A DNA stretch of 64,000 nucleotides from Acidobacteriota bacterium (GTDB lineage: Bacteria; Acidobacteriota; Aminicenantia; S016-38), in assembly GCA_015486055.1 (NCBI GenBank), contig WFSJ01000042.1, positions 12,518 to 76,517 on the forward strand, in the 5' to 3' direction. The position numbers and the translations under genes were made by a program. Below are positions 1-64,000 of this stretch, piece after piece. A model generated the notes under the pieces. That model saw only the letters and a list, made by a program, of their open reading frames with translations. It did no database searches and was not told the DNA's origin. The first letter of the stretch is position 1, and each line of letters starts with the position of its first letter.

Positions 1-905
1 CTGTTCTTAAACTTTCTCACCAGTTCTCCCAAAAAATCTGAAAATTCCTCAGGGATCTGACTGCAAAGTTCTATTCTTTCTCCCTTTTGAGGATGTATGA
101 AAGAAATGCAATAAGCATGGAGAGCGAGTCTTCCAATCGGTCCTCCTTGCTTCCCATAAATCGTGTCCCCTGCTATTGGGTATCCCATTGAGGAAAGATG
201 AACTCTTATCTGGTGAGTCCTTCCTGTCTTTGGACAAACAAGAAGAGCTGAATAATCTCTCACCTCACCGATTTTTTCATAAAATGTTAAGGCTTCCCTT
301 GTCTTATAGGCTCCAACGGAAAATTTCCCCCTGCGGTGAGAATCTCTTCCAATGGAGAGGGGAATTTCTCCTCTCAATGAAGTGTGACCCTCAACAATCG
401 CGATATAACTCTTTCTTACAATCCTCTCGCTGAATTGCCTCTGTAGGTTCAAATAAGCAGCATCAGTCTTTGCAACGATCATTATCCCTGAAGTGTCCTT
501 GTCAAGACGGTGAACTATCCCTGGTCTCTCTTTGCTTCCCACCCCTTCTATCTCTGGCCTTATTCTCAAAAGGCCGTTGAGGAAGGTTGGTGGCCTAACG
601 CCCGGCGCAGGATGAACTGTGAGACCACATGGCTTATTAACTGCAAGAACCTGAGAATCTTCATACAGAATTTCAAACTTTACATCTGCTGGTTCTATAT
701 TCCCTGAATCTTCCTCAATTTCAATTAGAATAACGTCGTCAATTCTAAGTATATAAGAAGACTTTGATTTTGCACCGTTTACAAGAATTTTTCCCTCTTT
801 TATGGCTTTTTGAATCTTTGAGCGAGAAATTTCCAGCCTTGAGGCCAAATACTGGTCAAGCCTCCTGCTTTCCTCAGCCTTCAGCTCTGCCCTTAATCCT
901 CTCAT
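1..905 (-). CDS. rluD: RluA/RluD-family 23S rRNA pseudouridine synthase (runs off the window edge)
   Basis: Not in the ORF track; translated by hand. It reads MRGLRAELKAEESRRLDQYLASRLEISRSKIQKAIKEGKILVNG (S4 domain), then RPGIVHRLDKDTSG (catalytic Asp) and TGRTHQIRVH. ATG at 905, preceded by GAGGT. Confidence 0.93.
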   Translation of the reverse strand, partial: MRGLRAELKAEESRRLDQYLASRLEISRSKIQKAIKEGKILVNGAKSKSSYILRIDDVILIEIEEDSGNIEPADVKFEILYEDSQVLAVNKPCGLTVHPAPGVRPPTFLNGLLRIRPEIEGVGSKERPGIVHRLDKDTSGIMIVAKTDAAYLNLQRQFSERIVRKSYIAIVEGHTSLRGEIPLSIGRDSHRRGKFSVGAYKTREALTFYEKIGEVRDYSALLVCPKTGRTHQIRVHLSSMGYPIAGDTIYGKQGGPIGRLALHAYCISFIHPQKGERIELCSQIPEEFSDFLGELVRKFKN

Positions 906-1680
906 ACCTCCTTCTAAAAAGGATTATAGCTATACCAGAAATTATAAGTATGAGGCTTATAAACTGAGGTGTAGAAAGGGAAGTCCAGGGAGAAGAACCA
1001 TGTATCACCCATCCTCTTCCAGGGTCCCCCCTGTAATATTCATCGTGAAATCTTATTAACCCATAGCCTATAAGATAAAGAGCAGATATGAGCCCGTCAA
1101 ATTTTTTCCTTTTTCTCACGATGAAATAAAGGATGAAAAACAGGGAAAAATTAAGAAGGGACTCATAAAGCTGGACAGGATGAATCTTTACTCCCAATGG
1201 AGTCCCAACATGTTCATGAGCGAACTGGCTGTGAAAAACGACTCCCCATGGGACATCTGTTGGCCTTCCGTAGCAACATCCTGCGGAGAAGCATCCCTCC
1301 CTTCCAAAACCATGAGCAAGAGGGACAACAAGGGCGTAAACATCCATGGTTTTCCAAAATGGCATTTTTTTCGCAAACAGTAAAATGACCATAAATACAA
1401 AGCCTCCAATTAACCCTGCATAGAAAACGCCCCCTGACCTGAGAAGCTCTTTTAAGTTGCCTGGATAGAAGGATGGATCCTCAAAAATCAGGCCTATTTT
1501 TGAGGCGAGAAATGCAACAATTACCGTCCAAAAGGCTATGTCAACTACTATTTTCTTTGAAAGACCAACCCTTCCCGCTTCTCTTGCTCCAAGCCAAAAG
1601 GCTGCAATTATTCCAATCGCTATCCAGGACCCATACCCATAAATTGTAATTGGTCCAATCCTAAGAAGAATGGGATACAT
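874..1680 (-). CDS. lgt: Prolipoprotein diacylglyceryl transferase
   Basis: Multi-TM protein with GREGCFSAGCCYG and HPVQLYES motifs. Start moved to ATG 1680 behind a GGAGGTG SD. Adjacent to lspA. Confidence 0.92.
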   Translation of the reverse strand: MYPILLRIGPITIYGYGSWIAIGIIAAFWLGAREAGRVGLSKKIVVDIAFWTVIVAFLASKIGLIFEDPSFYPGNLKELLRSGGVFYAGLIGGFVFMVILLFAKKMPFWKTMDVYALVVPLAHGFGREGCFSAGCCYGRPTDVPWGVVFHSQFAHEHVGTPLGVKIHPVQLYESLLNFSLFFILYFIVRKRKKFDGLISALYLIGYGLIRFHDEYYRGDPGRGWVIHGSSPWTSLSTPQFISLILIISGIAIILFRRRYERIKGRAEG

Positions 1681-2146
1681 TTTTCTCACCTCCCATTAAA
1701 AAATAAAACACCAAAAGGAGTGAGCCAATAGTTATAATTGAATCTGCAAAGTTGAATGTTGCCCAGTGATGCTTTGCTATGTGGAAATCAAGGAAATCTA
1801 TAACATATCCTTTAGTTAACCTATCGTAAAGGTTACCTGCTGCGCCTGCTATTATAAGGGCAAGGGACATTTTAGGGAAAGTTCCCTTCTCTACAAAGAA
1901 GAGATATACAACAAAGACAGCTGCAAGAAGTGAAAGAACAGTTATCGCCCAGAAAACTGTTTTGTTGCTTATCCCGGAGAGAAATCCGAAAACCATGCCG
2001 GTGTTTTTTACGCTCACAAGATTAAAATAGAATGTTACAGGTTTTATCTCCCATGGTTTCAGTTTTAAAGAAATTAACCACTTCGTATACTGATCTATTC
2101 CAAAAAGCGCCAGAATAAATATAAAGCCTCTCAAATAGCCTTTCAA
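1661..2146 (-). CDS. lspA: Lipoprotein signal peptidase II
   Basis: [25 protein letters not shown] and FNFADS motifs. Probable TTG start overlaps the ileS stop. Classic ileS-lspA synteny. Confidence 0.95.
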
Positions 2147-4893
2147 ATTAACCTCTTCACCACATTTATGCAACGGGGACAAAGATTTGGATGTTCAGAA
2201 TTCTTACCCACATCAGTATTATACACCCAACAACGCTCACATTTTTCACCCTCTGCTTTTAACACTTCCACCCTCTCTCCTCCTTCTTTTATTTTCCACT
2301 GAGAAACAATGAAAAGCTCTAAGAAATACCGACTGTATTTTAAAAGAATTTCCCTTTCCCTCTTATCTGCGTAAAATATCAGCTTCGCCTCAAGGGAATT
2401 GCCTATTAGTTTTGTCTTCCTTGCTTCTTCAAGCTCTTTGTTGGCAAGATCCCTGTATTTCAGGAGAACTTCCCACTCGTGTCTTTCCTCTTCGGAAAGC
2501 AGAGATTCTTTCTTCTCAGGGAAAAGCTCTAAAAGCACAGATTCTTTCTTTCCCTTAAAAGATGGCAGATAACCCCACGCTTCCTCCGTTGTAAAGGAAA
2601 GTATTGGAGCCATAAGTCTGAGGGAATCCCTTGTTATCTCAAATATTGCAGTCTGGGCTGCTTTTCTTCCCTTATCCTCTGGATGAGAACAGTAAAGTCT
2701 ATCCTTTGTTATATCAAGGTAGAAAGAGCTTAGGTCAACTGTGAAAAAGTCGTAGATAAGATGAGAAATTCTGTAGTACTGGTAATTTCTGTAAAGTTCC
2801 TTGACCTTCTCAGAGAGCTCCCTGAATTTTGTCAGAATGAACCTATCTGTTGGATAAAGTTCCTCTTCAGGCAAAGAATTCTTTTCAGGACTAAAGTCCT
2901 TTAAGTTTCCGAGCATAAACCTCCATGTATTCCTGATCTTTCTGTAAGCCTCTGTTAACCTTGTTATTATCTCATTCCCAAGCTTTACATCCTCCCTATA
3001 ATCCAGCATTGAAACCCAGAGCCTCAGAGTTTCGGCTCCATATTTATCAACTATTTCGGAGGGCTCAATCACATTTCCCATGGATTTGGACATTGCTTTT
3101 CCCTTTTCATCAAGAACCCATCCATGGGTTATTACTTGGCGGTATGGACTTTCTCCTTCGTTGGCAAGAGCAACAAGAAGGGAACTGTGGAACCATCCTC
3201 TATACTGATCATTTCCCTCAAGGTAAACATCCGCAGGCCAGAGATGGTCATCCCTATTCCTCAAAACAGAGTGGGATGTTCCTGATTCAAACCACACATC
3301 AACAATGTCGGTTTCCTTCCTGAACTTTGTTCCACCGCATTTTTTACACACCTTTCCTTCAGGTATAAAAGACTCTGGAGGAAGCTTGAACCAGGCATCA
3401 GAGCCTTCCTCCTCAAAAACCTTTGCTATCTTTTCTACAACTTCTTCATCAACAAGGGGTTCACCGCACTTTTCACAGTAAAGGACAGGAATAGGAACTC
3501 CCCAGCTACGCTGTCTTGAAATACACCAGTCAGGTCTGTTTTCTATCATATTGGAAATTCTTTCCTTTCCCCATTCCGGTATCCATTTTACCCTTTCTAT
3601 CTCATCAAGGGCTTTCCCCCTGAGTCCTGCCCTGTCCATTGATATAAACCACTGTTCGGTTGCCCTGAAGATAACAGGCCCCTTACAACGCCAGCAATGG
3701 GGATAGGAATGGGTAAGTTTTTCCTCAAATATCAAGGCTCCCTTTTCTTTAAGGAGGTTTACAATCTCAGAATTGGATTCCCAGACTGTTTTCCCTTTAA
3801 GAAATGGCACTTCATCCGTGAATTTCCCATCCTCATCAACAGGAGAATAGGCAGGAAGTTTGTATTTAATCCCTGTTATATAATCCTCCTCTCCATGACC
3901 AGGGGCGGTATGAACGCATCCTGTCCCCTGTTCTAAGGTTACATAATCTGCTATAACTATTATGCTTTCCCTTTCAATAAAGGGATGTTGAGTTTTAAAG
4001 CCCTCAAGTTCTTTCCCTTTGAACTTATGAATAAGCTCAAAACTTCTTCCCAGCTTTTTCTCAAGGGGCTCGGCGAGTTTAACTGCCAAAATCAGATATT
4101 CATCCTTATCCCTGAAAACCCCATAGTTAAAATCAGGATGGAGAGCTATAGCAAGATTTGCCGGCAGAGTCCACGGAGTAGTAGTCCATATAACAACTGA
4201 AATATTCTTACCCGCGAGGTTTGAATTCAGCTTCTCCGCCTCTTTCAGCGGGAATTTAACATAAATTCCAGGGGATGAGTCCTCGTGATATTCTATCTCC
4301 GCTTCAGCAAGAGCAGTTTTGCAATGTGGACACCAATATACAGGTTTTTTTGCCCTGTAAACCTCTCCGCTTTCAAAAAAGCCCTTCATGTGCCTTACAA
4401 CTTCTGCTTCGTAGAACCTATCCATTGTGAGATATGGATGTTTCCAATCCCCTATGACCCCGAGCCTTTTGAAATCTTCCATCTGAATCCTCACGAATTT
4501 CTCTGCGTATTTCCTACATTCTTCCCTGAACTTTACCTTTTCCTTTGTTTCCCCTATCTTATGCTCTACTTTTATCTCTATTGGAAGCCCATGGCAATCC
4601 CATCCAGGGACATAGGGAGCATTGTAACCGAACATTGAAAATGATTTAACAACGAAGTCCTTCAATATCTTATTAAGGGCATGACCCAGATGAATTCTTC
4701 CATTGGCATAGGGAGGCCCATCGTGAAGTATAAACTTTGGGGATTCCTTTCTCTCTTTCCTGAGCTTATTGTATATATTTATTTCATCCCATTTTTTCAG
4801 TATTTCGGGTTCCCTCCTTGGAAGGGAGGCTTTCATCGGAAATTTCGTTTCAGGCAGGTTAAGAGTTTCCTTCAGCTTTTTCTTGTCAAGCAT
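2143..4893 (-). CDS. ileS: Isoleucyl-tRNA synthetase, type 1
   Basis: [41 protein letters not shown], and a C-terminal CERCW...CPRC zinc site. Confidence 0.98.
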
Positions 4894-4927
4894 TTTTTGC
4901 CCTCCTTTTTAAATAGATATTCTCCAA

Positions 4928-6274
4928 TTAAAGTTGGAAAATGTCAAGGAGAGGCTTAATTTCAATGAAAAATCCTTCGTTATTAAACCTGAATTTTTCT
5001 GAAACAGGGATAAGATATGCCCAGAAAATTTGTTGTTCTGAAATGAAAACCGGAAAAAACTTTCTTAAAGGCCCTGGAACTTTCCTTGAATTGAAGATAT
5101 TTGATAGTTTTCTTCTTTCCTCTGCTCCGATTGGCATGTATTTGTCCCCTTCCCTCCAGTTCCTTACCGTTATCGGGAATTTTATCCCTGAAACATAGGC
5201 AATGTTACTTTTGGTAAAATCCCCGTGTCCCTTGAATTTTCTTATCTTCATCTTCCATAGGTCCTTTATCTCGTATTCCCCTTCCCCTTCTATTTTCAGA
5301 GAAAACTGTTTAACTTTTGGGAGCTTTCCTAAATAGAAAAGAGAATTAGAGAGCCTCATTGCTCTCTCTCCTCCAGGAAGGAAATACTGCTGCCCAGGGG
5401 TCAGGCCTAAAATATGCTCTATATGGTCAAAGTTTATCCTTCTCAAGTCCCCGCGCATCTTCCTCAGAAATTCCCGCACGAGCCTTCTTTTAAAGCCAGC
5501 ATTCAGGGTCTCCCAATTCTCTGTAAGGAGCTTCTTTGCCCTGAGTCTTTCCTCAAGTTCCTTCTGGATAATTTCCTCTATCCATTGGTTCTCCTGGTAG
5601 AAAATCATGGCTTCCCTTGAAAGAACCTCCTGCACCCATGGGAATCTTTCCTCAATAAAAGGAAACAATTTGTGCCTGATCCAGTTCCTATCGTAGGAAA
5701 TATCGTAATTAGAAGGGTCCTGAATGTATGGAATGGAAGTTCTCTGAAGAAATTCAAGGATTTCCTTCCTTGATATGAAAAGGAGAGGTCTTATATATTT
5801 GCCCTCCCTTAAAGGATGAATACCCGAAAGCCCTGATATTCCGGAACCCCTTATTAGTCTGTAAAAAAGGGTCTCTGCCTGGTCGGACAGGGTATGACCT
5901 GTGGCAATTTTTTTTAGAGAAAGTTCCTTTGTGGTTTCCTCAAGAAAGGAATATCGCAGCTTCCTCGCTGCCTCCTCAATGTTAAGACCCTTTTCCTTTG
6001 CATACTTTCTAACGTCTAATTTTTTACTCACAAAGTGAAGGTCGTATTCCTCTGCTCTTGCCTTGCAGAATTCTTCCTCATCGTCCGCTTCCTTCCTCAA
6101 CCCATGGTTAAGATGTGCAACAGCAAGGCTGTATCCGAACTCCTGGGAAAAGAGGAAAAGAAAATGAAGAAGAACAGTGGAGTCAGGACCCCCTGAAAAA
6201 GCAACAAGAATCCTATCCCCGGGTTCTATAAGTTTATGTTTCCTTATTGTTTCCTTGAACTTTCTATAGGGCAT
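4928..6274 (-). CDS. tilS: tRNA(Ile2)-lysidine synthetase
   Basis: SGGPDS PP-loop, HLNHGLR, EEAARKLRY, GHTLSDQAET, RNWIRH and a TilS C-terminal domain. Start moved to ATG 6274 because the longer ORF overlaps the tRNA. Confidence 0.95.
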   Translation of the reverse strand: MPYRKFKETIRKHKLIEPGDRILVAFSGGPDSTVLLHFLFLFSQEFGYSLAVAHLNHGLRKEADDEEEFCKARAEEYDLHFVSKKLDVRKYAKEKGLNIEEAARKLRYSFLEETTKELSLKKIATGHTLSDQAETLFYRLIRGSGISGLSGIHPLREGKYIRPLLFISRKEILEFLQRTSIPYIQDPSNYDISYDRNWIRHKLFPFIEERFPWVQEVLSREAMIFYQENQWIEEIIQKELEERLRAKKLLTENWETLNAGFKRRLVREFLRKMRGDLRRINFDHIEHILGLTPGQQYFLPGGERAMRLSNSLFYLGKLPKVKQFSLKIEGEGEYEIKDLWKMKIRKFKGHGDFTKSNIAYVSGIKFPITVRNWREGDKYMPIGAEERRKLSNIFNSRKVPGPLRKFFPVFISEQQIFWAYLIPVSEKFRFNNEGFFIEIKPLLDIFQL

Positions 6275-6282
6275 AAAAAAAA

Positions 6283-6356
6283 TGGCGGCGGAGGGATTTG
6301 AACCCACGACGCTGCGGATATGAGCCGCATGCTCTGACCACCTGAGCTACGCCGCC
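6283..6356 (-). tRNA. tRNA with CAT anticodon, most likely elongator tRNA-Met; CCA not encoded
   Basis: Minus strand reads GGCGGCGTAGCTCAGGTGGTCAGAGCATGCGGCTCATATCCGCAGCGTCGTGGGTTCAAATCCCTCCGCCGCCA. It forms a cloverleaf with anticodon arm TGCGG-CTCATAT-CCGCA and T-loop TTCAAAT. Confidence 0.93.
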
Positions 6357-6366
6357 AGGATAAAGG

Positions 6367-6395
6367 ATTATAAAAAAACACTTGTTCATTGTCAA
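6367..6395 (-). promoter_or_regulatory. Consensus sigma70 promoter for the tRNA-tilS-ileS operon
   Basis: TTGACA (6395-6390), 17 bp spacer, TATAAT (6372-6367), 10 bp upstream of the tRNA. Confidence 0.9.
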
Positions 6396-6448
6396 CAACA
6401 CGCTCTTATGAAGAATCAGGGTAAATGAAAATTCTTTCTTCAAATTCC

Positions 6449-6925
6449 TTATAAACTTTTGAGGTCTTTCATGATTCTATCGGCCTTTTCAAGGATTTTT
6501 TCCCACTGGCCGAGGACAAAAATTTTCCCATCCTCTATCTCTTTTCTCATCCTTTTATCAATACCATCGGGAATTTCATTCTCATCAAGTATTTTTACAC
6601 TCCTGTCAGGAAGAACCAGAATGTCCACTACAAGGTCCATCCACCTGAATTCCTTAGGAGAAAGTTCTATCCCGCATCCAATGCTGAAATAGTCCCCGAG
6701 GAGTTTCCTCTGGGGAGAAAACCAGCGGTAAAGAACAAAGGGCATTTCCTTCCAGAAAAAACCCAGGGAATTTGTTCCCACAGGAAGTAAAATTTCATCC
6801 ACAAGCATTTCTTTCTCAGTAACATATTTCACTAAGCCAAAATTTCCCTCCAGATGGAGAAGCTGGCAATGGAATATCTCTTCCTTCCCGCTTATAAAAA
6901 CTTTCCTTTCCAGAACTTTCCTCAC
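6449..6925 (-). CDS. DUF402-domain protein
   Basis: WMDLVVDILVLPD...ILDENE resembles the DUF402 DLxxDV...LDEDE motif. Confidence 0.7.
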   Translation of the reverse strand: MRKVLERKVFISGKEEIFHCQLLHLEGNFGLVKYVTEKEMLVDEILLPVGTNSLGFFWKEMPFVLYRWFSPQRKLLGDYFSIGCGIELSPKEFRWMDLVVDILVLPDRSVKILDENEIPDGIDKRMRKEIEDGKIFVLGQWEKILEKADRIMKDLKSL

Positions 6926-6981
6926 CTAAAAAATAATAACTCAAGCTCAGCAATGGTCAAATAAATTCCTTATGGCATTTT

Positions 6982-9486
6982 TTAGGCTGAAAGCGCATTC
7001 TTCCTGCAGAGCTCCAGTTCCCTGAGAATTTCGTCCGCATTTTGATACCTTTTCTCCATATCCTTCTCCATGCATTTCATTATTAGATTATCCAGGCATT
7101 CAGGGATTTCTGGATAAATTGAGGAAGGTATTGCTGGTTTTAAATTCAGGATCTTGTATATTACAGATGCTATATCAGTGTGATAAAAGGGGATTTCCCC
7201 CGCGACCAGCCAGTAAAGGGTAACACCAAAGGAATATATATCTCCTCTATGGTCGGTTTCCCCTTCCTTTAACATTTCGGGTGGCATAAAATACGGTGTT
7301 CCAAATACTTCCCCTGTTGCAGTTAATCGGTGAACTTCTGTGCTCTTTGCCACCCCGAAGTCCATTAATTTCACTCTTCCCTCAAGGTTTACCCTTTTTG
7401 TAAGGTTTTTTTCTCCCCCAACTATCATTATGTTTGAAGGTTTTATATCTCTATGAATCACTCCTTTACTGTGAATATAGCTCATACCCGTGAGAATTTG
7501 CCTTGCAATCTCAAAGTTCACCTCCATGGGAAGCGGAAATTTTTGCTTCATCAAATCTTTCAAACTTTCCCCATCCATATATTCCATGGCTATGTAAAGA
7601 TTTTCCCCGTGTTCACCACTTTCTATCAATCTTACTATGTTCGGGTGATTCAGTTTTTTCAGTATTTCCCCTTCCCTCTTAAATCTTTTCAAAAGGTCTT
7701 CTTCTGAAAGCTCCCTTCTTATAACTTTAAGTGCAATATCATATCCTGTCTCAATGGATTTAGCCCTGTAAATCATTCCCATCCCACCTCTGCCTATTTC
7801 CTCTTTTATTTGATAGGGACCTATGAGTGATTTTTTCTTCTCGTTTATCAAGGTTACCGCGGAATATACCATGAGAACCATAAAAATGACTAAAACCACG
7901 GAAACTACCATAGCTCCTGCAAATTCTTTTGTTGCCTTCGAATAATTTTCAAATATCTCTGTTTTTTCCTCTAAAAATCTGTATTTTTCCTCAATGGAAG
8001 GGAATTGCTCCCCTTTCACCTCACTGGCAATATGGTAAGCTCTCTTTATAAAAGGATAAGAGAGGAATATATAAAATATCCCTTTCCCCCTTTTTATCTT
8101 CCATATAAGGTGAAGAAGCTTCATCCTGTTAACAGGGTTTGAGCTTCTTTTGAGGGCTTTATCCGATAAAGAAAGGGCTTTCTTTGTATCCCCCCTCTTA
8201 AGATAAAGATGGGCAAGGGAAAAGGAGGCATCTACAAAGAGGATGTATACGCCATTGCTTTCTGCCATCTTTGCCGCCCTTTCAAGATAGGTTATCGCCC
8301 TATCTGTCTCTCCTTTCTTGCTGTAAACCTTCCCTATTCTCGCGGTTGCATTTATAATTCCCAGTCTATATCCGGCTTCCTCAGCTTCTCTCAAGGCCTT
8401 CTCGCTCAAAACCTCTGCCTTATCCAGATTTCCGAGTGTTGCTTCTGCATCTGAGAGAATACAGAGAAGATGGTTTTCCAAAGATAAATCCTTTTCTCTG
8501 CTTCTTTTAAGATATTCAAGAGCCTCCATTGAGATGTCCTTTGCCTTTGCATAAAGTCCAAGATTCCAGTATCCCAAGGCCAGCGAATCAAGACTCAAAG
8601 AAATCCTGAACCAATTTTTGGTCTTCCTGAAAAAATCAATTGATTTATTCAAGATAGAGATCCCCTCCCCCACCTTTCCCAATTTCATTGAGGAAGAACC
8701 AACAAGGATAGCCCTATTATAAGCAGAGTTGTAATCTCTCATCCTTACCGCTTCTTCATAGCTTTTTTCCAGGAGTTTAACCTGTTCTTCCATCTGATTC
8801 TTCAGCATGTAATATCCGCTCAGATAGTAATAGTAAACGCTCAAAGGGAATTTGAGCCCCAATTTATCCTGAAAATATCCCTTGAAACTTTCGGAGGCGG
8901 AAAAAAGCTCATCTGCCCTTCCACTTCTGATTAACGAATTGGCATATAGGGAAAAGGATACTATTAAATCTTCTAATTTTCCCTGCGCCATAGAATCTTT
9001 GAAGAACTTCTGAGCGGCTGAAACCTTGGGGTGGTGCCCTCTGTAATAGTCCCTCAGCAGAGAAAGCATTCCTACATTGCATTCTTTCCCAATTTTGTTA
9101 CAGAGCTCGGAGTCCTCGAAATATGGAAGTGAGACCCTCATAAATTGGAAACTATCTGGTATTTTCCTCAGCTTTTTGACGTATCTAAGGGCAGCGTTCT
9201 TCTCTCCTCTTGTTCGGTAATATACAAAAAGGAAAAAGTTCTTCCTAAAACTACCCTCTGGAAAAAGATTCTTCACCCTTAACGCCCCATCTTTAAGATC
9301 ATGGGCAGCAATATTCGCGAGAGTTACATAGGGAAAGTAAAGATTTTCATCTTTCTCTATTAAGTTTTTCATGGACAGGAAAATTTCCTCTGGATTTCCG
9401 CTATCAAGGATTGAATCATAGGTTTTGTAATCTCTTATTGAAGGAAAAACAAAAAATATAATAGATAAAAAAGCTAAAGTTCTCAT
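6982..9486 (-). CDS. Membrane Ser/Thr protein kinase: N-terminal TPR region, TM helix, C-terminal Hanks kinase
   Basis: Kinase motifs intact: GRGGMG, IALK, HRDIKPSN, DFG, GTPYFMPPE, DIYSFG. TM AMVVSVVLVIFMVLMVYSAVTLI followed by KKK. Likely start ATG 9486. Confidence 0.9.
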   Translation of the reverse strand: MRTLAFLSIIFFVFPSIRDYKTYDSILDSGNPEEIFLSMKNLIEKDENLYFPYVTLANIAAHDLKDGALRVKNLFPEGSFRKNFFLFVYYRTRGEKNAALRYVKKLRKIPDSFQFMRVSLPYFEDSELCNKIGKECNVGMLSLLRDYYRGHHPKVSAAQKFFKDSMAQGKLEDLIVSFSLYANSLIRSGRADELFSASESFKGYFQDKLGLKFPLSVYYYYLSGYYMLKNQMEEQVKLLEKSYEEAVRMRDYNSAYNRAILVGSSSMKLGKVGEGISILNKSIDFFRKTKNWFRISLSLDSLALGYWNLGLYAKAKDISMEALEYLKRSREKDLSLENHLLCILSDAEATLGNLDKAEVLSEKALREAEEAGYRLGIINATARIGKVYSKKGETDRAITYLERAAKMAESNGVYILFVDASFSLAHLYLKRGDTKKALSLSDKALKRSSNPVNRMKLLHLIWKIKRGKGIFYIFLSYPFIKRAYHIASEVKGEQFPSIEEKYRFLEEKTEIFENYSKATKEFAGAMVVSVVLVIFMVLMVYSAVTLINEKKKSLIGPYQIKEEIGRGGMGMIYRAKSIETGYDIALKVIRRELSEEDLLKRFKREGEILKKLNHPNIVRLIESGEHGENLYIAMEYMDGESLKDLMKQKFPLPMEVNFEIARQILTGMSYIHSKGVIHRDIKPSNIMIVGGEKNLTKRVNLEGRVKLMDFGVAKSTEVHRLTATGEVFGTPYFMPPEMLKEGETDHRGDIYSFGVTLYWLVAGEIPFYHTDIASVIYKILNLKPAIPSSIYPEIPECLDNLIMKCMEKDMEKRYQNADEILRELELCRKNALSA

Positions 9487-9493
9487 AATTAGG

Positions 9494-9522
9494 ATTGTAG
9501 AACGCAAAGCCTTTCAGGGCAA
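9494..9522 (-). promoter_or_regulatory. sigma70-like promoter of the kinase gene, apparently leaderless
   Basis: TTGCCC-17-TACAAT, then 7 nt to ATG 9486; no SD. Confidence 0.6.
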
Positions 9523-9526
9523 GTCT

Positions 9527-10600
9527 TTACTTGTATATTTTAGCTTCTTCCTCCCCTTCCAATACCCTGAGAGCCCCCTCTGCAAGAGCTCTAAGCTCAT
9601 CCTCCCCTGGATATAAATAAACAGGGGCAATAAAGGAGATTTTTCTCTTTAGAGCATTAACAAACCAGTTACTATTAGCTATTCCCCCTGTTATTATCAC
9701 CGCATCAACATCTCCGTTTAGAACAGCAGCCATGGCTCCAACATCCTTTGCAACTTGATAAGCCATTGCATCGGCTACAAGAATTGCCTCCTCCTCCCCA
9801 TCTATGACCTTTTTTTCAACCTTCCTGAAGTCTTTTGTTCTGAGGTAAGAGTAAACCCCTCCCTGTCCAAACAATTTTTTCTTCAGGCTCTTAAAATCAT
9901 ATAATCCTGAGAAGGCAAGTTTAAGAAGCTGCATCGACGGAATTCCCCCTGCCCTATCCATTCCAAAGGAACCCTCTTCCATTGAATTTGTTACATCTAT
10001 CATCCTGCCAGCCACATGGGCTGAGACCGAATTTCCCGAGCCTAAATGAACAACTATGAGCCTCAGCTTTTCGTAGGCAGTTCGCTTTTCCTTTGCGAAT
10101 CTTTTTGCAACGGCCTTTGTGTTGAGAGCATGGGAAAGAACAGGCTTTTTTATCTCAGCCATGCCCGTTATCTTAGCTATCTCCGGGAGCTCATCAACAC
10201 TCACAGGATCAACTATATAAGCATCTGCACCTGCGAGTCTTGCTATCTCATTGGATATAATTGCCCCGAGATTTGAGGCATGTTCTCCCCTTTCTGCTCT
10301 GGTAAGATCTTCTATCATCCTCTGATTTACAAGATATGTCCCGCTCTCAACAGGTTTCAGAAGTCCCCCTCTTCCTACAACGACAGAAAGGGATGAGAGC
10401 GCAAATCCTCTGCTTTCAAGCTCTTTTTTCACAAGTTCAGTCCTGTATTCCTTCTGATCAACAATCCTTGAAAAGGAGGAGAGCTCTTCAGCAGGATGGT
10501 TTATTGTCAACGAGAACATCTCTTTAGAATTTTCATAAACTGCAATCTTTGTTGATGTTGAGCCTGGATTTATTGCGAGTATCCTGTAAGTCTTGTTCAT
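9527..10600 (-). CDS. buk: Butyrate (branched-chain carboxylate) kinase
   Basis: INPGSTSTK, GRGGLLKP, HASNLG, HALNTKAVA, HLGSG and YPGEDE motifs. Confidence 0.93.
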   Translation of the reverse strand: MNKTYRILAINPGSTSTKIAVYENSKEMFSLTINHPAEELSSFSRIVDQKEYRTELVKKELESRGFALSSLSVVVGRGGLLKPVESGTYLVNQRMIEDLTRAERGEHASNLGAIISNEIARLAGADAYIVDPVSVDELPEIAKITGMAEIKKPVLSHALNTKAVAKRFAKEKRTAYEKLRLIVVHLGSGNSVSAHVAGRMIDVTNSMEEGSFGMDRAGGIPSMQLLKLAFSGLYDFKSLKKKLFGQGGVYSYLRTKDFRKVEKKVIDGEEEAILVADAMAYQVAKDVGAMAAVLNGDVDAVIITGGIANSNWFVNALKRKISFIAPVYLYPGEDELRALAEGALRVLEGEEEAKIYK

Positions 10601-10738
10601 TTTTCACCTCTAAGTAAAAAATACAAAACTCTAAAGGAATTTACAAGAAAATTATAAAACTCAGATCATTTCAGTAGAACATAAAGAATATTCTCCCTCT
10701 TTAGGAAAAGGAACCTTTAGAAAAATTTGTAAATAAAG

Positions 10739-10768
10739 TTGACATTTTTTTAAACGACAGCGTAAACT
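10739..10768 (+). promoter_or_regulatory. sigma70-like promoter of the FHA-activator/guaA unit, apparently leaderless
   Basis: TTGACA-18-TAAACT, then 6 nt to ATG 10775. Confidence 0.6.
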
Positions 10769-10774
10769 AAATTT

Positions 10775-12502
10775 ATGGTAATAGTGCTGAAAATTCTTAA
10801 ACCCTCCATTCCAAAATATATAGCTCTGAAAGAAGGAAAATATGTTATTGGAAGAGAAGAAGGTGCTGACATAATACTTGACAACAATACCGTTTCAAGG
10901 AAACACTGTATTTTAAAATGGAAGGATGCCTGGTTCATAAAAGATATTGATAGTAAAAATGGGGTTTATCTGAACGGAAATAGAATAAAAAAAACCGAGA
11001 AAATAGAGGACGGAGACAATATAAAAATTGGAAGGATTCCTATCCTCATTGAGATGTTTAACAAGGATGATTACCTTCCCGAACAGATTTGCTCCTCGCC
11101 GGTGAATATAAAATTTGAGGAAGATGAAACAGACAGGCTTATAATCAGGGAAAGAACCTCAGACGTGGAAAATCGAATAATGAACCTCACCAAAACAATG
11201 CATTCTCTACTCGAAACCGATTTTGAGAGGGAGCTAAGGAATATTTTAAGCAAGAGGGGGATTGAAGATATAGGAGCAATAAGGTTTGAAAAATCGCGAC
11301 TGACCTTTCTCACCGTTCTTTCATCCTTTAACCCCGAAGAAATTTACAAGGAAAAAAATCCAAAGGAAAATTTTGACCTTCACCTTCCGGATTCCTTCTT
11401 CTACAACAGATATCTTGAGAAAGTAGATGGTGGCTATTACATCATTAGCAAATCCATAATAGAGGAAAGAATCCTCTCCCTTCTTGACATGGTCTTCCGG
11501 TATTTTTTTCTCCTTCATCAGGAATACCGAAAGATTATTCACAAAAAAAAGGAATTCATACCCAAAGAATATGTTTTTGAATCTCCTATAACAAGAGAAA
11601 TTCTCGATTACATAGGAGAAATAGCTGGGAAAGATGGAAATGTTTTAATAGAAGGGGAAACAGGGGTAGGCAAGGAGGTTATTGCCAATCTTCTTCACAA
11701 ATTAAGCCCAAGGGCAAATGCGCCTTTTATAACCTTGGTTTCCACTGCAATTCCCGAAACTCTCGCAGAAAGTGAGCTCTTCGGGGTGAGGGAAAAATCT
11801 GTAACTGGGGTAGAAGGAAAGGAAGGGAAGTTTGAAGCTGCAAATCACGGGAGTCTCTTCTTTGATGAAATAGGGGATATGCCCCTTTCAATCCAGGGAA
11901 AATTACTCAGGGCAATAGAGCTCGGAGAGATTCTTAAAATAGGAAGCACCAAACCTATAAAAGTAGATGTAAGGATAATAGCAGCTACTAATAGAAACCT
12001 TGAAGAAGGTATAAAAGAAGGATGGTTCAGGAAGGACCTCTATTTTAGATTATCATCCTTCAAGGTTCACATTCCTCCCCTCAGGAAAAGAAGCGAGGAA
12101 ATAATTCCTCTTGCTTATAAGTTCGCCGAGGAATACTCAAAAAGATTCTCAAAGCCATTCAGGGGGATCACGGAAAAAGCCAAGAAATTCCTTCTTGACT
12201 ACGAATGGCCTGGAAACATAAGGGAATTAAAGGATGAGATGAGAAGGACAATGGCAAAAATAGGCGAGGACGGGGTGCTAAGTGCAAAATTACTCTCAAA
12301 ACAAATAAATCAAGGTATCCTGAAGAAAGCAAATTCTCCCTCGGACATGGGATTAAAAAGCGTAGAGAAGGAAACCATAATAAAAGCTCTGGAAAAGACA
12401 GGCTGGAATAAAACTAAGGCATCTGCACTCCTTGGGATAAGCAGGGTAGGACTTATAAAGAAGATTAAAAGGCTTGAAATAGAAAAGGAAGATAAAAAGT
12501 GA
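10775..12502 (+). CDS. FHA-domain sigma54-interaction (NtrC/Fis family) transcriptional regulator
   Basis: FHA (IGR, VSRKH, SKNGVYLNG). AAA+ domain with GETGVGKE, FFDEIGD, RKDLYFRL, WPGNIREL. Fis-type HTH. GAFTGA is replaced by KSVTGV. Confidence 0.9.
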   Translation: MVIVLKILKPSIPKYIALKEGKYVIGREEGADIILDNNTVSRKHCILKWKDAWFIKDIDSKNGVYLNGNRIKKTEKIEDGDNIKIGRIPILIEMFNKDDYLPEQICSSPVNIKFEEDETDRLIIRERTSDVENRIMNLTKTMHSLLETDFERELRNILSKRGIEDIGAIRFEKSRLTFLTVLSSFNPEEIYKEKNPKENFDLHLPDSFFYNRYLEKVDGGYYIISKSIIEERILSLLDMVFRYFFLLHQEYRKIIHKKKEFIPKEYVFESPITREILDYIGEIAGKDGNVLIEGETGVGKEVIANLLHKLSPRANAPFITLVSTAIPETLAESELFGVREKSVTGVEGKEGKFEAANHGSLFFDEIGDMPLSIQGKLLRAIELGEILKIGSTKPIKVDVRIIAATNRNLEEGIKEGWFRKDLYFRLSSFKVHIPPLRKRSEEIIPLAYKFAEEYSKRFSKPFRGITEKAKKFLLDYEWPGNIRELKDEMRRTMAKIGEDGVLSAKLLSKQINQGILKKANSPSDMGLKSVEKETIIKALEKTGWNKTKASALLGISRVGLIKKIKRLEIEKEDKK

Positions 12503-14019
12503 AGGGAATATTAATAATTGATTTCGGCTCCCAGTATACTCAACTTATAGCAAGAAGAATAAGGGAGGAAGGAGTTTACTCTGAGATTATATCCTTTCAG
12601 GAAGCCGTAAAAAAGATTAGAAAGGAAAAGCCTCTTGCAGTGGTCCTCTCAGGAGGTCCGAGAAGTGTATATGAGAAAGGAGCTCCAAACATAGAGCCTG
12701 AAATCCTGAAGGGACTGCCTGTTCTTGGAATATGCTATGGCCACCAGCTCCTTGCAAAACTCCTTGGGGGAAAGGTTGAAATGGGAAAGGCAAGGGAATA
12801 TGGCTTTGCAAAGCTTAAAATTTTAAGGGAGGATGGAATTCTAAGGGGCGTTGGGAAAAGGATATGGATGAGTCATGCGGATATAGTGAAATCACCTCCT
12901 CCTGGATTTACAGTTTCTGCTGAAACAGAAAACACTCCTGTTGCCGCAATGGAAAACAGGGAAAATCTCACTTTTGGAGTTCAATTCCACCCTGAGGTCT
13001 TTCATACTGAAAACGGAAAGGCAGTATTCAAAAATTTCATAAAAATTGCGAGAATAAAAAAGAACTGGGAACTTGGAAATTTCATAGATAGAAAAACTGA
13101 GGAAATAAAGGAAATAGTCGGGGATAAAAAAGTAGTATGTGCCCTGAGCGGAGGAGTTGACTCAACGGTAACGGCTGTCCTCATCTCAAGAGCAATTGGG
13201 GAAAGACTTCACTGCATATTCGTTAATAATGGCCTTTTAAGGAAAGGAGAATTTGAGGAAAATCTCGCAACTTTCAAGGAGAAACTGAAATTGAATGTTA
13301 AAGGAGTTGAGGCCTCGCGAGAATTTCTTGATAAATTAAAAGGAGTTGTGGAACCAGAGAAAAAGAGGAAAATAATAGGCCATCTTTTTATAGAAATATT
13401 TGAGCAGCAAGCCAAAATGATAGAGGGAGCAGAATTCTTGGCCCAGGGAACAACTTACCCTGACATAATAGAGTCTGCGTCTGTAAAGGGTCCTGCTTCT
13501 GTAATAAAGAGTCATCATAATGTTGGTGGACTCCCGGCTGGGATGAAGCTCAAACTCATAGAGCCATTGAGAGAGCTTTTCAAGGATGAAGTGAGGGAAA
13601 TCGGAAGAAAACTCGGGATAGACCCCCACTTTGTGGAAAAACATCCATTCCCAGGCCCTGGTCTTGCAGTAAGAATAATTGGGGAAATTACAGAGGAAAG
13701 GCTGAGAAAACTCAGGGAGGCAGATGCCATCCTTCAAAATGAACTGAAGAGGGAAGGGATATATAATGAACTCTGGCAGGGTTTTGCAATCCTCATCCCA
13801 GTTAGAACAGTTGGGGTCATGGGGGATTCAAGGACATATGATGAGGTAATAGCCCTCAGGCTAGTCCAGAGCATAGATGGTATGACTGCAGATTGGTATC
13901 TTCCTGCTGAGGAATTTCTCACAAAGGTCTCAACAAGAATAGTCAACGAGGTAAGAGGGATAAACAGAGTTGTCCTTGATATATCTTCAAAACCTCCAGC
14001 CACAATAGAATGGGAGTGA
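12499..14019 (+). CDS. guaA: GMP synthase (glutamine-hydrolysing)
   Basis: DFGSQYTQLIARR, GICYG, QFHPEV, SGGVDS, KSHHNVGGL and SKPPATIEWE. Confidence 0.98.
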   Translation: MKGILIIDFGSQYTQLIARRIREEGVYSEIISFQEAVKKIRKEKPLAVVLSGGPRSVYEKGAPNIEPEILKGLPVLGICYGHQLLAKLLGGKVEMGKAREYGFAKLKILREDGILRGVGKRIWMSHADIVKSPPPGFTVSAETENTPVAAMENRENLTFGVQFHPEVFHTENGKAVFKNFIKIARIKKNWELGNFIDRKTEEIKEIVGDKKVVCALSGGVDSTVTAVLISRAIGERLHCIFVNNGLLRKGEFEENLATFKEKLKLNVKGVEASREFLDKLKGVVEPEKKRKIIGHLFIEIFEQQAKMIEGAEFLAQGTTYPDIIESASVKGPASVIKSHHNVGGLPAGMKLKLIEPLRELFKDEVREIGRKLGIDPHFVEKHPFPGPGLAVRIIGEITEERLRKLREADAILQNELKREGIYNELWQGFAILIPVRTVGVMGDSRTYDEVIALRLVQSIDGMTADWYLPAEEFLTKVSTRIVNEVRGINRVVLDISSKPPATIEWE

Positions 14020-14083
14020 GGATTTTCTGCCCCAAATCTTTATCTAATTTTCGTCACGCTCAGAAAGCAGTTCTTCTCGGCTC

Positions 14084-14389
14084 CTATTGCTTTTCGATCT
14101 CCTTTGCAATTTCAATGAAGCGGGACCATGGAATAGCTGGCCAGCTTTCCACAGCAAGAGCGCCGCTCGATCTTGTTATCATTGACACCTTTGCTGCGGT
14201 CTCATCACCATCTGCTTCATAAATATCCATAAAGTCATAAGGTCCTAAAAGGGCATAGTGGGCTATCCACTTCACATCTGGACAGAGTGAATCAACCTTT
14301 CTCTTCCATTCTTTCCCAATGACTTCTCTCCTTTTTAAATCCTTAGAAATCTCAGGCGTCAATTTCGTCATCAATACATAGATACCCAT
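14084..14389 (-). CDS. GYD-domain protein
   Basis: 101 aa with an LLGPYDF motif; SD AGGAGG upstream. Confidence 0.75.
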   Translation of the reverse strand: MGIYVLMTKLTPEISKDLKRREVIGKEWKRKVDSLCPDVKWIAHYALLGPYDFMDIYEADGDETAAKVSMITRSSGALAVESWPAIPWSRFIEIAKEIEKQ

Positions 14390-14422
14390 TTTTTCCTCCT
14401 GTTTTTTACTTTACCATCTCCC

Positions 14423-16663
14423 TTAGAATCTATAAATAAAGCTTAAATTTGCTCCTCTTCCTGGGGCATAAACATTCGGGAAGGAGCTTGGTTCTCTATA
14501 TTCCTTATTAAACAGGTTTGTTATAGAAATTACAAGTTTTATTCCTTTAAATAATTTAGCACCTCCATAAAGGTCAATTACGGTGAAAGCATCCGCAGGT
14601 AGATCTCCTTTAGCCACTTCTTTCTCTTTTGCACTGTATCTTATATAACTCTCCACCCAAAATTTTCCCTTTGCAAAGTTCTTTATGATCTCAAAGTTAG
14701 CCTGTAGAGGAGGAATATCCATAAGAAGTTCGTTATTTTCAACATCCTTCCCATATATTTTTGAGAGAGAAAGAATCGTTTGGAAACCCTTCTTAAATTG
14801 TCCTGCCACAAAGAGCTCAAATCCGTAAATTTTAGCCTTCCCAAGATTCTTGAAAATTCCGATTCTGTTTCCTGTAGGTTGATTCCACTTTATAGCTATC
14901 ATGTTCTTTATGTCGTTGTAGAATAAGGACGCCTCTCCGTAAAGCCTAAGGCATTTTTTTGTTTTTCTGAACTTTAACCCGAAATCATAGTTGTAACTTC
15001 TCTCAGGAAGAAGCTCAGGACTCCCTATGTTCATTCCACCTGGTGTGGAGCCAATGTAATATTTTTCTTTAACTGAGGGAATTCTGAATCCACTCCCAAA
15101 GTTCGCATAAAGATTTACAGAATCTGAAATAGAGCTTGTAAGTCCTAAATTTCCACTGAGTGCACCCTGTTTCCCTTTGCCTTTCTCTCCATTCCCTCTT
15201 CTCGCATAATCCTTAAAATAGTCATATCTCAGTCCGAAATTTATAACAAGTCTCTGCGAAAGCGCAAGGGTATTCTGCATGAACATTCCGTAATCTCTCT
15301 GATGCGCATTTTCCACATATATTTCCTTTTTTTTATTTAAGAGAGTGTCTTCAGGAAGTTTATACAAGCTCTTTTCTCCTTTAAGATAAATGTTTTCTCT
15401 AAAATATCCTTCCATCCCTACAACCGATGAAAGCTTTTCGCTGAAGTCAAAAGTTCCTTCTAAGGAGGCATTATATTCATCTCTACCCATGTCTCTAAAA
15501 TTTTCTACTTCCTCTTGCTCCTCAGGAATTTTCTTATTGAATTTAACTGTCGTATGAATTTTGTGCCTGTAAAGGAAAAAATTGAGAGAATTCAACACAG
15601 GAGATATATTTGTCCAGGAGTATCGGAAGGAGATTATGCTCTGCCCATCCTCGGGATGAATTGCCTTTAGTGAAGGAGAAAAGGTAGGTTTTCCTATATC
15701 CTTCCCTTTAGAGTTGAAATAGGAAAAGGAGAATTTATTATTTTTACCCAGCACAAAGTTAAAGTTTCCATGAAAAAATTTCTCATCAAAGCCGGCATTT
15801 ACCCTCTCCCCTGTCGCTGTTTTGTAATCCTCTGCTTTTCTCCATCCAGAAGAAAGAGCAAATGAAACTTTTTCATTTCCCCCCATAAAATTTGCATAAG
15901 TATTGAAACAGGAATTTATAGAAAAATAACTTCCTGCAATTGTTCCTGAAGTTCTGAAGCGAGAATCATAAAAGAAGGGTTCCTTTGTTTTTACTTCTAT
16001 AACCCCTGCAATTGCCTCGCTACCATATAGAGTAGAAAAAGGTCCCTTCATAACCTCCACCGTATCTATATCAAAGGGATTGATAAAGGATAGGTCTGGT
16101 CCAACATTCATTTCCTTATATAGCCTGACCCCATCAAATAGCATCAGAGCTCTTTTCCTTGCCATACCCCTGACGGAGGGAGAACGGTAAAATCCATTAC
16201 CTGTAAAGTAAATTCCGGGAAGCTTCATTATCTCATCAGTTAAAGTTGAAGATGGCTCCCTCGTTATATCTTTATCTGTGATAATTGCTGTAGAATAAGG
16301 AAGTTCAAATCCTGTTCTATCACTTTTGGATGCAGTTACCACAATATCTTCAAGTGGAGCTATAGTTATTGGTTTAAGCTTAAGTTTTACCTCGATTTTA
16401 ATTGAATTTTGCACCCTGATAATCTCTTTCTTAGACCTATAACCTTCCTTTGAGAATTCTAATTGATAGGTCCCAGGTTTTACAGAAAGGGAAAACTCAC
16501 CATTTTTACTGGTATAAGTAGAAAGCACAGTGCCCTTCACCTTAATTCTTACCCCTATTAAAGGGTTCCCTATAGGATCACTGACCTTGCCAGAGATCCA
16601 CACCTTATCCAACGCATAAAGGGTTAATGTAAACCCTAAAAGAAATATCAATACTTTCTTCAT
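14423..16663 (-). CDS. TonB-dependent outer-membrane receptor with an N-terminal carboxypeptidase-regulatory-like domain
   Basis: Signal peptide from MKKVLIF (ATG 16663, SD AGGAGG). IVVTAS, VEVMKGPFSTLYGSEAIAGVI plug, PELLPERS, NLFNKEY and a terminal Phe. Confidence 0.92.
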   Translation of the reverse strand: MKKVLIFLLGFTLTLYALDKVWISGKVSDPIGNPLIGVRIKVKGTVLSTYTSKNGEFSLSVKPGTYQLEFSKEGYRSKKEIIRVQNSIKIEVKLKLKPITIAPLEDIVVTASKSDRTGFELPYSTAIITDKDITREPSSTLTDEIMKLPGIYFTGNGFYRSPSVRGMARKRALMLFDGVRLYKEMNVGPDLSFINPFDIDTVEVMKGPFSTLYGSEAIAGVIEVKTKEPFFYDSRFRTSGTIAGSYFSINSCFNTYANFMGGNEKVSFALSSGWRKAEDYKTATGERVNAGFDEKFFHGNFNFVLGKNNKFSFSYFNSKGKDIGKPTFSPSLKAIHPEDGQSIISFRYSWTNISPVLNSLNFFLYRHKIHTTVKFNKKIPEEQEEVENFRDMGRDEYNASLEGTFDFSEKLSSVVGMEGYFRENIYLKGEKSLYKLPEDTLLNKKKEIYVENAHQRDYGMFMQNTLALSQRLVINFGLRYDYFKDYARRGNGEKGKGKQGALSGNLGLTSSISDSVNLYANFGSGFRIPSVKEKYYIGSTPGGMNIGSPELLPERSYNYDFGLKFRKTKKCLRLYGEASLFYNDIKNMIAIKWNQPTGNRIGIFKNLGKAKIYGFELFVAGQFKKGFQTILSLSKIYGKDVENNELLMDIPPLQANFEIIKNFAKGKFWVESYIRYSAKEKEVAKGDLPADAFTVIDLYGGAKLFKGIKLVISITNLFNKEYREPSSFPNVYAPGRGANLSFIYRF

Positions 16664-16673
16664 ATTTATCCTC

Positions 16674-16924
16674 CTATTTTTTTGTCTCAAATGTTAAAGT
16701 TGCAGCATAAGAAAGCCAGTTGCATTCATTCTTTACCTCCTGAGAAGAAGGAAGTTTATATTTTACCTTTATTAAGCAAACACCACTGCGTAAGAACTTT
16801 ATTTTTCCTATACCTCCCCATCTGTCTGGATAGCATAAGGTCCTCATTGCCTTTGCACACTTTATTGAGGCCACCACTTTGGGGCAACAGGCATTCTTCT
16901 AAGATCAATAATATATTGCTTCAT
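16674..16924 (-). pseudogene. Possible frameshifted TusA/SirA-like sulfur-carrier remnant
   Basis: One frame gives MKQYIIDLR and an adjacent frame continues NACCPKVVASIKCAKAMRTL. Together they resemble the TusA N-terminus xxDxRGxxCPxPxxxxKKAL. Confidence 0.4.
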
Positions 16925-16935
16925 GATTTCATCTT

Positions 16936-17631
16936 CTATCGCTTTGATGGAAATTCGTAATTCTCAAGAGGAATTAGCTTAAATGTGCCCTCAGGAGGTA
17001 AGAACAAAATAGTTTTCACCAAAGATTGAATTTTCTGGCTCATTGTCTCAATTTCCTCCTTTGAAGATTTTCCCTTGAGATATCTTTGAATGTAGCTTTT
17101 TACTTTTTTCGCCTGCTCTGGCCTAATGATTTTGAACTTGTTGAATATCACCTCAACCGCTTTACCGTTGTCCTTTCTCTGGAATACCATAACCATTTCG
17201 CCTGGTTTTTCAGGTTTTAAGGATAGGTCAACGGCAAGATCTCCTCTATTAAGCTCATCCCTTCCATAGAAACTTCTTGCACCTGTAATGTAAGATGCAA
17301 CATCAAGAAAATCATTTGGAGCCATTGCGGCAACCCGTATCCGGCCTCTTATAGGTGTCCCATTGGGATAAAGTGCATCGAGCGCCATTTTTGTGGCTAT
17401 GTAAGCAGATGCTATCCCTGGGCAAACATGACCTGTGTAAAGGGCAACATCTGTTAGATGGATGCTGAGCACATTCCTACCCTCCGGCATTGAGCCTACA
17501 AGAGATGCCATAGGGTCTATAACCTTTATTGTAGGAGCCTTCCAGTAAAACTCAGGCCACTCATTTTTTGTCTGTGCTCTAACAGACATAATCATGCTAA
17601 TCACCACGAGAGTTAACGCAAATTTTCTCAT
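16936..17631 (-). CDS. Secreted FmdE-family (putative metal-binding) protein
   Basis: Signal peptide MRKFALTLVVISMIMSVRA, then YTGHVCPGIASAY matching the FmdE (H)GHxCPG motif. Confidence 0.75.
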   Translation of the reverse strand: MRKFALTLVVISMIMSVRAQTKNEWPEFYWKAPTIKVIDPMASLVGSMPEGRNVLSIHLTDVALYTGHVCPGIASAYIATKMALDALYPNGTPIRGRIRVAAMAPNDFLDVASYITGARSFYGRDELNRGDLAVDLSLKPEKPGEMVMVFQRKDNGKAVEVIFNKFKIIRPEQAKKVKSYIQRYLKGKSSKEEIETMSQKIQSLVKTILFLPPEGTFKLIPLENYEFPSKR

Positions 17632-17663
17632 CGTTTTCCTCCTTTTAAGTTTATTCTATACTT

Positions 17664-17707
17664 TATAGTCATAGCTACATTTTATAACAAAAAAAATGAG
17701 GTGTCAA
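17664..17707 (-). promoter_or_regulatory. sigma70 promoter plus putative DtxR-family operator upstream of fmdE-like/TBDR genes
   Basis: TTGACA-17-TAAAAT. Imperfect palindrome TATAGTCATAGCTACA (17664-17679) abuts the -10. Confidence 0.7.
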
Positions 17708-17724
17708 GAGCAAAATTTTCATTT

Positions 17725-19818
17725 TCATAAGAGAATCCCAATCTGATAGATTAAAACAGAGAGGAACCATCCAAGAATAAGACTATAGCTCACTGTAACA
17801 AGCGCCCATCTCCATCCAACCTCACTTTTAATTGTAGCAACAGTAGCTATGCAGGGAATATAAATGAGAGACATTACCATAAACGAATAGGCAGAAATTG
17901 GAGTGAAGTAATGAGGCAATACATTTGAAAGAATCTTTGCACCGCCAAAAAGCGTTCCAAATGTGCCAACAACGACCTCTTTCGCTAGAATTCCAAAAAT
18001 CAGAGCTACTGCTGCCTGCCAGAAGCCAAATCCTGCAGGTTTGAATATTGGCGCAATGAACTTTCCAATTTGACCTATTATGCTTTCCCCCGATGCGTAT
18101 TCGACGCCGACGGGAAGTGAACTCAAAATCCAGATTACAACTACTGTTCCAAAAATAATTGTTCCAGCCTTTGTAAGAAATAACCTGCTTCTAAGCCACA
18201 TCTCCTGCAGAGAATTTTTCCACTGGGGCAACCTATAAGGTGGAAGCTCCATAATAAGCGGGGCAACTTCCTCTTTGAAAAATATACCCTTCATAACCTT
18301 CGCTACAAAAATAGCAAGCACTATCCCGAGGAGATAGAGTGAGAACACTACTATGTCCTCATGCCCAGGGAAAAATATAGACGCAAAAAGCACATAGATG
18401 GGCAGCCTTGCTGAGCAGGACATGAGGGGAATCACAAGAATGGTCAAAATTCTGTCTTTCCTTGACTTAAGTGTCCTTGTTGCCATAATCGCAGGCACAT
18501 TGCAACCGAATCCAAGAATCATGGGTATAAAGGATTTTCCATGCAGGCCAAGAGTATGCATAAACTTGTCCATAACAAATGCGGCACGGGTCATGTAACC
18601 GCTGTCTTCAAGAATGGAGATCACAAAGAACAGAAGCAGGATATTTGGCAAAAATACAATAACAGCTCCCGCGCCACTGATCACCCCGTTAGTGATAAAG
18701 GAAATTAAGGCATTAGATGCACCAATACCTGTGAGGAGATTTGAAATCCATGAGCTAAGATAGTCAAATCCAGCACTGATTAAGTCAGAGAGCGGACCTC
18801 CGAGTGCAAAAACGATCTTGAATGTTAGATACATCATCGCAAGGAAAATGGGAATCCCGAGTACTCGGCTCATTACAACACGGTCTATCTTATCAGAAAG
18901 TTCACGCGACGCCTTCCTTCTCCTTTTCCTGGTTACACACTCAGAGACAATCCCCTTTATAAATCCATACCTCGTTTCAATTAAAGAGGTAATAATATCG
19001 TTGTCTATTTCTTTTTCAACTTTAGCGGCAAGTGTTTGGATAAAGTTCTCTATATTCTTGATGCCATATTTTTCCCTCACCATGTGCATTATATGCTGGT
19101 CTCCTTCAAGAAGTTTCAAAGAAAGCCACCTCAAGTTTCCGTTCACATGATAATTGGAGAGAAGAGTAGAAACTTCTGACACTGCATTCTCGGCTGAGAC
19201 ATGATAGTTTATAAAGGGGCTTTCAGAAACTATCGTGGTAGAACTCGGGTAAGGACATGATTTCTTAAAAGGGCACATGCTGTAAAACGGACAGGTTGTA
19301 TCACACTCACAGGTTATTTTCATAGATTCGTAGGCAAAAATGATTGCGTCCTTCATCGTATCAATACCAGCCCCCTTGTTCGCAACAGTTTTAACAATCG
19401 GTCTTTTAAAAAGAAGGGAAAGTTTCTCCTCGTCAATCTCAAGTCCTTCTGCCTCTGCAAGGTCAGCCATATTAAGGTCAATCACCACATTCATGCCCAT
19501 TTCAATAAGTTCCATTACAAGATATAGGTTTCTTTCCAGATTTGATGAATCTACAATGCAAACTACTGCATCGGGTTTTTCTTGAAACAAATAGTCCCTT
19601 GCAATCTTCTCATCGATAGAAGCAGCAGAAAGTGAATAAATTCCAGGGAGATCCACTACTTCAATTTTGATACCTCTATATGTAAAATAGCCCTCCCTTT
19701 TTTCAACGGTTACACCGGGCCAGTTTCCCGTTCGCTGATGGGATCCTGTTAAATTATTGAAGATTGATGTCTTTCCCGAATTTGGGTTACCTGCAAGTGC
19801 AATTTTTATCCTCCTCAT
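17725..19818 (-). CDS. feoB: Ferrous iron transporter B
   Basis: GNPNSGKTS, GNWPGVTVE, DLPGIYS, NMAD, GFGCNVPA, SCSARLP and MELPPYRLP. Confidence 0.97.
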   Translation of the reverse strand: MRRIKIALAGNPNSGKTSIFNNLTGSHQRTGNWPGVTVEKREGYFTYRGIKIEVVDLPGIYSLSAASIDEKIARDYLFQEKPDAVVCIVDSSNLERNLYLVMELIEMGMNVVIDLNMADLAEAEGLEIDEEKLSLLFKRPIVKTVANKGAGIDTMKDAIIFAYESMKITCECDTTCPFYSMCPFKKSCPYPSSTTIVSESPFINYHVSAENAVSEVSTLLSNYHVNGNLRWLSLKLLEGDQHIMHMVREKYGIKNIENFIQTLAAKVEKEIDNDIITSLIETRYGFIKGIVSECVTRKRRRKASRELSDKIDRVVMSRVLGIPIFLAMMYLTFKIVFALGGPLSDLISAGFDYLSSWISNLLTGIGASNALISFITNGVISGAGAVIVFLPNILLLFFVISILEDSGYMTRAAFVMDKFMHTLGLHGKSFIPMILGFGCNVPAIMATRTLKSRKDRILTILVIPLMSCSARLPIYVLFASIFFPGHEDIVVFSLYLLGIVLAIFVAKVMKGIFFKEEVAPLIMELPPYRLPQWKNSLQEMWLRSRLFLTKAGTIIFGTVVVIWILSSLPVGVEYASGESIIGQIGKFIAPIFKPAGFGFWQAAVALIFGILAKEVVVGTFGTLFGGAKILSNVLPHYFTPISAYSFMVMSLIYIPCIATVATIKSEVGWRWALVTVSYSLILGWFLSVLIYQIGILL

Positions 19819-19832
19819 GCAGTTATCACCTC

Positions 19833-20051
19833 TTATCTAATAATTCTAACTATTATTTCTTTTGCTATGCCAAGTCCGATACCAAGCCTTGTTTCATCCT
19901 CCTCAAGCACCCCAGGACCTCGCATGCCGTTTTGAACAATCCTCCACCTACTCCCAGGTGTTAATCCCATTGCAAGAACTCTCTGTATCATACCTCTTTA
20001 CTATAGATCGCCGATTTCAACGAGAACAGCCATCATTAAGAGAGGTATCAA
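19833..20051 (-). pseudogene. feoA: feoA interrupted by in-frame stops (a 52-aa ORF remains from ATG 19991)
   Basis: Single frame LIPLLMMAVLVEIGDL**RGMIQRVLAMGLTPGSRWRIVQNG...ETRLGIGLGIAKEIIV, with TAG TAA at 20003-19998. Lies between the regulator and feoB. Confidence 0.75.
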
Positions 20052-20722
20052 CTCTTTATATCCCTTTCAATAAGAATCTGGTCAGCCTCTTCCTTTCGAA
20101 GCGATAGATGATATCCTTTTATGACTATGTCAGTGGGATCTCCAAAGGGTGCCACCCTTTCCACAACAACCTTCTCACCAGGTATAAGTCCCATGGATAA
20201 GAACTTCCGTTTAAGGGAAGCTTTGGCTTTTATTTTCCTAATAGTTGCACTTTCGCCTTTTTTTAAGTCCGAGAGCTTTAAACTGTCACTTCCTTCTGAA
20301 GTCTCAGCGAGCAAATGCTGGTGCCACTCCTTAACAATATTGGGATGTCTATCTTCTAAGAATTCAACAAATAGGGAAAGTTTTTTAAAGCTTTCCTCAC
20401 TTAAGTAATGCTCTATGTTACATCCATCTTTTGATGCAAGCTCCGGGCTCACATTTAAAATTTTCGAGAAGAATTTAACAAGCAGCTTGTGCCTTTCATA
20501 TATTCTTTCTGCAATCATTGCCCCCTGAGGCGTGAGCTCCACATATTCGTACTTTTCGTGAAAAACAAACCCCTTCTCCCGAAGAACCATAAGAGCCCTA
20601 TTAACAGATGAAACCTTGTATCCAAAGTATTTCATAATGTCCTTAACTCTAACCACTTTTTTCTCTCTGTTTATAATCAGAATGGCTTCAAGATAATCTT
20701 CAAGGCTATGCGTAAGTTCCAT
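20048..20722 (-). CDS. DtxR/MntR-family metal-dependent repressor with C-terminal FeoA domain
   Basis: SLEDYLEAI, wHTH, DGCNIEHYLS (Cys/Glu/His ligands). C-terminal MGLIPGEKVVVERVAPFGDP is a FeoA domain. Confidence 0.92.
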   Translation of the reverse strand: MELTHSLEDYLEAILIINREKKVVRVKDIMKYFGYKVSSVNRALMVLREKGFVFHEKYEYVELTPQGAMIAERIYERHKLLVKFFSKILNVSPELASKDGCNIEHYLSEESFKKLSLFVEFLEDRHPNIVKEWHQHLLAETSEGSDSLKLSDLKKGESATIRKIKAKASLKRKFLSMGLIPGEKVVVERVAPFGDPTDIVIKGYHLSLRKEEADQILIERDIKS

Positions 20723-20799
20723 TTTTCCCTCCTTTATACCTAAGTAAGAACTTTTTAATAATTATCATTTACCTCCACTTTCTATTTTCCTCTATAAAT

Positions 20800-20842
20800 T
20801 ATAGCCATTACTACATTACAAACAAAAAACATGAAATGTCAA
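20800..20842 (-). promoter_or_regulatory. sigma70 promoter plus putative autoregulatory DtxR-family operator
   Basis: TTGACA-16-TGTAAT. TATAGCCATTACTACA (20800-20815) matches the 17664 site and sits in the same position relative to the -10. Confidence 0.7.
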
Positions 20843-20874
20843 GTTAGGGGAAGGAAACGGACACATATACGCTG

Positions 20875-21711
20875 TTATCTACTATGCGATCTCTTGATCA
20901 CCATAATAAAAATACCCCCCAATATCATAAAAACACAAAGAGTCTGCCCCATAGTAAAAGGCCCTAATATAAATCCTAATTGGGGGTCGGGTTCTCTCAC
21001 AAATTCAATAAAAAACCGCACTAATCCATAGCCAACAAGATAAAAAGAAAAGAGAAAACCATCAAAATATTTCTTTTTCCTTAAACTCCAAAGAATTATA
21101 AAAAGAAATATTCCCTCAAAAAAGGCCTCATAAAGTTGAGATGGATGTCGTAATTTATGCGCTGGGTCTAAAGGAAAATACATTCCCCAAGCCATACTGG
21201 TAACTCGACCATAAAGTTCTCCATTTATGAAATTACCTATTCTGCCAAATGTATATCCCAAAGGAATTGCAGGACAAAAAAGATCAGCAAAACGCCAAAA
21301 ATTTATTCTATATTTACGACAAAAGAAAATAGAAATCAAGATGACTCCGATAACTCCCCCATGATAAGACATTCCAGAAATGCCAATATAATGGAATCCA
21401 TTTGAGAAATCAAAAGGACATATTATCTTTAATGGATTAGCTATAAAAAATTTTAAATCATAGAATAATACATATCCTAACCTTCCGCCAATTATAGCTC
21501 CTAAAATAGCCCATACAAAATAATTTTGTATATTCTCTTTAGAATATTCATAATCATCGTTATTTAATCTATATAGAACAAGTAAATATATAATAGCAAA
21601 GGCGACAATATACATTAGGCCATAATAACGTAATTGAAATGAACCAATCTTGATAATATCAGGATTAAGATGTTCAGGTATATGGTTCCACCAGTTCAAA
21701 AATTCTTCCAC
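20875..21711 (-). CDS. lgt: Second prolipoprotein diacylglyceryl transferase (AT-rich)
   Basis: RYYGLMY, GGRLGYVLFY, GMSYHGG, GRIGNFINGELYGR, RHPSQLYEA and EFVREPD. Confidence 0.95.
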   Translation of the reverse strand: MEEFLNWWNHIPEHLNPDIIKIGSFQLRYYGLMYIVAFAIIYLLVLYRLNNDDYEYSKENIQNYFVWAILGAIIGGRLGYVLFYDLKFFIANPLKIICPFDFSNGFHYIGISGMSYHGGVIGVILISIFFCRKYRINFWRFADLFCPAIPLGYTFGRIGNFINGELYGRVTSMAWGMYFPLDPAHKLRHPSQLYEAFFEGIFLFIILWSLRKKKYFDGFLFSFYLVGYGLVRFFIEFVREPDPQLGFILGPFTMGQTLCVFMILGGIFIMVIKRSHSR

Positions 21712-22031
21712 CTTTTATGTCTCCACTCAACATCATTCAATTGTGCACAATAAGTTCTCATGAAGTCCGTTGACCTTCTTAAGCAATTCAAATTAAGTTA
21801 CATGCGTTAACGTCCTTAAATTAGAAAGAATTATATCGCATAATTTCTGGAATCGCCTCACAAAAAATCCATACTAAATTGCTCAAAGCCAATTATAGAA
21901 AGAAAACGCTAAAATCCTTGTTTTTTATTCTTTGCCTAATGTGAGCCAGCATTCCTCGTGTGGATTCCCCATAAGAAAATCCCCACAAAACAGTTTACTT
22001 CCATGTGCATTGAACAAAACTGTTCGGTCTG

Positions 22032-22793
22032 CTAACGCGTATAGCGAAAACTCCACCAACCGCTCTTAGGGCCTTTCTGCCCGCCTGTACCTACAGCCCA
22101 GACTCTCCAGCGACCTGGCTGTGCACCTATAAACTCAAAAGTGTAACTTGTTGTAGTAAGATTGCGGACCAATTTCCATGTTCTGCCAACATCAGCGCAC
22201 CATCTATTGGTTTGACAGCAGTGGAAACAATCTATCTGCACCGTGTAACTAACGGCTCCTGGCACAGGCTTCCATCTCAATGTGGTTCTCCGTGGATAGT
22301 GGTTGAAAACAGTCCCATTTGGAGGAAAAATTTGCCTTGGAACGGAAAGTCCAGCAATCCAAGGCATCAGAGCCCGCGTGAAAGTGTAATCAGCTTCGTA
22401 ATTAGTGCGTCCACTACGGTCAGTAAAGCGCGTGAACACCTTAACTTGCAAGTGGCCTCTCACCAGGCGAATGATCATCAGTTTTTGACCAGAATTTGTG
22501 CCAAATACTGCTGAAAGAACCTTGACATTGGAAATCAAGTTAGACGACACACTTGAAGCGTATGCATAAGCATTTGTCCAACCCAAATCGCAATCAGTAG
22601 GTTGACATTTTCCCCAGCCTCTGATTCTCACATTAGCCCCTCTCACCTGAATATTCAGAGCAGTAATCCCCCTGGTGTTGGGATTGATGTTCTTCCAGTT
22701 TCCTGCAAACTGATTAAGGCCAGCTAAAACAGGGACAGCAGCCAGGGCCAATGCCGAAACACTAAACAGTAAAACTGAAGTTCCTTTTCTCAT
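22032..22793 (-). CDS. Secreted beta-rich hypothetical protein with fibronectin-III-like C-terminus
   Basis: Signal peptide ending VLA. LRWKPVPGAVSYTVQI and WRVWAV...S.W look Fn3-like. SD AGGAGG before ATG 22793. Confidence 0.65.
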   Translation of the reverse strand: MRKGTSVLLFSVSALALAAVPVLAGLNQFAGNWKNINPNTRGITALNIQVRGANVRIRGWGKCQPTDCDLGWTNAYAYASSVSSNLISNVKVLSAVFGTNSGQKLMIIRLVRGHLQVKVFTRFTDRSGRTNYEADYTFTRALMPWIAGLSVPRQIFPPNGTVFNHYPRRTTLRWKPVPGAVSYTVQIDCFHCCQTNRWCADVGRTWKLVRNLTTTSYTFEFIGAQPGRWRVWAVGTGGQKGPKSGWWSFRYTR

Positions 22794-22872
22794 ACAATTC
22801 ACCTCCTATTTAAGAAATATACAACAAAATTTTTGTTCTCCCTGGATTGGGAAGTAAAGGAGCGGGATGTGC

Positions 22873-23982
22873 TTAGAGCCGGGTTTTCTTATCTTTCCCT
22901 CCCCTTACCATTTTTTCTATCTTTTCGTATATTTCCCTTACCCTTTTCTGAAAGTTTTCCCAGGAGTATTCTTCAAGAAAGAGCTGCCTGGCAGCATTTC
23001 CCAATTTTAACCTGAGCTCTGAATCCACCGAGAGTTTTTCCATCGATTCTGCCCAGGCTCTCTCGTCAAGGGGAAGTAGCACAGCCACCTCACTGTTCAG
23101 GACCTGGGTGTGGGATTCTATTTTAGATGCAATTATTGGTTTCCCAGCCGCAAGATAAGAGTAAATCTTCATCGGTGTATTTACTCCAACAAGTCTTGGA
23201 GAAAGAAGCACATCCGCTGCCTTGAGGTATACATTCACCTCCTCAGGCTGAACAGGTGGATAAACTTTTATTGAAGGTTCATCAATCTTCATTTTTCCCC
23301 CGACAAGTGCAAGGAGAAAATTTCCCTTTTTAGCAATTTTAAAAGCCCTTATTAAAAACTCAATGCCTTGATATGATGAAAAATTTCCTGCATAGAGAAA
23401 GACGAATTTCCCTTCCCATCCGAGTTTTTCCTTGAGTCCTTCTTCTTCAGGAAATTCATGGAAATACGGAGTGTCTGGAAGAAGAAATACATTTCTATTG
23501 AATTTTTCTGCGTATTGAGCAAGGGAAGGACTCACTGCAATTACTGCAATGGCTTGCTTAAGGGCTTTTTTCTCAAGGATTTTCGCAGCTTTCGCCATGA
23601 GCCCCTCAAGCTGGGATGAAAGTATTGAGTCCATATCGTAAACATAAGGTATCCCGAAGAGTTTCTTTACAAAAAGAGCTGTAAAATTCGCCTCCTCTAC
23701 TCCATGTATAAGGTCAAACTTCCTTGCAACTCTGACAGTTTCATCAAACATTGAAAGGTCGTAGAAAAACTTCGTAAAAGAAAATCCTGGAGGAGGTGTC
23801 CTTGTAAAGGGGATCCTATCAAGTCTCTGTATCTCAAATGGAATTTCTATATCATCACCAAGAGCAAAGGTGAGAAGTTTTCCCTCAATCTGTCCTTCAA
23901 GGGCTTTAAGCAGGTTTGCAACGGCGATAGGTGTTCCCCTCGGGATAAAGAAAGGCTGGGGGGAAAGGAAAAGAACCTTCAA
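22873..23982 (-). CDS. Glycosyltransferase family 4
   Basis: YAGNFSSYQGIEFL and PMKIYSYLAAGKPIIAS GT-B motifs. Confidence 0.88.
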   Translation of the reverse strand: MKVLFLSPQPFFIPRGTPIAVANLLKALEGQIEGKLLTFALGDDIEIPFEIQRLDRIPFTRTPPPGFSFTKFFYDLSMFDETVRVARKFDLIHGVEEANFTALFVKKLFGIPYVYDMDSILSSQLEGLMAKAAKILEKKALKQAIAVIAVSPSLAQYAEKFNRNVFLLPDTPYFHEFPEEEGLKEKLGWEGKFVFLYAGNFSSYQGIEFLIRAFKIAKKGNFLLALVGGKMKIDEPSIKVYPPVQPEEVNVYLKAADVLLSPRLVGVNTPMKIYSYLAAGKPIIASKIESHTQVLNSEVAVLLPLDERAWAESMEKLSVDSELRLKLGNAARQLFLEEYSWENFQKRVREIYEKIEKMVRGGKDKKTRL

Positions 23983-24818
23983 AAACTTCTCCTTATGATT
24001 CCCAACGCTCTTTTAAGTCCAAGCCCATCAACAAGCTCTTTACCTCGTTTTCCCATTGTTTCTCTCCTGTAAGGGTCAAAATATAGATCCTTCAGCATGC
24101 CTTCCTTATACATAAGCCCTGCCCCTTCATTTACAAATTCCCTACTAATAGGGTCTTCTCTCAAATAAACTGCTGGCGTCCCCACGGTTGCAGCCTCGTA
24201 CGGTCTTACCCTACCTGAGATAAGGGCCATATCTGCTTCCCAGAATGCCCTTGCAAGGTCGTTCACAGTCCCAAGAACTCTCAGTCTTCTGTGCCTTTTC
24301 CTCAGCTCTGAAAGTAAATTCTTTGGAAATTCAAAGTGGGGGGCAAAAATCGGGAAAAGGCCTTCCTGCTCTACTCTCTCAATGGCTTCCTCCACTTCCT
24401 CCATATTTGATAGACTTGAAGGTGCAACCAGAACTTTCTTGCCCTTGTTCCTATATTTCTTCTCAAGAAGGTGAAAATGCCTGAACCTTGGATAAATTAT
24501 CTGATTCTTCCCATTTTCTCTGAGCGGCAGCATTTTTATTCCTTCCTCCCCTTCTAAATCTATGAAAATTGAGTCTTCAGGACAGTTTTCCGGCCTTTCA
24601 GAAACATCAAAGACGAAAAGCTCAGCGGCAGGGTATTTTCCCTCAAAGAAAGAAAATGGAAAACCAGAATCTATAAGAAAGGCGGTTGTTTTCCCTCTGC
24701 AAAGGGTAAGGAATGAAACCTGATAGGTTCTCCTCAAAGAAGAGGCAAGGAGAAGAGCCCTTTTTAGCCTGCCATAGTTTCCCCTTCCTCCCCAGGAAAT
24801 AAAATTTATTCTGTTCAC
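23979..24818 (-). CDS. PseG/SpsG-like GT-B fold protein (degenerate)
   Basis: GNYGRLKRALLLA N-terminus, ADMALISG..YEAATVGTP and LVDGLGLKR C-terminus. Confidence 0.55.
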   Translation of the reverse strand: MNRINFISWGGRGNYGRLKRALLLASSLRRTYQVSFLTLCRGKTTAFLIDSGFPFSFFEGKYPAAELFVFDVSERPENCPEDSIFIDLEGEEGIKMLPLRENGKNQIIYPRFRHFHLLEKKYRNKGKKVLVAPSSLSNMEEVEEAIERVEQEGLFPIFAPHFEFPKNLLSELRKRHRRLRVLGTVNDLARAFWEADMALISGRVRPYEAATVGTPAVYLREDPISREFVNEGAGLMYKEGMLKDLYFDPYRRETMGKRGKELVDGLGLKRALGIIRRSF

Positions 24819-24825
24819 CTTTTTT

Positions 24826-24835
24826 AGTTTATAAT
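24826..24835. promoter_or_regulatory. Overlapping divergent -10 elements (putative bidirectional leaderless promoter)
   Basis: Plus-strand TATAAT at 24830-24835 lies 6 nt before the glgP ATG. Minus-strand TAAACT at 24831-24826 lies 7 nt before GTG 24818. Confidence 0.6.
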
Positions 24836-24841
24836 CTTTTT

Positions 24842-27385
24842 ATGCGAATATTCAATGTTACTCCCTCAATTCCACCCGCTCTTAAACCAATTGAAGAGCT
24901 CGCATACAATCTCTGGCATGTTTGGAATTATGAAGCAGAGGCGCTCTTCTCAAGGATTGATCCTGACCTTTGGAAGGAGGTTGATCACAACCCTGTTGCC
25001 CTTTTGAGAAAAGTTTCCCAAGAAAGAATAAATGAACTAAAAAAAGATGACGGTTTCATGTCCCATATGGAGAGGGTTTACAAGGACTTCAGAAGATATA
25101 TTGAAGAAAAAAAGAGAATCTCTATTGACGGAAGAGAGGTAAATTTTACGGTGGCATATTTCTCTATGGAATATGGAATAGCTGAATCTCTCCCTATATA
25201 TTCAGGAGGACTCGGAATTCTTGCAGGGGATTACTTCAAATCATCCAGCGACCTCAACCTTCCTGTTGTCGGCATAGGTTTGATGTATCAGAAGGATTAT
25301 TTCAGACAATATCTAAACCCGGATGGATGGCAGCAGGAAAACATAGTCACCCTGAATGTTCACTCAATGCCAATGAAACTTCTTAGAAATGGAGAAAAGC
25401 CTTTGGAAGTTCTTGCTGAACTGGGCGATAAGGAAGTAAAGATTCATGCATGGGAAGTTTCAGTAGGAAGGTTAAAACTTTATCTTTTAGATACAGTCCT
25501 AAAAGAAAACTCGCCAGATGATAGAGAGATAACCTCACAACTATATGTTGGGGATAGAGCAACAAGGTTAAAACAGGAGATGGTCCTTTCCCAAGGTGGA
25601 TTGAAACTTCTGGAAAAATTAGGAATAGAACCAAGGGTCTATCACTTAAACGAAGGACACTGTGCCCTTGTTTCCGTTGAAAGGATGAAAAGACTTATAA
25701 AGGAGCAAGGACTCAGTTTTGATGAAGCTCAGGAATTTGTCCGTTCAACAACTGCATTCACTACCCACACGCCTATACCTGCAGGTAATGAGATCTATGA
25801 TCCCGCACTCATATCAAAATATCTATCAAAGACTGCTAAGGACCTCGGCCTTGAAATGGACAGATTCCTCAGGCTTGGCAGGATAAATCCTGAAAATTCA
25901 AACGAGCCCTTCTGTTTTACAACCCTTGCCCTGAAGCTCTCCTATAACAACAACGGGGTAAGTCGCCTTCACGAGAAGACTGCAAAGAAGATGTGGAAGG
26001 ATATATGGAAGGGAACAGACGAAATGGAAATTCCTATAACTCATATTACAAATGGGGTCCATATTCCATCCTGGATTTCCTCCGAGCATTCAAAATTATA
26101 CGAGAGGTTCCTTGGCTCCCTGTGGAGTGAAGATCCTGACAACGAAAAAGTATGGGAAAGGGCAAGAAAAATTCCAGATGAGGAGCTGTGGAGAACGCAT
26201 CAGCTTGCTAAATCCAGACTCATTGAATTCATAAGGGAAAGACTTCACCATCAGCTAAAAAAAAGAGGCGCTCCAGAAAAAGAGGCAAAGGAAGCGTGGA
26301 ATGTTCTCTCCCCTGAGGCTCTCACAATAGGATTCGCAAGAAGGTTCGTTGCCTATAAAAGAGCATATCTGATTTTCTCTGACCCAGAAAGATTGGCAAA
26401 AATACTTAATGATCCTGAAAGACCCGTTCAAATAATATTTGCAGGAAAAGCTCATCCTATGGACCGCGACGCAAAAAACATAATAAAGCAAATAATCCAC
26501 TATACAAAACAGTCCCAATTTCGCTCCAGAATTGTATTCCTTGAGGATTACGACATAATAACTGCCAAATACATAATGAGTGGGGTTGACCTGTGGCTGA
26601 ATAACCCAAGGAGGCCGCTTGAAGCATGTGGAACAAGCGGAATGAAGATAGCGGCGAACGCAGGGATAAACTTAAGCGTTCTTGACGGATGGTGGGAGGA
26701 AGCATATGATCCTGAGATAGGATGGGTAATTGGCGCAGGAGAAGAATATCAAGACAGGGAATACCAGGACTATGTTGAGTCAAGAACAATTTATGACAGG
26801 CTGGAAAATGAGGTCGCGCCAATGTTCTACCAGAGGGATTCCCATGGAATACCAAGAGAATGGGTAGAAAAGATGAAAAATTCCCTTTCAAAAGTTTCAG
26901 TTTACTATAATTCCCACAGAATGGTTGAGGAATATCTGAGGAAATTCTACCTTGAGGCAGCAAAAAAATGGGAGGACCTCGGAATGTATGATTTCGGCCC
27001 TCTTAAAGACTATATAACCTGGTTAAGACAAATCATGTCTAAATGGGAAAATGTGGAAATTCTTGATTTTAAAATGCAACCATCTGCCAACATAAAAACA
27101 GGGGAAAAAATTATGATAACTTCAAAGATAAACACAGGGGGAATCGCGCCCCAGGAGCTTAAAGTTGAAGCCTGTTTTGGGCAGGTTGATTACCAGAATA
27201 GGCTCATTGAAAAGAAAAGCACAGAGCTTTCAGTGGAAAAGGAAGAGGGAAATGGAATTTCTACATTCAAAGGAGAGTTTATATGTCAGGAATCAGGTAG
27301 ATACGGGTTAAAAATAAGGGTTTTCCCTAAGCACGAATTTATGAAGAACCCTTATTATTACCAACTTTATAAGGAAAAGGAGTAA
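24842..27385 (+). CDS. glgP: Alpha-glucan (glycogen) phosphorylase
   Basis: YSGGLGILAGD, HLNEGH, FTTHTP, GFARRF, AGKAHP and EACGTSGMK (PLP lysine). Confidence 0.97.
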   Translation: MRIFNVTPSIPPALKPIEELAYNLWHVWNYEAEALFSRIDPDLWKEVDHNPVALLRKVSQERINELKKDDGFMSHMERVYKDFRRYIEEKKRISIDGREVNFTVAYFSMEYGIAESLPIYSGGLGILAGDYFKSSSDLNLPVVGIGLMYQKDYFRQYLNPDGWQQENIVTLNVHSMPMKLLRNGEKPLEVLAELGDKEVKIHAWEVSVGRLKLYLLDTVLKENSPDDREITSQLYVGDRATRLKQEMVLSQGGLKLLEKLGIEPRVYHLNEGHCALVSVERMKRLIKEQGLSFDEAQEFVRSTTAFTTHTPIPAGNEIYDPALISKYLSKTAKDLGLEMDRFLRLGRINPENSNEPFCFTTLALKLSYNNNGVSRLHEKTAKKMWKDIWKGTDEMEIPITHITNGVHIPSWISSEHSKLYERFLGSLWSEDPDNEKVWERARKIPDEELWRTHQLAKSRLIEFIRERLHHQLKKRGAPEKEAKEAWNVLSPEALTIGFARRFVAYKRAYLIFSDPERLAKILNDPERPVQIIFAGKAHPMDRDAKNIIKQIIHYTKQSQFRSRIVFLEDYDIITAKYIMSGVDLWLNNPRRPLEACGTSGMKIAANAGINLSVLDGWWEEAYDPEIGWVIGAGEEYQDREYQDYVESRTIYDRLENEVAPMFYQRDSHGIPREWVEKMKNSLSKVSVYYNSHRMVEEYLRKFYLEAAKKWEDLGMYDFGPLKDYITWLRQIMSKWENVEILDFKMQPSANIKTGEKIMITSKINTGGIAPQELKVEACFGQVDYQNRLIEKKSTELSVEKEEGNGISTFKGEFICQESGRYGLKIRVFPKHEFMKNPYYYQLYKEKE

Positions 27386-27388
27386 ACT

Positions 27389-28222
27389 ATGAAGATCGCA
27401 TTGGCTCAGATAGCCCCTTGCTTGGGAAAAATAGGGGAAAATTTTGAGAAGCATCGGGATTTTATATTGAGGGCAAAGGAGAGGGAAGCTTCCCTCGTCA
27501 TTTTCCCGGAACTTTCCCTCACCGGGTATGAACTCATGGATCTTGTTCCTGATGTGGCAATAAAAAGGGATTCTAAAGAGATGGAAAATCTGAAGAAACT
27601 TTCAAAGGAACTTCCATTTTTCGCTGGCTTTGTTCTTGAGGAAAATGACCTTTTCTACAATGTGTCTGGATTCTTTAAAGACGGCCAGCTCTCCCATATC
27701 CACAGAAAGGTGTTTTTGCCAAATTATTCCATGTTTGAGGAAAAGAGATTCTTCGCAGAGGGAAAGGGATTTAAGGCTTTTGATAGTGATTTTGGAAGGA
27801 TAGGCGTTCTCATATGCTACGATTACCTTCATCCTTCTTCTTCTTACCTTTATTTTCTTCAGAAAGCAGATATTATAATCGTGCAATCATCTTCCCCTAC
27901 CAGAGGAATAGAAAAGGATGGATTTTCCTCGGTTAAAATGTGGGATAATATGTCAAAGGTTGTCTCAAGGTTCTTTACAACCTATGTGGCTTATGTGAAT
28001 AGAGTCGGCTTTGATGGGGGAATGGGATTCGCAGGAGGTTCCCATGCCTATTCTCCTACGGGCGATAAACTTGTTCAGCTTGAAGAGTTTGAAGAGGGAT
28101 TGGGATTTTTTGAATATTCCAGGAAGGAAGTTAAAAGGGCGAGGGTGCTTTTCCCTGCATTCAGGGATGAAAGGGCTGAGCTAATATTTGAAGAACTCAG
28201 GAGGATTCTAAATGAGTATTAA
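27389..28222 (+). CDS. Carbon-nitrogen hydrolase, probable glutaminase subunit of NAD synthetase
   Basis: Glu-Lys-Cys triad (FPEL, RKVFLPNY, ICYD). Overlaps nadE. Confidence 0.85.
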   Translation: MKIALAQIAPCLGKIGENFEKHRDFILRAKEREASLVIFPELSLTGYELMDLVPDVAIKRDSKEMENLKKLSKELPFFAGFVLEENDLFYNVSGFFKDGQLSHIHRKVFLPNYSMFEEKRFFAEGKGFKAFDSDFGRIGVLICYDYLHPSSSYLYFLQKADIIIVQSSSPTRGIEKDGFSSVKMWDNMSKVVSRFFTTYVAYVNRVGFDGGMGFAGGSHAYSPTGDKLVQLEEFEEGLGFFEYSRKEVKRARVLFPAFRDERAELIFEELRRILNEY

Positions 28223-29021
28223 TCCTGAAAAGACCGAAAAAATTATAAGGAATTTTCTCACAAAAGAGCTTTCAAGGATAGGATATAGGAAAGGGGTTGT
28301 CGGACTTTCAGGAGGGCTCGACTCTGCAACAGTTCTCTTTCTACTCACAAGGTCAATAGGACCTGAAAACTCCATTGCTGTCATAATGCCTCACAAAGTG
28401 ACCTCCAAGGAATCCGTTGAAGATGCAAAGGAAATAGTGAAACTTCTCGGAGTAAAGCATCATCTCATAGACATAACCCCTATGGTTGAGGCATATTTTG
28501 AAATTATGCCAACTGAGAATGAGACGCTGCGCGGCAACAAAATGGCAAGGGAAAGGATGAGCATACTCTACGATATTTCAGCGAGGGAAGGAGCTCTTGT
28601 GATTGGAACCAGCAATAAAAGCGAGCTTCTCCTTGGCTACGGCACCATTTTTGGAGATATGGCCTCCGCAATAAATCCAATCGGCGACCTTTACAAAACT
28701 CAGGTGAGAGAGCTCGCAAGATACCTTGGGGTGCCAAAGAAAATATTAAAAAAGTCCCCAAGTGCAGAATTATGGGTGGGACAGACAGATGAAGGAGAGT
28801 TAGGCATAAAATACGAAGAAGCTGATAAAATTATGCACGAATTAGTAGATGAAAAAAGACCAGAAAGCGAAGTAAGGGAAAAATACGGCAAGGAAAAGGT
28901 AAACAGGATAATTGACAAAATCTACAAAAATCACTTCAAGAGATTGCCCCCCCAGATTTTGAAGCTTTCAAAGAGAACGGTGGGAAGAGATTTTCTTTAC
29001 AGCAGAGATGTCCTTACCTAA
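28212..29021 (+). CDS. nadE: NAD+ synthetase (synthetase domain only)
   Basis: GLSGGLDS, GNKMARERM, GTSNKSE, DLYKTQV and PSAELWVGQTDE. Confidence 0.95.
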   Translation: MSINPEKTEKIIRNFLTKELSRIGYRKGVVGLSGGLDSATVLFLLTRSIGPENSIAVIMPHKVTSKESVEDAKEIVKLLGVKHHLIDITPMVEAYFEIMPTENETLRGNKMARERMSILYDISAREGALVIGTSNKSELLLGYGTIFGDMASAINPIGDLYKTQVRELARYLGVPKKILKKSPSAELWVGQTDEGELGIKYEEADKIMHELVDEKRPESEVREKYGKEKVNRIIDKIYKNHFKRLPPQILKLSKRTVGRDFLYSRDVLT

Positions 29022-29772
29022 AGGGAGACTATTTATAGTTTCAACTCCCATAGGAAACCTTGAGGATGTAACATTAAGGGCACTGAGAGTTCTCAGGGAG
29101 GTCGATTTTATAGCCTGCGAGGACACGAGAAGGGCATTGAAACTCTTAAATCACTATGGGATTAAAAAAAACCTTTTTAGCTACTTTTCCCCAAAGGAAA
29201 CGGAAAAATCCGAGGCGGTAATAAAGAGGCTGAAAAAAGGAAAAAGCGGCGCCCTTATATCAGATGCAGGAACTCCATTAATAAGCGATCCGGGGGATTA
29301 TTTGCTAAAAAGGTGCATTGATGAAGAAATAAAAATAGAAATTATCCCTGGTCCCTCTTCCCTTACAGCCGCTATTTCTCTCTCAGCTCTCCCAAAAAAG
29401 GAAATCCATTTCCTCGGTTTTCCTAAAAGAAAGGGCATGGAAAATTACCTTAAATCGTTGGCACTTCTCAATGGAACTCTCGTATTTTTTGAACGGGCAG
29501 AGAGAGTGAGAAATTTCCTTTCTCAAGCCTACAAGATCTTCGGAGAAAGGGAAGCTGAGATACACAGGGAGCTCACAAAGATTCATGAAGAAACAATAAG
29601 GGGAAAACTCTCGGCACTCCAAAACTGGAAGGGTAAAGGGGAAATAGTGATAATAATAGAGGGGTGCAGGAACAGGAAAGAACTTTTTGATAAATACGGA
29701 TTAGAGGAGTTTCTTTCTTCCTTAGGGATAAAGAAAAAAAATATCAAAAAACTCTTGACAAAGATAGACTAA
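29008..29772 (+). CDS. rsmI: 16S rRNA C1402 2'-O-methyltransferase
   Basis: TPIGNLED, ACEDTR, SDAGTPLISDPG and RELTKIHEE. Confidence 0.95.
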   Translation: MSLPKGRLFIVSTPIGNLEDVTLRALRVLREVDFIACEDTRRALKLLNHYGIKKNLFSYFSPKETEKSEAVIKRLKKGKSGALISDAGTPLISDPGDYLLKRCIDEEIKIEIIPGPSSLTAAISLSALPKKEIHFLGFPKRKGMENYLKSLALLNGTLVFFERAERVRNFLSQAYKIFGEREAEIHRELTKIHEETIRGKLSALQNWKGKGEIVIIIEGCRNRKELFDKYGLEEFLSSLGIKKKNIKKLLTKID

Positions 29773-29797
29773 AGTTATATTATAACAATAGACTAAA
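29754..29797 (+). promoter_or_regulatory. hsp20 promoter overlapped by a HAIR-like (HspR-type) operator
   Basis: TTGACA-17-TATTAT. CTTGACA-N7-ACTAAAG (29754-29774) compared with HAIR CTTGAGT-N7-ACTCAAG. ATAGACTAAA occurs twice. Confidence 0.6.
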
Positions 29798-29814
29798 AAA
29801 TAAGGAGGTGAACC

Positions 29815-30252
29815 ATGGCAATACTTAAATGGGATCCTTTCAGGGAACTTCAGTCACTCCAAGAAAAAATTGATAGGGTATTTGAGGACAGTCTAAGAAG
29901 CAGAGAAACACCCTCTGGAATTTGGGCACCTGCTGTAGACATATACGAAACGGACAATGCTATAATCCTTGAGGCTGAATTACCAGGAGTAAACGAGAAG
30001 GATATTGATGTGAAGGTTGAAGACAATATTCTCACAGTGAAAGGCGAGAGGAAAATAGAAAACGAGCGGAAAGAGGAAAACTACTACAGGATGGAACGCT
30101 ATTACGGAACATTCCAGAGGTCATTCACACTTCCTTCCAACATAGAGACTAACAAAATAAAAGCTGATTACAAAAAGGGAATTCTGAAGGTAGAAATGCC
30201 GAAAAAGGAACAGGCCAAGCCCAAGCAGATAAAGATAGAAGTAAAGGAGTGA
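29815..30252 (+). CDS. Hsp20/alpha-crystallin small heat-shock protein
   Basis: WDPFREL, PAVDIYET, ELPG, ERYYGTFQRSFTLP and GILKVEMPK. Confidence 0.95.
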   Translation: MAILKWDPFRELQSLQEKIDRVFEDSLRSRETPSGIWAPAVDIYETDNAIILEAELPGVNEKDIDVKVEDNILTVKGERKIENERKEENYYRMERYYGTFQRSFTLPSNIETNKIKADYKKGILKVEMPKKEQAKPKQIKIEVKE

Positions 30253-30259
30253 CCATCAA

Positions 30260-30279
30260 GGGGGGCGGGTTTGCCCCCC
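30260..30279 (+). terminator. GC-rich hairpin after hsp20 (no U-tract)
   Basis: GGGGGGC-GGGTTT-GCCCCCC. Confidence 0.45.
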
Positions 30280-30337
30280 ACTACACAAAAATTCTTCGGA
30301 TACACTCATAAGTAGAAGTTGATGTTATAATTTAATT

Positions 30338-31183
30338 ATGAAGTTTAAAACACTTTTACTGTTTACAATTCTTACTGTGATTTTGCTCTGGGTGGGTGAA
30401 TCCCTGGGGGGGGAAGAAGGGTTAATTCTCGCTCTTCTTTTTGCAGGCGTTTTCAATCTTGGTTCCTATTGGTTTTCTGATTCCATAGTCCTTCGCCTAT
30501 ACAGAGCAAAGGAGGTAGGTCCTGAGGAAGCCCCTCAACTTCACAGGATAGTTGAAGAGCTCGCTACCTCTGCAGGAATTCCAAAGCCAAAAATATACAT
30601 AGTTCCGCAGCAAGCCCCAAATGCCTTTGCAACTGGGAGATCTCCATCCCATGCAGCTGTTGCAGTAACAGAAGGAATATTGAGAGCCCTTGATGAAAGG
30701 GAGCTAAGGGGAGTATTATCACATGAACTGTCTCACATAAGACACAGAGACACATTAATTCAAGCAATGGCAGCTACTCTTGGAGCAGCTATTGTTTTCC
30801 TCGCGAGGCTGGCATTTTTCGCATCTCTGTTCGGTCTCGGTGGAGACGACGACAGAGGAAATCCACTAGAGCTCCTTTTAATGCTCATCCTTGCCCCTAT
30901 AGCAGCTCTTCTTATCCAGCTCGCAATCTCACGCTCAAGGGAATACTTCGCAGATGAGACGGGGGCAAAAATAAGTAGGGACCCTTTAGCTTTGGCATCT
31001 GCCCTTAAGAAGCTTGATAGTTACTCTTCAAAAATTCCCATGGCTGGAAATCCCACAACATCTCATCTTTTTATAGTAGCTCCAAGGTTTAGGGATTCAT
31101 CACTTTTTTCCCTTTTCGCCACCCATCCCCCTACAGAAAAGAGAATTGAGAGACTGAATAAAATCGCAAGGGGGATTTTATGA
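30338..31183 (+). CDS. htpX: Zinc metalloprotease HtpX
   Basis: PNAFATGR, HELSH, SRSREYFAD and THPPTEKRI. Confidence 0.95.
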   Translation: MKFKTLLLFTILTVILLWVGESLGGEEGLILALLFAGVFNLGSYWFSDSIVLRLYRAKEVGPEEAPQLHRIVEELATSAGIPKPKIYIVPQQAPNAFATGRSPSHAAVAVTEGILRALDERELRGVLSHELSHIRHRDTLIQAMAATLGAAIVFLARLAFFASLFGLGGDDDRGNPLELLLMLILAPIAALLIQLAISRSREYFADETGAKISRDPLALASALKKLDSYSSKIPMAGNPTTSHLFIVAPRFRDSSLFSLFATHPPTEKRIERLNKIARGIL

Positions 31184-31737
31184 GGGGAAAAGTTTTAGCT
31201 CTATTTCTTCTTCCTTTATTCATTTGTGCAGGGGCTGAGCAGGGGAAAAATATTGAGGGGAGGTTTTTGAAGATAGAAAAAGCGAGCACAAGAAAGATAA
31301 AAATATTCCAGAAAAAGGAAAGTTTTACCCAAGATGAGCTTAATTCCTTCATAGCATATAAGTTAAAAAATGCAGAGGAAGGAAATGCTATTGATATAAA
31401 GGAAGCAAACCTCAGTATAGGAAAGAAGGATTTCTCTCTTAGAATGATAGGGGTTATGAACAGACCACTTCCTCTTCTTGACATGGAAGCTGCTAACTTA
31501 AGGATATTACCGCTTAGCATGAAATTCACCATTGAACAGAAAAGCTATAAATACAGGATTAGGCTAACAGAATTCAAAATAGGAAATGCAGTGCCTTCGG
31601 GAAAGCTCGTGCTGATAATACTTCAGAGACTGAAGGAATCTACTGGATTAAATTTTGATTTGAAAAACTGGGGAAGATTTCCCTACGGTATAAGAAAGTT
31701 CAAGCAGAAAAAGGAAAAAATAACGGTCTATTATTGA
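31180..31737 (+). CDS. Hypothetical exported protein
   Basis: Signal-like N-terminus; translationally coupled between htpX and recG. Confidence 0.65.
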   Translation: MRGKVLALFLLPLFICAGAEQGKNIEGRFLKIEKASTRKIKIFQKKESFTQDELNSFIAYKLKNAEEGNAIDIKEANLSIGKKDFSLRMIGVMNRPLPLLDMEAANLRILPLSMKFTIEQKSYKYRIRLTEFKIGNAVPSGKLVLIILQRLKESTGLNFDLKNWGRFPYGIRKFKQKKEKITVYY

Positions 31738-33722
31738 TGCTTTCCCCTGAAACAAGCCTCAGGGAAACAAAAGGCATAGGGGAAAGGAGATTTTTCTTAT
31801 TAAAAGAAAGAGGGTTCTCAAAGGTTGAGGACCTTCTATTATATCTCCCGAAAAAATACGAAAAAAGAGGCAGAATTGTTCCCCTATCAGAAGCAGAAGG
31901 AGAAGCAGAGGTTCTTGTAAATGTTATAAAAAGAAAATGGAGAAGAGGCAAAAGGCTGTGGATCTTAGAGGCAGAGGTTGAGGATAGAAGCGGAAAAGCA
32001 AAAGTTATATGGTTTAACAAAAAATATCTCCATAAGATAATTTTTCCTGGAACAAAGCTCTACCTTAAGGGAAAGGTGGAAAGAGGAATGGATATAACGA
32101 TAAAAGCCCCCGAAGTTAAACTTCAGATGGAGGACGGAATAGTTCCGATCTACGAAAGGATAGGCTCCCTGAGTTCAAATACAATACGTAGAATAATAGA
32201 GAACACTCTCAGGAATATTGAGATAAAAGAGACCCTTCCAGAGGAAATAATAAGGGAATATAATTTCCCATCAAGGAAGGACAGCTTTGTTTCACTCCAT
32301 ATGCCAGGCAAGAATTACTCCCTTCAAGGCTTAAACTCGGGAAATACAAAGTTCCACAGAAGATTGATATTTGAGGAAGCATTCTTTTATCATCTTTCCC
32401 TCCTCTACCTGAGACAAAAAAGCATGATTAAAAAGAATAGAGAATATACAGCAGGGCAAAGCACGCTGAGCAGGATTAAGGCAATATTCCCATTTGAGTT
32501 CACAGGGGCTCAGGAAAAAGCACTTGAGGAAATATCTTCGGACCTTTTCTCCCCATATCCCATGAGAAGGCTTCTCCAGGGAGAGGTGGGGAGTGGGAAA
32601 ACTGCAGTCGCAGTTTCCTCGGCTCTTATTCCCGCAATCTCGGGATATCAGGTTGCATTTATGGCTCCAACCGAGGTGCTTGCAGAGCAGCATTACAAGA
32701 GACTCACCCCGATTCTCAAATCCCTCGGGATAAAAACTGCTCTTTTAACAAGCGGGATAAATAGGGAAAGGCGAAGAGAGACAGAATTTAACATAGAGAC
32801 AGGAAGGGCAGGTTTTATTTTCGGAACCCACGCCCTTCTATATGAGGGAATAAATTTCCACAACCTTGCCTATGCAATTATTGATGAACAGCAGAGGTTC
32901 GGAGTTACCCAGAGGGCAAAGCTATACAATAAGGGCAAGGACACTGATTTCCTTCTTCTTTCTGCAACACCCATACCGAGAACCCTTGCCCTTATTTTAT
33001 ACTCTGACCTTAAGCTCTCTACCCTCAGAGAAATGCCAAGGAAAAGGGAAGTTGAAACAAAAGTCCTGAGGGTAAAGAAATTCGGGAGAATCGCTCCTTT
33101 CATAGAAGAACTTCTAAGAAAAGGCCTCCAGGGATTTGCTATATTTCCAGTTATTGAAAGGTCAAAGACAGAGCTTATAGATGCAGAAAGAGGTAAAAAA
33201 AGATTGGAGGAATATTTCCCGAAAGCAAGAATTGAGCTACTTCACGGGCGGATGAAAACGGATGAGAAAAGGGAAAAAATGGAAAGATTTGAAAGAGGAG
33301 AAATAGACATACTTGCTTCAACTACTGTTGTTGAGGTTGGAATAGATATGGAAAGGGCCGGCTTTATGGTTGTATTCAATGCGGAAAGGTTCGGTCTTGC
33401 CCAGCTCCACCAGCTAAGAGGAAGAATAGGGAGGGGGAAAAACAGGGGATATTTTTTCCTCCTCTCCGAACTACAGCTTCCCAGGCTCAAATATCTTGAA
33501 AAAATCAGCGACGGATTCAAGGTTTCCGAAATTGACCTTAGGCTCAGGGGACCTGGGAACTTAGCAGGTAAAGAACAATGGGGAATTCCAAAGTTCAGGC
33601 TTCTGAATCCTCTGCTTCACGAAGAAATTCTATACGCCTCAAAGCAGGAGGCTTCAAAATATCTGAGCTTTATGGAAAACAAATTTTCCAATATAATAGG
33701 AAAGGAGATAAGCGTAGGATAA
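31737..33722 (+). CDS. recG: ATP-dependent DNA helicase RecG
   Basis: LLQGEVGSGKT, MAPTEVLAEQH, DEQQRFG, SATPIPRTL, LHQLRGRIGRG and DLRLRGPG. Confidence 0.96.
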   Translation: MLSPETSLRETKGIGERRFFLLKERGFSKVEDLLLYLPKKYEKRGRIVPLSEAEGEAEVLVNVIKRKWRRGKRLWILEAEVEDRSGKAKVIWFNKKYLHKIIFPGTKLYLKGKVERGMDITIKAPEVKLQMEDGIVPIYERIGSLSSNTIRRIIENTLRNIEIKETLPEEIIREYNFPSRKDSFVSLHMPGKNYSLQGLNSGNTKFHRRLIFEEAFFYHLSLLYLRQKSMIKKNREYTAGQSTLSRIKAIFPFEFTGAQEKALEEISSDLFSPYPMRRLLQGEVGSGKTAVAVSSALIPAISGYQVAFMAPTEVLAEQHYKRLTPILKSLGIKTALLTSGINRERRRETEFNIETGRAGFIFGTHALLYEGINFHNLAYAIIDEQQRFGVTQRAKLYNKGKDTDFLLLSATPIPRTLALILYSDLKLSTLREMPRKREVETKVLRVKKFGRIAPFIEELLRKGLQGFAIFPVIERSKTELIDAERGKKRLEEYFPKARIELLHGRMKTDEKREKMERFERGEIDILASTTVVEVGIDMERAGFMVVFNAERFGLAQLHQLRGRIGRGKNRGYFFLLSELQLPRLKYLEKISDGFKVSEIDLRLRGPGNLAGKEQWGIPKFRLLNPLLHEEILYASKQEASKYLSFMENKFSNIIGKEISVG

Positions 33723-34276
33723 TGCTCAGGATAATTTCTGGAAGAATTAAAGGCAAGAGACTCTCGTCTCCAAAGGGCATGGAAATAAGGCCGACCCCTA
33801 TAAGACTCAAAAGGAGAATGTTTGACATATTGAGCTATAAAATCATAGGTTCAAATTTTCTTGATGGCTTTGCGGGAACGGGAGCAGTAGGGATTGAGGC
33901 CTATTCCCTTGGCGCATCCCTTATATATTTCATAGAAAAGGAAAGGGAGGCTGTAAAAATCCTTGAGAAGAATATAAAGAGGATAGGCAATCCCACTGAG
34001 GTCCACATAATTAATGATGAGTTTAATATGGGTGTAAAGGAACTCCAGGAAAAGAGGACTCTTTTCGATTTCATCTTTATTGATCCGCCATATCGATTCC
34101 TTGACTATGCTAACCCTTTCAAAATATTGTATAAAAAGAATATACTCAAGGAAGACGGGGTAATAATCCTTCAGAAAGAATGCAAACTTAAAATAAAAAA
34201 ACCTTTCTTTCAGCTCTTTAGAAAGATAAGGGAAGGGAAAAACTGTCTTCTATTTTTCAGGAGGGAACAATGGTAG
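33722..34276 (+). CDS. rsmD: 16S rRNA m2G966 methyltransferase
   Basis: MLRIISG, RPT, LDGFAGTG and DPPY. Start at ATG 33722, coupled to the recG stop. Confidence 0.92.
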   Translation: MLRIISGRIKGKRLSSPKGMEIRPTPIRLKRRMFDILSYKIIGSNFLDGFAGTGAVGIEAYSLGASLIYFIEKEREAVKILEKNIKRIGNPTEVHIINDEFNMGVKELQEKRTLFDFIFIDPPYRFLDYANPFKILYKKNILKEDGVIILQKECKLKIKKPFFQLFRKIREGKNCLLFFRREQW

Positions 34277-35508
34277 CAGAAATAATAGCAATTGGCTCTG
34301 AACTCCTCAGTCCTTACAGGATTGATACAAATTCCCTTGAGCTTACCGAAAAGCTAATGGAAATGGGAATACGGGTTGGAGGAAAATGTGTTGTTGGGGA
34401 CAATGAGGAAGACATATCAAGGGCAATAAGAACTGCTGCATCAAGGGCTCAGCTAATAATAATAACAGGAGGCCTGGGTCCAACAAACGACGACAAAACA
34501 AGGGAAGGAATATCAAAAGCTCTTAAACTGAATCTTATTTTCAAAAAGGAAATCCATAATCAAATAATAGAAAAATATAGGCAGATGAAGAGGAATGCAG
34601 AACCCCCTGATAATCTTGCAAGGATGGCTTTCGTTCCAGAGGGAGCGGAAATAATAGAAAACAATGTTGGAGCCGCTCCTGGCTTATGGATAGAGATGAA
34701 GGAAGGGGAACTTTATATACTCTCTCTACCTGGACCTCCCCAGGAGTGGAGGCCAATGTTTGAAGTTGTAAGGGAAAAACTTTCCAGTTTCGGAAATCAC
34801 TTCTTTTCAAGAAGAAGTCTCAGGATCGCCGGACTTAGGGAAGCAGAGGTCGAGGAAAAAATTTCACCTATTTATACAGGAGTCAAAAATCCATCGGTCA
34901 CAATCCTCTCCTCTGCCGAGGACATTCAAATTCAGATATGGGGAAAAGCAAAGGAAAAGCAAGAAGCAGAGAGGCTCGCTGAGGAAATGAAGGAAAGTTT
35001 CCTTAATGTCTTAGAGGATAATGTGTATTCTCTAAAGGACGAACCTCTTGAGAAAGTAGTGGGGGAGCTTTTGAGGAAAAAAGAAAAAACCTTAGCAGTT
35101 GCTGAAAGCTGCACCGGAGGACTCCTTTCCCATAGGATAACGAATGTACCCAAAAGCTCTGACTATTTCCTCTTTAGTGGTGTAGTTTACAGCAATGAAG
35201 CTAAAATAAAGGTTTTAGGCGTAAATGAAAAGGACATAAAGGAACACGGAGCCGTCAGTGAGGAAATAGCTACCCAGATGGCAGAAGGTGTGAGAAAAAC
35301 GGCTGGGGCAGACTTCGGCATAGGAATTACAGGCATAGCAGGTCCAGGAGGTGGAACAAAGGAAAAACCTGTTGGTCTTGTTTACATAAGCCTGAGCTGG
35401 GAAGGAGGCGCAGAAACGAAAAGGTTCAGGTTCCCGGGCACAAGACTTCAGGTAAAAACATACGCAACATCCCATGCCCTTAATATGCTGAGAAAGAGGT
35501 TGCTTTGA
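34270..35508 (+). CDS. cinA: CinA family (MoCF-binding domain + PncC NMN deamidase domain)
   Basis: IGSELL, GGLGPTNDDKT, AESCTGG and TGIAGPGGG. Confidence 0.93.
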   Translation: MVAEIIAIGSELLSPYRIDTNSLELTEKLMEMGIRVGGKCVVGDNEEDISRAIRTAASRAQLIIITGGLGPTNDDKTREGISKALKLNLIFKKEIHNQIIEKYRQMKRNAEPPDNLARMAFVPEGAEIIENNVGAAPGLWIEMKEGELYILSLPGPPQEWRPMFEVVREKLSSFGNHFFSRRSLRIAGLREAEVEEKISPIYTGVKNPSVTILSSAEDIQIQIWGKAKEKQEAERLAEEMKESFLNVLEDNVYSLKDEPLEKVVGELLRKKEKTLAVAESCTGGLLSHRITNVPKSSDYFLFSGVVYSNEAKIKVLGVNEKDIKEHGAVSEEIATQMAEGVRKTAGADFGIGITGIAGPGGGTKEKPVGLVYISLSWEGGAETKRFRFPGTRLQVKTYATSHALNMLRKRLL

Positions 35509-36062
35509 GGCTTTTTATAGCGGTTGAAATCCCTGATGAAATAAAGGATGGGATAGAAAAGGAAATAAAAAGACTGAAAAGATTGGGAGGAAATATAAAA
35601 TGGGTAAGGAGAAATGCCATTCATATTACCCTGAAATTCCTCGGGGAAGTTGAAAAGGAAAAGATTGAATGGATAGAGAAAACAATGGAAAAAACAGCTG
35701 GGGAATTTCAAAGCTTTGGAATATCAATTGAGAAATGTGGAACCTTTCCTCCACACAGCTTCAGGCCAAGGGTGCTATGGGTGGGAATGAAGGACGAAAA
35801 GCCTTTGGTCCTGCTCCAGGAAAGACTTGAAACTGAGCTGGCAAAACTTGGCTTTAAGAAAGAGACGCGAGCATTTTTTCCCCATGTGACGATTGGAAGA
35901 GTGAAAGGAAATTCTGCAATAAGGAAAGTCGTTGGCGAGATGAGGGCCATAGAAGGAAAGGAATTTGGTAAAATGGGGGCTGATAGAATAACTCTTTTTA
36001 GCTCAACTCTGACACCCGAAGGTCCAATATACAAAAAGCTCCACGAGGCTAAATTAGAATGA
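35505..36062 (+). CDS. thpR: RNA 2',3'-cyclic phosphodiesterase (2H family)
   Basis: RLFIAV, HITLKFLG and PHVTIGR. Confidence 0.92.
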   Translation: MRLFIAVEIPDEIKDGIEKEIKRLKRLGGNIKWVRRNAIHITLKFLGEVEKEKIEWIEKTMEKTAGEFQSFGISIEKCGTFPPHSFRPRVLWVGMKDEKPLVLLQERLETELAKLGFKKETRAFFPHVTIGRVKGNSAIRKVVGEMRAIEGKEFGKMGADRITLFSSTLTPEGPIYKKLHEAKLE

Positions 36063-36646
36063 TTTACGCCTTGTATTTAATCTCGTTTCTTTCAGGCTCT
36101 ATTCCATTCGGGTATATACTTTACAAACTTTTCAGAAGAGAAGATATAAGAGGGAAAGGAAGCGGAAATATAGGTGCAACAAATGTTCTCAGAAGCGGTG
36201 GCATATGGATAGGCACAGTTGTGGGAATTCTTGACATAAGCAAGGCTGCAATACCTGCTTTTATATGTTTGAAGAATTATGGCCAGCTTCAAGGGGCAAT
36301 ATGCGGCCTAATGGCAGTCATCGGACACTGTTTCACCCCATTCCTGAGTTTCAAAGGAGGAAAGGGGGTATCTACTTATATAGGTTCTTCCCTATTTTTA
36401 ACCCCAATTTCGTTAGCACTTTCCGTCCTGATTTTTCTCTCCTCTGCTTTTATTACAGGGATAGTCTCTGCGGGTTCCCTTCTCCTCGCGGCTTCTCTTC
36501 CTATCCTGAGCCTTATTCTCTACAAATCCCTCAGGATGGCAATTATCCAATTGCTCGGGACTGTCGTAATATACATCAGGCATAAAGAAAATATAAAAAG
36601 AATCCTGAACAAAGGAGAAAGCAAAATATGGAAGGGATTTATATAA
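36059..36646 (+). CDS. plsY: Glycerol-3-phosphate acyltransferase
   Basis: GSIPFG, GSGNIGATNVLR, FKGGKGV and HKENIKR. Confidence 0.95.
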   Translation: MIYALYLISFLSGSIPFGYILYKLFRREDIRGKGSGNIGATNVLRSGGIWIGTVVGILDISKAAIPAFICLKNYGQLQGAICGLMAVIGHCFTPFLSFKGGKGVSTYIGSSLFLTPISLALSVLIFLSSAFITGIVSAGSLLLAASLPILSLILYKSLRMAIIQLLGTVVIYIRHKENIKRILNKGESKIWKGFI

Positions 36647-37617
36647 TAGGGGCAGGAAGCTGGGGAACCGCCTTCAGCTATCATTTGGCAAGGAAAGGGA
36701 TAAAAGTAAAACTATGGGTAAGGGAAAAAGAACTATTTGAGAAAATAAAGAATGAAAGAGAAAACACATGGTTTCTTCCTGGCTTTAAGCTAAACGAGAA
36801 AATTGAACCCTTTAATGACCTTTCTCTCTTTTCTGAGCAACCACCTGAGCTCACATTCCTTGCGGTGCCGACAAAATACATGAGATCTGTCCTGAGGAAA
36901 TTCCCTGCAAGGCCAAAAGTAGTAGTGAACCTCTCCAAAGGAATAGAGGTGGAGACCCTCGCGAGAATGAGCGAAGTCATAAGGGAAGAACTCGGCATGG
37001 TGGAATATGCTGTTCTTTCAGGCCCGACCTTCGCTTTAGAAGTAGCAGAGGGAAACCCAACTGTCGTTGTGGTAGCCTCAAAAAAATATGAGCTTGCGAA
37101 AAAGGTTCAGGAAATTGTCTCTGACCAGTATCTAAGGGCATATACATCCGACGATGTTCTTGGGGTAGAGCTCTGCGGAGCAGTGAAAAATGTCATAGCT
37201 ATAGCTGGAGGGGCTGTAGAAGGCCTCGGCTTCGGGCACAATACACTTGCAGCCCTTATAGTGAGGGGAATTGCTGAGATGAAAAGGATTGCAAACGCAA
37301 TGGGAGCAAACCCCGAAACAATATCAGGGATAGCAGGAGTAGGTGACCTTGTCCTGACAGCCACAGGAAATCTCAGCAGAAACAGAAAAGTAGGATATGA
37401 GCTCGGCAAAGGAAAATCCTTAAAAGAGGTTCTTTCTTCCATGAAGATGGTGGCAGAGGGAATCGAGACATCAAAGGCCATTGTAAAGCTCGCCGGGAAA
37501 TATGGTGTTGAAATGCCCATATCGGAAAAGATGGTAGAGGTCGTATTTGGAGGGAAAAATTTAAAGAAAGCCTTAAAGGAACTTATGACAAGAAAATTAA
37601 AGATGGAAAATGAATAA
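36628..37617 (+). CDS. gpsA: NAD(P)H-dependent glycerol-3-phosphate dehydrogenase
   Basis: GAGSWGTA, SKGIE, SGPTFA, KNVIAIA and GDLVLTATGNLSRN. Confidence 0.96.
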   Translation: MEGIYIIGAGSWGTAFSYHLARKGIKVKLWVREKELFEKIKNERENTWFLPGFKLNEKIEPFNDLSLFSEQPPELTFLAVPTKYMRSVLRKFPARPKVVVNLSKGIEVETLARMSEVIREELGMVEYAVLSGPTFALEVAEGNPTVVVVASKKYELAKKVQEIVSDQYLRAYTSDDVLGVELCGAVKNVIAIAGGAVEGLGFGHNTLAALIVRGIAEMKRIANAMGANPETISGIAGVGDLVLTATGNLSRNRKVGYELGKGKSLKEVLSSMKMVAEGIETSKAIVKLAGKYGVEMPISEKMVEVVFGGKNLKKALKELMTRKLKMENE

Positions 37618-39121
37618 GCTCTACGTAGAAATTTTAGACAAGAAAGGGAATAAAACTTACAGAATAGAAGGGAATTCTGCCACAATTGGAAGGGCCACGG
37701 GAAATGATATAACCATAAAGGATTCCACAGTTTCAAGAAAACACGCGGAGATATTTTTCAAGGAAAACAGATGGTATATAAAGGATCTTAAAAGCACCAA
37801 TGGAACCTTTGTAAACGGGAAAAAAGTCAAAGGTGAAATGAGGCTTTACGAAAAGGACATAGTGGAAATAGGTAAAAGAAGCATAATTCCTATCAAACTC
37901 CCTTCAGGTATGGAAATAGGGAAGGAAAAGATCCCTCAGGATATAACATACTTTATTGGTGACTTAGAAAAGAGAAAATGGGCCAGAATAATGGAAGGGA
38001 TTGAGGAAATAGGAAAGGAATTGGTGGCCTTATCTTCCTACGATAGAATTCTGAACAGAGTGGCTGAGGTAGCCAGGGAGATCTTAAATGTAGAAAGAGC
38101 CTTTGTAGTGCTCAAAAAGGAAAATAAGTTTAAGTTGGCGGCAACATCAGTAAAGAAAGGGATTGAAGGCGGTATTACCATAAGTGAGTCTATATTAAAA
38201 AGGGCAATGGAAAGTAAGGTTGGAATAATAACCCAGGATGCACTGAGTGACAAAAGATTCTCCGGGCAAAAGAGCATAATGAACATGAAAATAAGATCTG
38301 CAGTATGCGTTCCCATATGGAGAAGGGAGGAAGTTCTCGGAGCTATATATGTTGACAGCTCCATAGACAAGAGAATTCACACTGAGGAAGATGTTGAACT
38401 CCTTTCAATCCTCGGAAACTATGTAGCAGTAGTGATAGAACAGAAAAGAATAATGGAAGAACTGAAAAAGCAGCAAAGAATGAGGGAAAGGCTGGAAAAA
38501 TACCATTCTCCTGCTGTAGTCCAGAGGATATTCAGCAAGGGACTTGAAACAACATTCATCCCCAGAAAGTTCTTTATGGGAGAAGGAACAGTGCTTTTTG
38601 CGGATGTAGTAGGATTTACTTCCTTAGTTAGTGAAGGAAAACCTGAGGAAATAGGAAATCTTCTTAACGAGTTCCTTTCAAGGATGACTGACATCGTTTT
38701 CAAATATGAAGGCACTCTTGATAAATACTTAGGAGACGGGGTAATGGCAGTTTTCGGAATCCCCATGAAGCAGGAAAACCATGAAGAAAGAGCCCTGAGG
38801 ACTGCTATTGAAATGCAGAGGGAAATTGAAAATACAAAATGGAAGAAACCGCTAAAAATAAGAATAGGAATAAATTCAGGAGGGGTAATAGCAGGGGATT
38901 TTGGCTCTGAAAAAAGACTTGAATTTACTGTCATAGGACACAGCGTAAATATCGCCTCCAGACTCCAGAGTGAGATCGCTCCACCAGGCAGAACTGCTGT
39001 TGGGGAAAAAACATACGAGAAAACAAAGGAAAAATTTGAGTTTGAATCCCTTGGAAAAGTAAAAGTGAAAGGAATAAAGGAAAAAATGGATGCATATTTA
39101 CTTAAGGAGGAAAAGAAATGA
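37610..39121 (+). CDS. FHA-GAF-class III adenylate cyclase
   Basis: FHA (IGR, VSRKH, STNGTFVNG), GAF (RSAVCVPI...GAIYVD), and cyclase (FADVVGFT, DKYLGDG, FTVIG..VNIASRL). Confidence 0.92.
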   Translation: MNKLYVEILDKKGNKTYRIEGNSATIGRATGNDITIKDSTVSRKHAEIFFKENRWYIKDLKSTNGTFVNGKKVKGEMRLYEKDIVEIGKRSIIPIKLPSGMEIGKEKIPQDITYFIGDLEKRKWARIMEGIEEIGKELVALSSYDRILNRVAEVAREILNVERAFVVLKKENKFKLAATSVKKGIEGGITISESILKRAMESKVGIITQDALSDKRFSGQKSIMNMKIRSAVCVPIWRREEVLGAIYVDSSIDKRIHTEEDVELLSILGNYVAVVIEQKRIMEELKKQQRMRERLEKYHSPAVVQRIFSKGLETTFIPRKFFMGEGTVLFADVVGFTSLVSEGKPEEIGNLLNEFLSRMTDIVFKYEGTLDKYLGDGVMAVFGIPMKQENHEERALRTAIEMQREIENTKWKKPLKIRIGINSGGVIAGDFGSEKRLEFTVIGHSVNIASRLQSEIAPPGRTAVGEKTYEKTKEKFEFESLGKVKVKGIKEKMDAYLLKEEKK

Positions 39122-39864
39122 GAAAAATTGTAATTTTAACTCTAATGAGCATATTGGTTATACCTATCTACGGGAGGAAAAAGAAGAAAAAAGACGAATT
39201 CTATTATTACAATATGGGCCTTTCCATGCTGCAGAAAAAACAACCTAACAAAGCGATTGTATATCTTGCAAAGGCAGAAAATTTAAATCCAAAGAACTTT
39301 CAAATATTTCATGCATTGGGCATATCCTATTCAATGGCAGGTAACCTGGACAAAGCTGAGTTCTACTTCAGGAAATCAATATCACTTAATCCTGCTTATG
39401 GTCCCTCACATAATCTTTTAGGGGTTATACTTATAGAAAAAGGAAAATACAAAGAGGCTGAAGCTGAGTTCAAGAAAGCGCTTGAGGACATAGGATATCC
39501 CACAAAAGAGATAGTGTATTTCAACATGGCAAAGTTGTATTTAAAAATGGGGAATCAAGAGAAGGCCCTTGCATCCCTTGACTTTGCCATAGGAGCTGAC
39601 AAGGATTATGGAATGGCTTATGCTCTAAAAGGCTATATATACTTTTCAAAAGGGGAATTATCCAAGGCCGAGGAATTTTACAGAACAGCATTAGAAAAGG
39701 AAAGAGATAATCCAAGATATTGGTTTGGCCTCGGAGAAGTCCTTGAAAAAGAGGGAAAGATAGAGGATGCTAAGGCTGCTTACAGCAAAGTTCTCGTGGT
39801 ACCCTCCGATACTGAATTAAAAATAAGAGCAGAGGAAAAACTCAAAAAACTTGAAAAAAAATGA
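39118..39864 (+). CDS. Exported tetratricopeptide-repeat protein (PilF/PilW-like)
   Basis: Signal peptide followed by tandem TPR motifs. Confidence 0.8.
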   Translation: MRKIVILTLMSILVIPIYGRKKKKKDEFYYYNMGLSMLQKKQPNKAIVYLAKAENLNPKNFQIFHALGISYSMAGNLDKAEFYFRKSISLNPAYGPSHNLLGVILIEKGKYKEAEAEFKKALEDIGYPTKEIVYFNMAKLYLKMGNQEKALASLDFAIGADKDYGMAYALKGYIYFSKGELSKAEEFYRTALEKERDNPRYWFGLGEVLEKEGKIEDAKAAYSKVLVVPSDTELKIRAEEKLKKLEKK

Positions 39865-39909
39865 ACTCGTTATATTATAAAAGTAGAAAGAAAAAATAGG
39901 GGTTAAAAA

Positions 39910-41721
39910 ATGAAAAAATTTTGTAAGTTCTATGAGCTCAAAAAAATAGCGACAAATGCCCTTGGGGAAGTTTACCTCTCTCTCACGAGAGATGAAAAAA
40001 AGGAAATTTCCCCGTTTATGGTTGTTAACCTAAGGGAAGAGTTCAACCTTGAAAGAAGATGGAAGGCTCTCACCGATTATCTTGAGTTCAGCAAGACCCT
40101 GAACCACCCCAATATCCTAAGATATGATACATGGGGAGAGTGCAAGCAAGGGAGATATGTTGCAGCAAGAGCTAAAGAATATTTCTCACTGGGCTCAATA
40201 ATTAAAAATTTAAAGAAGAGAAATCTCCCGTTCACTTTTGATATACCAGTTCATGCAATCCTCCAAATTATCTCCGGGCTTCAATACCTGAACAACATTC
40301 GCTACAAAGATTCTGCCATCTATCACAATATTCTCTCACCCGATGAGATTCTTATAAATCTTGATGGAGTCGTCTACATAAACAATGCGGGAATTCTTCA
40401 AGCCATTTCAGAGGATAGAAAGCTGGCCAAAGACCTCATAGTGGAAAGGAGCACATTCCTTCCCAAGGAACTAATTGATAGAGCGAAACCCTCCCCAAAG
40501 GCTGATGTCTATTCGGTAGCATCTCTACTTTTCTTCCTCACCACTGGAAAATACATTTCTCCGGAGAAAAATATTGAACTTCAGCTCAAAAATACTCCAC
40601 TCATAATGGAGTTCGAGGGAAAGAAGGAAATACCTGAGGAACTTCAGAAGATTCTATCAAACGCCCTCGCACCCGAGGAAACAAGATACCAGAACATTGA
40701 AATACTCCGTTCCGCCTTTGATGATTTTATAACCAAAGAGGACATCTCTCCCACCACATTCAATTTGGCCTATTACATGAATACCCTTTTCCATGATGAA
40801 GTCCTTGAAGGAGAAAAACTTGTAAAAAGAGAATCTGAAAAGGTCCCTGTAGAGATAGTGGAAGAACCTATCGAGAAGGAAACTGAAAAAGAGGAAGCGG
40901 AAAAGAAAAAAGGATTTCCTATGGTAGCCGTTATCGGCAGTTTAGCCGTAATATTAATAGCAGTTATTATTGCTATAGTATTCATGGGAAAACCGAAACA
41001 ACCCGTAATTTCTCAGGCAGAGCTTGATAAAAGGATCAATCAACTCGTTGAAACAAAGATGAAGGAAAGAGAAGCAGAGCTAAAAAAGGAGTACGAAAAT
41101 AAATACGGAAAGATAAGCCAGCAGGACGAAGAAAAACTCAAGAAACAGCTTGAAGAAGAGAGAAAAAAGCTTGCAGAGAAGGCAAGAGCTGAGGAGTTAG
41201 CGAAGCTCAGGAAAATTCAGCAATCGAAGAAAAAGCCTGTCCTTCCCTCTGTAGAGAAGAAAGTCGAAAAGCCAAAGGAGGAAGTAAAGCAGGAAGAGAC
41301 TAAGGCAGAAATTCCTCCTCAAAAGACTTCGGAGGTCCAGCAGCAAAAAAAAGAAGAAGTTGAGAAGAAACCCGCAGTGGAAACAAAACCACAGAAAATT
41401 TCTGCACCTGTTTCAAAGCCTGAAGTTATACCAGGTTCTGTTGTACCGATTACGGAATTAGATTCTCCTCTCAAACTTGTGAAAAAAATCCCCCCCCGGA
41501 TTCCTGAGAGGGCAAGGAGGCTCAGAATAAGAGGAAGTGTTATGGCTTCAATCATGATCAATGAAAACGGGGAAGTTGAACAGGTAAGGATCATTCGCGG
41601 AACCCCAAAAGGCTATTTTGAAAAGGAAGCAGAAAGAACTCTCTCTATGTGGAAATTTACCCCTCCCAGAAAAAAAGGAGTTGGGGTTAAGGTCTGGAAA
41701 GTTGTTACAATAAAATTCTGA
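39910..41721 (+). CDS. Pseudokinase-TM-coiled coil-TonB C-terminal domain fusion
   Basis: Kinase fold (LNHPNIL, KADVYS) with eroded catalytic motifs. TM MVAVIGSLAVILIAVIIAIVFM. C-terminus P.RARRLRIRGSV...INENGEVEQVRI...WKFTP is TonB_C. Confidence 0.82.
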   Translation: MKKFCKFYELKKIATNALGEVYLSLTRDEKKEISPFMVVNLREEFNLERRWKALTDYLEFSKTLNHPNILRYDTWGECKQGRYVAARAKEYFSLGSIIKNLKKRNLPFTFDIPVHAILQIISGLQYLNNIRYKDSAIYHNILSPDEILINLDGVVYINNAGILQAISEDRKLAKDLIVERSTFLPKELIDRAKPSPKADVYSVASLLFFLTTGKYISPEKNIELQLKNTPLIMEFEGKKEIPEELQKILSNALAPEETRYQNIEILRSAFDDFITKEDISPTTFNLAYYMNTLFHDEVLEGEKLVKRESEKVPVEIVEEPIEKETEKEEAEKKKGFPMVAVIGSLAVILIAVIIAIVFMGKPKQPVISQAELDKRINQLVETKMKEREAELKKEYENKYGKISQQDEEKLKKQLEEERKKLAEKARAEELAKLRKIQQSKKKPVLPSVEKKVEKPKEEVKQEETKAEIPPQKTSEVQQQKKEEVEKKPAVETKPQKISAPVSKPEVIPGSVVPITELDSPLKLVKKIPPRIPERARRLRIRGSVMASIMINENGEVEQVRIIRGTPKGYFEKEAERTLSMWKFTPPRKKGVGVKVWKVVTIKF

Positions 41722-42913
41722 GAAAAAGATAGGTTTCCCCCGCAATGAAGGAAATTATAAAGTTAGAAAAGGAATGGGTTATTTTGCATGGAACTTTGAA
41801 GAGGGGCTCAAGAAGATTTATCCCAAAGACAAGAAGAATTGCAAGAGAATAATTTACCTCAATACCAAGCCAAATTGAAAATAAAATAAGAACAGAAGCT
41901 GAAATTAGGGCTGATATTGTTCCTTCAAAGCTTATTCCCCCTGGTTCCCCTTTTTTTGCTCTACCCATTCTCAAAAGGGAAAAAACGAAGCCTCCAGAGA
42001 CAGAGCCAATTTCCGTCCCTACAGTATCATAGGTTGCCTCAGCAAGGGAAATAACAGCAGCCTGGGGAAGGCCGAGGATGGAAAAAAGAAGAGCTGGTCC
42101 TCCCTTAGCCCAAACGCTTGCCCATTTTCTTTTTACCCCTTCCTTCTCTTTTTCTTTATAGAAGGTTGCCGCCTCAGAAAGCAAGAAAAAACTGAGAAGT
42201 ATGTAAAAAATCTTAACCCCTCCAAAGAGCAAAATCCCTGACCCAACAAAAAATGCTGAAATTGCTCCCTTCAGGTCCAGAACCTTCAATATAAAAGAAA
42301 AGATCGCTAAAATCCCTATTAAAATCAGGATCTTCAATTCAAGTTCGGTGGGAACTTTCAGTTTTACTATGCTTCCCAGCTTGAAAAAGAACAAAAAAGA
42401 GAAAGGAACCACCAAATTATCCTCAATCCCTGTCTGCAAAGATTCCAAGATGCCTGTGATAACCACAGAAAAGATTATTATCCAGAGCTCTTTGCTTGAG
42501 ATATTTCCCTTTATAAGCCAGAAGAAAAAAGGGGATAGAGTAAGCCCTGAAATAATGAATGTGCCAGTCCCTAAATATGTTTTTCTCTTATTCCATGGAA
42601 GCTCAGCCTTAGCTCTTCTCCCTACCACCGAAGCGGCACCGTCAGAGAAAGCAAGAAGAGACCATCCAGAAGCTGCAAGCCAGAGATTGCTCCTGCACAA
42701 AAGAATCATAAGAAGCACAGAGAGCGGATAGAAAATTATTCCTCTATCCCATTTTCCTCTGAGAATTCTTTCCCAATAGAGAGGGATTATATAGATATTG
42801 TGGATAAAGGCTAAGAAGGCAATGATAGAAGCCTGCCACCAGTTGAGCACAAGGAGAAGGAATATTGGAAGTCCAAATCCTATGTGGACAAGTTTCCGCA
42901 GATCCTCATCCAA
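41705..42913 (-). CDS. Polyprenol/phytol-kinase-like domain fused to a DUF92 membrane domain
   Basis: N-terminal RKLVH, DGAASVVGR, LPWNKRKT and DNLVVP. C-terminal DTVGTEIG...GEPGGISFEGT. Confidence 0.7.
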   Translation of the reverse strand: MDEDLRKLVHIGFGLPIFLLLVLNWWQASIIAFLAFIHNIYIIPLYWERILRGKWDRGIIFYPLSVLLMILLCRSNLWLAASGWSLLAFSDGAASVVGRRAKAELPWNKRKTYLGTGTFIISGLTLSPFFFWLIKGNISSKELWIIIFSVVITGILESLQTGIEDNLVVPFSFLFFFKLGSIVKLKVPTELELKILILIGILAIFSFILKVLDLKGAISAFFVGSGILLFGGVKIFYILLSFFLLSEAATFYKEKEKEGVKRKWASVWAKGGPALLFSILGLPQAAVISLAEATYDTVGTEIGSVSGGFVFSLLRMGRAKKGEPGGISFEGTISALISASVLILFSIWLGIEVNYSLAILLVFGINLLEPLFKVPCKITHSFSNFIISFIAGETYLFLRILL

Positions 42914-43823
42914 GTTTCCCCCTCCAGTAATTCAGAATATCGAGGAGGGTTTTTTCAATGGGAATTGAAGGTGTCCAACCCGTTATTCTGTTTATCTTTC
43001 CTATATCCGCCCAGAGAAGAGGAATATCCGTTTTCCTGAGCTTCGCCCTCTTTATCTTCACCTCAAATTCAAGCTCTGAAAAGGAGATAAGGATTTCCAA
43101 TATCTCCTTTATAGAATAAAACCTCCCTGAGCCTATATTGTAGATACTTCCTGCTCTTCCTTTTTTGGAGAGCAAATAAAGAACTTCAACCCCATCCCTT
43201 ACATCTGTGAAATCCCTTATGGCATCAAGGTTACCAACTTCCAGGATGGGTTTCTTTAACGCCTTCTCCCCTTCTGCTATGGATTTCGCAAAGGAGGAAG
43301 CAGCGAACCCTGGAGATTGACCTGGCCCTATCTGGTTAAAGAGCCTTACTACCATGGTCTTTATCCCATAAACCCTCTTAAAAAAAAAGGCTGCTTCCTC
43401 TGCTGCTATCTTTGAAACTGCATAATGAGAAAGAGGGGATGGTTTTCTATTCTCTTTTATGGGTTGTTCCTTCCTCTCAACATTCCCGTAAATCTCGCAA
43501 GAGGATGCAAGAATGAAAATAGGCTTTAATCTCCCGGAAGCCAAATTTTCAAGGACATTAATAGTCCCTAGGAAATTGACCATATAGGTGTTTTTATAAT
43601 CCTTCCAGCTCTGACCAACATGACTCTGGCCTGCTAAGTGATATACAACATCGGGTTTGAAATCCACAACGTGGGAGAGCCTTCCACGAGTTATGTCCAT
43701 CTTTACATCCGAAGCTTCACATTTCTCAAGGGAAATTCCTAAAACTTCCTCCCCCTGCGATTTGATTTTGTTATACAGATTTTTCCCGATAAACCCGCAG
43801 GAACCAGTTATGAGATATTTCAA
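42906..43823 (-). CDS. GDP-sugar SDR (Rmd/Gmd-like)
   Basis: TGSCGFIG, YAVSK, FNQIGPGQ and GNLDAIRDFTDVRD. Confidence 0.85.
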   Translation of the reverse strand: MKYLITGSCGFIGKNLYNKIKSQGEEVLGISLEKCEASDVKMDITRGRLSHVVDFKPDVVYHLAGQSHVGQSWKDYKNTYMVNFLGTINVLENLASGRLKPIFILASSCEIYGNVERKEQPIKENRKPSPLSHYAVSKIAAEEAAFFFKRVYGIKTMVVRLFNQIGPGQSPGFAASSFAKSIAEGEKALKKPILEVGNLDAIRDFTDVRDGVEVLYLLSKKGRAGSIYNIGSGRFYSIKEILEILISFSELEFEVKIKRAKLRKTDIPLLWADIGKINRITGWTPSIPIEKTLLDILNYWRGKLG

Positions 43824-44776
43824 ACCCTCTCTCTCCAGTAATTCAAGAGGTCCTCAAGAGTTTTTTCTATCGGTATCTCAGGACTCCATCCTGTCTTTTC
43901 TCTGAACTTGGAACTGTCTCCAATGAGAACAGGAACATCCGAAGGCCTCAATCTATCAGGTGCAACCTCCACTTTCACCTCAATTTTTGATAAAGAAAGG
44001 ATGTGGTCGAGAATCTCCCTCATTTTATATCCCTTACCAGAACATATATTATATACATCACCTGGCTCACCTTTTGTTGCAGCCAACCAGTATCCCCTTA
44101 CCATATCCCTCACATCTGTAAAATCCCTTATTGAATTGAGATTACCAACCCTTATTATAGGTTCCTGTTTCCCTGCCTCCATCATAGCTACCTGTCTGGC
44201 AAAATTAGAACAAACAAAAACATCTCCTCTCCTTGGGCCGGTATGATTGAAACCCCTTGTTCTTACAATTCTCATATTGTAGCTTTTAAAATACTGGTAC
44301 CCGAGGAAATCCTGAGCTATTTTTGAAACTGCATATGGACTTAGAGGTCTTAAAGAATGGGTTTCCTTAATAGGAATTTCCTCCCCATTGACAAGCCCAT
44401 ATTCCTCGCTTGAACCTGCTATTTGAATCACAGGCTCTATCTTAGTTTCCCTTACGGACTCAAAAAGGTTGGTCTCTCCTATTATATTCGTTGTTAATGT
44501 CTCTTGGGGAGCCCTCCATGAAGTTGGCACAAAGCTCTGGGCTGCAAGATGAAATATCAGTTCCGGCCTTATCTCCTCAATCACCTTTCTTATAGAGACA
44601 TAGTCCCTTATATCCCCCTCCACAAGTTTGATCCTCTCTTTCAAATGCTCAACATTTTCCATCCTTGAACGCCATCTGGCTATACCAAATATCTCAACAT
44701 CTTTGTGGTTTTCAAGAATGTAATCCGCAAGATGGGAACCTGCAAATCCTGTTATTCCTGTTATAAGAATTTTCAC
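43820..44776 (-). CDS. GDP-sugar SDR (Gmd/Rmd-like)
   Basis: TGITGFAGSHL, HLAAQSFVPTSW, GSSEEYG, YAVSK and FNHTGPR. Confidence 0.88.
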   Translation of the reverse strand: MKILITGITGFAGSHLADYILENHKDVEIFGIARWRSRMENVEHLKERIKLVEGDIRDYVSIRKVIEEIRPELIFHLAAQSFVPTSWRAPQETLTTNIIGETNLFESVRETKIEPVIQIAGSSEEYGLVNGEEIPIKETHSLRPLSPYAVSKIAQDFLGYQYFKSYNMRIVRTRGFNHTGPRRGDVFVCSNFARQVAMMEAGKQEPIIRVGNLNSIRDFTDVRDMVRGYWLAATKGEPGDVYNICSGKGYKMREILDHILSLSKIEVKVEVAPDRLRPSDVPVLIGDSSKFREKTGWSPEIPIEKTLEDLLNYWRERV

Positions 44777-45783
44777 TTCTTCCTCCTTTTGTAATTCTTA
44801 CTGTAATATTCCTTGAATTCTTTTGCCTCCTTCCTCTTTTTCCACCAATTCTGATGGTTTCTATACCAATCTATAGTCAGCTCAAGGGCACCTTCAAAGG
44901 TGTGTTGAGGGGCCCACCCAAGGGAACGGAGTTTCTCCGAATTAATTGAATACCTTAAATCATGACCCGGACGGTCCTGAACGAATTCCACCATTGAGAA
45001 AGGCTTCCCCATTTTGCTAAGTAAAAGTTTTATAAGGTCTATGTTTTTGAGTCCAAATCCGGAAGACAAATTATAAGCTTCTCCTTCCTTCCCCTCCTCG
45101 AGAACTTTCCATATTCCTTCAACGCAATCTTCCACAAAGAGCCATTCCCTCATATTTTCCCCATTCCCATACAGGGGGATTTTTTCCCCCTCAAAGAGGT
45201 TTGTTATAAAAAGCGGCAATGCCTTTTCTGGATGCTGGTAAGGACCAAAATTATTTGAGGGCCTTACAATAACCACTGGCATGCTGTATGTCTTATAGAA
45301 GGAAAAAGAAAGCCTGTCTGCTCCTGCCTTTGATGCAGAATAGGGAGAAGATGGATTCATCGGATCGTCTTCCCTGAAACTTCCCTCCTTTATCGGGCCA
45401 TAAACTTCGTCAGTAGAAATATAAATGAACTTCTTTAAATTACCAGCCTTTCTTACAGCTTCCAAAAGGACATAAGTTCCATAGAAATTTGTTAGAGCAA
45501 AATCCCCCCCCTCAATTATTGACCTATCCACATGGGTCTCTGCTGCGAAGTGAACTATATAGTCTGCTCTCCTCACGAGGGGTTCCACTATCTTCCAATC
45601 CTTTATGTCCCCTTTAACGAAACTGTGCTCCGGGTTGTTTAAAATATCCTGAATTGTATCCACATCGCTTGCATAGGTTAAAAGATCAAGGTTTATGACC
45701 TTTGCGCCTCTCTTTAAAGCAGTTCTTGTAAAGTGAGAACCTATAAAACCAGCTCCCCCTGTCACCAAAATGACATCATTCAT
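44773..45783 (-). CDS. rfbB: dTDP-glucose 4,6-dehydratase
   Basis: TGGAGFIGS, AAETHVDRSI, STDEVYG, YSASKA and DRPGHDLRY. Confidence 0.94.
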   Translation of the reverse strand: MNDVILVTGGAGFIGSHFTRTALKRGAKVINLDLLTYASDVDTIQDILNNPEHSFVKGDIKDWKIVEPLVRRADYIVHFAAETHVDRSIIEGGDFALTNFYGTYVLLEAVRKAGNLKKFIYISTDEVYGPIKEGSFREDDPMNPSSPYSASKAGADRLSFSFYKTYSMPVVIVRPSNNFGPYQHPEKALPLFITNLFEGEKIPLYGNGENMREWLFVEDCVEGIWKVLEEGKEGEAYNLSSGFGLKNIDLIKLLLSKMGKPFSMVEFVQDRPGHDLRYSINSEKLRSLGWAPQHTFEGALELTIDWYRNHQNWWKKRKEAKEFKEYYSKNYKRRKK

Positions 45784-45786
45784 TAT

Positions 45787-46134
45787 TCATCTCTTGACCA
45801 CAACATCGTCAGAAGTACCTTCAACACCATCAGGGCCTACACTCCTCAACTCAAAACCATTTTCCATCTTCTTATAAACTATCCTGTTCCCCCACGGATC
45901 CTTTGGTGTTCTTCCGAAAACCTCTCTGAGGGTCTCTGGAAGTTCCCCGGTCGTGGTATACCTCGCAGTTATCTCAGCAGCTAAGGTATTTAAATCAGAA
46001 CGCACAGCTATTGTCTGCGATTGGGTTATTCTTGAAACCCCCTCCTTAGTTTTCACAACCTTTTTTGTGTGGAGCATGGTAAGAGCAAGATAAATCCCTA
46101 AAGCAAGAATCAAAATCAAAAATAATCCTCTCAT
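45787..46134 (-). CDS. GspG/pseudopilin-like small membrane-anchored protein
   Basis: N-terminal hydrophobic helix and PKDPWGN..Y...LRSVGPDG..GTSDD. Start moved to ATG 46134. Confidence 0.65.
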   Translation of the reverse strand: MRGLFLILILALGIYLALTMLHTKKVVKTKEGVSRITQSQTIAVRSDLNTLAAEITARYTTTGELPETLREVFGRTPKDPWGNRIVYKKMENGFELRSVGPDGVEGTSDDVVVKR

Positions 46135-46144
46135 AAAGGATATT

Positions 46145-46807
46145 TTATACCCTTTGCCTAAGAGTGTAAAGGAATATCCCAGCGGCCACTGAAACATTCA
46201 AAGAGTCTATATCTCCTGACATTGGTATAGAAACACGGAAATCGCAGAGTTTTTCAACTGGTTTTCTTATTCCTTTCCCTTCGGAGCCCATGACTATAAT
46301 AGATTTTGGGGGGAATTTGAAAGAGGGCAGTGATTCTCCACTTTTCTCGGCACAAACAACCCAAAATTCACTGCTCTTTGCCCTTAAGATAAAAGCTGGG
46401 AGGTTAGCTGTCCTGTGAATAATGGCACTGAATATTACCCCGGAGGATGCCTTGACAACTGTTTCATTAAGGGGTGGCGAATGCCTTTTCTCTATAACAA
46501 CAGGGGAAGAAAAAGCATGAGCTGACCTTATTATTGCACCGAGGTTCATTGGGTCTTCAATCCTGTCTAAGCAGAGAACTATATTGCCATTAAGAACTTT
46601 CCCTTCTCCTGCAGTTCTTACCTCTGAAATATAAGCCTTTGGGTTTCTTTCAGAAGGTGAAAAGAAAAAGGGAACAGACCCGATTTTTGCAAGTTCCTTT
46701 ATTTTATCTATTCTGGGGCCCCTTTTCCCTGCCGGGATTATTATCTTTTCAACCTCAGCTTCCGAGGATAAAGCCTCAATTATTGGATTTAATCCCTCAA
46801 TAACCAT
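46145..46807 (-). CDS. rlmB: 23S rRNA 2'-O-methyltransferase (RlmB/TrmH family)
   Basis: DPMNLGAIIRSA, GSEGKGI and SLNVSVA. Confidence 0.88.
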   Translation of the reverse strand: MVIEGLNPIIEALSSEAEVEKIIIPAGKRGPRIDKIKELAKIGSVPFFFSPSERNPKAYISEVRTAGEGKVLNGNIVLCLDRIEDPMNLGAIIRSAHAFSSPVVIEKRHSPPLNETVVKASSGVIFSAIIHRTANLPAFILRAKSSEFWVVCAEKSGESLPSFKFPPKSIIVMGSEGKGIRKPVEKLCDFRVSIPMSGDIDSLNVSVAAGIFLYTLRQRV

Positions 46808-48174
46808 TGCTCGTATTTTCTCAGCCTGCCTGCAAGAGAATCTGTATATCCTAAAGCCGAGGCTTTTTCTATCAGTTCTCCGAGAAAAGCAAGCTCAGGC
46901 CCTGAACCCCTGCCTGTAAGGGCAATTCTCAAAGGATGGTAAAGGGCCTTCCCCCTGATTTTAAGCTCTGAAGATACCTCCTTCAAGGCAGCCGCAAGGG
47001 GCTTACCATGCTCAAGCTTTTCCCTAATTCTTCTCACAACCTTAAGTTCTTCCTTAGTTATCCTTTCCTCTGCCTTATAGTTTATTTCCCTCTCAAGAGC
47101 TTCCTGAAGCTCCTTGAGAGTATAAGCCCCTTCCCTAAGCTTCGGAAGAGCGAAGGAGAGAAAGTCCTCACTCAGTTTAATTCCCGTAAATTCCACAAAA
47201 CGCTTTACAAGTTCTTTATCATCAAGCTTTTCAAGATGCTTATGATTCATCCAGAGAAGCTTTCTGTGGTCAAATACGGCTCCTGCTTTGGAAACCCTTG
47301 AAAGCTGGAAGCATTTTACCATCTCCTCCTTCGCCATAATTTCCTTTTCATCGCATGACCAACCAAGGAGAGAAAGATAATTGAAAAGTGCTTCGGGAAC
47401 TATGCCGTCATCCCTGAACTGAAAAACCGCAGTTGCACCGTGGCGCTTTGAAAGTCTGCTTCTGTCAGGACCAAGGACCATTGGAAGATGAGCAAATTCA
47501 GGGGGCTCCCAATCAAAAGCTTCGTAGAGTTTTATCTGTTTTGGTGTATTTGAAATATGATCTTCGCCCCTTATAACATGAGTTACCCCCATGTGATGGT
47601 CATCTATTACAACTGCAAAATTATACGAAGGTATTCCATTGGAGCGCATTATAACAAAATCCCCAAAAAGGGAAAGATTAAAGTTCACTTTACCTCTTAT
47701 AAGGTCGCTGTAGGAAAAGGCCTCATCGCTCATCTTAAATCTTATAGAAGCTAATTCACCCTTTTCAACCCTTTTCCTTGCATCCTGTGGGGGAATGCTC
47801 CTGCACTTTCCTGAATATTTATAGGGTATCCCCTTCTCTATTGCCTTCTGCCTTTCCTCCTCTAACTCCTGCGGGGTGCAGAAACAATAATATGCCTTGC
47901 CTTCATCAAGAAGCCTCTGGGCATAAGATCGGTAAACCTCAAGCCTCTGGCTCTGTTTGTATGGTCCCTCATCCCAGTTTATCCCCAGCCACGCCAGATC
48001 TTTCAGAATCAGCTCTTCGTATTCCTTTTTAGACCTTTCAGGATCAGTATCCTCTATTCTCAATATAAATTTCCCATCCTTACTTTTCGCAAAAAGCCAG
48101 TTGAAAAGGGCTGTCCTTGCTCCCCCAACATGAAGATAACCTGTGGGAGATGGGGCAAACCTTACTCTAACCAT
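46789..48174 (-). CDS. gltX: Glutamyl-tRNA synthetase
   Basis: RFAPSPTGYLHVG, LRIEDTD, VIRGEDH and LSKRHG. Confidence 0.97.
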   Translation of the reverse strand: MVRVRFAPSPTGYLHVGGARTALFNWLFAKSKDGKFILRIEDTDPERSKKEYEELILKDLAWLGINWDEGPYKQSQRLEVYRSYAQRLLDEGKAYYCFCTPQELEEERQKAIEKGIPYKYSGKCRSIPPQDARKRVEKGELASIRFKMSDEAFSYSDLIRGKVNFNLSLFGDFVIMRSNGIPSYNFAVVIDDHHMGVTHVIRGEDHISNTPKQIKLYEAFDWEPPEFAHLPMVLGPDRSRLSKRHGATAVFQFRDDGIVPEALFNYLSLLGWSCDEKEIMAKEEMVKCFQLSRVSKAGAVFDHRKLLWMNHKHLEKLDDKELVKRFVEFTGIKLSEDFLSFALPKLREGAYTLKELQEALEREINYKAEERITKEELKVVRRIREKLEHGKPLAAALKEVSSELKIRGKALYHPLRIALTGRGSGPELAFLGELIEKASALGYTDSLAGRLRKYEQWLLRD

Positions 48175-48649
48175 TCTTCCTCCTCAAAACAGAAACTGCA
48201 TAACATGAAATTGCTTTACCTTCTCCTATTTCCCCGAGGCCTTCATTTGTCTTTGATTTTATCCCTATCCTGTCAGGCTCAATTCTCAGAACTTGAGAAA
48301 GGCTTTTCCTGATTTCCTCCTTATATGGGGAAAGTTTAGGGGCCTCTGCAATGATAACGGTATCTATGCCAACTATCTCATACCCTTTTTCACCGACCAT
48401 CAACGCAACCTTCTCAAGAAGTTCTATACTCCTTGCATCCTTATAAGCAGGGTCGGTATCTGGAAAGAGCTCACCTATATCTGGAAAGGAAAGGGCACCG
48501 CAAAGTGCATCTATTATTGCATGGGAGAGGAGGTCTCCATCAGAGTGACCCTCAAGCCCAAAGCTGTAAGGAATAAGAACTCCTCCAATTATCAGTTTCC
48601 TTCCCTCAACTAACCTGTGAATGTCGTATCCAATTCCTACCCTTATCAT
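48167..48649 (-). CDS. ispF: 2-C-methyl-D-erythritol 2,4-cyclodiphosphate synthase
   Basis: RVGIGYDIH, GHSDGD and DIGELFPD. Start ATG 48649. Confidence 0.96.
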   Translation of the reverse strand: MIRVGIGYDIHRLVEGRKLIIGGVLIPYSFGLEGHSDGDLLSHAIIDALCGALSFPDIGELFPDTDPAYKDARSIELLEKVALMVGEKGYEIVGIDTVIIAEAPKLSPYKEEIRKSLSQVLRIEPDRIGIKSKTNEGLGEIGEGKAISCYAVSVLRRKNG

Positions 48650-48741
48650 GCTTTTATTATACATCAAACTTGATTTCTTCCTCCTGTTGAACTATTTTCT
48701 TATAAGGTGGAAAACTGCAAAAAACTTGGAGGGAGGATTTT

Positions 48742-50544
48742 ATGGAGACTTTGGAGATAGTAAAAAAACTTATGGAGGAGGTTTCAACCCACAGGGAGGA
48801 GTTGAAAAGGGTAAAGGAAGCATTTGAAAGGTACAGAAACTTTTTTGAAAATATACCGGTAGGAATATACAGGTCAACTCCTGAAGGAAAAATTCTTCAT
48901 GCAAACCCGGCAATGGGAAGGATATTCGGATATGAAAGCCCTGAAGAACTTATGAAAGCAGGTTCCTATGCCCTTTATCTGGAGCCTGACCAGAGGAAGA
49001 GGCTGAAAAAAGAAGCAGACAAGAAGGATATCAACAAGTTTGAACTTCAGATGAAGAGGAAGGACGGAAGCAAAGTCTGGGTGAGGGGAACCGAAAAGGT
49101 GGTGAAAGACGAAAGTGGTAAAGTTCTTTATTACGATGGTTTTTTGGAAGATATAACTGAAAGGAAAGCAACAGAAGAAATGTATAGAGTAATAATTGAA
49201 AATACTCATGATGGCATATACATTTACAGGGGAAATAAATTTCTATTCGTTAACAAAAGGTTATGTGAGTTTCTTGGATACAGCGAAGAGGAGCTTTATA
49301 ACATGGACATATTTAAGCTCGTTAATCCCGAAGACAGGGAAAGGCTGAAAGACTACGGAAGAAGGAGGGAAAAAGGCGAAGAAGTTCCTTCAATCTATGA
49401 GGCAAGGGTGCTGAATAAAGAAGGGCAGGTAAGGACTCTTGAGTTCGCAGTAAGTGCTATAAATTACGGGGGAAAATATGCTGCCTTAGGCGCTGTAAGG
49501 GATGTCACCGAAAGAAAACAATTGGAGAAAAAATTAAGGGAGGAAAAGGACAGAGCGAAAAAATATTTAAACATAGCAGGGAATGTTATCGTCCTTTTGA
49601 ACACGAGTGGGAAGGTAAAATTAGCAAACAAGAGAGCTTGTGAAGTTCTTGGATACACAGAAAGTGAAATTCTCGGGAAAAACTGGTTTGATAATTTCAT
49701 CCTCCCTGAACAGAGAAAGGAAATCAGGGAAGTTTTCAAAAAGATTCTCAGCGGAGAAATTGAAAGCTTTGAATATTACGAGAATCCTGTCCTCACAAGG
49801 GATGGGAAAATAAGAATGATAAAATGGCATAATTCTGTGATAAAAAACTCAAAGGGGAAAGTATTAGAAATTCTCACATCAGGGAACGATATAACTGAAC
49901 TCAAGGAAAAGGAGGAAAAGCTCAGGGCATCCCTTAGGGAGAAGGAAATTCTCCTCAGAGAACTTCACCACAGGGTGAAAAACAACCTTCAAATAATATC
50001 AAGCCTCCTCAGACTTCAAGCAAGACATACTGATGATGAAAGAGTATCCAGGCTCCTGAGCGAAAGCCAGCACAGGATAAATTCAATCTCTCTTATTCAT
50101 GAGAAATTTTACAGGTCAGAGAGCCTTGCGGAGATAAAACTCGGGGAATACACAAAAAGCCTGATTAATGAGCTTTTCAGGTCCTATGGCACTGACAAAA
50201 ATAGGGTTCAGGTTGAACTGAGGTTCAAAGAGATTCTCCTGCCAATTGACAAGGCAATACCTGCAGGGCTCATCATAAACGAGCTTGTATCAAATGTTCT
50301 CAGTTATGCCTTCCCTGCAGGAAAGAAAGGGAAGCTGGAGATAGGAATAACCTCCCCTGAGAAAAAAATGGTGGAGATAACCGTCAGGGACAACGGTGTT
50401 GGAATTCCTGACAGCGTTAGCTTCGATTCCCCATCAACCCTCGGGTTCAGGCTGATAAAAATACTGGTAAATGACCAGCTCAAAGGCGAAATCAAACTTA
50501 AAAGGAGGGGAGGGACAGAATTCATAATAAGATTTAGGAGATGA
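48742..50544 (+). CDS. Cytoplasmic multi-PAS histidine kinase (HisKA_2 type)
   Basis: Three PAS/PAC repeats, ELHHRVKNNLQ, DNGVG and LGFRLI. Confidence 0.92.
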   Translation: METLEIVKKLMEEVSTHREELKRVKEAFERYRNFFENIPVGIYRSTPEGKILHANPAMGRIFGYESPEELMKAGSYALYLEPDQRKRLKKEADKKDINKFELQMKRKDGSKVWVRGTEKVVKDESGKVLYYDGFLEDITERKATEEMYRVIIENTHDGIYIYRGNKFLFVNKRLCEFLGYSEEELYNMDIFKLVNPEDRERLKDYGRRREKGEEVPSIYEARVLNKEGQVRTLEFAVSAINYGGKYAALGAVRDVTERKQLEKKLREEKDRAKKYLNIAGNVIVLLNTSGKVKLANKRACEVLGYTESEILGKNWFDNFILPEQRKEIREVFKKILSGEIESFEYYENPVLTRDGKIRMIKWHNSVIKNSKGKVLEILTSGNDITELKEKEEKLRASLREKEILLRELHHRVKNNLQIISSLLRLQARHTDDERVSRLLSESQHRINSISLIHEKFYRSESLAEIKLGEYTKSLINELFRSYGTDKNRVQVELRFKEILLPIDKAIPAGLIINELVSNVLSYAFPAGKKGKLEIGITSPEKKMVEITVRDNGVGIPDSVSFDSPSTLGFRLIKILVNDQLKGEIKLKRRGGTEFIIRFRR

Positions 50545-52298
50545 GAATGTCTGAGAAAATCCTTATCATTGAGGACGAGAGGATAACTGCGGAGGACATA
50601 AAGGAAATGCTTCAGGAGGTCGGATATGAGGTCTGCAAAATAGCAACAACCTTTAGGGAAGCAGTTAAAATCGCAGAAAAGGAGAAACCCGATCTTGCTG
50701 TAGTGGATATAGCTCTCGGAAAGGACAGGACAGGAGGGATAAGGGCTGCGGAGGAAATAAGTTCAAAACTCCAAATTCCCATTATTTATCTTACAGCATA
50801 CAGCGACAGCAAGACCTTTGAAGAGGCAAAGATATCAGAGCCCTTCACATATCTGACAAAGCCAATTAACGAGAACGAGCTGAAATTGAATGTGAGAATA
50901 GCCCTCTACAAGAGCAAGGCCGAAAAAGAACTCAGGAGATTAAACATAGAAAAAGATGAGGCCATTAAAACCCTTGAGAGGTCAGAATCAACCATGAAGG
51001 CAATTTTCTCCTCAATGGTTGATTTAATCTTTGTGGTTGACGGACAGGGTAGATTCGTTTTCTACAACAGTCCTGAGAAGCAATTGTATCTGAAGCCTGA
51101 GGAGTTTCTCGGAAGAACTACTTCAGAAGTTCTTCCTCCCGATATTTCCTCCAAGTTCAAGGAGGCTTTTAAAAAAAATAAAAAAGGGGAAATAGCAGAT
51201 TATCAATATGAACTTAAAATCTCAGGAAAGAAGGGATGGTTTTCTGCAAGGCAGTCCCCAATATTTATTGGCAAAAAATTCAATGGAGCTGTTGCAGTGA
51301 TAAGGAATATTACCCAGATAAAGGAAACGGAGGAAAGATACACAAACCTCTTTAATAGGGTTCCCATCGGACTTTACAGGACAAGTCCTTCAGGGGAAAT
51401 AACAGATGCTAACCCTGCCTTCCTGGAAATCCTTGGATATTCAACTTTAGAGGAATTAAAAAAGAGAAACGCATATGAGCTTTATCAAGAACAAAAAAAT
51501 AGGGAAAAATGGAAAAAACTCTTAGAAAAACAAGGAATCCTTATTATGGAAACCCAGCTTCGCAGAAGGGACGGAAAGATAATATGGGTAAAAGAATTTG
51601 CAAGGGCAATAAGGAATGGGACAGGGGAAGTGGACCATTACGAGGGTTCTATACAGGACATAACTGATAGAAAGAAGCTTGAGGAGGAACTGAGGAGAAA
51701 TATAAATTCCATAAGAAAGCTATTTGAGGAAACGGTTTCTACCTTAGGTTCTATCGTGAAGATAAGGGACCCTTACACAGCAGCGCATCAAAGAAGGGTA
51801 ACTGAATTGGCAGTTGAGATAGCAAAGGAAATGGGGCTTGACGAAAGAAGGATAGAAGCCATCAGAATTGCAGGCCTTCTTCATGATATAGGAAAACTCG
51901 CAGTCCCAGCAGAGATACTTGCCAAACCCACAAAGCTTACAAAACAGGAGTTTATGCTCATAAAATCCCATACAGAGGTGGGATACAACATTCTGAAGGA
52001 AATAGACTTTCCCTGGCCAGTTGCAGAGATAGTTCTTCAGCATCACGAAAGAATGAACGGGTCAGGATATCCAAAGGGGCTAAAGAACGGGGAAATACTC
52101 CTTGAGGCAAGGATACTTGGAGTTGCAGATGTGGTTGAGGCAATGAATTCTCACAGGCCTTACAGACCTGCTCTCGGTATTAAAAAAGCTCTTGAAGAGA
52201 TAAAAGAAAACAGGGGGAAGCTTTATGACCCGGAGGCAGTTGATGCCTGCCTCAGAGTATTTGAAAAGGGCACTGTAAAATGGGAATCTTCAGTCTGA
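50541..52298 (+). CDS. Response regulator REC-PAS-PAS-HD-GYP (putative cyclic dinucleotide phosphodiesterase)
   Basis: REC (IIEDE, VVDI, YLTA, KP), two PAS domains, HDIGK and HHERMNGSGYP. Confidence 0.92.
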   Translation: MRMSEKILIIEDERITAEDIKEMLQEVGYEVCKIATTFREAVKIAEKEKPDLAVVDIALGKDRTGGIRAAEEISSKLQIPIIYLTAYSDSKTFEEAKISEPFTYLTKPINENELKLNVRIALYKSKAEKELRRLNIEKDEAIKTLERSESTMKAIFSSMVDLIFVVDGQGRFVFYNSPEKQLYLKPEEFLGRTTSEVLPPDISSKFKEAFKKNKKGEIADYQYELKISGKKGWFSARQSPIFIGKKFNGAVAVIRNITQIKETEERYTNLFNRVPIGLYRTSPSGEITDANPAFLEILGYSTLEELKKRNAYELYQEQKNREKWKKLLEKQGILIMETQLRRRDGKIIWVKEFARAIRNGTGEVDHYEGSIQDITDRKKLEEELRRNINSIRKLFEETVSTLGSIVKIRDPYTAAHQRRVTELAVEIAKEMGLDERRIEAIRIAGLLHDIGKLAVPAEILAKPTKLTKQEFMLIKSHTEVGYNILKEIDFPWPVAEIVLQHHERMNGSGYPKGLKNGEILLEARILGVADVVEAMNSHRPYRPALGIKKALEEIKENRGKLYDPEAVDACLRVFEKGTVKWESSV

Positions 52299-52323
52299 GG
52301 CACACTTGGGGTTATTTTGTTTT

Positions 52324-52520
52324 TCAGGCTTGTAAAATTTCTGCCTTATGAAATGAAAATCCCTCCGCAACCATGGAAAATAAAAGGATAAACATTGCCA
52401 CAGGATAATTTGATAGGGAATGCCTGTGGATTATTTTTCTATCCCTTCGTAAATGGAATAAAGACTTCCAAGACCAAAAAGCTGAATTGCCACCAAAGAA
52501 GCCCAGAAAAATTTTTTGGG
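52324..52520 (-). pseudogene. Frameshifted fragment of a cation diffusion facilitator (CDF) transporter gene
   Basis: KFFWASLVAIQLFGLGSLYSIYEGIEK, a frameshift in an A-run at about 52434, then IHRHSLSNYPVAMFILLFSMVAEGFSFHKA. Confidence 0.6.
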
Positions 52521-52576
52521 AACGTCCCTAACTTAAAAAATTAAATTTACCATCGTAAAAATAAAATAAAAAGAAG

Positions 52577-52646
52577 TGTCCTGAAATTCGGACATTAAAA
52601 AAACTCTCCCCCTGGTAGAGAGGCAAGTTTTGGCACGGAATTTGCT
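52577..52646 (+). promoter_or_regulatory. sigma54 (-24/-12) promoter with a candidate upstream activator site
   Basis: TGGCAC-GGAAT-TTGCT at 52631-52646, and the palindrome TGTCC-N8-GGACA at 52577-52594. Confidence 0.75.
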
Positions 52647-52667
52647 ATAATAATAGTGGAGGTAAAA

Positions 52668-54704
52668 ATGAGATTAAAAGCTTTTGGTTTGATAGCCTTG
52701 ATAGCAATGACGGGGTTTGCCTTCTCGCAGGGTTCCTCTGCGGATATTCAATATAAATACTTTGCCAGAATCAGTTCCCTTGAAGGACAGGGATTCATAG
52801 AAAAAGCAGGAGGGGAGGGCATAGAAGATGCGACAGTGAATATGCCCCTCGGTGAAGGCGACAGAATCTTCACAGGGGAAAATGGAAGGGCTGAGCTATA
52901 TGTGGGATATTCTACATACATAAGGATGAATAGAGCCACCAAACTCGACCTTATAGTTCTCCCATACACAGAAGATAAAAAAATAGAAATTCGTCTTATA
53001 AATGGTGACATATACATAAACAAGCTCAGGAAAGGGCTGAGAGCCTATATAGAAGTAAGAGACGGGGAATTTTTACCAATAGAAAATGGCAGTTACAGAA
53101 TAAGCTCCAATGGAGAGGAAATCAGATTTGCCGTGGAAGATGGATATGGAGAACTCAGGATTGGAGGCGAAGATATAGACATTGGTTCAGCAGAAATGGT
53201 TGTCGTATCAGGTAATAAGATTTACGGCCCAGAAAGGCTTAAAAGATTTGATGATGAATTTGCATCATGGAATGAGGAAAGGAACAGAAACATAGAGAGG
53301 GGTTATCGTTATAAGAAATATCTTCCTCCAGAACTCACAGATTACGCATGGGAATTTGAGGACTATGGAAGTTGGAGATATGCGCCACCTTACGGTTGGG
53401 TATGGGTACCAAGAAGAATATATAACGATTGGATGCCCTATTACTATGGCTACTGGGAATGGGTCCCTGGAGGATGGTTCTGGGTAGGATACGAACCCTG
53501 GGGTTGGGCTGTTTATCACTATGGACGCTGGGGGTGGAGTCCAATATTCGGATGGTATTGGATCCCGGTTCCAAGGTGGGGATACGCATGGGTTGAATGG
53601 ACCTGGTTTGATGATTACATCGGTTGGTGTCCTATGGATTTCTACGGAAGGCCGATAATAATAATCAACAATGGCTTGTACAACTATTATGACTATGTTC
53701 CTATCCACTCCTCATCCTGGATATTCGTAAGAAAGAGTCAATTCGCAGCAAGAAACATAAGGAGAACCGCCCTTAGAAAAGGTCAACTGAGAGCCACAGG
53801 AGTTTCAAAAGTCAGGGTATTTTCATCTCAGCCAAAATTAAGGCCGGTTTATGCTGTACAGAAAACCAAGATGGGTTATAAGAAAGTTGTATCCGGAGTT
53901 TCTCCAGCCACAGGGTTCTCAAAAGCAACAGCGGTAAGAAAAGACACCTACAAATCCTCTTCAGTATGGTCAACCTCCAAGAAAGAAGCAATACCAAAGG
54001 GAGCAATAAGCAAAAAAACCGAGGTCAAGAAGAAAACTTCTGCAGTGAAGGGTTTCACATCTTCAAGCTCAAGCAGCTCTTCCAAGAAAAAGGCCAAAAA
54101 GAAGAAAGGCGGGGGAGGATATCCCTCTTCATCCTATAAAGCATCCTCATCCTATGGAATTAGCCATTCCAGGGATGGGGCAAGAGTAAGAACATACAGG
54201 GAAAGTAAGAGAAACTCAGCAAAAAGAGATAGAAATTATTACGGGTCATACAGGACTTACATTAGGAACTATTCAGGATATTATCATGGATCAGAAAAAG
54301 ACAGAAGCGGATATTTAAGGGTGAAAGGAAAGAATAATAACAACTACTATGGATATGGAAATTCTCACAGTAAGAATTACAGTAGAAATTATTCTGGAAG
54401 CTATTACGGTTATAACCGTAGCAGAAGTTATGTCAAGCACTATCCGAGCTCTTATAGCAGAAGTTACGAAAAGAAGAGGAGTTCAGGAAGTATTTGGTCC
54501 TTTATTTTCGGTTCTTCAAAACCAAAATCCCGTTCATATAGCTCTTCCCACAGTTCTTATGGAAGAAGCTATTCAGGAATAAATCACTCATATAGCTCTT
54601 ACCGAAGCTCAGGATGGAGCCATTCATCCTGGGGTTCATCAAGGAGCTCAGGTTACAGCTCCAGCCATTCGTCAAGCTATTCTTCAGCAAGAAAAAGGCA
54701 TTGA
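52668..54704 (+). CDS. Secreted FecR-like/DUF6600-type protein with Trp-rich repeats and a Ser/Tyr/Gly/Arg low-complexity tail
   Basis: Signal peptide; NMPLGEGDRIFTGENGRAEL (FecR-like); YGSW..YGWVWVP, EPWGWAVYHYGRW and IGWCP. Start ATG 52668 after GGAGG. Confidence 0.8.
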   Translation: MRLKAFGLIALIAMTGFAFSQGSSADIQYKYFARISSLEGQGFIEKAGGEGIEDATVNMPLGEGDRIFTGENGRAELYVGYSTYIRMNRATKLDLIVLPYTEDKKIEIRLINGDIYINKLRKGLRAYIEVRDGEFLPIENGSYRISSNGEEIRFAVEDGYGELRIGGEDIDIGSAEMVVVSGNKIYGPERLKRFDDEFASWNEERNRNIERGYRYKKYLPPELTDYAWEFEDYGSWRYAPPYGWVWVPRRIYNDWMPYYYGYWEWVPGGWFWVGYEPWGWAVYHYGRWGWSPIFGWYWIPVPRWGYAWVEWTWFDDYIGWCPMDFYGRPIIIINNGLYNYYDYVPIHSSSWIFVRKSQFAARNIRRTALRKGQLRATGVSKVRVFSSQPKLRPVYAVQKTKMGYKKVVSGVSPATGFSKATAVRKDTYKSSSVWSTSKKEAIPKGAISKKTEVKKKTSAVKGFTSSSSSSSSKKKAKKKKGGGGYPSSSYKASSSYGISHSRDGARVRTYRESKRNSAKRDRNYYGSYRTYIRNYSGYYHGSEKDRSGYLRVKGKNNNNYYGYGNSHSKNYSRNYSGSYYGYNRSRSYVKHYPSSYSRSYEKKRSSGSIWSFIFGSSKPKSRSYSSSHSSYGRSYSGINHSYSSYRSSGWSHSSWGSSRSSGYSSSHSSSYSSARKRH

Positions 54705-55219
54705 GGCACAAAGTAGAGGAGGGTTCCCTCCTCTACTTTCCCATAGAGCTCAACAATATCTTTATTTCTCATCCTTACGCATCCTTCTGAGGCAGGGGTT
54801 CCAACCTTTTCTTCTTCAGTCGTCCCGTGTATATAAATAAATCTATCCTTCGTATCAACATGTCCCCCTAAGTTCTTCCCATCCTCCAGTCCCTGAAGCC
54901 ATAAAATCCTTGTTGTTATAAGGTTCTCTCCAGACGGAATCCTGACTGTTTTCCCTGTCCATTTTCTTTTAACAAAAACAGCTCCAAGGGGAAGTCCATC
55001 ACCTAACTTCTTGTAAATCTTATGGATTCCTAACGGGGTTTTATAGCTGCCTTTTTCATTTCCTGTGCCAAATCTTGATGTAGATACAGGATAGGACTTT
55101 AAAACCTTTTCATCCTTCAGAAGGAGTAACTCCTGATCTTTCACACACACGATTATGTAAGTTTCGCCTTCCCTCAGACCAAACTCCCTGAGCTCCGCTT
55201 CTATTTCATTTCTTCTCAT
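54677..55219 (-). CDS. L,D-transpeptidase (YkuD family)
   Basis: YPVSTS, TPLG and IYIHGT...ASEGCVRM (catalytic His/Cys). Confidence 0.88.
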   Translation of the reverse strand: MRRNEIEAELREFGLREGETYIIVCVKDQELLLLKDEKVLKSYPVSTSRFGTGNEKGSYKTPLGIHKIYKKLGDGLPLGAVFVKRKWTGKTVRIPSGENLITTRILWLQGLEDGKNLGGHVDTKDRFIYIHGTTEEEKVGTPASEGCVRMRNKDIVELYGKVEEGTLLYFVPQCLFLAEE

Positions 55220-56400
55220 GCGAATATGATTATAGCAAGGAAAAGGATTACAAGCACAGGCACTGTAATATATTTATAGACCTTAAAAAGCTTTGCCCCG
55301 TAATATTCTGCCGACAGAACCAGGCAGAGATGAAGAGGAGAAAGAAGAACCCCTGAAAACCCACTTATATAAAGCAGGGAAATATAATTTATATTCTGTC
55401 CGACTATAGAGACAAAAAGTGGAAAGGCAATCCCTGCAAAGGCAGTATTTACTCCCGTAAGAAATCCTAAGGAAAATGGGATACTCACCATTAAAACTGG
55501 AAGAAGCGTCTTTGAACCAGAAATATTGCCTTTTAAAAGTTGGGAAAGGGAGGAATTGAGAACAAATCCTTTAAAAATCATCACCGACGCAATGAGAAGA
55601 AGGATATTAACATTGAAAGCTTTCAATAAAATGCGGAATTTTTTATTCAGGGGCACACTTATCAAGAAGGAAAAAATTGTAACTATAAGCAGTGATAAAA
55701 GAAGATCTACATTAAAAATAAGGATGAAAACTACAATGGCGAGTATTTCCCAAGTTCCCTTGGCAAGAATAAGAAGTGATTTGCCGGGATTCTCCTTGGG
55801 AAGATTATTTCCAACCGAGGGCAGGAAAATTGCCATACTTATATACCCAAGGGCAACGGCAATTATCATGAAATAGAACTGATTCTTCATCAGCTCTACA
55901 GTTCTTATCCCGAATATAGCCACAGTTACAATAAAACCCTGGTAAAGGGGCCAGAAAAATTCCCATATATGTCTAAACCAGTAATTTATGAAGGTCTTCA
56001 ACTCAGGTTTTACTTTCCCCTTTGGGAGTGCCTCGTCAAGCGTGGGTGCAGACACAAGGGCACCTCCAGGCATAGGAAGAAGCCCTATAAGAGCAGGAGA
56101 CAGGGTTATCGTAAGCCATTTATTGCCAAAAAGTCCTTCCATTCCCCGAACAAGTTTTCTGAGAGAACCTTTAGTCTTTTGTATCTCTACAAGCAAAAGC
56201 ACAAGATAAATTATCAGAAGCAGCCTTATGGTTGAAAAACTGGTGAGGGAATGATAGACTGAGATAATTATTCCCCTTGCATTCATCCTGAAGAGAATTG
56301 CAAGCAAAATTCCCGGAAGCAAAATGGATAGAGATAGATTCGCCTTTATTACAAGGAGGAAAAGAAGAAGCCCGACAATTAGTGCGAGTCTTACCCACAT
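55216..56400 (-). CDS. DUF401-family membrane protein
   Basis: GLLPMPGGALVSAP, NYWFRH and SPLHLCL. Confidence 0.8.
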   Translation of the reverse strand: MWVRLALIVGLLLFLLVIKANLSLSILLPGILLAILFRMNARGIIISVYHSLTSFSTIRLLLIIYLVLLLVEIQKTKGSLRKLVRGMEGLFGNKWLTITLSPALIGLLPMPGGALVSAPTLDEALPKGKVKPELKTFINYWFRHIWEFFWPLYQGFIVTVAIFGIRTVELMKNQFYFMIIAVALGYISMAIFLPSVGNNLPKENPGKSLLILAKGTWEILAIVVFILIFNVDLLLSLLIVTIFSFLISVPLNKKFRILLKAFNVNILLLIASVMIFKGFVLNSSLSQLLKGNISGSKTLLPVLMVSIPFSLGFLTGVNTAFAGIAFPLFVSIVGQNINYISLLYISGFSGVLLSPLHLCLVLSAEYYGAKLFKVYKYITVPVLVILFLAIIIFA

Positions 56401-56479
56401 TGGAAGATATTTTAATCCCTTTCAAACCCCATTTCCAGTTTATTGTTTTTCAGGGACAGTCACCAATACGAAAATCACT

Positions 56480-57187
56480 TTACCCTATAAAGAATTTATC
56501 CTTTATGATCTCCTGCTCTTTGCCGCGAAGAGACTCCCAGACATTTTTTGCTGCATTGGACATTGCCTCTTTTTTAGATCTTCCCTCACCTATCTGTTTC
56601 AGGAGGACTGGGCCCTCTATTTTCACTTCCACCACAAAGGTCTTTCTGTGCTGAGGTCCCTGCTCTGATATAACTTTGTATTCAGGAGGAGGGAAGCCCT
56701 GTTTCTGGACGAATTCCTGAAGGGCGGTGCGGTAATCAGCGGGTCTCCCTGTGGTCTTTGAGATAATTTCCATTTTATCCTCAAGGGCAGACACTACTAT
56801 TTTCTCTGCTTCCTCAAAGCCTCCGTCAAGGTAAACAGCGGCAGCCCAGGCCTCGAAAACATCGGAAATTATGGAGTCATTGTCCCTTCCCCCGCTTTTC
56901 TCCTCACCCTTCGAGAGTTTTATCTTCTTATGAAGCCCGAGTTTCCTTGCTGCTTCTGCTAAACTTTCTTTGGAGACAAGAGCCGCCCGCAGGTTGGACA
57001 TTTCACCCTCGTCCATTTGAGGAAAATTGAGAAAGAGCCATTTGGAAACGATAAAGTTAACTACTGTGTCCCCTAAGAATTCAAGCCTTTCGTAATTAAA
57101 GTTCTTATCTCTTCCCTTCTCATTTGCATAAGAGGTATGGGTCACCGCCATTTCAAAAAGATTTCTATCCTTAAATTTATAGTTCAT
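56480..57187 (-). CDS. rnc: Ribonuclease III
   Basis: NYERLEFLGD, DVFEA and a C-terminal dsRBD. Confidence 0.97.
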   Translation of the reverse strand: MNYKFKDRNLFEMAVTHTSYANEKGRDKNFNYERLEFLGDTVVNFIVSKWLFLNFPQMDEGEMSNLRAALVSKESLAEAARKLGLHKKIKLSKGEEKSGGRDNDSIISDVFEAWAAAVYLDGGFEEAEKIVVSALEDKMEIISKTTGRPADYRTALQEFVQKQGFPPPEYKVISEQGPQHRKTFVVEVKIEGPVLLKQIGEGRSKKEAMSNAAKNVWESLRGKEQEIIKDKFFIG

Positions 57188-58890
57188 TTTACTTTACCAA
57201 CAAAAACTGCAATGTCATCCGGAGGGATTTCCCTCCCAAAGAATCTCTCAGCTTCAGTTAATATTCTATCAAGAATTTGCTGTGGCTGAAGATGAGAATT
57301 CTTCTTTATAATTCTCTCAATTCTCTCTGTGCCAAACATTTCAGCTCCACTGCTGGATGGAAGCTCGCTAAGCCCATCAGTAAAAAGAACGAGTATATCT
57401 CCTTTTTCTATCTGTATTCTCGTTGTTTTCGTAAGTTTCTCTATATTTTTTAATATACCTATCCCAATACCCGCTGGTTTTATGAGCATTATTTCTTCCA
57501 AACCTGTAGTGGAAAAGGGCCTGTATAATATCATGGGCTGATGCCCTGCTCTTGCTACTTCCATTTCCCCTCTGGAGAGTCGAACAGCAGTAAAAGTTAT
57601 AAAATGAGTAGGATGCAGATGAGGAAAAAGAATCTCGTTTGTCTTTTCAACCACGGATTTAAGAGGAAGACCTGACCTTATAAAAGCAGTAACAACCCCT
57701 TTGAGCATGGCTCCGAAAAGGGAAGAGTAAAGGCCCCTTCCCGAAACATCAGCCATCAGTATAAAGCAATTCTCTCCTTCCTTTATTATGTCGTAAAAAT
57801 CCCCTCCAACTCCTCTTGCTGCAATTGTGAGGGCAGAGTGTTCTAAATATGGGATTTCTTCTTCCTGGGGAGGCATGAGCCTTAGCTGAATTTTTCTCGC
57901 TATCCTTATCTCTTCTTCAAGCATATTCGCAATATTTTCACTCTGGGCGAGAGTCCCCAACCTCTTCACCATACCATCAAAGCTTTCCATTATCCTTCCC
58001 AGTTCGTCTTTCCTCTTGGTCTTAATTCTAATTGAAAGGTTACCGTTCTTTATTGCTCTTACTGCAAAGGAAAACTTGGAAAGCGCCTTGGTTATATCCA
58101 TGGTTATAAGAAATCCTCCTCCCATGGCTGCCAGGTTTAGGAAGGAAAGCACGATAGCGAAAAACAGAAAGGAAAAGAACAGAGAGTTGGAAATGGAACT
58201 TTTCCCCCTTACTATACCGTTTACAAGGCTTCCAAAAGTAGCTTTAGCGAGAAAAACTGCACCGTCATACTCGTTTCCATCATCAAAGGAATAAACATCT
58301 CCAGAAAAAATCACAGGGAAGCTGAATCCTTTACCCTCTGTCTTTGTCCCCATGTTTCTTATATTCACTTTTTTCCCTTGCCTTTGAAAAAGATATGGTG
58401 GAAGATAAACCTTTATTCCATACTCATCCATGAAGAAATCCGAAACAGAATTGTTAATGGGAAAAATTTTCCTTCCTCTTCTGTTGACTGCGAGGAAAAA
58501 TTTCTTACCATTTAAAATTATGCCCTCAAATCCCTTTCTAATTTGAAGATCAGTTTTTACTCCAGCCTCTCCCTTTTCCATTTCCTCAAATTTATAATCA
58601 AACCACCCCATGATAAGCGTGCTTGTAAAACCTGCAAACATAACATATACAAGAAGAAATGCCATAATAATTAAGAGAACCACAGGAATAAGTCCTGCAA
58701 GAAGGTGGGAAAAAATCAGCCTGTTCTTTATCTTGTAAAGGAATCTTCTGAATACATAAGGGAAAAATATTATAAGGACAAGTAAAAGAAAAATTGATGT
58801 GATAAAGATAAAGCTATATAAATTTCTGGCCTTAAAAATTACCGCAAGGAGATAAAGGAAAAGAAGCAAAATTAAGCTTTTTTCCCTCAT
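57184..58890 (-). CDS. Membrane HAMP + SpoIIE/PP2C (RsbU-like) Ser/Thr phosphatase
   Basis: TM helices, HAMP (RKDELG), GGDFYD, ADVSGRG, FTDGLSE and PDDIAV. Confidence 0.88.
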   Translation of the reverse strand: MREKSLILLLFLYLLAVIFKARNLYSFIFITSIFLLLVLIIFFPYVFRRFLYKIKNRLIFSHLLAGLIPVVLLIIMAFLLVYVMFAGFTSTLIMGWFDYKFEEMEKGEAGVKTDLQIRKGFEGIILNGKKFFLAVNRRGRKIFPINNSVSDFFMDEYGIKVYLPPYLFQRQGKKVNIRNMGTKTEGKGFSFPVIFSGDVYSFDDGNEYDGAVFLAKATFGSLVNGIVRGKSSISNSLFFSFLFFAIVLSFLNLAAMGGGFLITMDITKALSKFSFAVRAIKNGNLSIRIKTKRKDELGRIMESFDGMVKRLGTLAQSENIANMLEEEIRIARKIQLRLMPPQEEEIPYLEHSALTIAARGVGGDFYDIIKEGENCFILMADVSGRGLYSSLFGAMLKGVVTAFIRSGLPLKSVVEKTNEILFPHLHPTHFITFTAVRLSRGEMEVARAGHQPMILYRPFSTTGLEEIMLIKPAGIGIGILKNIEKLTKTTRIQIEKGDILVLFTDGLSELPSSSGAEMFGTERIERIIKKNSHLQPQQILDRILTEAERFFGREIPPDDIAVFVGKVK

Positions 58891-59984
58891 TCCGCGGCCT
58901 TGGAAACAATTTCAGCCATGTGATATGTCCTTATAGGAGAAAAACTTCCAAGGAACATTACACATCCGGGGCATTCTGTTACTAAAATATCTGCGCCCGA
59001 TTTCCTTATATATTTCCGCTTTTCCCCTCTCAAATTGAGGGATATCAAAGGATGAGATAGGGAAAAGCTGCCTCCAAATCCGCAACAGAGGTCAGGCCTT
59101 TCCATCTCATGAAAATTGCTAATTTTTGAGAGAAGTTCCCTTGGTTCCTTCCATATTTTGAGTTCTTTTCTTAAATGGCATGGATCGTGCCATGTGGTTT
59201 TTAAATTTAGCTTCCTAAGATCAAGGGAGGAGATATTCTCAAGCACAAATTTGGAAATGGTATATACATTGGAAAGCCCATAGAATCTCTTCAGAGTATT
59301 TATGCCAGTTGGACATGGAGAAAGAATAATATCAGGTGAAGCTTCATCTATTACTTTAAGATTATGCTCCCTAATTTTTGAGAACTTTTCCCTATCCCCA
59401 AGGGAAAGATAAGGAAATCCACAGCATATTTGTCCCTTTGGAACAGAAAGGTCAAATCCTGCTTCAAGAATAACTTCAGCCATTGAGGCCGCAATGGCCG
59501 GGAAAAATTGATTAACAAGACAGCCCAAAAAAAGCATAACTTTCCCCTTCCCTTTTCCCTTACGAAATTCCTGTGTCCTTGAGAGGTAAGGCCTCAAAGC
59601 AGGGGAGAAAGGTAATTTCTCAGGAAAAAAAAGAGCAAGGAGACTGGTAATGAGATGGGCCGGGAATGTTTCCTTTGAAATAGAGTCTATGACAAGCTCC
59701 TTTAATTTACTACCTCCCCATCTTTTCCTTGCTTCTATCATTATATCTATTGTCTTTATCCCGTTGGGGCAAGCATCCTCACAGCCTCCGCATAAGGAAC
59801 AATATGATATTATCTTCTCCACTTCTTTCTGAGGGACACTCCCTTCAAGGGCATTTTTTATTATTGTGAGTTTCCCCCTTGGGGAAACAGCTTCATCCCT
59901 ATCGACATAATAAACAGGACATGCTGTAAGGCAACTTCCGCACTGAACACATACCTCAAGGAGTTTAGAGAGCTTTAAAGACAA
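58887..59984 (-). CDS. Fe-S oxidoreductase subunit (GlcF/CCG-domain family)
   Basis: Two CxxCxxCxxxCP motifs, two CCG domains and HDPCH. Confidence 0.85.
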   Translation of the reverse strand: MSLKLSKLLEVCVQCGSCLTACPVYYVDRDEAVSPRGKLTIIKNALEGSVPQKEVEKIISYCSLCGGCEDACPNGIKTIDIMIEARKRWGGSKLKELVIDSISKETFPAHLITSLLALFFPEKLPFSPALRPYLSRTQEFRKGKGKGKVMLFLGCLVNQFFPAIAASMAEVILEAGFDLSVPKGQICCGFPYLSLGDREKFSKIREHNLKVIDEASPDIILSPCPTGINTLKRFYGLSNVYTISKFVLENISSLDLRKLNLKTTWHDPCHLRKELKIWKEPRELLSKISNFHEMERPDLCCGFGGSFSLSHPLISLNLRGEKRKYIRKSGADILVTECPGCVMFLGSFSPIRTYHMAEIVSKAAE

Positions 59985-61242
59985 TCTCCCCCTCTACAAA
60001 AGTAAGAACAGGAGCTCCTTTTAACTTCCATCCTTCAAATGGTGTATTTTTGCTCTTTGAAGCGAACTTTTCTGTTTCTATTTTAATTTCCTTTTTGGGG
60101 TTAATCACTGTGAGATTGGCTGGTAACCCTTTTTCTATCTTTCCGAATCCTTTAAGATTAAGTATGTTCGCAGGATTGATAGAAAGCAGCTCAACAAATC
60201 TTTTTATGCTTATTTTCTTCTTTGAAACGAGCTTATCCCAGATCAAAGGAACTGTTGTTTCAAGGCCAATTACTCCGAAAGGCGCCGCATCAAATTCTAC
60301 TTCCTTATCGTCCTTGGTGTGAGGGGCATGGTCCGAAGCTATAACATCTATTATCCCACTCCTCAGGCCTTCAACAAGAGCATCCCTATCCTCTCGAGTT
60401 CTCAATGGAGGATTCATCTTGAAGTTCGTATTATAGTTGGAAAGAAAAGTTTCATCAAGAAGAAGATGATGGGGAGTTGCCTCAGCAGTGACTCTGACTC
60501 CTCTTGCTTTTGCGTTTTTAATAATATTTAGAGTGCTTTTACAGGAAACATGTTGGATGTGGATTTTGGCCCCTGTAAATTCTGAAATAAGAAGGTCCCT
60601 TGCCACAATGGATGCTTCTGAAACCCAGGGAATTCCTCTCAATCCAAGCTTCGCAGTGAAGTAGCTCTCATTTGCTACACCGCCTTGGGAGAGTCTAAGA
60701 TCCTCGGCATGGTCAATATAAGGAAGGTCAAGACTCAGGAGGTATTCAAGGCCTCTTCTTAAAATCAGAGGGTCTCCAACAGGAGAACCATCATCTGAAA
60801 ATGCAACTGCCCCTTCGGCTGCCATAAGGGCCATTTCTGTAAGTTCTTTTCCCTCTCTTCCTTTGGTGAAGGCACCAACAGGGAAGACATATACCTTGGA
60901 ATCTTTACCCCTTTCAACTACGAATCTAACCCTCAGGGGATCATCCACCGGAGGCTGAGTATTTGGCATCATTCCAACAGCAACAAATCCTCCCTTTGCA
61001 GCGGCCTTCGCTCCGCTCCTTATATCCTCTGCCTCCTCTCTCCCCGGTTCTCTAAAGTGAACATGCATATCTATCAGACCAGGGAAAATTATCATCCTTG
61101 TAAGGTCCAAAAGCTCACAGTCATCGCAGGAAAGCCCTTTCCCTATTTCCATTATTTGGCCTTCCTCTATTAAAATATCCCCTATCAAATCAAGCTTATT
61201 TAGAGGGGAAACTATTCTTGCATTTTTAAGTAGCCTTCTCAT
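59965..61242 (-). CDS. pyrC: Dihydroorotase
   Basis: [21 protein letters not shown] and SDHAPH. Confidence 0.96.
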
Positions 61243-62156
61243 CTTGCACCTCCCAAGAGAAGGGAAAGAACTGCCATTCTGACAGCCACGCCTTTTTCTA
61301 CCTGCTCAAGAATAACGGATCTCCCTGAATCTGCAACATCTGAGGAGAGTTCTATTCCCCTGTTAATTGGACCGGGGTGCATTACTATTGCATCGGGTTT
61401 CGTTGCTCTAAGCCTCCAGGGAGTTAACCGATATCTCTCCCTGTATTCCCTGAGAGTTGGGAAAAATCCCCCCACCATCCTTTCTAACTGAAGCCTCAGC
61501 ATTATAATAACATCCGCTCCTTCTACTGCCTTGTCCAGGTTGTATTCAACCTTAACGGGAAGGGAAGAGAAATAGGAAGGGAGCAAAGAAGAAGGACCTG
61601 AAAGAACTACCTTGGAACCCATTTTAGTGAACAGAAAAGTGTCCGAACGAGCAACTCTGCTGTGAAGAATATCTCCAACAATAACAACCTTCATACCATT
61701 GAGTCTCCCCTTCCTTTCAAGAACTGTAAGAGCATCCAGAAGGGCCTGAGTTGGATGCTCATGGGTTCCATCCCCTGCATTGACAACAGAACTTTTACAA
61801 AAGGTTGTAAGAAACTTAGCAGCCCCAGACGCTGAGTGTCTTATAACTAAAAGGTCTGTGTTCATTGCCTCAAGGTTCAAAACTGTATCTTTAAGTGTTT
61901 CTCCCTTCCTCACAGAAGAAGAGGCAGAGGAGAAATTCATAACATCTGCGCTGAGCCTTTTAGCTGCTATTTCAAAGGAAGACATAGTCCTTGTGCTCGG
62001 CTCAAAAAAAAGATTGACCACAGTTTTACCTCTCAGGGTTGGGACCTTTTTTATGGGTCTTTTTGAGATCTCAAGAAAGCTTTTAGCTGTTTCAAGAGTT
62101 TCCTTAATTTCATGGGTTTCAAGTTCCTCAATTGAAATAAGATGTTTCCTCTTCAT
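61239..62156 (-). CDS. pyrB: Aspartate carbamoyltransferase catalytic subunit
   Basis: [23 protein letters not shown] and MHPGPINRG. Confidence 0.97.
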
Positions 62157-62702
62157 TTATTCCTCCTCTGTTATCAAAACCTCATCTGCCCCATCTACTT
62201 CTTTTATTTTTACCCTTACTCTTTCTCTTCTTGAAGTCGGTAGAACTTTGCCTATGTAATCCGCCTGGATTGGAAGCTCCCTGTGTCCTCTGTCAATGAG
62301 AACCAAAAGCTGAATTGTCCTGGGTCTTCCAAGGTCAACGATGGAGTCCATTGCAGCTCTTACTGTTCTTCCAGTAAAGAGAACATCATCAATTAATATT
62401 ATGTCCTTCTTGTCCACAGAGAAAGGTATTTCAGTAGCCTTAACCTCAGGTTGTATTCCCCTCTGGGGTATATCGTCTCTGTAAAGAGTTATATCAAGAA
62501 TTCCAAGTGGAAGTTCAATTCCCTCGATTTTCTTTATGGCTTTTCTAATTCTCTCTGCTATAAAAGTGCCTCTGGTTCTTATCCCCATAAGGATGAGATT
62601 CTCTATATTCCTGTTCCTCTCGACAACTTCGGTTGCTAATCTTGTGATAGCTCTCGAAATCCTCTTCTGATCCATTATCTTTGCCTTTATCTTTTCTGCC
62701 AT
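62157..62702 (-). CDS. pyrR: PyrR bifunctional regulator/uracil phosphoribosyltransferase
   Basis: LDITLYRDD, DDVLFTGRT and DRGHRELPI. Start ATG 62702 after GGAGGG. Confidence 0.95.
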   Translation of the reverse strand: MAEKIKAKIMDQKRISRAITRLATEVVERNRNIENLILMGIRTRGTFIAERIRKAIKKIEGIELPLGILDITLYRDDIPQRGIQPEVKATEIPFSVDKKDIILIDDVLFTGRTVRAAMDSIVDLGRPRTIQLLVLIDRGHRELPIQADYIGKVLPTSRRERVRVKIKEVDGADEVLITEEE

Positions 62703-62814
62703 CTTACCCTCCGCTCTAATCCTTCCTCTTCCCCCAGGAGAAATTATAACAATAACAGGAAACTTTTCCCCCTTCAAGTTTATTTTTATCTTTAAGTGTG
62801 GTATCTTCTCAATT

Positions 62815-64000
62815 GTGAATGAGAAAGCCCTTGCTATGCTTTACAGTTCGGCAGCCAAATTTATAAGAGTAAGGGCATATTCTAAATTATGGAATCTTGT
62901 CAAGAAAGCCCATTCAGCGGATATTGCTACTGTTTTAGACAAATTGTTCCCTGGGGAAAGGAAGGAACTTTTCCGAGTTATATACAACAATGATATAGAA
63001 AAAGCTGCAGATGTAGTTTCAGAGCTTCACCCGGATATTGCTGCAGATCTCCTCATTCAGTCAGAGCTTTCTTCAAGAAATATAGTCGAACTTTTCAGGC
63101 TTATGCCAAGTGACGATGTTGTCTCGATAATGGATTCCCTTCCAGAAGAACTCGCCGAGGATATAAAAGAACTTATGAGCCCTAAAAGGACAGAAGAGGT
63201 AGAATCCCTTCTGTCATACGAGGAAGATACCGCTGGCAGAATAATGTCAACGGACTTTTACGCTCTGGATCAGAATACAACCGTCTCCGATGCTATAACT
63301 GCGATTCAGCTCTCAAGGGAGATTGAATCGGGTTTCTACCTTTATGTGATTAATAGGGAAGAAAAACTTATGGGGGTAATTTCCTTAAAGCAGCTTATAC
63401 TGAATCCACCATCTACAAGATTAAGGGAAATAATGAACAGAGATGTTATATCTGTTACCGTGGACACTGATCAGGAGGAAGTTGCAAGACAGGTCTCAGC
63501 CTATAATCTCGTAGCCATACCTGTTGTGGACCATGAAGGATGCCTTAAGGGTGTCATCACTGTAGATGACATAATAGATATCATTGAGGAGGAAGCCGCT
63601 GAAGACCTTCTAAAGATGGCGGGTGTTGAAGAAATTGACAGGATAACAACCTCTCCTGTAAAGTCCATAAAAAAGAGGCTCCCTTGGCTGTATGTAAATC
63701 TTATTACTGCCTCCATCGTTGCTTTAGTAATTTCCCTATTTAAGGGAACAATACAAAAATATGCATTAATAGCGGCTTTTATGCCGATCACAGGACTTGT
63801 GGGAAATGCAGGGATTCAGTCAATTGCAGTTATGGTGAGAGAGTTGGCTCTGGGAAAAATAACATGGGGGAATGCTAGAAAAGCTCTTTTTAAGGAGGTT
63901 TCAGTTGCCCTTGGCAATTCAGTAGGTCTTGGAATAGTTGTAGCCGTTTTCGGTCAAATAGTTACTGGAAAGCCAATAATTGGTCTCATTCTTTTCATTG
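62815..64000 (+). CDS. mgtE: Magnesium transporter MgtE (runs off the window edge)
   Basis: Not in the ORF track; translated by hand. It reads HSADIA, YEEDTAGRIMSTDF, a CBS pair, GVITVDD, RLPWL and GNAGIQ. Confidence 0.93.
   Translation, partial: MNEKALAMLYSSAAKFIRVRAYSKLWNLVKKAHSADIATVLDKLFPGERKELFRVIYNNDIEKAADVVSELHPDIAADLLIQSELSSRNIVELFRLMPSDDVVSIMDSLPEELAEDIKELMSPKRTEEVESLLSYEEDTAGRIMSTDFYALDQNTTVSDAITAIQLSREIESGFYLYVINREEKLMGVISLKQLILNPPSTRLREIMNRDVISVTVDTDQEEVARQVSAYNLVAIPVVDHEGCLKGVITVDDIIDIIEEEAAEDLLKMAGVEEIDRITTSPVKSIKKRLPWLYVNLITASIVALVISLFKGTIQKYALIAAFMPITGLVGNAGIQSIAVMVRELALGKITWGNARKALFKEVSVALGNSVGLGIVVAVFGQIVTGKPIIGLILFI

Follow-up and report, generated by a model that had tools for sequence, protein, structure and literature searches.

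The gene P0001 of an Acidobacteriota bacterium encodes a bitopic inner-membrane protein in which a dead Hanks-type kinase fold, on the N-terminal side, is joined to a genuine TonB_C domain borne on a flexible spacer that follows a helical hairpin. The window, within which the gene lies, is the whole stretch of 64,000 nucleotides that was analysed (assembly GCA_015486055.1, contig WFSJ01000042.1, positions 12,518 to 76,517). The association of a conserved dead kinase with a periplasmic TonB-type domain, usually together with an active twin, points to an undescribed form of cross-envelope signalling. The reading that we favour, with a probability of about 0.5, is that of a non-catalytic envelope-spanning adaptor working with Hanks kinases, by a mechanism that we infer below.

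The open reading frame is intact from its ATG to its stop codon and encodes 603 residues (Table 1); twelve full-length orthologues share 51-57% identity with it. Membership of the N-terminal domain in the kinase fold is indicated both by profile and by structure. The Pfam Pkinase profile (PF00069) matches residues 12-257 with 51.3 bits for a cut-off of 31.7. In the AF2 model (mean pLDDT 84.2, above 90 for residues 1-310), the kinase fold retrieves PknA, PknB, Stk1 and Nek7 as top Foldseek matches, with target TM-scores of about 0.7 and E-values of about 1e-12 for the first three. The C-terminal domain is recognized as TonB_C by Pfam (PF03544, residues 529-603, 58.5 bits, cut-off 24.6) and by NCBIfam (tonB_Cterm, TIGR01352, 54 bits, cut-off 27.1), and a phmmer search of PDB sequences with P0001 returns E. 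coli TonB (1xx3, E 8.8e-11) as well as StkP (E 6.5e-8). The protein has a single hydrophobic segment. On its cytoplasmic side, the region following the kinase domain is modelled as two helices (residues 283-293 and 295-309, pLDDT >90). On its periplasmic side, the two helices of the hairpin are modelled with pLDDT values of about 80-88, residues E388 and L414 being invariant in alignment A2, and residues 442-502 of the spacer are disordered in the model. A sequence-only reading of this DNA had proposed a pseudokinase fold followed by a transmembrane (TM) helix, a coiled coil, a Lys/Glu/Pro linker and a TonB_C domain. The motifs and domains that it described are all present, and this layout is seen in the sequence as in the model.

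Table 1. Position of P0001, of its domains and of neighbouring features in the window.
Feature	Residues	Position	Strand	Evidence
Whole gene P0001 (pseudokinase, TM helix, helical hairpin, linker, TonB_C)		39910..41721	+	ORF, Pfam, orthologues
Cytoplasmic pseudokinase domain	1-278	39910..40743	+	StkP alignment, motif tables, AF2 pLDDT >90, Foldseek, dN/dS
Family signature I-S-P-T-T-F-N-L-A-Y-Y-M-N-T-L-F and next helix	279-310	40744..40839	+	conservation, profile A7, AF2
Acidic cytoplasmic juxtamembrane linker, KKKGFP at end	311-335	40840..40914	+	sequence; pLDDT down to 43-71
Single TM helix, without His, without SxxxH	~336-360	40915..40989	+	hydropathy peak 3.24
Periplasmic membrane-proximal helical hairpin ("coiled coil")	369-439	41014..41226	+	AF2 helices 369-399, 404-439
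Disordered Lys/Glu/Pro-rich spacer	440-510	41227..41439	+	pLDDT ~41-45
TonB_C domain	511-603	41440..41718	+	Pfam, TIGR01352, PDB 1xx3, pLDDT ~97
Context: TPR protein with N-terminal hydrophobic segment, directly upstream		39118..39864	+	Pfam TPR families
Context: FHA-GAF-adenylate/guanylate cyclase, two genes upstream		37610..39121	+	Pfam FHA 82.9, GAF_2 50.6, Guanylate_cyc 114.5 bits
Promoter-like site TTGAAA-16-TATTAT, 45-nt gap before gene		39851..39878	+	10/12 matches, weak

When P0001 is aligned with StkP, I-Y-H-N-I-L-S-P-D-E-I-L is found under I-V-H-R-D-L-K-P-Q-N-I-L, and N-A-G under D-F-G. The HRD motif reads HNI, with I141 at the Asp position, the catalytic-loop Asn is replaced by E146 (StkP alignment and motif tables) and N159 occupies the position of the DFG Asp. 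The Gly-loop, IATNALG, has kept one glycine. The column of the β3 Lys contains Val39 in some alignments and Asn40 in others, and that of the αC Glu contains Tyr57. The β3 Lys, αC Glu, HRD Asp, catalytic Asn and DFG Asp of an active Ser/Thr kinase are therefore all replaced; residues of structural importance (H139, P144, G153, P186-E187, D199, G213 and R259) are kept. Judged by its sequence, P0001 has a kinase fold deprived of the residues of phosphotransfer. The loss is family-wide and not limited to this copy. In the short forms, as P0001 and its relatives will be called, the HRD Asp is absent from all 98 sequences considered (0/80 readable rows, that is P0001 and 80 loci less one gap, and 0/18 further short forms). 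With columns taken from fast MAFFT alignments and approximate for the most divergent rows, the catalytic-loop Asn is found in 2/80 and 2/18 further short forms, the DFG Asp in 7/80 and 0/18, and the β3 Lys in 3/78 and 1/15, an Arg being present at the latter position in 57/78. The position of HRD reads H-G-F in most relatives. Among 81 rows, H139 is retained in 76, D199 in 80 and R259 in 71.

The best-conserved element of the family is the post-kinase motif xT-F-N-L-A-F, of which T283, F284 and A287 are found in 99 of 99 short forms. A profile of this signature region (A7) separates the short forms (at least 60.9 bits) from the longer paralogues described below (at most 46.9 bits), and exactly one strong match to it occurs in 104 of 301 good Acidobacteriota genomes, one of the genomes counted (G052) being unpublished. 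The strict DNA pattern P-T-T-F-[ND]-[LM]-A, present in 45 of the 301 genomes and absent from the reversed control, proved too narrow in view of variants such as S-T-F, and profile A7 was used instead. Species-representative genomes contain 407 relatives. The 80 kept have titles referring to the Acidobacteriota group, to Aminicenantes or to an "uncultured bacterium". In the kinase-domain tree, 40 short-form domains form a single clade (SH-aLRT 99). For the majority of orthologue pairs dS is at saturation, and a finite dN/dS value for the kinase domain could be obtained in only 3 of 15 pairs, where it is 0.06-0.08. In the closest usable pair (L016 and L017), the pseudokinase has a dN/dS of 0.08, the signature helix 0.00, the hairpin 0.04 and TonB_C 0.02, the fastest-evolving part being the Lys/Glu/Pro spacer (0.32). 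The short form is thus an old, single-copy pseudokinase clade, maintained by purifying selection in about one third of the sampled Acidobacteriota. Public databases label the relatives automatically as "TonB family protein", "protein kinase" or "hypothetical", and each of these labels is misleading about function. For the four relatives whose public names were looked up, none is on record.

The host genome also encodes a long paralogue, on a contig other than that of P0001 (G000:C5:28078-30963, minus strand). This protein is composed of a pseudo-receiver (REC-like) domain, an active kinase, a TM helix and a TonB_C domain. Long and short forms have in common the succession of TM helix, spacer and TonB_C, and the long form has a related post-kinase helix, F-M-x-x-L-F. 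The intact catalytic core, the N-terminal REC-like domain and a Lys/Glu-rich linker are found in the long form only, which does not have the T-T-F-N-L-A motif. All catalytic motifs are intact in 21 of 21 long forms; Pkinase and TonB_C score in 20/20 and REC in 18/20. Among the 104 genomes bearing a short form, 59 have a long-form match running to the end of TonB_C and a further 15 a match starting in the REC or linker part. Only the kinase core is matched in 25, mostly of family f40, no match is found in 4, and 4 other genomes carry the complete long form but no short form. Because of these last three groups, the pairing has to be considered as frequent but not obligate. Its occurrence in most carrier genomes is new here. 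The partner to which the wider data point is not the kinase of the window but this paralogue encoded elsewhere, with the same TM and TonB_C build.

The 21 long-form kinase domains form their own clade (SH-aLRT 98), which the tree does not place as sister to that of the short forms but nearer to the other active kinases of the genome, a placement that may reflect a long-branch effect. In the TonB_C tree, short and long forms are intermixed, with at least four forced changes, and the AU test rejects a separate short-form TonB_C clade (p 5e-6). TonB_C domains have been exchanged between short and long forms. A complex prediction with the long-form kinase domain (residues 320-660) and the pseudokinase (residues 1-312) gave, without controls, a score of 0.00, which speaks neither for nor against binding.

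Considering these features, the working of the adaptor may be imagined as follows. On the outer side, TonB_C would dock by strand addition onto a partner exposed to the periplasm. This partner could be an outer-membrane protein offering a TonB-box-like strand, or some other component of the envelope. Since TonB_C domains have been swapped between short and long forms, the same periplasmic target is probably read by both. In the cytoplasm, the rigid pseudokinase and the invariant T-F-N-L-A-F helix would offer a docking or allosteric surface to active Hanks kinases, among which the co-occurring long paralogue is the first candidate as a partner. Ser/Thr phosphorylation would be the output and FHA proteins its readers, among them, in this lineage, the FHA-GAF-cyclase encoded two genes upstream. 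In the host genome (1.86 Mb), 8 FHA domains and 10 genes with a kinase fold are present. Sigma-54 activators with FHA domains are encoded elsewhere in the window. Against the adaptor count the intact TonB_C domain and the Lys/Glu/Pro spacer, as in transport TonBs, as well as neighbourhoods that vary with the lineage, a pairing that is not obligate, and a kinase tree in which short and long forms do not come out as sisters.

The start of the TPR gene directly upstream of P0001 overlaps the stop codon of the cyclase gene by 4 nucleotides. Conserved synteny with these two genes, envisaged in the sequence-only reading, holds in families f1 (5/5 loci) and f5 (2/2) and fails in f3 (0/5) and f2 (0/2); where it is kept, it belongs to a larger block of conserved housekeeping genes. 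In both f2 genomes, the gene immediately upstream, in the same orientation, encodes an active Zn-ribbon-Pkinase-TPR protein; this gene and the FHA-GAF-cyclase and TPR genes of f1 and f5 are local links to kinases and FHA proteins that count in favour of the adaptor. The promoter-like site preceding P0001 means no more than chance, as 15 such sites are found in the region for 15.6 expected from shuffles. Outside Aminicenantia, the directly upstream gene is YceG/MltG at 23 of 72 loci, RuvX at 9 and LptD, divergently oriented, at 8-9. Neighbours are lineage-dependent and mostly of the housekeeping type, so that no one function can be read from the operon context. Some of them would nevertheless agree with a structural role, in which the protein would be an envelope tether or morphogenetic factor connecting the inner membrane to the peptidoglycan or the outer membrane, the pseudokinase being its cytoplasmic anchor. 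YceG/MltG is a peptidoglycan enzyme, LptD accompanies it in this list, and a single-copy gene within housekeeping operons would be in keeping with such a role. Precedents exist in GltJ (PMC11135422) and in SjdR, a TonB-like protein described as shaping septal peptidoglycan and not as acting in transport (PMC8262864). However, MltG synteny is absent in the window's own class, and a tether would leave unexplained the preserved kinase fold, the active twin with the same TonB_C and the conserved REC-like domain of this twin. Such a role is unlikely, if worth keeping in mind.

The question also arises of how the short form relates to TonB itself. TonB_C is known mainly as a force transducer, and the SxxxH motif of the TM helix couples TonB to ExbB/ExbD. 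P0001 resembles the E. coli-type TonB by its N-in bitopic topology, its charged, Pro-containing periplasmic spacer and its C-terminal TonB_C domain. It differs from it by a 300-residue cytoplasmic pseudokinase in place of a short tail, by a periplasmic helical hairpin (in the model), by a TM helix without SxxxH and by a gene that does not adjoin exbBD. As the sequence-only reading had noticed for this TM helix, the His is missing, and SxxxH was found in none of the TM segments of 99 short forms, nor in those of 21 long forms. The TM sequence is itself poorly conserved across the short forms. No ExbB/D gene lies near P0001 within the window, and homologues of ExbB/D/TolQ/R are near only 3 of the 129 loci fetched for short and long forms. 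Elsewhere, the host genome has a canonical tonB-exbB-exbD cluster, the TonB of which carries SxxxH (LSVVFH), and a Tol-Pal cluster where a TolA-like protein with SxxxH (FSILLH) is encoded next to tolQR. By these hallmarks, the short form is not a canonical TonB and does not have the features coupling TonB and TolA to ExbBD and TolQR, in line with the idea, already put forward from the sequence, of a role other than powering transport.

It may still be argued that P0001 is a specialized TonB paralogue energizing a subset of TonB-dependent receptors, the pseudokinase serving only to regulate or localize it. The intact, strongly conserved TonB_C domain and the TonB-like topology with a Lys/Glu/Pro-rich spacer fit this idea, as does the presence in the genome of 9 Plug-domain receptor genes for one canonical TonB. 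However, besides the missing SxxxH, the barely conserved TM helix and the scarcity of ExbB/D-like genes nearby, the exbBD and tolQR genes of this genome each already stand beside a partner bearing the motif, and an energy transducer would need neither a 300-residue pseudokinase under purifying selection nor an invariant post-kinase motif. An energizing role is consequently quite unlikely.

A kinase fold might, on another hand, have remained an enzyme with a non-canonical chemistry, as with the relocated Lys of WNK or the "pseudokinases" that catalyse AMPylation or glutamylation. The Arg at the β3 position and the few Asp residues at DFG noted above go in this direction, and some bacterial pseudokinase families are described as possibly keeping ligand binding (PMC12599244; bioRxiv 10.1101/2025.01.12.632604). 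However, in P0001 and its class all five catalytic residues are replaced and the Gly-loop is down to one Gly. Moreover, the A3 list of invariant residues contains only P144 and G153 for the N-lobe and the catalytic loop, and thus no invariant acidic or basic residue that could stand in for the lost ones. Catalysis of this kind is therefore very improbable. Finally, a recently inactivated, decaying kinase gene, which nothing but the missing motifs would suggest, can be dismissed in view of the intact ORF, the absence of the HRD Asp in all 98 readable relatives, the dN/dS of the three finite-dS pairs and the single copy carried by each of 104 genomes; since selection is purifying and the loss family-wide, P0001 is not the merely decaying copy, with a dN/dS near 1, that the sequence-only reading had set against its own proposal.

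Several known systems can be compared with the favoured adaptor. The N-terminal domain of P0001 has its best neighbours, in structure as in sequence, in the PASTA-type kinases PknB, StkP and Stk1, which also have a cytoplasmic Hanks fold followed by a single TM helix and, outside the cytoplasm, a sensor domain. Unlike them, P0001 has no catalytic residues, and its outer domain is TonB_C and not PASTA. Assignment to the PASTA kinases was rejected, the corresponding NCBIfam model (NF033483) giving 58.9 bits for a cut-off of 450 and Pfam no PASTA match. In M. tuberculosis, MviN (MurJ) is phosphorylated by PknB and then bound by FhaA. Its pseudokinase domain, of family ActPs3, is reported not to bind ATP (PMC12599244). 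MviN and P0001 are both membrane-tethered bacterial pseudokinases in an envelope context, and an FHA protein is encoded near P0001 in its lineage; P0001, however, belongs to another clade, is fused to TonB_C and not to a flippase. The ActPs3 family is described as actinobacterial and as defined by an activation loop shortened by a deletion of about 40 residues (bioRxiv 10.1101/2025.01.12.632604). P0001 has no such deletion, 27 residues separating N159 from P186 and aligning through the activation segment of StkP. In the GLW pseudokinases, described as mainly proteobacterial, G-L-W replaces HRD and β3 is poly-Leu/Trp (PMC12599244). The P0001 family, with H-N-I or H-G-F at this position, is from Acidobacteriota and does not belong to them.

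Two further systems are close to P0001 by their general organization. EssB/YukC, of type VIIb secretion, is presented as a scaffold, namely a monotopic membrane pseudokinase in which every catalytic motif is degraded (PMC12599244). By this description, it resembles P0001 as a degraded membrane pseudokinase with an extracytoplasmic C-terminal part. It differs in being encoded by secretion operons of Firmicutes and in having no TonB_C; no secretion genes surround P0001, and EssB/YukC is absent among the matches listed (60 PDB sequences and 40-odd Foldseek rows). Myxococcus GltJ (AgmX) is described as having a cytosolic effector region and a single TM helix, then a flexible region that leads to a periplasmic TonB-C domain (PMC11135422). 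P0001 shares this build, and the build only: the NCBIfam AgmX/PglI C-terminal domain matches it weakly (E 1.5e-4, 21.9 bits for a cut-off of 40), and the cytosolic part of GltJ is not a kinase fold. GltJ, in addition, is a member of the Agl-Glt gliding machine, which has its own TolQR-like motor, whereas near the P0001 family motor-like neighbours are limited to the 3 loci mentioned above.

To our knowledge, bacterial pseudokinases have barely been studied. Our literature search found no description in print of a protein combining a pseudokinase and TonB_C. The main texts of a 2025 review (PMC12599244) and of the "Atlas" preprint (bioRxiv 10.1101/2025.01.12.632604), which present seven bacterial pseudokinase families, mention neither TonB nor Acidobacteria. 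To these families, the present analysis adds another, phylum-wide and single-copy, whose outer domain and active twin are both defined. The invariant T-F-N-L-A-F motif provides a simple marker of the family as well as a handle for mutagenesis. If the TonB_C domains are sensors, they would represent a new input for Hanks-type signalling and a new job for TonB_C. It is even conceivable, though doubtful, that Acidobacteriota possess an unrecognized trans-envelope system, in which a Hanks kinase and a pseudokinase would hold TonB_C "antennae" on one shared strand of the outer membrane or periplasm, such as the TonB box of a loaded receptor, and would convert its state into Ser/Thr phosphorylation and, from there, into the response of FHA effectors such as the cyclase and the sigma-54 activators. 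Such a system would be a phosphorylation-based counterpart of cell-surface signalling of the FecA-FecR type, with TonB_C acting as a sensor and not as a force transducer.

The window gene is an open frame from ATG to stop encoding P0001, a protein of 603 residues, and the sequence-only reading of it (a kinase fold deprived of its catalytic motifs, a TM helix without histidine and a C-terminal TonB_C domain) proved right in every detail. Both end domains exceed the curated Pfam cut-offs (see the table), and the TonB C-terminal domain is also matched by NCBIfam (54 bits against 27.1). Identification as a PASTA kinase was rejected (NCBIfam model, 58.9 bits where 450 are needed). Among solved structures, E. 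coli TonB (1xx3, E 8.8e-11) was matched by the C-terminus, and StkP, WNK1 and other kinases by the N-terminus. Aligned with StkP, P0001 shows H-N-I-L-S-P-D-E at H-R-D-L-K-P-Q-N and N-A-G at D-F-G. The sequence of the Gly-loop is IATNALG; V39 or N40, according to the alignment used, occupies the beta3 Lys position, and Y57 that of the alphaC Glu. The AlphaFold2 model, obtained with an 82-row alignment as input, has a mean pLDDT of 84.2, with TonB_C at about 97. Its top-ranked Foldseek matches are PknA, PknB, Stk1 and Nek7, and thus the N-terminus does have a kinase fold.

Positions of the features discussed (window coordinates unless a locus or contig is named; residue numbers refer to P0001)
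Feature	Position	Basis or remark
P0001 gene	39910-41721 (+)	converges on a DUF92 gene
FHA-GAF-cyclase gene	37610-39121	upstream of TPR gene
TPR gene	39118-39864	directly upstream of P0001 gene
FHA-sigma54 activator	10775-12502 (+)	
TPR protein, C-terminal active kinase domain	6982-9507 (-)	210 bits
HAMP-PP2C (SpoIIE) phosphatase	57184-58890 (-)	
682-aa ORF	52656-54704 (+)	sole Pfam match DUF6600, 77.8 bits
TonB-dependent receptor with N-terminal CarboxypepD_reg, and nearby feoB	14423-16690 (-) and 17725-19818 (-)	only Plug-domain gene of the window, at 14423-16690
Zn-ribbon-Pkinase-TPR genes, family f2	L136:3509-6298 (+); L142:395-3181 (-)	product about 930 aa
Long form of same genome	G000:C5:28078-30963 (-)	961 aa; = L114:6082-8964 (-)
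ExbB/TolQ-like gene, genome G035	L094:4926-5690 (+)	about 900 nt from long-form gene, divergent
Interrupted long-form match, genome G189	G189:C1:518205-520556 (+)	open frame 771 aa
Pkinase	res 12-257	Pfam, 51.3 bits; cut-off 31.7
TonB_C	res 529-603	Pfam, 58.5 bits; cut-off 24.6
Kinase fold	res 1-310	AlphaFold2, confident, pLDDT >90
Two post-kinase-core helices	res 283-293 and 295-309	AlphaFold2
Acidic linker	between post-kinase helices and TM	AlphaFold2
TM segment	res ~336-360	AlphaFold2, low confidence
Helical hairpin	res 369-399 and 404-439	AlphaFold2
Lys/Glu/Pro spacer, disordered	res 442-502	AlphaFold2

Taken as a whole, the model that we favour, with a probability of about one half, is that P0001 and its orthologues (the short form) would act as an envelope-spanning adaptor. 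TonB_C would dock onto an outer-membrane or envelope protein at a strand exposed to the periplasm, the pseudokinase with its T-F-N-L-A-F helix would offer a docking or allosteric surface to Hanks kinases, in the first place to an active paralogue (the long form, or twin), and the output would be read by FHA proteins. The best surviving alternative, itself distinctly less probable, is a structural tether, as SjdR or GltJ. GltJ is described as having a cytosolic part, a TM helix, a flexible stretch and a TonB-C domain, a build to which that of the short form is similar (PMC11135422). The membrane pseudokinases MviN and EssB/YukC are likewise similar in build (PMC12599244).

A regulated energy-transducing TonB is a somewhat poorer candidate still. 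The short form is similar to TonB in build and 9 genes for Plug-domain receptors occur in the genome, one of them in the window, but the large cytoplasmic head and the missing SxxxH motif set it apart. The TM segment of P0001 contains no histidine, SxxxH occurs in the TM window of 0/99 short forms and 0/21 long forms, and the TM sequence is poorly conserved. On contig C15 the same genome encodes a canonical tonB (TM L-S-V-V-F-H) with exbB and exbD behind it, and C34 carries a complete tolQ-tolR-tolA-tolB-pal cluster, where the TolA-like protein reads F-S-I-L-L-H. Of the 129 loci fetched for the two forms (1.37 Mb altogether), only 3 contain a homologue of ExbB, ExbD, TolQ or TolR. Features for ExbBD coupling being absent, the short form is not a canonical TonB. 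Among 20 long-form loci, a single one, in genome G035, has an ExbB/TolQ-like neighbour.

The adaptor model supposes a pseudokinase, and loss of the catalytic residues is indeed conserved among homologues. Columns were read from fast MAFFT alignments, approximate in the most divergent rows, with gene calls in fetched loci made by ORF heuristics. In P0001 plus the genes from 80 loci, the HRD-Asp is found in 0/80 readable rows, the catalytic-loop Asn in 2/80, the DFG-Asp in 7/80 (rows from Holophagaceae/Geothrix and from one further group) and the beta3-Lys in 3/78, with Arg in 57. For the short forms of 18 additional genomes, which belong to other families, the corresponding figures are 0/18, 2/18, 0/18 and 1/15. 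Structural residues of the C-lobe are retained (H139 in 76/81 rows, D199 in 80/81, R259 in 71/81). That the domain could be a non-canonical enzyme, as the scattered residual catalytic residues might suggest, is quite improbable. In the kinase-domain tree all 40 sampled short forms make up one clade (SH-aLRT 99), so that the catalytic residues were most simply lost once, before the split of the carrier classes. Since dS is saturated in most orthologue pairs, dN/dS was taken per region from the closest pair, L016-L017, with values of 0.08 (pseudokinase), 0.00 (post-kinase helix), 0.04 (TM plus hairpin), 0.32 (spacer) and 0.02 (TonB_C). Pseudokinase, post-kinase helix and TonB_C are thus under strong constraint. 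A decaying gene, which would show intact orthologues together with a dN/dS near 1, can practically be discarded, and the short forms are a family.

A word-indexed search gave 12 full-length orthologues of P0001 (51-57% identity) and more remote proteins sharing both Pfam domains. Scanning a single genome for each species of prokaryote gave 407 relatives; the best 80 of these bear titles of 'uncultured bacterium' or of the Acidobacteriota group (Aminicenantes, Thermoanaerobaculia, Holophagae, Vicinamibacteria, Sulfidibacter). The most conserved stretch, exceeding kinase core and TonB_C, is I-S-P-T-T-F-N-L-A-Y-Y-M-N-T-L-F (residues 279-294), where T283, F284 and A287 occur in 99/99 short forms and position 282 has Thr 88 times and Ser 9 times. 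From this region a profile of 79 columns (A7) was made and run on 301 Acidobacteriota genomes with a completeness of 90% or more, related genomes being sampled. It found exactly one match of at least 60.9 bits in 104 of them, including the unpublished G052, in frames of 467-837 aa. Long paralogues score at most 46.9 bits and are cleanly separated. Presence is all-or-none by family (e.g. f30 20/20, f3 10/10, f28 0/8). Against 1.84 billion 50%-identity representatives, 511 proteins matched at E <=1e-3 and 320 at E <=1e-10. The motif lies nearly always at about residues 245-335 in roughly full-length matches (~580-770 aa), and the shorter ones look like fragments. T283 of P0001 has Leu at +3, reminiscent of FHA-binding pT-x-x-L sites. 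A phosphosite there is speculation, because this site also caps a confidently modelled helix.

The putative partner of this surface is the second Pkinase-plus-TonB_C gene of the genome. Its product comprises a REC-like domain (residues 20-133), a K/E-rich linker, a kinase, an F-M-Y-S-L-F helix related to the short-form post-kinase helix, one TM helix, a spacer and TonB_C. The kinase retains G-G-M-A-E, V-A-L-K, D-E-A-K, H-R-D-V-S-P-Q-N, D-F-G and S-P-E, and catalytic motifs are intact in 21/21 long forms (this one and 20 from diverse genomes). Pfam finds Pkinase and TonB_C in 20/20 of the latter and Response_reg in 18/20. The REC phospho-acceptor column (P-D-L-V-x-x-D) is Ser, Ala, Glu or Arg in 21/22 rows of the long-paralogue alignment (A6), L097 alone having Asp, and the N-terminal acidic pair is D-Y, E-Y or F-F. 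The domain thus looks like a pseudo-receiver: the active kinase would bear a dead receiver, and its twin a dead kinase.

When the 104 short-form carriers were crossed with a long-form profile survey, 59 had a match reaching the TonB_C end, 15 a match beginning in REC or linker and stopping early (three are actually full length), 25, mostly of family f40, a kinase-core match only and 4 none; 1 was ambiguous. A full long form without a short form occurs in four genomes. Given these unpaired genomes, pairing is common, not obligate. In f40 carriers (G063, G089, G144 and others), the short-form motif is P-T-T-F-N-M-A and the long-form match covers only profile positions ~281-634 (kinase core) in frames of 620-980 aa; either the long form lost REC and TonB_C or another kinase replaces it. 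The G189 match, with three in-frame stops (1 TGA, 2 TAA), may reflect a damaged gene copy or a misassembly.

The kinase domains split cleanly by form, unlike the TonB_C domains. In a tree built from the 100 C-terminal residues, the two forms are mixed, well-supported branches forcing at least 4 changes. The short form P0012 groups with the long form of the P0001 genome (support 99), and f30 short forms with an f30 long form (98); a tree uniting 41 short-form TonB_C domains was rejected (AU test, p 5e-6). The TonB_C of P0012, an orthologue 53% identical to P0001, is of long-form type (63% identical to L114), apparently a recent domain swap between paralogues. Exchange or conversion confined to TonB_C would most simply mean that both forms must fit the same periplasmic partner.

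In the window, cinA, a 2H phosphoesterase gene, plsY, gpsA and the FHA-GAF-cyclase and TPR genes precede the P0001 gene. The suggested synteny with cyclase and TPR genes holds locally: the block is conserved in 5/5 close loci and 2/2 of f5, and absent from f3 (0/5) and f2 (0/2). Upstream genes in f3 encode a sigma-54 response regulator, DUF374 and phosphofructokinase; in f2, 2/2 genomes have an active Zn-ribbon-Pkinase-TPR gene immediately upstream and in the same orientation. Outside Aminicenantia, the immediate upstream gene (72 loci) is YceG/MltG in 23, RuvX in 9 and divergent LptD in 8-9. The genome's long form stands before accD, a folC-like gene, rlmN and uvrA. The short forms are thus found in operons of housekeeping or envelope genes, linked locally to kinases and FHA proteins, and synteny points to no single function. 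The 1.86-Mb genome has 8 FHA domains and 10 kinase-fold genes. Other Ser/Thr-signalling parts are dense in the window (see the table).

PASTA kinases are similar in build to the short form, but the latter has a dead kinase and a different sensor. The short form does not match the motifs by which the published pseudokinase families GLW and ActPs3 are defined. A full-text literature search returned no account of TonB_C joined to a kinase or pseudokinase. 'TonB' and 'Acidobacteri' are absent from the main texts of a 2025 review and of the bSTK Atlas preprint, whose supplementary tables could include an architecture of this kind. The ESM Atlas labels the clusters automatically as 'TonB family protein', 'hypothetical protein' or 'protein kinase'. 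In the literature covered, the short forms are an undescribed pseudokinase family that ranges over the phylum, joined to a new partner domain and paired with an active twin.
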